A program made the position numbers and the translations under genes. This document shows, piece by piece, positions 1 to 38,342 of a stretch of DNA of 38,342 nt. The stretch is from a virus. Its lineage: Duplodnaviria; Caudoviricetes. How positions within the stretch are numbered: position 1 is the stretch's first letter; each line of letters opens with the position of its first letter. The notes under the pieces were generated by a model. That model was not told the origin of the DNA and did no database searches. It saw nothing but the letters and a program-made list of their open reading frames with translations. The DNA lies in the IMG/VR virus record IMGVR_UViG_3300029183_000012, positions 1 to 38,342 of that record, one strand, 5' to 3'.

Positions 1-17
1 GTTTCCCAGTCACGATC
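1..17 (+). other. Amplification primer tag (GTTTCCCAGTCACGATC), technical sequence
   Basis: Matches the tag of the Round A/B random-primed amplification primer used in virome preparation. Its exact reverse complement forms the last 17 nt of the window. Confidence 0.9.
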
Positions 18-64
18 GCTGTACGCGCGATCGCCATTAGGTACCATACGTCTAAACCTGACAA

Positions 65-244
65 GCTCACATTCCTCTCAAGTTTTGAAGTTAATAACGT
101 CTTACCTGTAAAAATTTTTGCGCTCACATTCCTCTCAAGTTTTAAAGTTGACGACACCTGATCTGTAAAAATTTTTGCGTTCTAATTCCTCTCAAATCTG
201 AAAAATTTTTGCATCCAAAACAGTCAAAACTGAAAAAATTTCTG
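65..244. repeat. AT-rich imperfect tandem repeat, 57-bp period, decaying rightwards
   Basis: ATTCCTCTCAA at 71, 128 and 185. CTG(T)AAAAATTTTTGC at 106, 163 and 198, with a degenerate copy at 230. Confidence 0.85.
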
Positions 245-309
245 TATTAAAAAGCTTCAAAGTTTCCTTCCCCTCTCTTCTAAAAACACCCACTTTTTAA
301 GCAACAAAC

Positions 310-340
310 TTGACACAGAGCATCAGTTATGCATTGATGC
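310..340 (+). promoter_or_regulatory. Possible sigma70-type promoter with overlapping inverted repeat
   Basis: Perfect TTGACA at 310-315, but only a weak -10. GCATCA-N9-TGATGC inverted repeat at 320-340, upstream of the first ORF. Confidence 0.35.
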
Positions 341-380
341 ACACGATCTCTCCTGAATCCCCCTACAAAAAGGTTCTCAA

Positions 381-2732
381 ATGCTGAATTTGAAACGCTT
401 TTCCAGCGCGCTGTTGCTCTTATTTATCGCCAGCGCAGGCGCAGATATTCGGTTTATACAAACCGGTTCGTTAGGTTGGGAATGCGTTGAAGTTGTCAAC
501 GGCAGCGACATTCACGTTTCATGGCACAACGCGCAACATAAGGCCGTTGAGTGCGCGGTCAATGAGCAGCTTGAGAATCCGAATAAGGAGTATCAGGCGA
601 AGTCGACCGAGCGAATCCGGTTAGAAATTATTCGCGATGCCAATGGTCAAGGGTTGTTAGGTAACGGTGATGATCCTACGCCTTCTGCAAATTCAGCACC
701 TTTCTGGACGTCGACACCTGACCCTACTTGCGAAGCCGGCGTTGCCAGCACTTACGATCTAGATCAACACACGTCTGATCCGGACGGCGACTCGTTAACG
801 TATGCGTTGAACGGCGGATCAACGACGCTGCCGACAGGTGTGACGCTTAGTGGTTCGGACATTGTGTGCGGAGTCGGCACGTCGATAGGATCAACATCAG
901 GTGTGATCATCGATGTGGATGACGGCACTGCGGCAGCTGTAGCATCGAGTGCGTTTACGATCGACGTCACTGATTCTGGTGAAGAAGCGGCCGACTTTAC
1001 GATCTGTGACTCAGGTTGCGACTACACGTTAATTCAAGATGCGTACGACTCGGAAGCAGCACCCGGTGTCATCTTTGAGTTGCGTTCAACACCGGCAGGA
1101 ACGACGGATACGTGGGACCAGGACGATTGGGACTTAGGAACGATCGACGGTACGTACAACAACCCGATCACGTTTCGAGTACGTTCGGGTGACACCATTG
1201 TCTTCACGTCGACTAACGAAACGAGTCATGAGGACATCATTGAATTTGATGATGCACACTATTTCATTATTAAAAGTGATCCCGATGGATTGCAACTAGG
1301 GCGGGACGAAACACTCAACGGTTGGATATATGGAACAGGTGCAAGTCAAGGACGGTTTGGAGTTGAGCATAGACGCTGGTTACACAGCAATAACGACCCT
1401 TCGAGTCACATCATATTTGACGGCGTTCGGGTGTACGGCGGGTCTTCTTTTGATTCCGGTTGGATCGACAACGACGCTAGTCACTTTGGGTTTTTTAACT
1501 GCGAGGTATCGCACTCTGGTGTAAACGGTGGTGACGAAGCGCCGGATCGCGGCGGGAATAATTTAACACTCAGAGCGAATAACTCCATTGTGCAGGGGTG
1601 TTTCTTTCAATTTGGCGGTCATGACAATTTGCACTTGGAAAGTCCGTATCAAGTTGCCAGGAAGAACATCTTAGACGGTAGTTGGGTGCAATACGACTCG
1701 ACAGCGCCAGGTCGCGGCAATCGCGCATTTACGATGGAGGGTAGTAAAGGTCAATCACCGCACGGGCCGAATCTAGTTGAAAAAAACGTTATTCGGTTCG
1801 CTGAATCGGATTTGAATAACGATGCACAAGCCTGCGGTAAATTTTCAGGACGTCGCAACGTTGTCCGATTGAATTACTTGTACGACTGTGTCGACGGAGA
1901 AGTTTATTCCATAAGTGTGCTGCGTGAAGTCGGTGTTGCAGCAACTAACGAGATACAGATTTACAACAATACCGAAGTCGGCAATCAGATGGTGTTGGAG
2001 TCGACTGACATCAATTTGGGCTCTGATGCCGACAATAATTACTTTGGTTGGAAGTATTTCAACAACATTGCGACTGACATTAAGTCTGAAGGGTCGCAGT
2101 TTGACGGATCGCACGTTCGGGTCATTCGTTCAAACTCATCGTCGTCGCAATTTTCAAACGCTTGGCGTGACTCTTTGTACACAAACAACATCTTTTCGAT
2201 GGCGTCAGGTACGTTCCGAACACGATTGACAGGAGATGCAGGTTCGACGGAAGACGGTATTGCAGCTATTGAAGCGGAGTGGACTGTTCAATGGTCAGAC
2301 AATACAGGCACGGGACCAACCTTTGTCAGTGCAGGATCGAGATCGAGCAACGATTACAACACCATAGTCGCATCGTTTGAACTGGATACCGGTTCAGCCG
2401 GTATCGGTGCTGGAGACCCTCATACGTTAGCGAATGGGGCCGGTACAGCGTCGTCTTTGATGACCGTAGACAATGCGTTTCCGTTTGTCGTGTTGTCAGA
2501 CCCGGACACGTACGACATGCAGTGGTTCATCGACATGGGCTACGACGTGCCGACAGGCGACTGCGTATACGTCGATACGTGGGCCGCACCGGTACGATTG
2601 ACCGACATTAACTACAACACGAAGCAGTTGGTGTTGGCGTCACCGCAGACGTGGTCAAACAATGATCAGGTGTTCTTAGCCGATCCTGACGACTGTACAA
2701 CGGTGGTAGATAATCAAGGAGCGCATCAATAA
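381..2732 (+). CDS. Secreted protein with cadherin/Ig-like domain and right-handed beta-helix (depolymerase/adhesin-like)
   Basis: Signal peptide MLNLKRFSSALLLLFIASAGA. NSAP..SDPDGDSLTYAL..LPTGVTL cadherin/Ig-like motif. Asn-rich beta-helix-type region. 12 Cys. Confidence 0.75.
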   Translation: MLNLKRFSSALLLLFIASAGADIRFIQTGSLGWECVEVVNGSDIHVSWHNAQHKAVECAVNEQLENPNKEYQAKSTERIRLEIIRDANGQGLLGNGDDPTPSANSAPFWTSTPDPTCEAGVASTYDLDQHTSDPDGDSLTYALNGGSTTLPTGVTLSGSDIVCGVGTSIGSTSGVIIDVDDGTAAAVASSAFTIDVTDSGEEAADFTICDSGCDYTLIQDAYDSEAAPGVIFELRSTPAGTTDTWDQDDWDLGTIDGTYNNPITFRVRSGDTIVFTSTNETSHEDIIEFDDAHYFIIKSDPDGLQLGRDETLNGWIYGTGASQGRFGVEHRRWLHSNNDPSSHIIFDGVRVYGGSSFDSGWIDNDASHFGFFNCEVSHSGVNGGDEAPDRGGNNLTLRANNSIVQGCFFQFGGHDNLHLESPYQVARKNILDGSWVQYDSTAPGRGNRAFTMEGSKGQSPHGPNLVEKNVIRFAESDLNNDAQACGKFSGRRNVVRLNYLYDCVDGEVYSISVLREVGVAATNEIQIYNNTEVGNQMVLESTDINLGSDADNNYFGWKYFNNIATDIKSEGSQFDGSHVRVIRSNSSSSQFSNAWRDSLYTNNIFSMASGTFRTRLTGDAGSTEDGIAAIEAEWTVQWSDNTGTGPTFVSAGSRSSNDYNTIVASFELDTGSAGIGAGDPHTLANGAGTASSLMTVDNAFPFVVLSDPDTYDMQWFIDMGYDVPTGDCVYVDTWAAPVRLTDINYNTKQLVLASPQTWSNNDQVFLADPDDCTTVVDNQGAHQ

Positions 2733-4012
2733 TGCGTCAGTGGTTGATTGCGCTAGCGCTAGCACTGACAACGGTCGCAGTAAGTCACGCGCAAACACTT
2801 CGCGTTGAGTCGTTCACGTTACCGGCGACCGCGACGACGGTTGACGTGACGTGGTCGGGCGCTGGCACACCGGACGGTGTGTTGGTGTTTGGCGGGTATG
2901 CGACGGCGAACGATACGACAACGGCAGACGCAGGGTTGTCGTGCGGTATGAGTGATTTTTCGCAAGTCGCCGCGCATCACGTCAATGCGGAGGACGATCA
3001 AGGAACGACCGACGCTAATACAGCCCATGTCGAAGACGCTGTCCACTTGATCACGACTCCAGGTCTTAATTCTGAACTGGCGACGTTAACTGTTGCGACG
3101 ATCACAGACGGTGTACGATTCACACGCGGCGAGAGTGGTACGCAGTACATAGCGATGGCAGTAGGTGTTTTTGCTGATGATTTTCAAGTCTTTAGTAGCG
3201 GTGACACAACGACAGCAGACAGTACGTTTAACATTGCTCATAGTTTCGGTGTCTCTCCAGAAGCAGGCATCTATTGCTATGCACAGGCCAATGAGAGTGA
3301 AAGTGCGGCTGCTCGATTAAGCATTGGGATGCATTCAGGCGGTGCATCGTTCGAGCAAGCAGCGTTTTCTTTTACGTTCGGCAATAATGATGCGGATGGT
3401 GAAGAACATGCCCAAGTTCGCAATGATCGAGTAGGATTCGTTACAAACTTCGGCGGTGGCGGTGAATCAACCGGATTTGAACTGACGACGAATGGCAGTT
3501 CGCTGGTCACTTTCACGGCACGATCAGGTGTCGCAAGCGGTGATCTGGTAGGCGGGTTTTTTCACCTACCCACAGTTGACACGGACATCATTTTGATTGA
3601 TTCGCCCGATGCGACAGGTGCGTGGGCAGAGAGTGGATTTGCTTTTGAGCCGGGTTCGATATTCGGCGTCATAAACCAAATGACCACGGTAAATACAGCA
3701 GTTACAGACAATGCAGCCGCCGGCACGGCTAGCGTCTTTGCTACTGATTTTACTACAGAGCGTTCTGCAAGTATCATGGATGAAAATGGCGTGACGCCTT
3801 CCGACGCGGCTTCGCGATTGTCTACCGAACTTTGGCTGGGTGATGACGATCAAACTGAAAGCTATGCGTGTAACGGGCTTTCGGCGGAAAGTGACGGTTG
3901 GAGTGCTACCTGTGATAGCGCCAACGGCACGACGCATCTTTGGCCTTTTCTGGCTTTTGAGCAGAACGATAACATCGCCGTGCTCTACGACTACTACCTA
4001 AGAGATCGTTGA
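2732..4012 (+). CDS. Secreted acidic beta-rich protein with apparent threefold internal repeat
   Basis: Signal peptide MRQWLIALALALTTVAVSHA. Repeat-like segments GAGTPDGVLVFG / SFGVSPEAGIYC / SGFAFEPGSIFG. C-terminal tail IAVLYDYYLRDR. TAATG coupling to the previous gene. Confidence 0.7.
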   Translation: MRQWLIALALALTTVAVSHAQTLRVESFTLPATATTVDVTWSGAGTPDGVLVFGGYATANDTTTADAGLSCGMSDFSQVAAHHVNAEDDQGTTDANTAHVEDAVHLITTPGLNSELATLTVATITDGVRFTRGESGTQYIAMAVGVFADDFQVFSSGDTTTADSTFNIAHSFGVSPEAGIYCYAQANESESAAARLSIGMHSGGASFEQAAFSFTFGNNDADGEEHAQVRNDRVGFVTNFGGGGESTGFELTTNGSSLVTFTARSGVASGDLVGGFFHLPTVDTDIILIDSPDATGAWAESGFAFEPGSIFGVINQMTTVNTAVTDNAAAGTASVFATDFTTERSASIMDENGVTPSDAASRLSTELWLGDDDQTESYACNGLSAESDGWSATCDSANGTTHLWPFLAFEQNDNIAVLYDYYLRDR

Positions 4013-4013
4013 T

Positions 4014-5120
4014 ATGAAACGAGTACTGTTTCTAGCGCTTGCACTGTGCGCGCCTTTTATTGCTCAAGCGACAGACTTGCGAGCAGACACGGCGTCTACC
4101 ATCGTCGTCGGCCCTATCGTCAATTCGTCCGGCGTAGCTCAGACAGCTGAAGCCATAACGCAGGCAGATGTGCAGTTGTGGAAAGAAGGCGGTACGGTTT
4201 TTGCGCAGAAAAACGAGTCAACGTCTTGCACCCATCGATTAGACGGGTTTTATACATGCCCAATCAATGCGACCGATACGGACACAGAAGGTGTCCTAGT
4301 TATACAAGTTGCTGAAGGATCAAACTTGATATGGCGAGGGAACTATAGAGTTGTCGCGGCTGACTTCTACGATGCGACCTATGTCGATGGCGATCTCATT
4401 AACAATTTCGACGTCGGAGTCCTTCGAGAAGATACGATCGCTACGGTCACATCTCAAACGGAATACGATCTGACAACGACGATTGTCACCGATGATAACT
4501 GGCTTAATTTGATAATTACGATTCAAGATGTCAGTTCAGGTGAAGTCGTCACTCGTTATGTAACCGACGTAGATCAAGCCAATGATCGGGTCACGATCAA
4601 CACGGCACCACCTTTTACGGTTGCCGTTAACGACGTAGTCAGAATTAAAGATTCCGTTCATCCCGTTGCTGCATCAACATCTTACGGCGCGGCAACGTCT
4701 ACTCAATTAACAAACAGTGAAAATTCTATCGAAGACACGGTAGTCGGCGTCGGTCAGTTGCTAGCGCGATCGGATGCTGCAATTAAAGCGGATCGATCGT
4801 CATTGTTGGCGTTGATCAATAACGACGAAGGAACGGGTGCAGGTGACTACGATAACGAAACAGATTCGTTAGAAGTTGCGCCGACGACAACGCGTGACGC
4901 TATTATGCGGTATACGTTGGAAACGGGAATTGAGTTTGAAGAATTCGCCTGTCATGCGATGGCTATCTTGCTAGGAGAATCTGATTACACGTCAGGTACC
5001 GGCACGGCCGTATTTCAAGACCCTAACGGCACAAACAATCGAGTGACTGTAGTGTACGGGACAGACAATGGTGATCGAACGACGATCACTTTGAACGTTG
5101 CAAACTGCGGAAGTAACTAA
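4014..5120 (+). CDS. Secreted fibre/hub-like protein, paralogue of 8714-10510 at the C-terminus
   Basis: Signal peptide MKRVLFLALALCAPFIAQA. C-terminal FQDPNGTNNRVTVVYGTDNGDRT aligns with ADPSGGETRFTLIYGTDLDGDRT. Confidence 0.7.
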   Translation: MKRVLFLALALCAPFIAQATDLRADTASTIVVGPIVNSSGVAQTAEAITQADVQLWKEGGTVFAQKNESTSCTHRLDGFYTCPINATDTDTEGVLVIQVAEGSNLIWRGNYRVVAADFYDATYVDGDLINNFDVGVLREDTIATVTSQTEYDLTTTIVTDDNWLNLIITIQDVSSGEVVTRYVTDVDQANDRVTINTAPPFTVAVNDVVRIKDSVHPVAASTSYGAATSTQLTNSENSIEDTVVGVGQLLARSDAAIKADRSSLLALINNDEGTGAGDYDNETDSLEVAPTTTRDAIMRYTLETGIEFEEFACHAMAILLGESDYTSGTGTAVFQDPNGTNNRVTVVYGTDNGDRTTITLNVANCGSN

Positions 5121-7372
5121 TGTTTGAAAAATTTCAGAAAGCAGTTTTGGCCGTTTTGACGGTGCTGTGCGCGTCTGTTGTGTTGGCGCAAATCGATTCG
5201 ATTCGTCAGTCACCTTACGACTATGCGTGCTATGGGCCGACCGGGTTGATTTCCGGTCATCAGCGATACGATAAAGCGCAGGCGAAATGTGTCAGTGAAA
5301 AAGTAGGTGATCCCAGCGGGGATTACGAGGTAAGGGGTGGCGCCTGGAGTATCGTTTTTAGCGATGCATTTGCGCAGTCGCTCCACACCATCGTCCCCCC
5401 AGTAGGCGTTACGGGCCTCACCTCCGGTAATGAGCTGGGCATCTTCACGGATCGTCAGGACGATCCTAGAAACCAGCTCCATGTCGATGAAGCGGAGATT
5501 TACGGCGCCGACACGGTGCCTGATGCGTTTGAAGGGTGTCTTGCGATCTACACCGAGAACGCGGATCGCGGCGATTCTAGTGCCAGCTTAGTCACCTTCA
5601 CGCCCACCCAGCCTATTCAGGCGTGCGTTTGGCATCTGGATGACATCTCACTCAAGCCGACGTGGCTGGCCAGCGAGGGCTTTACCGACTACGGCTACAG
5701 TCTGATTCGTGGTTCGGGCGCGTCACAGCAGACGGCTACAGCCTATTGCGACACGCCCTCGAATGCCGCTCGAACGCTAGGCGGCAATCGTCACACGACC
5801 GATGACGGCGTACTCACCGAAGAGAACTACACCGTCTCGTTGTGTCCGGCATGGCGTGCAGTGGTTTCGGTAGCGCCACCGTCAAGTAATGCCGGGGAAT
5901 ACACCTTCGGTGTGGCGTCTTACCAGGTTGATGAGGGTGGAACGAGAGAGTCGGGGTTAGCGATTCGAGCAAACGGTTCTGATGGAGCGGCATCTGTCCA
6001 GTCTCGGGACGCACAAACAGGGTCATGCGTTGAGCCAGACGACTACACCATCGTTACCGATCCGCAAACGAATAGTTGGGGTGACGGAGAGAGCGGCGCA
6101 AAAGCGCACTTTCAGATCGTTGCGGGCGGTGTTGATGGCCAGGTAGACGGCGATTGCACGGTCGATTTTGAGTTCAATGATGCTAGCGCGACTGGCGGCA
6201 TCGTTCCTGGTGCGATCACGACCCACACGGTCACGATTCGCGATGTCACGTCACCCTCAAATGCCGACTACTTCGTCTCACCGTCAGGGAATGATAGTAA
6301 TAACGGCACTTCGACCTTAACGCCTTGGGCGACCTGTCAGCACGCTGCGAATAACGTCAGTGCAGGCGATGTCGTTCAGTTTAGGGGCGGTGTTTACTCG
6401 AACACTTACAACTGCACGCTGAGTGCGAACGGCACGTCGGGCAATCGTATCGTCTTCGAGAACTACCCCGGCGAGACGCCTATTCTGGACGCCTCACACC
6501 TACCTCAGGTGTATGCGACGCGCTGGAGCAGCGCGGTCGGGATTCTGAGAGTGACGGGTGATTTCGTCACAGTGCAGGGGCTAGAGATACGCGAGTCACC
6601 TAACTTCGGCATCCGCTGGTCGGGCGATGACGGCATCATCGACAACAATCACGTCCACGACACGATGCTGACCGGCATAGGCATTGACCGAAATGCCAAT
6701 GCCAAGCGACCTCAAGTCAGCAACAACCTCGTTCACGATGCGTTCGACGATGACGGTGCTGGTGGTGGTGGCGGCGATGCCGATTGCATCAGCTTCTTCG
6801 GGACGGGTGGTGGTGCGCTCGGTAGTGACGGCATCTTCGAAGATAACGAGATGTACAACTGCTCGGACGACGGTATCGACGTGTTTCAGTCGAACAACAA
6901 CATCATCCGCTACAACAAGATTTACGACATTGGTCTCAACAACGGCAACGGCAACGGCATCAAAGCGGGACCGGGTGTCAACTTCCAGTCAGACAATCTG
7001 ATCTACGGCAACACGGTCGAGAACTGCACGACCGGCGGCTACGATGACAATCTGGGCCAAGGCAACGAGTATTACAACAACACGGCCGTAGATTGCGCCA
7101 ACAACTACCGCGTCAATTCCAATTCGACGCTGCAAAACAACCTGTGCTTTACCGGTACGTGTTCTTACAGCTTTGGATCGTTCAATAGCTGGAATTTAGG
7201 CACCGGAAACCCGCTGTTTGTGAGCACCGATTCGGCGAATGCGAACTACCTTCGCTTAACGGAGTGCACCAGCCCCGCCATTGATGTGGGTACAGACGTG
7301 TCGAGCGAGACCGGCGCGTCATCGAACGGTGATGCCTTTGACCTTGGCGCTTTTGAGACCACCTGTCCGTGA
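5120..7372 (+). CDS. Secreted multidomain protein: Calx-beta-like domain plus DUF1565/PL9-like beta-helix polysaccharide lyase
   Basis: Signal peptide ending VVLA. Calx-beta-like AGEYTFGVASYQVDEGG...WGDGESGAK. DYFVSPSGNDSNNGT..PWAT. SDDGID...GNGNGIKAG resembles the PL9 active-site motifs. C-terminal SPAIDVG..DLGAFE. Confidence 0.75.
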   Translation: MFEKFQKAVLAVLTVLCASVVLAQIDSIRQSPYDYACYGPTGLISGHQRYDKAQAKCVSEKVGDPSGDYEVRGGAWSIVFSDAFAQSLHTIVPPVGVTGLTSGNELGIFTDRQDDPRNQLHVDEAEIYGADTVPDAFEGCLAIYTENADRGDSSASLVTFTPTQPIQACVWHLDDISLKPTWLASEGFTDYGYSLIRGSGASQQTATAYCDTPSNAARTLGGNRHTTDDGVLTEENYTVSLCPAWRAVVSVAPPSSNAGEYTFGVASYQVDEGGTRESGLAIRANGSDGAASVQSRDAQTGSCVEPDDYTIVTDPQTNSWGDGESGAKAHFQIVAGGVDGQVDGDCTVDFEFNDASATGGIVPGAITTHTVTIRDVTSPSNADYFVSPSGNDSNNGTSTLTPWATCQHAANNVSAGDVVQFRGGVYSNTYNCTLSANGTSGNRIVFENYPGETPILDASHLPQVYATRWSSAVGILRVTGDFVTVQGLEIRESPNFGIRWSGDDGIIDNNHVHDTMLTGIGIDRNANAKRPQVSNNLVHDAFDDDGAGGGGGDADCISFFGTGGGALGSDGIFEDNEMYNCSDDGIDVFQSNNNIIRYNKIYDIGLNNGNGNGIKAGPGVNFQSDNLIYGNTVENCTTGGYDDNLGQGNEYYNNTAVDCANNYRVNSNSTLQNNLCFTGTCSYSFGSFNSWNLGTGNPLFVSTDSANANYLRLTECTSPAIDVGTDVSSETGASSNGDAFDLGAFETTCP

Positions 7373-7393
7373 CAGAAAACTAGGAGATTACAA

Positions 7394-7864
7394 ATGGCTA
7401 TTGGCACAGACAGTGCTATTCATTTTTTCGGTACAGAGGACGAGGTGACGGTGGCCTCGCCGGGTGCGGTCAACGCCGGGGCGTTTAGCGTAACCGGAGA
7501 TGTCAACGACTGGACCAATGACGATGATGCGCCGATGGCGGTGTTTAAGCTAAAACTAACAGCCGCTGGGTTGTCAGCCGCGCCCACGGCCGGTGAGCTG
7601 GTGTCGCTGTATTGCCGCCATATGGACGTGGAAGGAACCGAGGACACGCCGGTCCCTGATGCGAATTACCCGCATACTTACCTCGGGTCGTTTATTGTCG
7701 ATGCGGTCGACGCCGATCAGGTTCACATCCTGACGGCTGAGCTTCCCAACTACGAAACCTCTCAGGTGTACGAGTTTTTCATAGAGAACAACATGACGCC
7801 GAATATTGCGTCTAGCGGTTGGGAGCTTTGGGTGACGCCACGAACTGTTGGGCCTCGTGGCTAA
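7394..7864 (+). CDS. Phage structural-type hypothetical protein (beta-sandwich-like, no signal peptide)
   Basis: AGGAG RBS upstream. 156 aa, acidic and beta-rich. Overlaps the following LamG gene. Confidence 0.7.
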   Translation: MAIGTDSAIHFFGTEDEVTVASPGAVNAGAFSVTGDVNDWTNDDDAPMAVFKLKLTAAGLSAAPTAGELVSLYCRHMDVEGTEDTPVPDANYPHTYLGSFIVDAVDADQVHILTAELPNYETSQVYEFFIENNMTPNIASSGWELWVTPRTVGPRG

Positions 7865-8717
7865 CGTTCTCTCCGTACCTAGGACGGCGGGCCTACAGCC
7901 GGGCCCGGGTACGCCTATCGCTATCTCGCATCCTTTGCGTAGAGGGCTTGCTGCGGCGTTCAACGGCGCGGATGGAGCGGCTCCCGGTCACCCTATTTAC
8001 GATCCGGTCGTGAACGGATATTCGGGCGGGTACGTTCATTCGTCCGCCGATAGATCGAAAAAAGTCCTATCTCGGGGGATCGTCGAGCACCACAATCCGG
8101 ACGGGGCGGGCACCAACGATATTTTGATTTGGCTGCCTACCGCAAAGCACAACTTCCTAGCGACGAATAATTGGTCTTTCTTTTGCTTTGTGCGAATGGA
8201 CTCGGGCAAGGGTAGTGGCAGCGAACATACCTTGGTTTCAACCTGGCAAGGAAATCAAAATAACAGTAATTACCAGGCTGATCCGTCTGGAGCCGATCTA
8301 GACGATGGGGAGTGGCATAGTGTTGGCGCGACCTGGAACGATGGAAATAAGACGGTCTCGATCTATGAGGACGGACAGTTTTCCTCATCCAGCGTCATTA
8401 GTGCCACTCACGAGGATCAGTTTTTGTTGCGGTACGAGCCCTCGGACGACTCGCAAGAGTTTTTCTTATCGACAGAGTCCGCCAACCCCAAAAGAGACCT
8501 TCATCTCGGTTCGACCGATGGGTACACAACGGACAATTTATCGGGCGGCATTGGGTCGGCTTACATGTGGAGTGAGCGAATATTGCAAGAGCGAGAAATG
8601 CTCGCTTTGCACAATAACCCCTGGTGGCCTTTTAGAGGTCCGACCGATACGGGGTCGAACATAATTACTGGTGCCGGTGCAGCCGTGAGTGCGCTTTTAT
8701 TGAGGCGAAGACGATGA
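7857..8717 (+). CDS. LamG/concanavalin A-like lectin domain protein
   Basis: WSFFCFVR...DLDDGEWHSVGATW...IYEDG...LHLG...GGIGSAYMWSERIL is the LamG pattern. GTG at 7857 is the likely start (the ORF track uses TTG 7848). Tail ALLLRRRR. Confidence 0.8.
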   Translation: MANVLSVPRTAGLQPGPGTPIAISHPLRRGLAAAFNGADGAAPGHPIYDPVVNGYSGGYVHSSADRSKKVLSRGIVEHHNPDGAGTNDILIWLPTAKHNFLATNNWSFFCFVRMDSGKGSGSEHTLVSTWQGNQNNSNYQADPSGADLDDGEWHSVGATWNDGNKTVSIYEDGQFSSSSVISATHEDQFLLRYEPSDDSQEFFLSTESANPKRDLHLGSTDGYTTDNLSGGIGSAYMWSERILQEREMLALHNNPWWPFRGPTDTGSNIITGAGAAVSALLLRRRR

Positions 8718-10510
8718 AAAAACTTACTACCCTTGTCACTTTGTTACTGCTGACACCACTTGCGGATGCGGGTCAAACCTTTATCAGAGAGTATGGAAGG
8801 GCATCGACTATCTCGTTCGACCTGTTTGCCACAGACGGCACGATTTCAATTTCGGAAAGCGATGGTGGTACGGATGCGCAGGTATTTTGTGGGCACACCG
8901 ATGAGACAGGGACGGACTCCAACTCGGATTATGAGGATGAGGGCAGGCGTTACTCGCTTGCGTTAACTGCGGAAGAGCTTGAGTGTGATCCGTTAATCAT
9001 CCAGGTCGATGCCACTGTCTATGAGAACTTATACGTTGAGACCTGTGGCTCTCCTAATGCGACGCACATGCTGTGTCCCGGTGGTGGGTACTTGACGGGT
9101 GGCACATCTACCTCAGCTTCTAACACCACGACCCAAACGCAATTGGATACGTCATTGAGTTTTGCCGATGGCGATTTAGTTGGGTATTTGATCTGTCAAG
9201 TCGAGGATGTTACCAGCGGTGACCCCAAAGGGCAGTGCAAGCCAATCACCGTTTATGCAGGCACATCGGATACTGCTACGCACGCGGCGTTCATTTCGGC
9301 GCTTCCCCAGAACGGCGAGTACATTGTTAAAGATGACCCACGAAGCGTCCAGGTCTGCGACGCGAGCGGCATATGCGAAGTCAATGTGGTTGAGATTGAG
9401 GACCTAGGCGCTACCGCTCAGATCACGGAGTACGCCGATAACGTCAGCTCGATGGATGCTGGCGTTATCACATCGTCTGTCTTTGAAACTGGCGCTATTG
9501 ATGCTAATGCAGCCGCAACAAACTTCATTGGTTCGGACGAACTTGCGGATGCAGCAGCTCAAAAGATCATCGACGAGTTCGAAACACAGAGTCAGGCTGA
9601 CCCGACAGGCTTCCAAGTCAATGTGAAAGAAGTCGACGATACGGCTCAGACAGGTAACGACAATGGCGCTGACATCAACGCGATTCTTGCTGACACAAAT
9701 GAACTGCAAACCGACGACATACCTGGCGACATAGCGGCTCTCAATGATTTGAGTGCGGCTGAGGTGAACGCAGAGGTCGATACGGGGCTTTCGGATATCC
9801 ACCTCGATCACTTATTTGCAGTCGCGTTCGACTCAGCCTCACCGCCGGGAAGTGCCACATCGTTCTACAACGAGCTAACCGAGAATGATGGCGGGTTAAC
9901 GCGATTCACGGCAAATGCACTTGAGCAGGGTCCTTCGGGAGGTGGCGGCGGCGCGTCTGCTGCTGCAATTGCCGACGCTGTTTGGGATGAACTTCAAAAT
10001 GAACACGCGACAGCAGGTTCTTTTGGAGAGACGGCTACAGAAATCGCTTCGATTCTTGACGATACCGGTACGTCCGGTGTAGCGCTTACACCGAACTCCA
10101 TCACTTCAGGAATTATCGCAGCAAACGCGATCGGTGCGTCAGAGATTGCGGATGATGCGATAGGTGCAGGAGAGATAGCTGCAGATGCAATAGGTGCTTC
10201 AGAAATAGCATCAAATGCGATAGGGTCTCCCGAAATCGCGGCGGACGCAATTGGTTCGTCCGAGTTGGCTGAAAGCGCGAGCACTGAAATTTGGGGAATA
10301 TCTTGTGAAGATCAAGGATCAGGATATTCATGTCGAGAAGTTATGAGCTTACTACTGGCTGAAGCAATGGGCACTTGCACATACACTACGGGCACTAGAA
10401 CGTGGTCTTGCGCCGATCCTTCGGGCGGCGAGACACGCTTCACGCTTATCTACGGGACGGACCTTGACGGCGACAGAACCTCGTCTACGCCAACTCCGTT
10501 TACTCCGTAA
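8714..10510 (+). CDS. Secreted fibre-like protein with 10-aa AIGASEIAxD repeats
   Basis: Signal peptide MKKLTTLVTLLLLTPLADA. 12 Cys. AIADAVWDE motif and decapeptide repeats. C-terminal DGDRT domain shared with 4014-5120. Confidence 0.75.
   Translation: MKKLTTLVTLLLLTPLADAGQTFIREYGRASTISFDLFATDGTISISESDGGTDAQVFCGHTDETGTDSNSDYEDEGRRYSLALTAEELECDPLIIQVDATVYENLYVETCGSPNATHMLCPGGGYLTGGTSTSASNTTTQTQLDTSLSFADGDLVGYLICQVEDVTSGDPKGQCKPITVYAGTSDTATHAAFISALPQNGEYIVKDDPRSVQVCDASGICEVNVVEIEDLGATAQITEYADNVSSMDAGVITSSVFETGAIDANAAATNFIGSDELADAAAQKIIDEFETQSQADPTGFQVNVKEVDDTAQTGNDNGADINAILADTNELQTDDIPGDIAALNDLSAAEVNAEVDTGLSDIHLDHLFAVAFDSASPPGSATSFYNELTENDGGLTRFTANALEQGPSGGGGGASAAAIADAVWDELQNEHATAGSFGETATEIASILDDTGTSGVALTPNSITSGIIAANAIGASEIADDAIGAGEIAADAIGASEIASNAIGSPEIAADAIGSSELAESASTEIWGISCEDQGSGYSCREVMSLLLAEAMGTCTYTTGTRTWSCADPSGGETRFTLIYGTDLDGDRTSSTPTPFTP
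10127..10276 (+). repeat. Five 30-bp coding repeats (AIGASEIADD type)
   Basis: AIGASEIADD AIGAGEIAAD AIGASEIASN AIGSPEIAAD AIGSSELAES, with synonymously diverged codons. Confidence 0.85.
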
Positions 10511-10857
10511 TGGCTAACACTCCTGGGCAACCTGAAGGACACACTCCTGGCGGTCACACGCCAGGAGGTCACTCACCTTCATCGTCTTCGTCTCCGGGCG
10601 TAGATGCAGGAGATGTGCATTTTCCGGATAAACACTTTCCAGATAGACACTTTCACGGTCGGCACTTTCCAGGCGCAGCGGCCACTGGTGGTGGCGGGAT
10701 GCAACCGGTATCTGGAAGAAAACCGGTAGCCAGGAAGATCAGCGTACGTTCGGTTTCATTTGCATTGTCGGGGCTGGAGCGAGAATACCCGGTGTATCAA
10801 TTTTCACGACGCGCATTTTTTGAGCGTACGGGTCACAACCCTTTTGACGGTTTATGA
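10510..10857 (+). CDS. Small His-rich repeat protein (GHTPG and HFPxx repeats), cassette-terminal
   Basis: TAATG-coupled. QPEGHTPGGHTPGGHSP and HFPDKHFPDRHFHGRHFPG. Confidence 0.7.
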   Translation: MANTPGQPEGHTPGGHTPGGHSPSSSSSPGVDAGDVHFPDKHFPDRHFHGRHFPGAAATGGGGMQPVSGRKPVARKISVRSVSFALSGLEREYPVYQFSRRAFFERTGHNPFDGL

Positions 10858-11051
10858 GGAAGAAAGATTTTCTACTTATCCTTGAAAACCCAACAGGCGT
10901 AGTTCAGGAATATGAGCGCCGCATTGATGAACCTTGGCATGCAAGATGGAAACGGTTGACCGGTGTCATGCCGAAAATTAAAGAGAAAAAATCGGTAAAA
11001 AATGCAGACCCTTCGAGAGGCCGCATTCTTTCAGCGGCTAAAGTGAGGTAG
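10854..11051 (+). CDS. Small basic hypothetical protein
   Basis: ATGA overlap with the previous gene. Fills the gap before terS. Confidence 0.5.
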   Translation: MRKKDFLLILENPTGVVQEYERRIDEPWHARWKRLTGVMPKIKEKKSVKNADPSRGRILSAAKVR

Positions 11052-11061
11052 ACACAAAGTA

Positions 11062-11883
11062 ATGCTTAAGCCGGCAGGAAAAGTTGCAAGAAAACATGCA
11101 TTCGATTGGATGGACGAAGACAATACTTCGAAAGTCGTTCGACGTGACAAGGTGGAAGGCGCAACGTTGCGAACTAAACGTAAACGTTTAGGTCATCGAC
11201 AAGCCTTACAACGTCGAACCATGACGGATTTATTGTGGAAGCGATATCTAGAACACACATCGAACGGGCATACTAGAAAGCAATGCGCTGATGCGTGCAA
11301 AGTCACTCAAGAAACGGTCGAAGCGTATCTCATTCATAACGTGGCAGCTATAAAAGAGCTGCACGAAGCCGAGCAAGTATGGCTCAGACGCAACTGGAAT
11401 TACGATCAAATAGATGAAATTTTGAATCTTGTCTCTAGCGGAAGCACTGTTAAAGCAGCTTGCGAAGCGCACGGTTACAGTGAAAAAGATCGGCTTAAGT
11501 TTTTTCAATTAGTTCGTAAAGATAAAACACTTCGCGATTGGTACGACATTGCTCGTGAAATGCAAGCTGAGAGCTGGATGGATGATTCAATAGATATTGC
11601 CGATAACACCAATGACAAATTGATAGACGCCAAAGGTGTAGAGCGAGTTGATCACGGCATGGTGCAACGTGATCGACTTCGGATAGACACGCGTTGGCGA
11701 ACTATGGGTGCGCTAAATCGTAAACGTTTTGGCGAGCACAAACACATTGATCATGGTGGTGAAATTGCCGTCAACCATTCAGTTATTTTAGCGAACGCAA
11801 GAAAACGTCTTGAAAAAGTTCGTGGTACTACGATCGAAGGCGAAGCGACGCCTGTCGACACTGGAACAAAACAATCTCAATGA
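11062..11883 (+). CDS. terS: Terminase small subunit (Sf6 gp1-like) with N-terminal extension
   Basis: YDIAREMQAESWMDDSIDIAD...VQRDRLRIDTRWRTMGALNRKRFG is the typical TerS core. Immediately upstream of terL. Confidence 0.8.
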   Translation: MLKPAGKVARKHAFDWMDEDNTSKVVRRDKVEGATLRTKRKRLGHRQALQRRTMTDLLWKRYLEHTSNGHTRKQCADACKVTQETVEAYLIHNVAAIKELHEAEQVWLRRNWNYDQIDEILNLVSSGSTVKAACEAHGYSEKDRLKFFQLVRKDKTLRDWYDIAREMQAESWMDDSIDIADNTNDKLIDAKGVERVDHGMVQRDRLRIDTRWRTMGALNRKRFGEHKHIDHGGEIAVNHSVILANARKRLEKVRGTTIEGEATPVDTGTKQSQ

Positions 11884-13376
11884 GTTCATCAGCTCACAGC
11901 GTGGAAAAAGTCGAGTATCAGGAATGGTCGTCTGACGAATTTATAACGCCAAGTCAGTTTGAAAAACAATTGACTGTTGATATGGCTAAATTTTACGACG
12001 ATTTTCACGGTTTCGTGATGTACGCATTTCCGTGGAAAGAAAAAGGCACAGAACTTGAAGAACATTCAGGTCCGGATAAATGGCAGAAAGCACAACAAGA
12101 TCGAGTTAGCAAAGCTATTAAACGCGATCCTGAAGGCACCATACGCGAAGCTATTGCATCAGGGCACGGTATCGGCAAGTCAGCAGAAGTTGCTTGGATC
12201 ATTTTGTGGGCTATGTCGACACGCCCCCACCTAGCGGGAGTAATAACTGCGAATACGACGACGCAGCTAACCACTAAAACATGGCGTGAACTAGCGTTGT
12301 GGCATAAACGAACGATCAATGCTCATTGGTTCAAATGGACAGCAACAAAATTTTTCCATGTCGATCATCCTGAGACGTGGGCTTGCAACGCAACACCTAA
12401 CACTGAGCACAATTCGGAAGCGTTTGCAGGTCTTCACGGAACTCACGTATTGATCATATATGACGAAGCATCTGGCATCCCCGATAAAATTTGGGAAGTG
12501 TCTGAAGGCGCTATGACTGATCCACGAGCCATGTGGTTCGTGTACGGAAACCCGACAAAGAACACCGGTAAGTTCCGAGAAATATTTACCGACGATGCGC
12601 GCTGGACGACGCACAACATTGACAGTCGTTCATGCAAGATGACAAATAAAAAAGAAATCAACGAACAAATTGCTGAATACGGAGAAGATAGTGATTTCTG
12701 TCGAGTCCGAATTAAAGGTCAGTTCCCCCGTGCAGGCTCAATGCAGTTTATCGGATCAGACGTCTGCGACATGTGCATGCTCTACGAGGCTCCCTACGAA
12801 AGCTTTTTTCAGCTACCCATTGTACTTGGAGTGGATGTTGCACGTTTTGGTGAAGACAAAACCGTTATTGCCGTACGTCAGGGGCGAAAAGTTGTTGAGT
12901 TGGAACGATACCGGGATTTGGACACCATGCAGGTTGCGGCAAAAACGGTATCGGCTATCCGCAGATATAATCCGGCAGCGACTTTTGTCGATGGGGTTGG
13001 AATTGGAGCCGGAGTTGTTGACCGCTTACGGATGCTGGGACATGAAATCATTGAAGTCAACGCAGGCGTAAAACCGGATGACGACCTAACGTATTACAAC
13101 AAACGAGCGGAAATGTGGGATCGCATGCGCACGCAGATGCGAGACGGCATGGACTTACCCAATGACTCTGATCTTCGCAAAGCATTAATTGGTATTGAAT
13201 ACGGATTCGACGACAAAGAGCGTATGCGGCTTGAACGAAAACAAGATATGAAAAAACGCGGTTTGGAATCCCCAGACGACGGTGACGCCATAGCCTACAC
13301 GTATGCAGAGTTAATCGGCGATCATACTCAACGATATTTCGAACCTGATGATAACTTTGAGCCGGGAAGAATTTGA
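11880..13376 (+). CDS. terL: Terminase large subunit
   Basis: Walker A SGHGIGKS, Walker B LIIYDEA, motif III GNPT. Nuclease motifs GVDVARFGED and SPDDGDA. Confidence 0.95.
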   Translation: MSSSAHSVEKVEYQEWSSDEFITPSQFEKQLTVDMAKFYDDFHGFVMYAFPWKEKGTELEEHSGPDKWQKAQQDRVSKAIKRDPEGTIREAIASGHGIGKSAEVAWIILWAMSTRPHLAGVITANTTTQLTTKTWRELALWHKRTINAHWFKWTATKFFHVDHPETWACNATPNTEHNSEAFAGLHGTHVLIIYDEASGIPDKIWEVSEGAMTDPRAMWFVYGNPTKNTGKFREIFTDDARWTTHNIDSRSCKMTNKKEINEQIAEYGEDSDFCRVRIKGQFPRAGSMQFIGSDVCDMCMLYEAPYESFFQLPIVLGVDVARFGEDKTVIAVRQGRKVVELERYRDLDTMQVAAKTVSAIRRYNPAATFVDGVGIGAGVVDRLRMLGHEIIEVNAGVKPDDDLTYYNKRAEMWDRMRTQMRDGMDLPNDSDLRKALIGIEYGFDDKERMRLERKQDMKKRGLESPDDGDAIAYTYAELIGDHTQRYFEPDDNFEPGRI

Positions 13377-13377
13377 T

Positions 13378-13809
13378 ATGGGTAGAGTTCTCACACCGCG
13401 AGGTTACGGCGACACGATCACGGAAGACCATAACGAAATCTATTTAACAGATTCGCAAGATCAAAAGAAAGCGAAACTGGAGCAATGGATTGCTAAAAAG
13501 ATTGGTGAAGTGTTAGTTAAAAACTTTCCTAATAGACAATGGAAAGTAATTGTCGATTTGCCGGGACAAATGCTCATTGTAGCGTGTGACTCTATTTCGA
13601 ATGAAAAAGGTTATCACATAAAAATGGCGCATCGAAACATAGAAGAACTGCAACGTCGATCTATTTTTGCTGCATCTGAAATTCTTGAAAGACACAACAT
13701 TACTCGAAACAGAAAGTTCGATGCCGACATTATCGAAACGCTTCCACGAGATACGAAAGATAACGTGATTGCTTCTGATTCAGCACCGGAGCCTATTGAT
13801 GGCAACTGA
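13378..13809 (+). CDS. Hypothetical protein between terL and portal
   Basis: ATG at 13378 directly follows the terL stop and is preferred over 13348. Confidence 0.65.
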   Translation: MGRVLTPRGYGDTITEDHNEIYLTDSQDQKKAKLEQWIAKKIGEVLVKNFPNRQWKVIVDLPGQMLIVACDSISNEKGYHIKMAHRNIEELQRRSIFAASEILERHNITRNRKFDADIIETLPRDTKDNVIASDSAPEPIDGN

Positions 13810-16096
13810 TCAACAAATTCGTGGTAATGAAAACGTAGAATTTATGGAGCCGGGTCCAAATAAAAATATTGGCGGCAATCCGCAACACCCTACGTCACCT
13901 TCTGCAAGTCAACAACTTGAACAACAGATGGCGCCATACACCAATACACCTTTGGATAAGCCCCCTGGCGATACACCTTCTAGCGATCGTGCGGGCGGCG
14001 GCTTGTCAAGTGAAGGGCAAGACGAGCGCGTGCTTAAGGCTGAAGCGTGGTTAATTTCCAAAGCGAATGAAATATACACCGCTTCAACAGACTATCTCGA
14101 TTCCAATATTACGAACACATGGGAACGCAACCTTTCACATTTTAACAGTGAACATGCGCCGGCTAATAAGTTAAGCGATAAAAAGTTTAAACGTTCTCGC
14201 GTGTTTCGCCCTAAAACGCGCACGATGACAAAGGCTTCAGAGGCGGCATTAACCAATGCCATGTTTTCTACGACAGACGTAGTGGATATCCAACCTGAAG
14301 ACCCTTCTGATGTCGTGCAACGAGCATCAGCTGCAGTTAACAAAGAAGTATTGCAATATAGATTGACTCGAAGAATGCCGTGGTATCAAACAGTCATTGG
14401 CGCCTATCAGTCGACTAAGGTTTACGGCTTGTGTATCTCCATGCAGCATTGGGAGTATTTAGAAGACACGGACGTTACATTTGCGAATGACGCTGACGGC
14501 AATCTTATGCTCGACGAGCATGGTACGCCGATGGGTTATATCAAAACCATTGTCCGTAAAGATGAACTTCGATGCGACAACATAGCGCCTGAAAACTTTC
14601 GTTTTGATCCTATGTGTGATTGGCGCGATCCCGTCAACACGTCGCCGTACCTTGTATACATGATGCCGGTGTACGCGTTGACCGCCATGGAAAACATGGA
14701 GAAAACCGACCCCAAAACAAAACAACCGGTTTGGAAGAAACACTCTCTAGGGGCGCTACTGGCCACACGTCGCAAAAACTATGATCGAACACGTCAAGCT
14801 CGTGAAGGACGACAACGTATTGATCCTGCTGATGAACAGCATGGCAATGCGTATACGATGTTATGGGCGCACATGAACGTCGTCAATGTTAACGGCACTG
14901 ATATCATGTATTGGACTATGGGAACGGAATTACTACTCACTGATCCGATTCCTTTGGTAGAAGCATATCCGCATCTCGATGAAGGCGAACGACCTTTCAC
15001 GGTTGGCTTTTCAACGATCGAAGCATTTCGCAACTACCCTTCAGGCGATGTCGAACAATCAGCACCGCTGCAAGAAGAAATTAACGAAGTCGCTAATCAA
15101 CGTCTCGACAATGTTAAATTGGTGCTCAACAAACGCTATTACGTTCGTCGTGGAAGTCAGGTCGATCTTGACGCATTGATTCGAAATGTTCCTGGCGGTG
15201 GCGTGATGATGAATGATCCCGAAGGGGATGTTAAAACCGTCGAAACAAAAGACATCACGAGTTCTTCTTATCAAGAGCAAGATCGACTTTCGACAGAAAT
15301 GGATGAACTGGTCGGTTCGTTTTCACAACAATCGGTTCAGCAAACAGCGAATCGAAAAGGCGGGGAAACGAAAGGCGGTATGGACAAGGTTGCTTCTGGC
15401 GCCGGCGCTGTCCAAAACTACGGACTGCGCGTCTTCACGGAGACTTGGACGGAGCCGACACTCCGTCAGTTATTAAAACTTGTTCAGTATTACGAAAACG
15501 ACGAAGTCATCCTAGCACTGGCCGGCAAAAAAGCTGACTTGGTGCAGCGTTTCAAAATAGACAAAATCACTGATAGATTGCTTCGGCAAGATTTGACGAT
15601 TCGTGTCAATGTTGGCATGGGCAATGCTGATCCGGAAACACGTATTGAAAAATTACTATTCGGAATCAAAGCTACGGCAAGTTTGCCGGAAATGGCGGGC
15701 AAGCTTAAATCTGATGAAGTCTCTAATGAAATTTTCGGAATGCTTGGTTACAAAGATGCATCACGTTTCTATCGTGATGAACAAGAGCAAGCGGAGTACA
15801 TCAAAGCTAATCCGCCGCAACCTGATCCTGAAGTTGAACTTAAAAAACTTGAGTTGGATATTCGCAAACAAGACAATCAAGCACGTGATGTGCGCGAGAA
15901 CAAGAAATTGGAAAAAGAAGCTCAGATTGATTTTGCTAAACTGGCTATTGAAAAAGGATTTAAATACGACGATTTGATGATTAAACTTGGTATCAGTCAG
16001 AATCAAGATCGCACAAAACGAGACATTGCGGCGGCATCGAACATTACGAAAATAGATGAGATGCGCCTAAAACGAGAAACTGGTTCTGGAATTTAA
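13799..16096 (+). CDS. Portal protein
   Basis: Position after terL. RSRVFRPKTR, NIAPENFRFDP and LQEEINEVANQRLDNVKL motifs, plus a C-terminal coiled coil, as in P22/N4-type portals. GGAG precedes ATG 13799. Confidence 0.9.
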   Translation: MATDQQIRGNENVEFMEPGPNKNIGGNPQHPTSPSASQQLEQQMAPYTNTPLDKPPGDTPSSDRAGGGLSSEGQDERVLKAEAWLISKANEIYTASTDYLDSNITNTWERNLSHFNSEHAPANKLSDKKFKRSRVFRPKTRTMTKASEAALTNAMFSTTDVVDIQPEDPSDVVQRASAAVNKEVLQYRLTRRMPWYQTVIGAYQSTKVYGLCISMQHWEYLEDTDVTFANDADGNLMLDEHGTPMGYIKTIVRKDELRCDNIAPENFRFDPMCDWRDPVNTSPYLVYMMPVYALTAMENMEKTDPKTKQPVWKKHSLGALLATRRKNYDRTRQAREGRQRIDPADEQHGNAYTMLWAHMNVVNVNGTDIMYWTMGTELLLTDPIPLVEAYPHLDEGERPFTVGFSTIEAFRNYPSGDVEQSAPLQEEINEVANQRLDNVKLVLNKRYYVRRGSQVDLDALIRNVPGGGVMMNDPEGDVKTVETKDITSSSYQEQDRLSTEMDELVGSFSQQSVQQTANRKGGETKGGMDKVASGAGAVQNYGLRVFTETWTEPTLRQLLKLVQYYENDEVILALAGKKADLVQRFKIDKITDRLLRQDLTIRVNVGMGNADPETRIEKLLFGIKATASLPEMAGKLKSDEVSNEIFGMLGYKDASRFYRDEQEQAEYIKANPPQPDPEVELKKLELDIRKQDNQARDVRENKKLEKEAQIDFAKLAIEKGFKYDDLMIKLGISQNQDRTKRDIAAASNITKIDEMRLKRETGSGI

Positions 16097-16114
16097 CGGT
16101 AAAAGGAGTATGAC

Positions 16115-16444
16115 ATGGCTGTCCCGACACAGCTTTCAAATGTACGATTTAAAGATCAAAAGGAAAAAGATTTGTTTGACGAAGCGATGCTTGGTCAAGA
16201 AGTCAGGGAGTTTTTGAACGGCACGACAGGTCAATTTTTACATGAACGGGCTAAACTGGAACGAATGGAAGTGGCGGACGAAATATCGGAACTCGATCCG
16301 TATACTCCGGAAGGAAAGCGAAGGTTTGAAAAGCTGAAATTTAGAAAGATGTGTGCCGATAATTTTATGAAATGGTGTATTGAAGCAATCACGAACGGAC
16401 AAAATGCAGAAGTCCAATTAGATCAATATAGAGACGACGAGTAG
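16115..16444 (+). CDS. Small helical protein following the portal (head assembly region)
   Basis: AAGGAG RBS. 109 aa. Occupies the usual slot between portal and scaffold. Confidence 0.75.
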   Translation: MAVPTQLSNVRFKDQKEKDLFDEAMLGQEVREFLNGTTGQFLHERAKLERMEVADEISELDPYTPEGKRRFEKLKFRKMCADNFMKWCIEAITNGQNAEVQLDQYRDDE

Positions 16445-16456
16445 GAGAATCCGACA

Positions 16457-17728
16457 ATGTCAGACAAAGCTACCCAACCGGGCGCTGAAACGAAGAAAGA
16501 AGATGCAAATCTCAGTCCTGCTGAGATCGTCGCAAAGGCGTCACAGCGAAAATCAGCAAGAGATGAGATGTTGGAATCTCTTAGCGATCGTCAGGAAGAA
16601 GCTCGCAGACAGTACATAACTGAAGAACTTAAAAATGATCCAGGCGGCGCCGCGTTGCAAAAAGATATTGAGCAACAGCAAGCAGATAATCGTGCAGCAG
16701 CGGAAGCTGAAGGGTTGCTTGAGCCTTTGGAGAACGACGGCGCAGAAAGTGTGCAACCGATGCACGAACAGTCTGAAGAACCGGTTCGTGAGGATTTACT
16801 GAAAAACTTGCAAGATGATCCGTTGAAAGATTATATCATCATGCACGAAGACAAACCCATGTTCGTTACTAAAGTCAACGGCGAACAAACTCTAGTGCCT
16901 TTAGATGAAGCGCGTCGAAAACTGCAGATTCGCACGGCTGCAGAACTCGATTTACAAAACGCCCGTAAATTCAGTTCTGAAGTTGAAAAACGTAATGAAA
17001 CCCTAACTGCAAAAGAAAGAGCTTTTGAGGAACGGGTAAAGCAAGCTGAACAAGCACCACCAGAACCGGAAGTGATAACGCCGGAGCTGGATGAAAAAGA
17101 AATTCGACAGCGCGCGGAGCAATACGTGAAAACGTCTTTCTCCGGCACTGAAGAAGAAGCAACTTCGAGTCTAGTTGATTTGTTGTTGAACACGGCACCG
17201 AAAGTGACAGTACCAGCATCGCCTTCGCCTGCTATCGATATGAACGTGATTAGACAAGAAGCTAGGAATGCCGCTACTGAAGTAGTGTCTACTCGCGATG
17301 CTGAGAAGGATTTGGTGGAGGGTTACAACGCCTTTACTGAAAAATTTGAAGACATTGCGAACGACGAAAGGCTATTTCAAATGGCGGACAGCATGACAGA
17401 CGAAATTGCGAAGGAACACCCGGAATGGTCGACCAAGCAAGTTATGCTGGAAGCAGGAAAGCGTACAAGTGAGTGGGTCGAAAGTTTAAGAGGAACATCG
17501 TCTACCGGAAACGATGATGATGTAACCACGGATACTGAAGTGACTTCCGAACACACGCAACCTTCTGACACCCAAACTCGTCAACAACGGAAACAGAACT
17601 TGGTTCCAATTCCTGTAACGTCTCAAACGGCTGCACATTCTGAGCCTAAGAAGGAAGATGAAAATCGACCTCAGACGCCGCAAGAAGCGTTTCGGCAAGT
17701 ACGCGAAGCGCGGGGCCAACCTGTTTAA
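16457..17728 (+). CDS. Capsid scaffolding protein
   Basis: Acidic coiled coil with the TKVNGEQTLVPLDE scaffold-type motif. Directly upstream of the capsid gene. Confidence 0.75.
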   Translation: MSDKATQPGAETKKEDANLSPAEIVAKASQRKSARDEMLESLSDRQEEARRQYITEELKNDPGGAALQKDIEQQQADNRAAAEAEGLLEPLENDGAESVQPMHEQSEEPVREDLLKNLQDDPLKDYIIMHEDKPMFVTKVNGEQTLVPLDEARRKLQIRTAAELDLQNARKFSSEVEKRNETLTAKERAFEERVKQAEQAPPEPEVITPELDEKEIRQRAEQYVKTSFSGTEEEATSSLVDLLLNTAPKVTVPASPSPAIDMNVIRQEARNAATEVVSTRDAEKDLVEGYNAFTEKFEDIANDERLFQMADSMTDEIAKEHPEWSTKQVMLEAGKRTSEWVESLRGTSSTGNDDDVTTDTEVTSEHTQPSDTQTRQQRKQNLVPIPVTSQTAAHSEPKKEDENRPQTPQEAFRQVREARGQPV

Positions 17729-17758
17729 CTTTTAATATGTAACAAAGGAGGATCAGTT

Positions 17759-18682
17759 ATGGCCGGACAGGTTTGGCAAACTGATGCGCTGGGTGGTTAC
17801 ATGTGGGCACCCAACTTAAGCAGAAAACTCCGTACCGCACTTCAACCTATGGTTCGGTACAGACAATTCTGTGACGCAAGAGAAGCATTTGGTAAAGGTA
17901 AAGGCGAACAGTTCGCGTGGGATATCTACTCTGATGTAGCAGATCAGGGCGGGACTCTTAACGAAACTGATCAAATGCCTGAAACCAACTTCACGATCAC
18001 TCAACAGACGTTGGTTGTGACGGAGTATGGCAACAGCGTACCTTTCACTAAAAAATTGGACGATCTTTCTGAGCACCCTGTAACAGAAGTCATCCATAAG
18101 GTGTTAAAGAACGACGCTCGTAAAGCACTCGATGCATCGGCTAACGCGCAGTTTGAACTGACGCCGATTCGAGTCGTAGGTAACGCTGCGACGACGATTT
18201 CGGTGACAACTAACGGTACGCCTTCAGGGGCGCCCGCTGTTGAGTTCGGAAATGCGCACGCTAAGCTGGTTGCAGATGAAATGGCTGAGCGAGATATTCC
18301 GACTTTCGACGGAAACAATTACATGGCGATTGCACGTCCGACGACGCTCCGCGCGTTCAAAGACGATCTAGAAGCGATCCACCAGTACGTTTCGGAAGGT
18401 TGGCACGTCATCATGAATGGCGAAAAAGGTCGCTACGAAGGTATTCGCTATTGCGAACAGACCAACATCGCAGCGGAAGGCTGGACGAACTCAGACGCTA
18501 TCTTCTTTTTCGGAGCAGATACCGTTGTCGAGGCGTTCTCAATCCAAGAGGAAATACGCGGTAAGATTCCGACCGACTACGGTCGTTCGAGAGGTATTGC
18601 CTGGTATGCTCTACTCGGTTATGGCATTGTCCACACTGAGGCAGAACAAGCCCGTATCCTCAAGTGGGACTCAACCGAGTAA
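17759..18682 (+). CDS. Major capsid protein (N4-gp56-like, HK97 fold)
   Basis: Strong RBS AAAGGAGG. EYGNSVPFT, GEKGRYEGIRY and DYGRSRGIAWYALLGYG motifs. Confidence 0.9.
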   Translation: MAGQVWQTDALGGYMWAPNLSRKLRTALQPMVRYRQFCDAREAFGKGKGEQFAWDIYSDVADQGGTLNETDQMPETNFTITQQTLVVTEYGNSVPFTKKLDDLSEHPVTEVIHKVLKNDARKALDASANAQFELTPIRVVGNAATTISVTTNGTPSGAPAVEFGNAHAKLVADEMAERDIPTFDGNNYMAIARPTTLRAFKDDLEAIHQYVSEGWHVIMNGEKGRYEGIRYCEQTNIAAEGWTNSDAIFFFGADTVVEAFSIQEEIRGKIPTDYGRSRGIAWYALLGYGIVHTEAEQARILKWDSTE

Positions 18683-18692
18683 GGAGTAGATC

Positions 18693-19097
18693 ATGCCTGG
18701 AGGTAATTTTTATGACGGCGCCGATCGACGCGTTTATCGGTTCCCTGCTGCAGCCATTGATACCGCCGGAGTTTTTGGGCGATTCATTGGCCCACGTGGC
18801 AAAGTTGGTCGTGTTCGAGGAATCGAAGCGGTCAATACGGCTGCGGTAACGGTCGCTGCATCGTCAATTACGGTCGGTAACAACGGGGCTGTAGCTCCTG
18901 CGTCGCTGAGCATTCCTGTTTCTGCAATCAATGCTGGCACCAGCATGACGGCGGCTGAAGAAAAAGCAGCCGGCGCTAAAGAAGTTGCAGGAACGAACGA
19001 TGTGGAGCTTGAAGCTGATACGGTGGTAGAAGTGGAATCCGATGGCGGCGCAACCGCTGGCGATGCCGATATCACCGTAACGGTTGATTGGCTCTAA
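18693..19097 (+). CDS. Putative capsid decoration/cement protein
   Basis: AAGGAG RBS. Ala/Gly/Val-rich beta protein immediately after the capsid gene. Confidence 0.6.
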   Translation: MPGGNFYDGADRRVYRFPAAAIDTAGVFGRFIGPRGKVGRVRGIEAVNTAAVTVAASSITVGNNGAVAPASLSIPVSAINAGTSMTAAEEKAAGAKEVAGTNDVELEADTVVEVESDGGATAGDADITVTVDWL

Positions 19098-19107
19098 GGA
19101 GAGCGTA

Positions 19108-19368
19108 ATGTCTAGTGGTGATTACAAGGGTGATTATAACGCACCCAAACACAAGTCCAGCACAGTTCGCGGTGCGTACATGGGCGATGAAGACAGTGTA
19201 GGTGTAGAAGACGGTTTGTCTGCGCACGAAAAGTGTGACACCAACGATCTTCATAACGTCAAGTACAACGACGCCAAGAACTCGGTGAGCGGCAATCCTC
19301 GACAGGTTCCCAAACCTTACGAGAGTAAGTCGGTCAGCGAAAAAGGCCACTCGTTTGACATCTGTTAA
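19108..19368 (+). CDS. Small hydrophilic hypothetical protein
   Basis: AAGGAGAG then ATG at 19108. Ends just before the terminator. Confidence 0.6.
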   Translation: MSSGDYKGDYNAPKHKSSTVRGAYMGDEDSVGVEDGLSAHEKCDTNDLHNVKYNDAKNSVSGNPRQVPKPYESKSVSEKGHSFDIC

Positions 19369-19378
19369 ACAGTGAAAC

Positions 19379-19408
19379 ATTGCCCCGCTTTCGGGCGGGG
19401 CAATTTTT
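19379..19408 (+). terminator. Rho-independent terminator after the capsid genes
   Basis: ATTGCCCCGC-T-TTCG-G-GCGGGGCAAT hairpin followed by a T run. Confidence 0.8.
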
Positions 19409-19421
19409 AAGGAGACAGAAG

Positions 19422-19745
19422 ATGTCTGAAAAAGTTGAACTTCTCGCGCCGTTGGTCACGCCATATACCGATGAAATGTTAGGTACACCGGACAATATGA
19501 TCGATGACGATAACTGTTGCGGTGTTGAAGAACAGTTTTCCGAACAAGCCAGTTTGATGGAAGGCGTATCAGGACGCAAGTCAATCGATACGCTTTACGA
19601 CAACACCAGTCAAGATAAAGTGAACGCGCCTCGGAGCGCGCGTCGCGACGTCCCTGTAAAAGGGATGACGCCAAATCATGAAGGTGTGAACAACCCTGCA
19701 CCTGTTTCTACTAACGACTATGAATACCCACACAGGAGATATTGA
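19422..19745 (+). CDS. Hypothetical protein
   Basis: AAGGAG RBS before ATG 19422. The track start at 19380 lies inside the terminator. Confidence 0.6.
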   Translation: MSEKVELLAPLVTPYTDEMLGTPDNMIDDDNCCGVEEQFSEQASLMEGVSGRKSIDTLYDNTSQDKVNAPRSARRDVPVKGMTPNHEGVNNPAPVSTNDYEYPHRRY

Positions 19746-19748
19746 GCA

Positions 19749-20006
19749 ATGTCGGGCAAGAAAAAAGAAAAAGTTAAGATTGGTGAGGAAATTACGGCAG
19801 GAAAAGACGGCAAACAAACTCAGCGAAAAGACATTGAGATCGATCCGCCAAAGCCTGCTGAAAAAGCAGAAGTTGCACCGGCGATCGAACCTGAACAGAT
19901 CGTTACCGTCCGTGGTACATCAGTAGGCGGAACGCGTCAAATGGTTAAGTCTGAATATGATAAATGGCAAAAAGAACAGAACAAAACTTCCGACAACGAG
20001 AAATAA
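19749..20006 (+). CDS. Small Lys/Glu-rich hypothetical protein
   Basis: AGGAG upstream. Tightly packed in the operon. Confidence 0.6.
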   Translation: MSGKKKEKVKIGEEITAGKDGKQTQRKDIEIDPPKPAEKAEVAPAIEPEQIVTVRGTSVGGTRQMVKSEYDKWQKEQNKTSDNEK

Positions 20007-20015
20007 GAGGACGAC

Positions 20016-20357
20016 ATGAAAAAACTATCCGACGTAGTTTTTGATCACGATGCACCGTATGAAAAAGTTCGCGAATTGAATAAAGGTGTGAAGTACGTTC
20101 AGAACAAAGTAATTTTTAATTCCAGTTTTAAAGCTATAAAACTCACGAACGAGTATCTTGAAGAACAAGAATTCAGGGAATTCAAAAAAGAAAAAGCTAT
20201 TAAAGCTACAAAAAAAGCCGCAGCTAAAAAGAGACGAGCTGTTGCTAAAGATGCTGGCGATAAACTGAAAGGGTTTAAGAAATTCGACGCTCCCGATAAA
20301 GTACAAAACGCGTTGAATGAAAATGAACAAGCAAGACAAGCTGAGGAATTGGCATAG
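20016..20357 (+). CDS. Lys-rich hypothetical protein
   Basis: GAGG RBS. Its stop overlaps the GTG start of the next gene. Confidence 0.65.
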   Translation: MKKLSDVVFDHDAPYEKVRELNKGVKYVQNKVIFNSSFKAIKLTNEYLEEQEFREFKKEKAIKATKKAAAKKRRAVAKDAGDKLKGFKKFDAPDKVQNALNENEQARQAEELA

Positions 20358-21049
20358 TGAATTTTTTGGGGTTGGTTCAACAATTGCATACGGAGGTAGG
20401 CGCGGCAGGCAGCGCGCCTTCTGCCGTAACATCTCAAGTGGGTGAATCCGCACGTCTTGTCAATTGGGTCAAACGTGCAGATGAATTTATCCAATTGAAA
20501 TGGAATAACTGGAAATTTCTTCGAACTACATGGACTTCACTAAACACCACTACGGCAGGTGTAGCAACGTTGGCCAAGCCGACTGATCTTAAGTTTTGGG
20601 ATGCAAGCAACGAGTGTGCTGCTTTTTTCTACACTCGACCGGGAGAAACCGACAAAAACCCCATTCATGTAATTGAATACGATTCAATCAAAAATCAAAT
20701 TTTAGACACGACTCAAGGAGAAATTTCACGAGTCATTATAATGCCGGATAACTCGCTTATGTTTGAGCCTGTGCCGGACGCTATCTACACGTTAAGTGCG
20801 GACTACTACAGAAAGCCTACCTTACTGGCGGCGGACGGGGATGAAAGCGACATTCCCGACGAATTTCATCAAATTATCATAGGCCGAGCCATGATCTTGT
20901 ATGGAAATTTCGAAAACGCCCCAGAAATGAAAGATCAAGGCGAAGAAATTTACATCGAGCAACTGGCTCTTTTAGAGAATGATCAGTTGCCGAATCAATT
21001 CAATTCACGTTACCGAACCGGCGGCTTTTTTCAAGTTATGTCGGAGTAG
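20357..21049 (+). CDS. Head-tail adaptor / tail tubular protein A
   Basis: MNFLGLVQQL..W.FLR..FEPVPDAIYTLSADYY..IPDEFHQIII pattern typical of podophage adaptors. Precedes the nozzle gene. Confidence 0.75.
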   Translation: MNFLGLVQQLHTEVGAAGSAPSAVTSQVGESARLVNWVKRADEFIQLKWNNWKFLRTTWTSLNTTTAGVATLAKPTDLKFWDASNECAAFFYTRPGETDKNPIHVIEYDSIKNQILDTTQGEISRVIIMPDNSLMFEPVPDAIYTLSADYYRKPTLLAADGDESDIPDEFHQIIIGRAMILYGNFENAPEMKDQGEEIYIEQLALLENDQLPNQFNSRYRTGGFFQVMSE

Positions 21050-21052
21050 GTA

Positions 21053-23236
21053 ATGCCGAGGCGTAGAAACCGTACGCGCACAAAATATTTTGCTATTGAG
21101 GGCGGGCTGGACGTCGTATCTCCAGCCGTCACGATAAAGCCTGGTCGTGCGTTGGCGATGCAAAACTTCGAACCTTGGTTCGAAGGAGGTTATCGCCGTA
21201 TTCCCGGTTACGAACGGTTCGACGGCCGGCCCAAACCTTCTGACGCCACGTTCATCGGATTCAATGTTGACGACGTTACCGGTTTGACTATTGGTGACAC
21301 GATTACTGGTGATACGTCAGGCGCTACTGGCACACTTATTGGTATTTGGGACGATGACGGCACGTACAGTGCTGACGCGATAGGAGTCACTAAAGTTATC
21401 GGCACATTTCAAATCGGAGAAACTTGCAATACGTCTGATTTTACAATTACGTCGAACCCTCTAACTCGATATGCGCCTAGTGTTGATCTTGAAGCAACGT
21501 TTCTCTTAGAAGCTGAAGATGAATATCGAACAGATATCGATCAAGTTCCCGGTACTTCAGTTTCACCTACGGTTTTTGCTTGGCGATTACGAGATAAAGT
21601 TTATGCGCTTAGAAGTGATGGATCAGACAACGTTCTTTATGTTGCATCAACATCGGGATGGACTACGACAGGCATTACGTTAGCTCATACAATACGTTTC
21701 GAAAATGGCGTAGCTGCTGGCGCAACTGTTCAAGAAGGTGACACACTTACAGGCGCAACAAGTGGCGCTACTGGCACGATTCACAGAATTGTACTACACG
21801 ACGGTGCTTGGGATGGATCAGGTGTAGGTTATTTCGTTTTAACGAACATCGTAGGTACGTTTACTAACGCAGAAACTTTAGAATCGCCCGCAGCTACGAC
21901 AATTGCCGATGCTATATCAACAACAGGTGACGTAGCTAAAGAATTTTCATTTAGCGCTGGCGTGTATCGATTCGTCAATCATAACTTTTTTGGCGGGGCA
22001 GATACGTATCGAGCGTACGGATGTTGTGGTTCTGGGGATGCGTTTGAAATAGATGAAAATGGCATAGTGTCACCTATTCATATGTTTAATGGTGGATCAA
22101 TTTCCGGTTCTCCATTTCTTATAGAAGTACACCGTAATCATTTGTTCTTGGCGTTTCCTGGCGGGTCTATTCAACATTCAATTCCGGGCGAGCCGTTAGT
22201 GTTTAGTGGATTTCTTGGTGCCGGTGAGTTCGGACTAGGCGATGATGTAACTTCACTTAACAGCATGGCAGGCGACGCATTAGTCGCAACTACGTCTAAC
22301 AGAACATTTGCGTTTTTCGGTAACGATGTCTCTGACTGGATATTGAAAACTATTTCCGAACGTTCAGGAGCAACACTGCAAGGAGCACAAAAACTTGACA
22401 CGGTGTATTCGCTTGATGATTTAGGTATTACGTCAGTAGCACGTACTGATCAATTTGGTGATTTTGTATCGGCATCCATGTCAAAACAAATTCAACCGCT
22501 TATTGCTAACAAACGCATTTCATACGCTACGGAAGAAGCAAGTCCTGGGTTTTTTGTAAGAACGTCAGAATTTAACGACTCAACTGTTGTCAGAAGATCC
22601 AATCAGTTTCGAATCTATTTTGACGAAGGCGAATGTATTGTCATGTTTGTACCCGTTGGTACGCAAACAGAAACAAGACAATCTAGAAGCAGATCGCAAC
22701 AATCGGAATTTGGTTTTCTTCGATATCCAATTCCTGTCAAAAATATTTATAACACTCAAGATGAAACAGGTTTTGAACGAACCTATTTCGTAACTTCGGA
22801 TTCTTCTAATCATGGATTTGTGTTTGAAGACCAAATCGGAAGAAATTTTGACGGCAATGCAATAGAAGCGTTTGTCCGTCTCGTGTTTAATCATTTAGGT
22901 TCACCCGGGTATAGAAAGAAATTTCGGCGTGTTGATTTTGAAATCCAAACAGCGCGGGCACTCAGTATTCAAGTTGTTTCAGACATTACTTACGGTTCGC
23001 CAAACGACCCCGTCAGTACGTTTACTATGAGCAGTGCAGGCAGTTCTAGTTTTTGGGATGACAATCAGTGGGATGAATTGATCTTTGAAGAACAATCTAT
23101 TTCTACCGGGCGAGCAGAATTGCGCGGTACCGGCGAGAATATAAGTTTTTTACTTTTTAACGACACGGCAAAAGCCGAACCTTGGATACTCCAAGGTGCA
23201 ATAGTGCATTTCGATTTGCGTCGACTGCAACGATAA
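21053..23236 (+). CDS. Tail nozzle / tubular protein B (P22 gp10/T7 gp12-like)
   Basis: GGLDVVSP..NFEP..GGYRRIPGY N-terminus. HRNHLFLA..IQHS beta-propeller blades. KKFRRVDFE C-terminal domain. Confidence 0.8.
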   Translation: MPRRRNRTRTKYFAIEGGLDVVSPAVTIKPGRALAMQNFEPWFEGGYRRIPGYERFDGRPKPSDATFIGFNVDDVTGLTIGDTITGDTSGATGTLIGIWDDDGTYSADAIGVTKVIGTFQIGETCNTSDFTITSNPLTRYAPSVDLEATFLLEAEDEYRTDIDQVPGTSVSPTVFAWRLRDKVYALRSDGSDNVLYVASTSGWTTTGITLAHTIRFENGVAAGATVQEGDTLTGATSGATGTIHRIVLHDGAWDGSGVGYFVLTNIVGTFTNAETLESPAATTIADAISTTGDVAKEFSFSAGVYRFVNHNFFGGADTYRAYGCCGSGDAFEIDENGIVSPIHMFNGGSISGSPFLIEVHRNHLFLAFPGGSIQHSIPGEPLVFSGFLGAGEFGLGDDVTSLNSMAGDALVATTSNRTFAFFGNDVSDWILKTISERSGATLQGAQKLDTVYSLDDLGITSVARTDQFGDFVSASMSKQIQPLIANKRISYATEEASPGFFVRTSEFNDSTVVRRSNQFRIYFDEGECIVMFVPVGTQTETRQSRSRSQQSEFGFLRYPIPVKNIYNTQDETGFERTYFVTSDSSNHGFVFEDQIGRNFDGNAIEAFVRLVFNHLGSPGYRKKFRRVDFEIQTARALSIQVVSDITYGSPNDPVSTFTMSSAGSSSFWDDNQWDELIFEEQSISTGRAELRGTGENISFLLFNDTAKAEPWILQGAIVHFDLRRLQR

Positions 23237-23250
23237 CGGATGAGCTAGCT

Positions 23251-24351
23251 ATGGCATTACTTTCTCAAGCACAAAGTCAGCTTTCGGGTGCAGATTCGTT
23301 GAATAATACGAATATATCTTATTCACCGACAACGTCTACAGGTGTGACTGTAGCTCAACCTGAAGCGCCTACTGTCCCTGAACTCTACCCTACGGCGCCT
23401 GTAGCAGAAGGACCGGACGTATCGAACATCGGAATCGATGTCACTGAAACTGATAAATCGGTTACGGAGATAGACACGTCAGGCTCTACAGCAACAGCCG
23501 AAACCGAAGCATTGCAAGATACCGCTTTGGCAGATGAAGAACTGGCACGCATCACAGCCAAAGACAGTCCGTTGCTTCAACGTGCTCGTGCCGACGCTAC
23601 GCGTTATGCTAATCGCAGAGGCTTGCAAAATTCATCGATTGCCGCTGGTGCGGCTGAAGGCGCTGTAGTCGATCGAGCGTTGCCTATGGCACTGCAGAAC
23701 GCGCAGCAAGCTAACCAAATGAAACAACTTGAAGCGCAACTTGGTACGCAAGTCAACATGTTTAACGCAGACCAACTTGCTGAAGCGTCTAAGTTGACTG
23801 CGCAAATGAATACAGCGCTGGCGCAGCAAGACGCGAACGCCTATAACCAAGCCGCGACTCGGATGGCTGAAATAAAGTTCACAGCTGAACAACAGCGTGC
23901 ATCGGAACAGCAACAATATAACAGCCAAGTCATAGACGCAGTTTCGAAAATTAACGAACAATATCTGCGCGGCACACAGGCGATTGATTTGGCAACGATT
24001 CAAGGAACGTATCAGCAAATCATTTCGACTAACCAAACGGCTGGCAATGTCTACCAATCCTATTTGAATGGCATTGCTTCGGTTATGGACAATCCCGAAA
24101 TGACGCCGGCACAAGTAGCTTCTGCGGTGAGTAATATGCAACGAGCATTGGACGGATCGTTACGTTTGATTTCGGAAATGAACAACATGGATTTTGGAGA
24201 TGAGCTTGGCGGGTCAGGGCCGCGCAATACGAATCCAGGCAACGTACCTGGAAGAAATCCAACAAGACCACCAAACGGGGGTCGTGACGGCATAGGTATC
24301 ACTCCAAATTATAATCCCGATAATCCGGATGGCATAGAGGATTATCGATGA
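23251..24351 (+). CDS. Putative internal virion/ejection protein
   Basis: Gln/Ala-rich helical protein with the NRRGLQNSSIAAGA motif seen in podophage internal proteins. ATG 23251 is preferred as the start. Confidence 0.65.
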   Translation: MALLSQAQSQLSGADSLNNTNISYSPTTSTGVTVAQPEAPTVPELYPTAPVAEGPDVSNIGIDVTETDKSVTEIDTSGSTATAETEALQDTALADEELARITAKDSPLLQRARADATRYANRRGLQNSSIAAGAAEGAVVDRALPMALQNAQQANQMKQLEAQLGTQVNMFNADQLAEASKLTAQMNTALAQQDANAYNQAATRMAEIKFTAEQQRASEQQQYNSQVIDAVSKINEQYLRGTQAIDLATIQGTYQQIISTNQTAGNVYQSYLNGIASVMDNPEMTPAQVASAVSNMQRALDGSLRLISEMNNMDFGDELGGSGPRNTNPGNVPGRNPTRPPNGGRDGIGITPNYNPDNPDGIEDYR

Positions 24352-24785
24352 TACGTCCGGCTACACTCGCAGATGTAATGATGCTTTGTCAGATTGCAGA
24401 GAAGGAAGCACGCACCTACTATCCTCGCATGAAAAGTGATAAATCGAAAATTAAAAAAGTGCTAACTGAACTTGTCAGCAGTGCTCGACATTTTTGCTGG
24501 GTGAGTTGCGGCGAATCTGGAGTACCTTCGGGCGTGTTGGCCGCAATTACAAATGAAAACGTATGGGCGCAAAGACAATCAAGTAATGTGCTGCTTTGGA
24601 CGGCATCTGTTCCGGGTGACGGCATAAGATTATTGGAAGAATTCAGAACATGGATCACATCCAGACGTGCAGTAAAAGTGGCAGGATTTGCAGTAGACAA
24701 TGACATTGTTGATTCGAGAGTATGGCAACTCGCGTCAATGTTAGGTTTTAAACGATACGGCGGTTCGTATCTTCTCTATAACTAG
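24348..24785 (+). CDS. GNAT-fold acetyltransferase-like virion assembly protein
   Basis: MIRPATLADV start, GDGIRLL, and LGFKRYG end. Position comparable to P22 gp14/T7 gp13. Confidence 0.7.
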   Translation: MIRPATLADVMMLCQIAEKEARTYYPRMKSDKSKIKKVLTELVSSARHFCWVSCGESGVPSGVLAAITNENVWAQRQSSNVLLWTASVPGDGIRLLEEFRTWITSRRAVKVAGFAVDNDIVDSRVWQLASMLGFKRYGGSYLLYN

Positions 24786-24794
24786 GTAATCGTC

Positions 24795-25679
24795 ATGGGA
24801 CTTTTAAGCTCAATCGGCAAAGTGTTTAAAAAAGTTTGGAAAGGCATCACTAAGGTATTTTCCAAAGTAACTGAAGCCGTAGGTAAATTATTTAGCAGTA
24901 AAATCGGCAAGGCTTTGATGCTGGCTGTGACAGTGTTTAGTGGCGGTGCAGCGTTACTAGCTGGTGGCAAAGGGTTCATGGCCGGTAGTGGCGGTTTTAT
25001 TTCTAAATTTTTGAATGGTGGCAAAGCCTTTCTGAATTCATTGATCGGTACCAAGTTCAATGTCGAAGGTGCAGGCGGTATGGGTGCAGCAACGGGTGGC
25101 GCGACCGAAGCGGTGGCTGACTCTGCTTCAGCAATCGCTGAAGATCAAGCGCTCAATGTGGCCGAGATCATGGAAAAAGGCGGCGACGCTTTGGGTGGTA
25201 CGGAACAAGTCATGGGGTTAGCGGATGGCGGTACAGCCGGCATCGGCGAAGCAGCGTTACCGATGGGTGGCGCTAAAACGACTTCCGGTACCGGTTCATT
25301 GGCAAATGCTCAAAACGTACTGAATACGGGCAGTTTGCAAACAAAGGCGGGAAGCATACCACTCGGACAAGCGGCTGAAGAAAGTTGGTTAACGAAAGCT
25401 GCTAAAGCGGCGAAGAATTTTGCTACGTCGGACTTAGGCAAAAACATCATTGGCAACGCAATGCAAGGGTACTCTCAAGGCCAGCAAATTCAGGCACAGC
25501 TTGATCACGATCGACGCTACGACAAGATGTGGAGCAATCCCAACAATCCAGGGATGCAAGCTTTGGAGCGGTTTGATCACGGCGTCAATGTCGAACGAGG
25601 CCTAGCTGGCAAGCCTGGACGATTCGCATTAAGCCAAGCACGACAAGCCGGTTTGTTGACACCAACAGTAACGTTTTAA
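24795..25679 (+). CDS. Ejection/pilot protein with amphipathic and hydrophobic N-terminus
   Basis: MGLLSSIGKVFKKVWKGITKVF followed by a hydrophobic Gly/Ala-rich segment. Follows the GNAT gene, as P22 gp7 does. Confidence 0.65.
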   Translation: MGLLSSIGKVFKKVWKGITKVFSKVTEAVGKLFSSKIGKALMLAVTVFSGGAALLAGGKGFMAGSGGFISKFLNGGKAFLNSLIGTKFNVEGAGGMGAATGGATEAVADSASAIAEDQALNVAEIMEKGGDALGGTEQVMGLADGGTAGIGEAALPMGGAKTTSGTGSLANAQNVLNTGSLQTKAGSIPLGQAAEESWLTKAAKAAKNFATSDLGKNIIGNAMQGYSQGQQIQAQLDHDRRYDKMWSNPNNPGMQALERFDHGVNVERGLAGKPGRFALSQARQAGLLTPTVTF

Positions 25680-25691
25680 CAGGGGACGATT

Positions 25692-26330
25692 GTGGGGATT
25701 TTAGATCAAGCAGCCGGCCAAGCTGGCATGCCAGTACCGACAGCCGCTCCGACGCCCGCACCTGCGCAACCTATGTCCGCGGGTCAGCCTGCGAGTCAGT
25801 CCTCAGCACCGCCTCAGCCAATGAGTACGGCTGAGCAAGTTGGAATGGGTTCGAACAGTGGTGGCAAAGCATCGGAAGGTATGGCACCAAATATCAAGGA
25901 AGAACAAGCAACGCCGGAAGAACAAGCCGAGTACGAACGTGCGATGTTGGCGTTGACTAAAGTGCTTTACGCTAACGAACAAACGTCGAAAGCGATTGTT
26001 GATCAAATCAATCCAGAAGATAAAGTCGATACAACTTCAAAAGCTGCGATGTTGGTTATCAATCAGCTTGATCAAAAAGTCGATCTCGATGAAATCGTTG
26101 TGGCACAGATTACGCAAGAAAGCGTGGCACGTATTATCGAGTTGGCTGAAACACGCTATAACACGGAGTACGACGATCGGGAACAGCAAGCTATTCTCGG
26201 CACAGTTTGGGAAGGTGTGCAAACGATGTTCGGTGTAGAACCTGAAGATACTCAGCAAGCTGCAGCAACGGTAGGCGCCGACAATATGGGCGCCCTAAAA
26301 CAGACGTACGAGGCCGCACTCAATGGGTAG
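25692..26330 (+). CDS. Hypothetical virion-region protein with Pro/Ala/Gln-rich N-terminus
   Basis: AGGGG RBS and GTG start. Helical acidic C-terminal half. Confidence 0.65.
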   Translation: MGILDQAAGQAGMPVPTAAPTPAPAQPMSAGQPASQSSAPPQPMSTAEQVGMGSNSGGKASEGMAPNIKEEQATPEEQAEYERAMLALTKVLYANEQTSKAIVDQINPEDKVDTTSKAAMLVINQLDQKVDLDEIVVAQITQESVARIIELAETRYNTEYDDREQQAILGTVWEGVQTMFGVEPEDTQQAAATVGADNMGALKQTYEAALNG

Positions 26331-27213
26331 TCTATCTTTAGCAACAACGATCGGTGGCGCTGGCAGAGGTATCACCGATACGGTCAAAATGCAGAACGAA
26401 AACAAACAGCGCGATCTCGATCGAGAACATCGCGAGCGTCTTCGTCAAATGGCTGATGAAGCTGCGATGGAGCGTACTAATCGTACGGGGGAGATTCAAG
26501 GTGCGTTGTACGGAGCTGAACGTGCTGATCAATTAGCTGATCGTGAAGATGAAAGAGAGTACAACTTACAAGTAGCCGCAACTTCTCGTGCTGCAGAAAT
26601 TGCTGATCGCGAAGATGAACAAGCGCACGAGTTAAGTGTTGAAGATAGAAAAGGTGAAAATCAATACAACTTAAAACTTATGGATATGTACGACAAATAT
26701 ACGAAAACGAATTCTCGTACAACAAAAGACGGTAAGTGGGAGATGAAAGTTCTCACTAAAACAGAGATGGGTGCGAACGGACTACCTATTGAAGTTGATA
26801 CATTCGTTGTTCGTCAACCGGGCACACCTTTTTCATTAGAACAACACGGGCTGTATATGTTGCCGCACAACTATTCACCTGAAGAAATGGAAGCGACGCT
26901 AACAAAGGCCAATAACATGGACAATGTCGGTCAATCGGACATGTCAGCGCTACTTGATAGAGCAGGTACGGAGGAGGACGTATCGTCTGAGTTTCTTAAA
27001 GTGTATGGGTTTTTGCCTATGGATTACTTTCGAAAAGTAAGTGACGGGGCTACAAAGAAGACGTTTTCTGAATTTAAAAAATCAATTGAAAATTCTGAAC
27101 CTGAACAAAAATCCGGTACATTGACGCAAGCTCGATCAACATTGATGAACGCCCGACCTGTACCGGTAAGTATGCAGCCGGAATCACTGCAACCCGCGTC
27201 TATTGGCCCGTAA
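26323..27213 (+). CDS. Putative ejection protein (coiled coil)
   Basis: GGAGRG N-terminus and a charged helical region with a duplicated ADREDE. Coupled to both neighbours. Confidence 0.65.
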   Translation: MGSLSLATTIGGAGRGITDTVKMQNENKQRDLDREHRERLRQMADEAAMERTNRTGEIQGALYGAERADQLADREDEREYNLQVAATSRAAEIADREDEQAHELSVEDRKGENQYNLKLMDMYDKYTKTNSRTTKDGKWEMKVLTKTEMGANGLPIEVDTFVVRQPGTPFSLEQHGLYMLPHNYSPEEMEATLTKANNMDNVGQSDMSALLDRAGTEEDVSSEFLKVYGFLPMDYFRKVSDGATKKTFSEFKKSIENSEPEQKSGTLTQARSTLMNARPVPVSMQPESLQPASIGP

Positions 27214-30101
27214 TGGATTCCAGACTTCCAAGTCTTATGGAAGAAACACGAGCGTCGCCGTCTTCAGGTGAGGCCGGTTCACGTCTACCGTCTTTAGGCG
27301 GAACAGGAGAGCAATACACGCCTACTATTGCCGAACCTGAACCGATAGCGCCGACCGAAGACGATTACGGTTGGGGCATCACAACCGCGTTCAAGCGCGG
27401 TTTCGAACGACTGCGTTCACTGCCCGATGTAGCACAAGGCGACTACGAAGAATTAGCCGGTCATTTCCAACGTCTTGACGAATTGCAGATGTCGCCGCAT
27501 GACCGCGAGCGAATGGAGACGCTGCAGAACACGGACGGCATGTGGAGTCAGTTCGGCTATCTCATAAAAAATCCCGCACTCGTCAGTCAAGTCGTGGCCG
27601 AATCACTACCGATGTCCGTCGCACCACTCGCTACAGGTACGGTCGGCGGATTAGCTGGCTCGATGGTCGCGCCCGGTCCCGGTACAGTTGCCGGCACAAT
27701 GGGCGGTGCTGCAGCCGGCTCCTACGCAACGGAATACCTGAATTCAGTTGGTGAGTATTTCGGCCGTCAGCAGATAAACACATCGGACCCTAACGAGTTG
27801 AGACGGGCATTCAGTGATGACGAGCTGATGACCGATGCCCGACAGTTTGCCCACGATCGCGGCGTACCGATTGCCGTCTTCGACGCTCTGTCGTTTGGAT
27901 TGGCCGGAAGACTTTACAAGCCTGCCAGTTCGCTCGCCAAGGCGGCTACTGGCCGTACGTTAGGCGCGGGAGCCGTTACCGAGATCGGCGCTCAGGCAGG
28001 CGCGGGCATGCTCGGCGAGGCCGGAGCACAGCTTCGCTCCGTGGGCGAGATTGAGGACACGGCCGGCGTCCTGCTTGAAGGCGTCGGTGAGATCGTCCCT
28101 GGCGCTATTGAGAGCGCAGCTAATGCGGCACTGCGAACCCGTTCCGTCGAGACCGAAGGGGATGCACTTTCGCAACAACTGGATCAGGACGTCACGGCTG
28201 AAGAAGAAGCGGCCATTTTGGCTGAGCTTGAGGTTGAGCCGATCACGGCCGAACCCAAAGATGCGCTTGCACGGCAAGCTGAAGGCGCTCAGACAGCTCA
28301 GACGGCCGATCCGGTCCCAACCGCCATAGAGTTTGAAGCTGGGGCAAAAGTCGCTGAGCGGCAATCTGAAGCGTGGCTAGAGGCGGAATCGACCCGAGAG
28401 GCCGTCATTCAACGCCATTTGCGCGAGATGGAGGCTCAAGCTGAGATCAGTCGCGGTGAGGCCGCTGCAGAGGTAGCTCCGTATATGGCGCCTGAGACGG
28501 CCTCAGATGCGTCAGGAGCGCCGCTCGTGTCAGCAGAGCCGATGCCCGGAACATCCCTTGGCGACGCGCTGCGCGATGCTGGCGTAGCCACGCCGGGCGT
28601 ATCGACGGAATCCGAGGCCGACACCGCGACGACTCCACTTGAAGACACCGAAACGGTTACACTTGAAACGGATATAGAAGCCGCCGCGGCTGAAGCTCAG
28701 ACCTCGCCTACGAACGAATTGCCGGAGCCAACTGAAGCTCAAAAGGCGGCAGGCAACTATCGAAAAGGGCACGCCCGAATCGCGGGTCTCGACGTCTCGA
28801 TTGAAAACCCGCAAGGGTCAACACGTCGCGATGTGACGTTGAAAGATCACTACGGCTACATCAAACGGACTGAAGGAGCGGACGGCGATCACGTTGATGT
28901 TTTTGTATCGCCTGAAGTTAAACAAACAGATCGCGTTTGGGTCATCGATCAAGTCCAAGAAGACGGCGTCACATTTGACGAGCACAAGGTCATGCTGGGT
29001 TACGCGAATCAACTCGACGCGGTGCGCGGTTATAAACGGAATTACGGCAAAGACTGGAAAGTGGGGCCGGTCACTGAAATGTCGCTGCCGGAATTCAAAA
29101 CGTGGCTAGTCCAAGACACGACAAAACCGATCAATGATCCGAAACCTTCTCGATTAGGACGGAAGTTCATACGAACGCAAAAAGGTCATCTTCGATACAG
29201 CCTGCCTAGAGCTAAAAAGGCCATGTCTTCGGATTTGAAAGAGGTAGCTCCGGGCGTTGACACCAGTATTGTTGAGCAAATGTTGACAACACCTACTGGA
29301 GATAGAGTTGATACAGCACCGGCAAATGCACTTGTTGAACAAGTGCTTCGATTGCAAAATCTAGAAAAAACGTCGTCGGTGCAGATGACCGCCGCAGTCG
29401 GTAAACAACATTTGAAATCGTTTCAAGCTTCAATTCCTAATGCAAAAATTGAAGTACATGAATCGTTCAAAACATTTGAAAATAAAAACGTAAAACAGCA
29501 AATGTTGAAAGACAAACGTTCAAATGTTCGAGGCGTATTCGACGTCGATACCGGTACGGTTCATATTTTTGCAGATCAACACGCAAGCGCAAAAGAAATT
29601 ACACAGACAGCGTTACACGAAACAGTTGCACATGGTGGACTTCGAGCACTATTTGGCGACGGTTTAAATACGTTTCTTGATGGAATGCACAATAACTTAG
29701 CCGGTAGCACACAAAAACGTGTCAATAAAATAGCCAGTCGATACGGATTGGATTTGAAGGATCGTCAGGATCAACGCACAGCCATTGAAGAAGCAATTGC
29801 TGAACTTGCGGAATCTGATCCTAAAAGCAATGTAGTTCAACGCGCAATAGCTAGCGTACGGAAGTTGTTAAGAAAACTGGGTGTTGTCGAGGAATGGACG
29901 GACAACGACATCATTGCCTTGTTAGCTGACGCACGTAGTGCAATTGCCGAAGGCAAACCAGTTAGCAAAGTCAAACTAAAAGAGCAAGTCGAAGTTCAAG
30001 AAACTGGAGAAATATTCGACATAGAAACTGATGCTGAAATTGTACTTAGACAACATGACAAACGCGTGAATGTGATCGCAAAGCTTAAGGATTGTCTGTG
30101 A
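27213..30101 (+). CDS. Large internal virion/polyvalent protein with InPase-like and metallopeptidase-like domains
   Basis: Gly/Ala-rich membrane-like helices. PTEAQKAAGNYRKGH..SIENPQGS..HYGYIKRTEGADGDHVDVF..FDEHKVMLG (inorganic pyrophosphatase-like). RGVFD..ALHETVAHGGLR..EEAIAELAE (zincin-like). Confidence 0.8.
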   Translation: MDSRLPSLMEETRASPSSGEAGSRLPSLGGTGEQYTPTIAEPEPIAPTEDDYGWGITTAFKRGFERLRSLPDVAQGDYEELAGHFQRLDELQMSPHDRERMETLQNTDGMWSQFGYLIKNPALVSQVVAESLPMSVAPLATGTVGGLAGSMVAPGPGTVAGTMGGAAAGSYATEYLNSVGEYFGRQQINTSDPNELRRAFSDDELMTDARQFAHDRGVPIAVFDALSFGLAGRLYKPASSLAKAATGRTLGAGAVTEIGAQAGAGMLGEAGAQLRSVGEIEDTAGVLLEGVGEIVPGAIESAANAALRTRSVETEGDALSQQLDQDVTAEEEAAILAELEVEPITAEPKDALARQAEGAQTAQTADPVPTAIEFEAGAKVAERQSEAWLEAESTREAVIQRHLREMEAQAEISRGEAAAEVAPYMAPETASDASGAPLVSAEPMPGTSLGDALRDAGVATPGVSTESEADTATTPLEDTETVTLETDIEAAAAEAQTSPTNELPEPTEAQKAAGNYRKGHARIAGLDVSIENPQGSTRRDVTLKDHYGYIKRTEGADGDHVDVFVSPEVKQTDRVWVIDQVQEDGVTFDEHKVMLGYANQLDAVRGYKRNYGKDWKVGPVTEMSLPEFKTWLVQDTTKPINDPKPSRLGRKFIRTQKGHLRYSLPRAKKAMSSDLKEVAPGVDTSIVEQMLTTPTGDRVDTAPANALVEQVLRLQNLEKTSSVQMTAAVGKQHLKSFQASIPNAKIEVHESFKTFENKNVKQQMLKDKRSNVRGVFDVDTGTVHIFADQHASAKEITQTALHETVAHGGLRALFGDGLNTFLDGMHNNLAGSTQKRVNKIASRYGLDLKDRQDQRTAIEEAIAELAESDPKSNVVQRAIASVRKLLRKLGVVEEWTDNDIIALLADARSAIAEGKPVSKVKLKEQVEVQETGEIFDIETDAEIVLRQHDKRVNVIAKLKDCL

Positions 30102-30535
30102 AGAAAAGAACAGTCAGTGAAGAAGAATTAGGTCGTATGAAAAAACGCGGCGGTACGCGCGTTAGACGAAAGCAAGGTTCTAAAAAAGCTTCGCCGGAGC
30201 CGGAGAGGAAAGACGTTGAAGCTTTGTCGGGAGTGGTAGCGTCTGAATCTTCGGCTCCGGCAACTAAAAGTGCAGAAGATACTATTGCAACGGCTATAGC
30301 AGAAACATTAAAAGTACAACGTGCTGCAATGGCAGCAACTAACGTCGTTCGCGATGTGCATTTAGAAAAATTAATCGAAAACAATACCAAGGTAATAACA
30401 GCTTTTAAAAAAGAATTGCAAAACACGGAGACTTCAAAAGTTCAGACTCCGTGGCGACATAAAATCCGACGTAAACGAGATGGATTCATTGATTACATCG
30501 ATTCTTTTCCAATAGAAAGTAAGGAGATAGGCTAA
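30092..30535 (+). CDS. Hypothetical protein leading the second fibre cassette
   Basis: Basic N-terminus, helical middle, C-terminal WRHKIRRKRDGFIDYI hairpin-like motif. The start may be GTG 30098. Confidence 0.65.
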   Translation: MSVKKRTVSEEELGRMKKRGGTRVRRKQGSKKASPEPERKDVEALSGVVASESSAPATKSAEDTIATAIAETLKVQRAAMAATNVVRDVHLEKLIENNTKVITAFKKELQNTETSKVQTPWRHKIRRKRDGFIDYIDSFPIESKEIG

Positions 30536-32232
30536 TGCCTTTCGTAGCAGCAGATTGGAGTATCACCCGTGCGAACGGCAACGTTCGATACATTGGTGAT
30601 GCTCACGGCGGCGCGAGTCCGTCATATGCAACCGTTATTGAACTTCACAGAGCGTTGGCAGATTTTGCAGATGACGCTAGCGATTCAGGAGATGATGAGT
30701 TGAGCATCATTGATCAGACTCCGTCTGATCGTGGTGGCGCTGACACCAACATTACGTTGCTCAACGGATTCAATATCGACCAAACTGCTTCAGAACATCT
30801 TTACGACGGTTCTATTACTCAAGCAGGTGGCGACGAAATTTACGACGGTATTCAATGTTTCGGCAATGCCGCGTCTATTCAAATTATTCAAAATGGTGCT
30901 CGATTAACTAACGATTTTTGGAATGAAGCCAATATGACGGCGGCGGTTGCCGATCCGGTATCTTCAACCACTCATCGTTTTCTTGTACTCGTTCGTACAG
31001 GTGGAGCTGATATTGATGGACGACGTCTGTTAGGAACTCAACGTGTTCTGGGGACTGTTTTTACTGAATTCTTTATTGGTGGCGGTACTAACCGGGGCAA
31101 TAATACGCTTGCATTGACGGCCAACCCAGACGGTAATAACCAGACCGCAGCCGGAACAATTGCTTTGTGGACAGATATCGTTAATGACAACGAAGGCTAT
31201 GTCGGCATAGACGCGGACGGTGATTCAACTGACGAATTTTACTATTCGAATTGGGAACTTGGGTCTCGATCTAAAAACGAATTTTACGAACGCGCTAAAT
31301 GGATTCAACGAGAAGGCACAGCGGAAACACTTTACGGGCTTGCCGGTGATATTTTTCGCGGCATTACACATCAATTTAACTACGATGGTGAGTCAGGCGG
31401 CCCGTTTACTGAACCCGAACAAATTTCATGGACTGGCGGTATTGGTCAGCTTTTAGCGATTGATGATCAAGGTGTTACTGGTACTATCTGGATGCAGTTG
31501 CTTACGGGACAAGTACCGAGTGATAACGATACGATCACTGGAGCGACATCATCTGCAACGTGTCTAGTTAACGGGTCGATCACGGCTAGAACGCTATCTC
31601 CTACGTTCGTAGGTACGTCGACCGGTTCGGCCATAAACCCTGGTGCGTTCGGTCTCGGTATTGGTGCTGATGATCTGACAGTTAACGATTCGCTGGTCGA
31701 TTTGACCAATACAAGTCGAAACCCGCCTAACAACGTCAGCTTCAGTGTATCTAACTTAGTGTCAGGTGATCGTGTGTTGGTTGGGCCGGAAGACGGTGCC
31801 GGTGGGTTGGACCTCGATCAATTTGGACTGCAGACGACACTTAACGGTGCCACGGTAACGTCTGTACAAATTGACGCGACAATCCCTTCGGACACGCCAT
31901 CCTCCGGCACGATAAGAATACAAAACGATGAAGGTCGTTACGTTCGCATTCCATACACGAGTTATTCCGGAGACACGTTTACTATCCCGAGTTATGATTT
32001 TTCAGGTTCGGGAGATAACGATTCATGTACTGCAGGAAATGACGTATTTATAAGCTACATAGACACAACTACTGTAACTACCAGTGAATCTTTTACTTCG
32101 GTTTACAACGCTGATAGGGATTTGTTTATCAGGGTTCGAAACTCAACCATACCCATTAAGACGTTCGAGTCGACTGGCGTACTAGGCAGTGCTGGCGGAT
32201 CGTCAACAGCGAGTCGTATTAGTGATTCTTAA
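30535..32232 (+). CDS. Structural fibre/baseplate-like protein
   Basis: AAGGAG RBS. Acidic, Thr/Gly-rich beta protein with an NDTITGATSSAT motif. C-terminus resembles those of the next two genes. Confidence 0.65.
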   Translation: MPFVAADWSITRANGNVRYIGDAHGGASPSYATVIELHRALADFADDASDSGDDELSIIDQTPSDRGGADTNITLLNGFNIDQTASEHLYDGSITQAGGDEIYDGIQCFGNAASIQIIQNGARLTNDFWNEANMTAAVADPVSSTTHRFLVLVRTGGADIDGRRLLGTQRVLGTVFTEFFIGGGTNRGNNTLALTANPDGNNQTAAGTIALWTDIVNDNEGYVGIDADGDSTDEFYYSNWELGSRSKNEFYERAKWIQREGTAETLYGLAGDIFRGITHQFNYDGESGGPFTEPEQISWTGGIGQLLAIDDQGVTGTIWMQLLTGQVPSDNDTITGATSSATCLVNGSITARTLSPTFVGTSTGSAINPGAFGLGIGADDLTVNDSLVDLTNTSRNPPNNVSFSVSNLVSGDRVLVGPEDGAGGLDLDQFGLQTTLNGATVTSVQIDATIPSDTPSSGTIRIQNDEGRYVRIPYTSYSGDTFTIPSYDFSGSGDNDSCTAGNDVFISYIDTTTVTTSESFTSVYNADRDLFIRVRNSTIPIKTFESTGVLGSAGGSSTASRISDS

Positions 32233-33533
32233 TGGCGTACAGAGACGACATAGCAGCGCTTGGAGCGGATCATCATTATCCTTTTGAAGATGATTCACTT
32301 GATGAAATAGGTTCGGTGAACGGCACAGATACGTCTGTGCTGTACACCGGAGCTGCTATTGCTGAAGATGCAAGTAACTCTATGGTGGTGAATGCACTTA
32401 CCGACAGAGTGACGCTTGCAACAACAACCGAAATAAACAACTCAGCGCAACAGCGCAAAGCCGTCTGTGGTTGGTACCAAACTTCAGCATTCCAAGCGCC
32501 GCCAACTCGTATCTACGGAGAAGGCGATCAAACAACTTGTTTTCAAATCGTGATGGGATTTGGAAACAACCTCATGGCTGAAGTGGTCGAGCCAACTAAC
32601 TTTGCTGATGGTTTGCAAATCTATGGTCCTGCCGCGGTACCGAATAGAGCTTATCATTTGTTGGCTGTTTTTCTAGGGAACACTCAGGGTAATGAGTTTA
32701 AGTTTTTCGTTGACGGCGTAGAAATGACCAATGCCGATCCTGTTGATAGACAACCTGATACCGCAGACTTGAACTCTCGCGGACAAGCGATTTTTGCCGA
32801 CCCATCAGGCACGGTAGGCATAGGCGGCGGCGTTGTCATTCAGCAAGCGGCAAGAAACGGTTTGTATAATCATTGGGCAACATGGGGTGATGAAGCTGAT
32901 GCTGATCTTACTGATACGGAAATAAGGGAAACACTGTTTGAGCGTGGTGCTTTAGCTGAAGATTCAGTGACGACCGGAACTGAAAGCGCTATGCAAACAG
33001 CACTCGACGCATTGATTGATGCTAGAGGAAATTCTGCACTTAGCATTGAGATTGACGCGGTGACAGGTGGTGGCGACTTTACGTTAACTACTGAAAAAAC
33101 ATTTGACGAACTTTGTAGTATGCATTTTCGTTACAACGGAACAGCTGATACGTTGACTCTTGTCAACATTAGCGGAGGTGACGCTACATCTGAAAAATCA
33201 GGGGCGCCGTTTGGCGGAAACATAGTTATCGCAAATCGTCAGACGTTAACAGTTACCGTAATTGATGCTGTCAGTGGAACTGCTATTGAAAACGCTAGAG
33301 TTTATATCGAAGCCGATACTGGCGGAGACCTTACCGTAGGCACAGTTATAATGAATGAAGTGACAAACAGTTCAGGAGTGGCAACTACTTCGTTCGATTA
33401 TACAAATGATCAACCCATCATAGCTAGAGTCCGTAAAGGCACTTCATCGCCGTACTACAAAACAGCACCTATTGGCGGACCTTTAACTTCTAGTGCATTA
33501 AACGTAACTGTTCTTATGGTGCCGGACGAATAA
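32232..33533 (+). CDS. LamG-like lectin with C-terminal Ig/prealbumin-like domain
   Basis: ADHHYPF..YHLLAVF..KFFVDG LamG pattern. Aligns along its length with the C-terminal ~440 aa of 33533-36484. Confidence 0.7.
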   Translation: MAYRDDIAALGADHHYPFEDDSLDEIGSVNGTDTSVLYTGAAIAEDASNSMVVNALTDRVTLATTTEINNSAQQRKAVCGWYQTSAFQAPPTRIYGEGDQTTCFQIVMGFGNNLMAEVVEPTNFADGLQIYGPAAVPNRAYHLLAVFLGNTQGNEFKFFVDGVEMTNADPVDRQPDTADLNSRGQAIFADPSGTVGIGGGVVIQQAARNGLYNHWATWGDEADADLTDTEIRETLFERGALAEDSVTTGTESAMQTALDALIDARGNSALSIEIDAVTGGGDFTLTTEKTFDELCSMHFRYNGTADTLTLVNISGGDATSEKSGAPFGGNIVIANRQTLTVTVIDAVSGTAIENARVYIEADTGGDLTVGTVIMNEVTNSSGVATTSFDYTNDQPIIARVRKGTSSPYYKTAPIGGPLTSSALNVTVLMVPDE

Positions 33534-36484
33534 TGGCTGCCGGAGACCTATACATTCGAAGAAACAATACACTTACAGCGTCAGTGCCTAACGCGGGTAC
33601 CAATCTTGATGCAGATTGGGACGTCGTAGTTCATAACGTTGGCAACATAGTTACGTATTCGAACCCAAATTTTCAATTAGATATAGGTCGCTATTTAGTT
33701 TTCCATTCTGAAAAATTTGCAACAACCAATACGACAAATAACGAACGTATAGAAATTCAAGCCGAGCTTCATGAATCTGGTGTAGGTGTCGTCGGCGGGT
33801 TTGCTCAAGATTACATTCGAAAAGTTTCAGGACAACAGGAATGTATAGTTTCCGGTTCGTTCATGCTAAACGTTACGTCCGACAACACTGATTATTTCGT
33901 TCGATACTACAGAACAGACAATTCTACAACGGGTACTGTTGATCGCGTTCCAGGAACCGGAAGCGTCATGATTCTGGAGCTTGACGACACTGACAACTAT
34001 GCGAGGTATTCAAACTCCGGCACGCAAACAATAACAACTACTGAAGCGGATATGACGCTCAATACGAACGACGAACAAGACACCGGATTTAATCGTTCAG
34101 GAAATGCGATAACTGTAACAAATGCAGGTCGATATTTTGTCCATTATGAAATGGATTTAAGTATGACGGGGACTGCAAGAACGGAAGTGATAGCGTTTTT
34201 AGAAGCAAACGGAACGCCCATACCAGGGACGCAATCCGCTTGCTATATGCGCGGCGCGGATGGTTGTCAAGACGGCGCTTTGTCTTGGAGCGGCATTGTC
34301 GACCTTTCGGCTTCCGACAGCATTGTTGTTCGTCACGATCTAGTTGGCGGTTCGACACCTACTATTCAAGCCGGGACCGCTATTCTGCAGTTTTGGGAAA
34401 TTCCTAGTGCTGGCGATACGGCGATTATGGAAGCGGCGAACGGAAACTGGAATGCCAATGGAGATTTTACGTTTGATACACTTCCTCAAATCGATGTCAC
34501 AAGTTTTACGGCAACGGCTGGTAACGCAAATATCGATGTAGATCAGCAAGACTACATTCTCGCATTCGCAACAGCCAGTCAATTAGCTCCGGATACGCCG
34601 CAACGCGCATATCCAGAACTTCGCATAGCTGTTGAAGGATCGGAATCTAATACTGGTGCAGGTGGTTATTACCACAGAAACAGTGGTGGTATAGGAGCTG
34701 CCGCCGCTTCCGTATTCGACATCCGCATTGTCGCAGCGAATGATTCTCTAACTACAAACATAACTCCGGTAGCAACTACTGGAACACTAAACAACGATGC
34801 AGCGCAATTTGCCTTACTGTCGTTAGAATCATTATTCGGACCGTACACATTTCCTCCGTTAATAACAGATTTCAATACGACCGAACAATTTATTTGGGGC
34901 GCAGAAAATCTTGTTATTACCGGTTCAAATTTTGGCGCTACACAAGGTTCTGGAATAGTAGAACTTTGGGATGATGAAATAGGCACGACACAAGTTGCAC
35001 AAACTGTCGATTCTTGGGCTGACGGAAGTATCACCATAGATATGGTTCAGGGAGCACTGCCAAACAACACGACAATTTATTTAGTTGTTACTGAAGACGG
35101 CGGAACTGAAAGTACGCCATTTCCAGTAAATGTCGGATTAATCCCTTATCACGAACTCATAGCCAACACATTGCGAGCAGATCACTATTGGCGTCTTAAC
35201 AATGTTTACGACGATACAGGAGATACCGGGCCGGTTCGAAATATGACATCAGGAGTCGTAGGTACTTGGACATTTAATGCTCAAGAAATTTCTGACAGTA
35301 ATACGCACAGTCTTAACTATAACAATGTTACGAATCGTCGCGAGATTGCTGATTCAGTAAACATGAACGTAACCGATACTCACGTAGAAAGAACCATATC
35401 TTTTTGGTTTCAACCTAACGAAATTCAGCACGAACTTGCTTCGATATGGAAAGAAGGTGGAGGCGTTCAAAATTTAGCATTTCTTATTGGCTATGGGAAC
35501 GTCGTTCTTTGGCAACTTGCCGATGTAGCCGGAACTAGAGACAACGTTCAAGCGTGGTCTGATTTCAGACTTACCCCTGGACGGCCATACAATATTGTTG
35601 GCCGATATTCGAATTCAGACAACCCCTCGGAATCCCGACTTTATATTGACGGCGTATTGCAAACAGATACAGACGGCAATCCGATGACTATAAACATTTT
35701 TGATACACATTCAGGAGACGTCACGTGGAACGACCCGGACAATAATCTCGAAACCGGCGGTACGGACATTTCATATAACGGACTTGCTGATGCGCAAATA
35801 AGCGACTTTGCAACATGGTCTGATAATTCGGCAGGTACTAATGCAGGCGGTTTAGACCCAACTACGGAGATTAGGGATATCCTTTTTAGACGTGGCGCTA
35901 TTCCTGACGACACGATCGTTGCAAACACAGAAGTTAACATGCAGACAGCACTCGATGCCACTGTCGATGTAAGACCAGATTGGCCTCTAAGCTATCGCAT
36001 TGAAGCTCCAAGTTCAGGTGGTCCTGATCTTGAACTCACTATGAACGACAAAATATTTGACGCTAGAATAACTGATCATCTTGAATGGCGTGGCGTCGGC
36101 ACATTAACCATAGTAAGACCTTCAAGTTCTAATTTCGATGAAAACCTAGCGTGGTCTGCTACAGGTGGAACAATTTCTGTCGTAGATTTGGTCGATCTTG
36201 AAATCACAGTTAGAGACATCGATGACAACTCGGCTATAGAAAATGCCAGAATTCGCATGACGGCAGATACAGGCGGACCAGAAACAGTTGGCACCGTCCT
36301 TTTAGAAGGTCTTACTAATGCGAGCGGACAGCTTTCAGGTACTTATAGATTCAGCTCTGATCAACCGGTCACTGGCAGGATCAGAAAAGGATCAACATCG
36401 ACGTATTACAAAACTGCAGGCATCGCCGGAACGATAACCGACGCCGGACTTGCTTTAACCATTTTCATGATTAAGGACGAATAA
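33533..36484 (+). CDS. Multidomain receptor-binding-like protein (C1q-like repeats, IPT/TIG, LamG, C-terminal Ig-like)
   Basis: ITVTNAGRYFVHY C1q-like motif. LVITGSNFGATQGSG IPT/TIG motif. RTISFWFQP..RLYIDG LamG. AIENAR..RKG..YYKT C-terminus. Confidence 0.75.
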   Translation: MAAGDLYIRRNNTLTASVPNAGTNLDADWDVVVHNVGNIVTYSNPNFQLDIGRYLVFHSEKFATTNTTNNERIEIQAELHESGVGVVGGFAQDYIRKVSGQQECIVSGSFMLNVTSDNTDYFVRYYRTDNSTTGTVDRVPGTGSVMILELDDTDNYARYSNSGTQTITTTEADMTLNTNDEQDTGFNRSGNAITVTNAGRYFVHYEMDLSMTGTARTEVIAFLEANGTPIPGTQSACYMRGADGCQDGALSWSGIVDLSASDSIVVRHDLVGGSTPTIQAGTAILQFWEIPSAGDTAIMEAANGNWNANGDFTFDTLPQIDVTSFTATAGNANIDVDQQDYILAFATASQLAPDTPQRAYPELRIAVEGSESNTGAGGYYHRNSGGIGAAAASVFDIRIVAANDSLTTNITPVATTGTLNNDAAQFALLSLESLFGPYTFPPLITDFNTTEQFIWGAENLVITGSNFGATQGSGIVELWDDEIGTTQVAQTVDSWADGSITIDMVQGALPNNTTIYLVVTEDGGTESTPFPVNVGLIPYHELIANTLRADHYWRLNNVYDDTGDTGPVRNMTSGVVGTWTFNAQEISDSNTHSLNYNNVTNRREIADSVNMNVTDTHVERTISFWFQPNEIQHELASIWKEGGGVQNLAFLIGYGNVVLWQLADVAGTRDNVQAWSDFRLTPGRPYNIVGRYSNSDNPSESRLYIDGVLQTDTDGNPMTINIFDTHSGDVTWNDPDNNLETGGTDISYNGLADAQISDFATWSDNSAGTNAGGLDPTTEIRDILFRRGAIPDDTIVANTEVNMQTALDATVDVRPDWPLSYRIEAPSSGGPDLELTMNDKIFDARITDHLEWRGVGTLTIVRPSSSNFDENLAWSATGGTISVVDLVDLEITVRDIDDNSAIENARIRMTADTGGPETVGTVLLEGLTNASGQLSGTYRFSSDQPVTGRIRKGSTSTYYKTAGIAGTITDAGLALTIFMIKDE

Positions 36485-37032
36485 TGCTGACAATCGACCC
36501 AGCAACTCGCATTATTTCAGTCCCGCAATCCTACCTTACACTTGTAGCAGGAACGCTGTACACACTGGATACTGATCAATTTCGAATCGACGTTTTGGAT
36601 TTATTGGACGATGAAGAATTTATTTGGCTTCCGAATGCATTTGTTCACAATGGTGAAGTTACTGTTGCCGGAATCACCTACTTCAGAACTATAGAATTCA
36701 TCAACGGATTCATGGTCGAGTTTGAAGACGGGCAGTATTCGGTGCGCTTAGAAGGTAGCAATAACAATATCTTTGACGTACAAAATGGAATCTTGGTTCA
36801 AAACCAAGTACAAGTCATTCCTACGAATTCAGCAGGTGGACAAATCATTTCGGCAGGTTCTGGTCTTTCAGTTGAACAAGCTGCACAGTTAGCAGAAGTG
36901 TGGCGACTTATGGGTCTTGATTTGAACGATCCAGTAGAAATACGTCCAGATGGAATTGATTCGGATAGCGGTGATATTGATATCGACTTTTCAGGTGATG
37001 GTACGACATTGACTCGTATGGAACGACAGTAG
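36484..37032 (+). CDS. Structural hub/adaptor-like hypothetical protein
   Basis: TAATG-coupled. Acidic beta-rich protein with C-terminal LAEVWRLMGLD..GDGTT. Confidence 0.65.
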   Translation: MLTIDPATRIISVPQSYLTLVAGTLYTLDTDQFRIDVLDLLDDEEFIWLPNAFVHNGEVTVAGITYFRTIEFINGFMVEFEDGQYSVRLEGSNNNIFDVQNGILVQNQVQVIPTNSAGGQIISAGSGLSVEQAAQLAEVWRLMGLDLNDPVEIRPDGIDSDSGDIDIDFSGDGTTLTRMERQ

Positions 37033-37343
37033 TGGTTAACCAACCGCAAGGACATACGCCGGGCGGGCATTCACCGTTAGCAGGTGGTTCAGGGTTTGCC
37101 GGCGGCCCACTTGTGCCGATTATAGTGGCGACACACGGTCTTCTGACAAGTCCTTTAAGCGTAGGAGCGGTGCGCGGACGGTTACGAATAAAAATTAAAA
37201 CTGAAATAGATAAAGCTCGCGGCAGTGGAGACAGTTCTGCATTAAGAAAATACGTTACTAAGCACGAATTACAACAACTGTTAGAACGTGAAGACGAAGA
37301 AATAGTACAAATCATAATTGCATTTATGGAAACTCAACGATGA
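37032..37343 (+). CDS. Small cassette-terminal protein with GHTPGGHSP motif
   Basis: TAGTG overlap. N-terminal QPQGHTPGGHSP shared with 10510-10857. C-terminal EREDEEIVQIII. Confidence 0.7.
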   Translation: MVNQPQGHTPGGHSPLAGGSGFAGGPLVPIIVATHGLLTSPLSVGAVRGRLRIKIKTEIDKARGSGDSSALRKYVTKHELQQLLEREDEEIVQIIIAFMETQR

Positions 37344-38325
37344 CTTCTCTCGCGACGTGTATTCGCAAAGCTGGCAAACTTCTTACCAAAGAAGATGCAA
37401 ACGCTATCCGTGAAATCAGAAACGACTTAATTGCTGTGGGTGCTAAAAAAGCTGAAGCAGACAGCCAAGCTATTAATGAATATCTCGATACAATGCAGTC
37501 GGAACGAGATCAAATTGTAAAACAAATAGAAGCGGAAGGCGGTACGTTTCCAAAAAGCGGGTCTTCTAAATTTTCTCAGCAAGCACCAGAAAAACTAACT
37601 ATCACAGAAGTTCCGCTTCGATATAAAATTGAAGACGATTTTATAGAAGCATTAGTTGAAAAGCACAGCGATCATCCTCAAGCGCAACTCAGTAAAATGG
37701 GCGCACTGGTACAAGATATTAGTGAGCGTTCCGAACCTGGAAAAACGCGTGAAATTTTAGATAAAGCAGGTGACACGTCGAAAGAACTTATTCTCAGTGC
37801 GATGCCGCAGTCTAAACTCAATGAAGTTATCCGTAACGCCATGTTCAGTGTGCATGAATACGTTCGTACGATGAAGCGTATGGACGGATTCATAAATGAA
37901 CGGCTAGAAGAACAAGCAGAAACGGGTCGTGTGTGGCGAACGATGTTTCGCAAAGACAAAAAGAATGCAGCGTTGATGGGTGAAATTATGCACGAAGCAA
38001 CACGTGCAGCAACAGACCCAAGTAAGCCGTTCACCATGCCAAAAACGTTCGATAAGATGGATGCGGACAAACGAAAAGAATGGATCAAGCGACGACGTGA
38101 TCACGCCATATTAAAAAAGGCTTGGGACCGATTATCACCAGAAGCACAGCAGCTCTACAAAAAGGTACGAGACGAATACGCAACGAACAGAACTGAAGTA
38201 CTTAAAGCACTTGAAGAACGTATAAAGCAGACTGAAGCAGACGACATGGCCAAAGCAAAGCTTATGGCTGAGCTGCGTTCACAGTTTGAAGCAGGTCGCG
38301 TCGATCCGTACTTCCCGCTCACTCG
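37340..38325 (+). CDS. Large ejection/polyvalent protein, PLxRFG-like, 3'-truncated
   Basis: Absent from the ORF track because it has no stop. ATGA overlap at 37340. Open frame MTSLATCIRKAGK...MHEATRAATDPSK...FEAGRVDPYFPLTR runs into the terminal primer. Confidence 0.75.
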
Positions 38326-38342
38326 GATCGTGACTGGGAAAC
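38326..38342 (-). other. Amplification primer tag (reverse complement), technical sequence
   Basis: GATCGTGACTGGGAAAC is the reverse complement of 1-17 and cuts an open reading frame. Confidence 0.9.

What the first reader, a model, noticed from the sequence alone, without database searches (positions are those of the whole stretch)
381..10857. Phage operon of Sec-exported, probably disulfide-bonded fibre/depolymerase proteins: candidate periplasm-matured virion appendage
Seen: five of the first seven ORFs (381, 2732, 4014, 5120, 8714) start with classic signal peptides (basic N-region, hydrophobic core, small-residue cleavage site such as AGA, SHA, AQA, VLA, ADA). Their mature chains contain 12, 4, 4, 18 and 12 Cys by my count, all even and often closely spaced (CDSGC, CDASGIC, CEDQGSGYSC, CTYTTGTRTWSC). 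The two signal-less ORFs in the same operon have 1 Cys each, and the four large proteins of the second cassette have 3, 3, 3 and 0. Established: tailed-phage virions assemble in the reducing cytoplasm, and their structural proteins normally lack signal peptides. Inference: these proteins look like virion fibre parts (decapeptide fibre repeats, LamG partner, depolymerase-type beta-helices), run on the same strand into terS/terL, and mirror the layout of the second cassette. They may be exported, oxidised by the host Dsb system and added to particles at or after lysis. Alternatively they may form a surface structure on the infected cell.
Basis: partly seen in the sequence, partly recalled or inferred. 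Interest (0 to 1): 0.88.

Follow-up and report, generated by a model that had tools for sequence, protein, structure and literature searches.

The report
Phage appendage kit with export signals
A short-tailed aquatic phage puts export-type signal peptides and extra, even-numbered cysteines on five members of a widespread but unnamed family of phage stalk and sugar-binding proteins, which likely means these parts fold outside the cytoplasm and would clip onto the virus particle only when the cell bursts, a route I found no paper on for tailed phages.

Summary
Observation confirmed. Five ORFs carry Sec-type leaders (my own rule; no SignalP) and 12, 4, 4, 18, 12 mature Cys: 1.8% against 0.4% in the eight signal-less appendage-like ORFs. 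The block is phage DNA: contigs bridge it to terL, and its last ORF runs into a conserved pre-terS gene. ORFs 4014 and 8714 are stalks of a very large, Pfam-less viral family that is usually signal-less (228 of 240). Leaders sit just before the normal start, are scattered over the tree, and go with more Cys. Genes come as tagged payload, stalk, small terminal protein; tag type tracks the stalk's first domain. This phage lacks the post-nozzle fibre found in 40 of 40 relatives. Best reading (0.55): periplasm-folded appendage that docks on virions at lysis. Main rival: free enzyme complex released at lysis (0.22). Against: no disulfide geometry, binding or virion evidence; one Cys pair is also in signal-less forms; a signal-less twin cassette is Cys-rich; the phylogenetically corrected Cys test is not significant. 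The scan noted similar cassettes on other DNA (28 notes).

The parts
381..2732 (+). Payload A, 783 aa: 21-aa leader, about 70-aa N-terminal Cys-pair domain (candidate docking domain), Ig-like domain, large beta-rich passenger; 12 Cys
   Evidence: N-domain 42% identical to a leader-bearing 903-aa protein in L245, weakly to 5120 (3 of 3000 shuffles); leader kept in relative P0220
2732..4012 (+). Payload B, 426 aa: 20-aa leader, 4 Cys, C-terminal HY.R-type tag
   Evidence: collinear with signal-less L157 protein except for the leader; tag pattern match; look-alike clusters 86-92% viral
4014..5120 (+). Stalk C, 368 aa: 19-aa leader, Ig-like domain, beta-barrel, helices, C-terminal cap; 4 mature Cys
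   Evidence: AF2 model pLDDT 79, fold search, 16,124 clusters at E<=0.001, no Pfam/PHROG/NCBIfam/PDB sequence hit
5120..7372 (+). Payload D, 750 aa: 23-aa leader, N-terminal Cys-pair domain, PL9-like right-handed beta-helix; 18 mature Cys
   Evidence: Pfam Beta_helix; PelN 62 bits versus cut-off 740; D555/D583/D587/K615 match PL9 by spacing only
7394..7864 (+). Signal-less 156-aa protein E that precedes the LamG gene
   Evidence: 46% identical to a gene in the all-signal-less cassette of L206, in the same position
7848..8717 (+). Signal-less LamG lectin payload F ending in an LLLRRRR-type tag (start TTG 7848 or GTG 7857)
   Evidence: sub-threshold Laminin_G hits; same tag precedes 8714-type stalks in L124, L249, L262, L279
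8714..10510 (+). Stalk G, 598 aa: 19-aa leader, second type of N-domain, decapeptide repeats, cap homologous to that of C; 12 Cys
   Evidence: PHROG 892 tail fibre E=2e-5; cap homology 0 of 3000 shuffles; C555/C566 shared with leader-bearing P0087
10510..10857 (+). Signal-less small terminal protein H (GHTPGG and HFP repeats), in frame with the conserved pre-terS ORF that would start near 10699; right border of the cassette
   Evidence: C-half hits 11 related podophage loci; N-motif shared with ORF 37032
11062..13376 (+). terS and terL, directly downstream on the same strand
   Evidence: Logan contigs span 8042-12525 and 9720-12107
21053..24351 (+). Nozzle-slot gene followed directly by the ejection-slot gene: the fibre gene that relatives have here is absent
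   Evidence: junction bridged by contigs 21810-30965 and 19000-32852
30535..37343 (+). Second, wholly signal-less appendage-like cassette between two large polyvalent proteins; internal control
   Evidence: the same slot holds other appendage-like genes in G001 and G005

Best explanation
The block encodes a modular phage appendage whose two stalks and three of its payloads carry cleavable export-type leaders and are likely sent to the periplasm late in infection, are predicted to fold and form disulfides there, and would dock with the signal-less parts and onto finished particles when lysis mixes the compartments. Shown: leaders, Cys excess, phage context, domain build, recurring gene order, tag/stalk co-variation. 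Inferred steps: (1) Sec export with signal peptidase I cleavage restores the N-terminus that signal-less relatives have; (2) host Dsb enzymes oxidise the added Cys; (3) C-terminal tags of B and F plug into the first domains of stalks C and G, while A and D use a shared N-terminal domain; (4) the stalk caps hook to the particle through the small protein H; (5) the site is more likely the head than the tail, because the module occurs in long- and short-tailed phages at many gene positions and beside a normal tail fibre in L124 and L137; (6) the displayed lectin and lyase bind and cut host surface polysaccharide.
For: Leader added right before the start of collinear signal-less homologues. 12 of 240 non-redundant stalks carry leaders; 10 changes on the tree, at least 6 forced by strong branches. 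Leader-bearing stalks: 1.13 versus 0.45 Cys per 100 aa (p=2e-5), even counts 11/12 versus 134/228 (p=0.019). Cap domain: 24 of 28 signal-less caps have no Cys; G shares its C555/C566 pair with leader-bearing P0087. Neighbours switch together: 4/8 versus 3/53, p=0.004. Tag before C-type stalks in 36/59 versus 52/1178 other C-termini (post hoc pattern); LLRRRR tag before G-type stalks in 4 of 8. Signal-less F carries the tag that matches exported G, so the two could meet only after the inner membrane fails. The signal-less triad lies after the fibre gene of cultured phage PP496355.1. Syntenic leader-bearing cassettes lie before terminase in L245 and L246. Post-nozzle fibre anchor present for 40/40 relatives, absent from the window. 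No tyrosine integrase in 5 relatives; ORFs are coupled stop-to-start into terS.
Against: No member of the family, with or without leader, is shown here to be in a virion. Independent-pairs test of leader versus Cys is not significant (median p=0.375). C72/C82 is in 55/76 signal-less close homologues. Signal-less L157 homologues have 17 and 6 Cys. Leader-bearing L045, L248 and several payloads have 0 Cys. In L155 even the small terminal protein has a leader, so H is not a universal cytoplasmic hook. Two near-complete relatives lack the family, and L124 and L137 keep a normal fibre, so the kit is optional. The record is 64% complete, so a fibre elsewhere is not excluded. ORF 4014 has a TTG at codon 22 without a clear ribosome site, so a signal-less isoform is possible.
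Confidence: 0.55

Rival explanations
1. Exported and stored in the periplasm, then released at lysis as a free lectin-lyase complex that clears capsule or biofilm matrix for progeny, without binding the particle.
For: 5120 resembles PL9-type lyases; free depolymerase activity is described for phages (PMC6116005, passage); no known virion anchor in the cassette; L155 exports all three parts.
Against: Stalks with fibre repeats and caps, and a small terminal protein whose motif recurs in the signal-less cassette, are hard to explain for a free enzyme; 95% of the family is signal-less and sits among morphogenesis genes.
Confidence: 0.22
2. Acts in the envelope of the infected cell (receptor masking, superinfection exclusion, lysogenic conversion or a surface adhesin).
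For: Leaders are of ordinary Sec type; phage-like fibres are displayed on Bdellovibrio cells (PMC10769870, passages).
Against: No lipobox, transmembrane anchor or LPxTG, no autotransporter or S74 Pfam hit; signal-less E, F and H could not join a surface structure; coupled to terS; no tyrosine integrase in 5 relatives (serine integrases not tested).
Confidence: 0.1
3. The leaders tether the proteins to the inner membrane or are bypassed by internal starts, so the appendage assembles from the cytoplasm as usual; Cys oxidise in air after lysis.
For: Cys pairs occur in signal-less members; TTG at codon 22 of 4014.
Against: 2732 has no alternative start near the cleavage site; small-residue cleavage sites are kept in independent gains and in diverged P0220.
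Confidence: 0.09
4. Bacterial secreted-protein genes, captured without function or joined to the phage contig by misassembly.
For: GC3 0.55 versus 0.42 in the core; library shows amplification-primer ends; the two runs may be the source sample.
Against: Contigs bridge the junction in both runs; ORF 10510 runs into a conserved phage ORF; families are viral; same cassette type before terminase in other contigs.
Confidence: 0.03

Closest known systems
Branched and chain-like phage receptor-binding complexes (rope plus fibre dimers of podophage A1002, PMC13730344, abstract and passages; docking peptides of KP32-type secondary RBPs, recalled and named in scan notes)
   Same: Swappable host-recognition units dock on a scaffold protein through short segments.
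   Different: Here the tag is C-terminal, the scaffold is an unnamed Ig-barrel-helix-cap stalk, and parts carry leaders; 'signal peptide' and 'disulfide' occur 0 times in the A1002 paper.
Inovirus pIII (recalled)
   Same: Phage adsorption protein with a Sec leader and Dsb-made disulfides.
   Different: pIII is membrane-anchored and built in during extrusion; this is a lytic HK97-type podophage with no anchors in the exported proteins.
Bdellovibrio MAT fibres (PMC10769870, passages)
   Same: Leader followed by a conserved beta-rich domain on phage-like fibres with varied tips.
   Different: MATs are chromosomal and displayed on the cell, 13 of 21 end in S74; these genes are phage-borne and have no S74 hit.
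Capsid decoration and tailspike proteins that bind finished particles in vitro (T4 Hoc, T5 pb10, phage L Dec, P22 tailspike; recalled)
   Same: Show that late, spontaneous addition to mature particles is chemically possible.
   Different: All are made in the cytoplasm without leaders.
PL9 pectate lyases Pel9A/PelN (PMC10992409, PMC6627557, passages)
   Same: Beta-helix with three Asp and a Lys in similar spacing in ORF 5120.
   Different: 62 bits versus cut-off 740; extra N-terminal domains; substrate unknown.
BppU-type N-terminal Ig domain of TP901-1 and 80alpha baseplates (3uh8, 6v8i)
   Same: Ig-like first domain of stalk C aligns at Z 6.6-7.0, rmsd about 3 A, 85-88 residues.
   Different: Z is in the range of unrelated Ig folds; no sequence match.

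Membership tests
Sec/SPI substrate | Basic n-region, hydrophobic core, small residues at -3/-1; no twin-Arg, no lipobox | tested here: met
   rule-based; SignalP not available
Sec/SPI substrate | Actual translocation and cleavage | not testable with these tools
   needs fusions or N-terminal proteomics
Disulfide-bonded exported protein | Cys paired in the fold | tested here: inconclusive
   models give no distances; 5120 model pLDDT 31; 4014 cap pLDDT about 50; parity and conservation only
Post-nozzle tail fibre of this podophage lineage | Conserved N-terminal anchor | tested here: not met
   profile from 25 anchors hits 40/40 relatives, nothing in six frames of the window at E<=10
Bdellovibrio MAT fibres | Encoded on a bacterial chromosome and shown on the cell surface | tested here: not met
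   virus record, contiguous with terminase; surface display itself not testable
Bdellovibrio MAT fibres | Conserved 130-aa domain after the leader | not tested
   no MAT sequence was compared
Trimeric autotransporter adhesins (Eib/YadA type, recalled) | C-terminal membrane-anchor domain | tested here: not met
   no Pfam or NCBIfam hit; C-terminal residues Q, R, N, P, P
PL9 lyase (ORF 5120) | Right-handed beta-helix | tested here: met
   PF13229 44 bits, cut-off 25.9
PL9 lyase (ORF 5120) | Three Ca-binding Asp and catalytic Lys | tested here: inconclusive
   spacing match only; no PL9 chain aligned in PDB sequence search
PelN equivalog NF041899 | Score above curated cut-off | tested here: not met
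   62 versus 740 bits
BppU-type N-terminal domain | Fold match standing clear of unrelated Ig domains | tested here: inconclusive
   Z 6.6-7.0 among many Ig folds of Z 6-8.4
Branched RBP docking systems | Conserved peptide physically binds the scaffold domain | not testable with these tools

The most novel reading that the evidence does not exclude
Tailed phages have a second, extracytoplasmic assembly line: a plug-and-socket appendage kit of one of the largest unnamed viral protein families can be switched, gene by gene and many times independently, to Sec export, mature with disulfides in the host periplasm, and snap onto virions during lysis; in this phage, which has lost its normal tail fibre, it may supply host recognition.
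Probability: 0.5. Interest if true: 0.9.

Novelty: new variant of a known kind. Interest (0 to 1): 0.76.

Why it matters
Tailed-phage particles are held to be finished in the cytoplasm (established knowledge). If these parts join at lysis, host Sec and Dsb systems become virion-maturation factors, and annotation that treats signal-peptide genes in phages as morons or captured host genes misses structural proteins. Even without export, a family of about 16,000 clusters with no Pfam model and a clear payload-stalk-terminal gene order is an undescribed display system. A cultured phage (PP496355.1) has the signal-less form, so virion association can be tested now.

Tried and rejected
Single-sequence AF2 of 5120 was unusable (pLDDT 31). 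Foldseek against PDB and BFVD gave only generic Ig or uncharacterised phage matches; lack of a named fold is no evidence of a new one. BLASTP of the first 120 aa of 381 and 5120 found nothing; only a trimmed shuffle test did (3/3000), and the 381 profile did not retrieve 5120, so that link is weak. No homologue of 5120 residues 20-260. Viral scans with 4014 alone, 7394 and the 381 N-terminus found no loci. The genome scan with a signal-less stalk gave one MAG contig, a phage-like block in Lysobacterales; the host of this phage stays unknown (nearest cultured capsids 54%, Vibrio phages). Promoter and terminator scans were at chance level. The first, loose leader rule gave false positives on signal-less stalks and was replaced. 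HFTV1 turrets as precedent: 0 mentions of signal peptide in the text. Rows dropped before the family count: 12 of 327 hits truncated or lacking the domain start, 2 ambiguous, 1 duplicate of the query, then 72 redundant at 70% identity. Literature searches found no tailed-phage virion protein with a Sec leader; subscription papers and supplements were not searched, so this is not proof of absence.
Full report
Context. The window is a linear IMG/VR virus record, 64% complete. It encodes terS (11062), terL (11880), an SU10-type portal (13769), major capsid protein (17759), SU10-type adaptor (20357), a nozzle-slot gene (21053; named from position and relatives, not from a family hit) and two large polyvalent proteins. 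This is a short-tailed phage. Relatives with 67-90% identical capsid protein are common in viral contigs. The host is unknown.

The observation. All counts are right. A rule-based leader test picks exactly the five named ORFs of 27. A stricter rule has 0 false positives in 307 core proteins but misses 8714. None of the five has a twin-Arg motif, lipobox, later membrane segment or LPxTG, so they would be soluble after cleavage. Cys density is 1.77% against 0.39% in the eight signal-less appendage-like ORFs (p=2e-7). A beta-helix is detected only in 5120. The two cassettes share just one 12-residue motif.

It is phage DNA. Contigs of two runs span 8042-12525 and 9720-12107 without differences; both runs may be the source sample. 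ORF 10510 continues in frame into a small ORF that hits 11 related loci and lies just before terS in G001. Look-alike clusters for 2732 and for the first domain of 4014 are 86-100% viral. GC3 is higher than in the core (0.55 versus 0.42) and two near-complete relatives lack the family, so the cassette is an acquired, optional block.

What the proteins are. 4014 folds (pLDDT 79; cap poorly) into an Ig-like domain, a beta-barrel, helices and a cap. Its profile hits 16,124 clusters at 50% identity, with no Pfam, PHROG, NCBIfam or PDB sequence match. 8714 has the same cap (0 of 3000 shuffles), decapeptide repeats matching a tail-fibre PHROG and a different first domain; P0087 has a 4014-type front and an 8714-type end. 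I call both stalks. 5120 is a PL9-like beta-helix; Asp555/583/587 and Lys615 match the published Pel9A residues by spacing only. 7848 is a LamG-like lectin. 381 has an Ig-like domain and an N-terminal domain that recurs after the leader of a protein in L245.

A gene grammar. Around C-type stalks the upstream gene ends in a short tag (roughly IPVxxxHYRxxR) in 36 of 59 loci, against 52 of 1178 other C-termini; the pattern was written after seeing the data. Before G-type stalks the tag is LLRRRR in 4 of 8 non-redundant loci. The window follows both rules: 2732 before 4014, 7848 before 8714. Downstream there is often a small protein with aromatic or His-Pro repeats whose type appears, by eye, to follow the cap type. 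The cultured phage PP496355.1 has the signal-less triad after its fibre-like gene; no paper on it was found.

The leader is an add-on. Of 240 non-redundant stalks 228 begin at the Ig domain and 12 have a leader of about 17-26 residues just before it. 2732 is collinear with a signal-less protein of L157 except for its first 20 residues; L157 has the same three-gene order, all signal-less, upstream of a terminase. Leaders are scattered on a tree of the Ig domain (10 changes, at least 6 forced; FastTree on 109 columns, so weakly resolved, and gain cannot be told from loss). Neighbours tend to switch together (4/8 versus 3/53). Leader-rich cassettes lie before terminase in L245 and L246 and inside the head genes of this phage's own relatives L124 and L137.

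Cysteines. Leader-bearing stalks have 1.13 versus 0.45 Cys per 100 residues (p=2e-5) and even counts in 11/12 versus 134/228 (p=0.019). In the cap, 24 of 28 signal-less members have none, while 8714 and P0087 share one pair. Against this: the independent-pairs test is not significant (3.7 versus 0.7 of 6 pairs); C72/C82 of 4014 occurs in 55 of 76 signal-less close homologues and 64 of 228 overall; L157's signal-less proteins have 17 and 6 Cys; some leader-bearing members have none. Disulfides are likely in this cassette but are not the general reason for export, and no model showed pairing.

The missing fibre. A profile of the post-nozzle fibre anchor (25 sequences, taken from these loci) hits all 40 nozzle-bearing relatives with enough flank and nothing in the window (redundancy not removed). 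Contigs bridge that junction. Host recognition must come from one of the two cassettes or from the unsequenced third of the genome.

Mechanism. The cassette is coupled stop-to-start into terS, and five relatives lack a tyrosine integrase, which points to late lytic expression (inference). Exported parts have no anchor, so in a diderm host they would wait in the periplasm. Signal-less 7848 carries the tag matching exported 8714, and 10510 is signal-less; they can meet only once the inner membrane fails. I therefore favour assembly at lysis onto particles (0.55), more likely on the head. Binding of decoration proteins and tailspikes to finished particles is recalled precedent. A free complex released at lysis (0.22) is the main rival; L155, where even the small protein has a leader, fits either.

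Comparison and novelty. It works like branched or chain-like receptor-binding complexes (PMC13730344, abstract and passages seen) combined with inovirus pIII-style export (recalled), but fails membership as lineage tail fibre, MAT fibre (PMC10769870, passages) or autotransporter. Six searches (listings only) found no report of Sec-exported virion parts in tailed phages. Also seen as passages: 10.1101/2024.12.09.627619, PMC10992409, PMC6627557, PMC6116005; no supplements were read. The scan's own notes hold 28 similar findings on other DNA; they are not independent support. Verdict: real feature, new variant of modular phage appendages, categorically new if post-lysis assembly is shown. Interest 0.76.

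Noticed in passing
window 1-17 and 38326-38342: Both ends carry the same 17-nt sequence in opposite orientation; contigs leave the window there and continue, so these are amplification-primer ends, not genome termini.
   Followed up: yes
window 65-261: Two 57-nt direct repeats (86% alike) and A/T tracts spaced about 33 nt upstream of the cassette; possibly an origin, packaging or promoter region.
   Followed up: no
window 10510-10560 and 37032-37080: The last small ORFs of both cassettes begin with the same QPxGHTPGGH motif; a candidate shared particle-binding peptide.
   Followed up: partly
window 32232-36484: ORF 32232 is a full-length paralogue (31%) of the C-terminal half of ORF 33533, which adds BclA_C-like domains.
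   Followed up: no
window 27213-30101 and 37340-38341: Large polyvalent proteins (InPase, LPD39) flank a variable slot that holds different appendage-like genes in G001 and G005; the first is 962 aa here, 1928 and 1327 aa there.
   Followed up: partly
L155:837-4220: Payload, stalk, small terminal protein and one more gene all carry leaders.
   Followed up: partly
L002:7395-7751, L019:4265-4636, L214:3329-3673: Small (115-125 aa) leader-bearing proteins sit ahead of stalk cassettes, two of them otherwise signal-less.
   Followed up: no
L124:752-1993 and L279:77-418: Payloads end in a shared extended tail after the LLRRRR tag.
   Followed up: no
L045:18954 and L053:18014: Leader-bearing genes also occur at the tail-tip position of long-tailed phages whose stalks have leaders but few Cys.
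   Followed up: no
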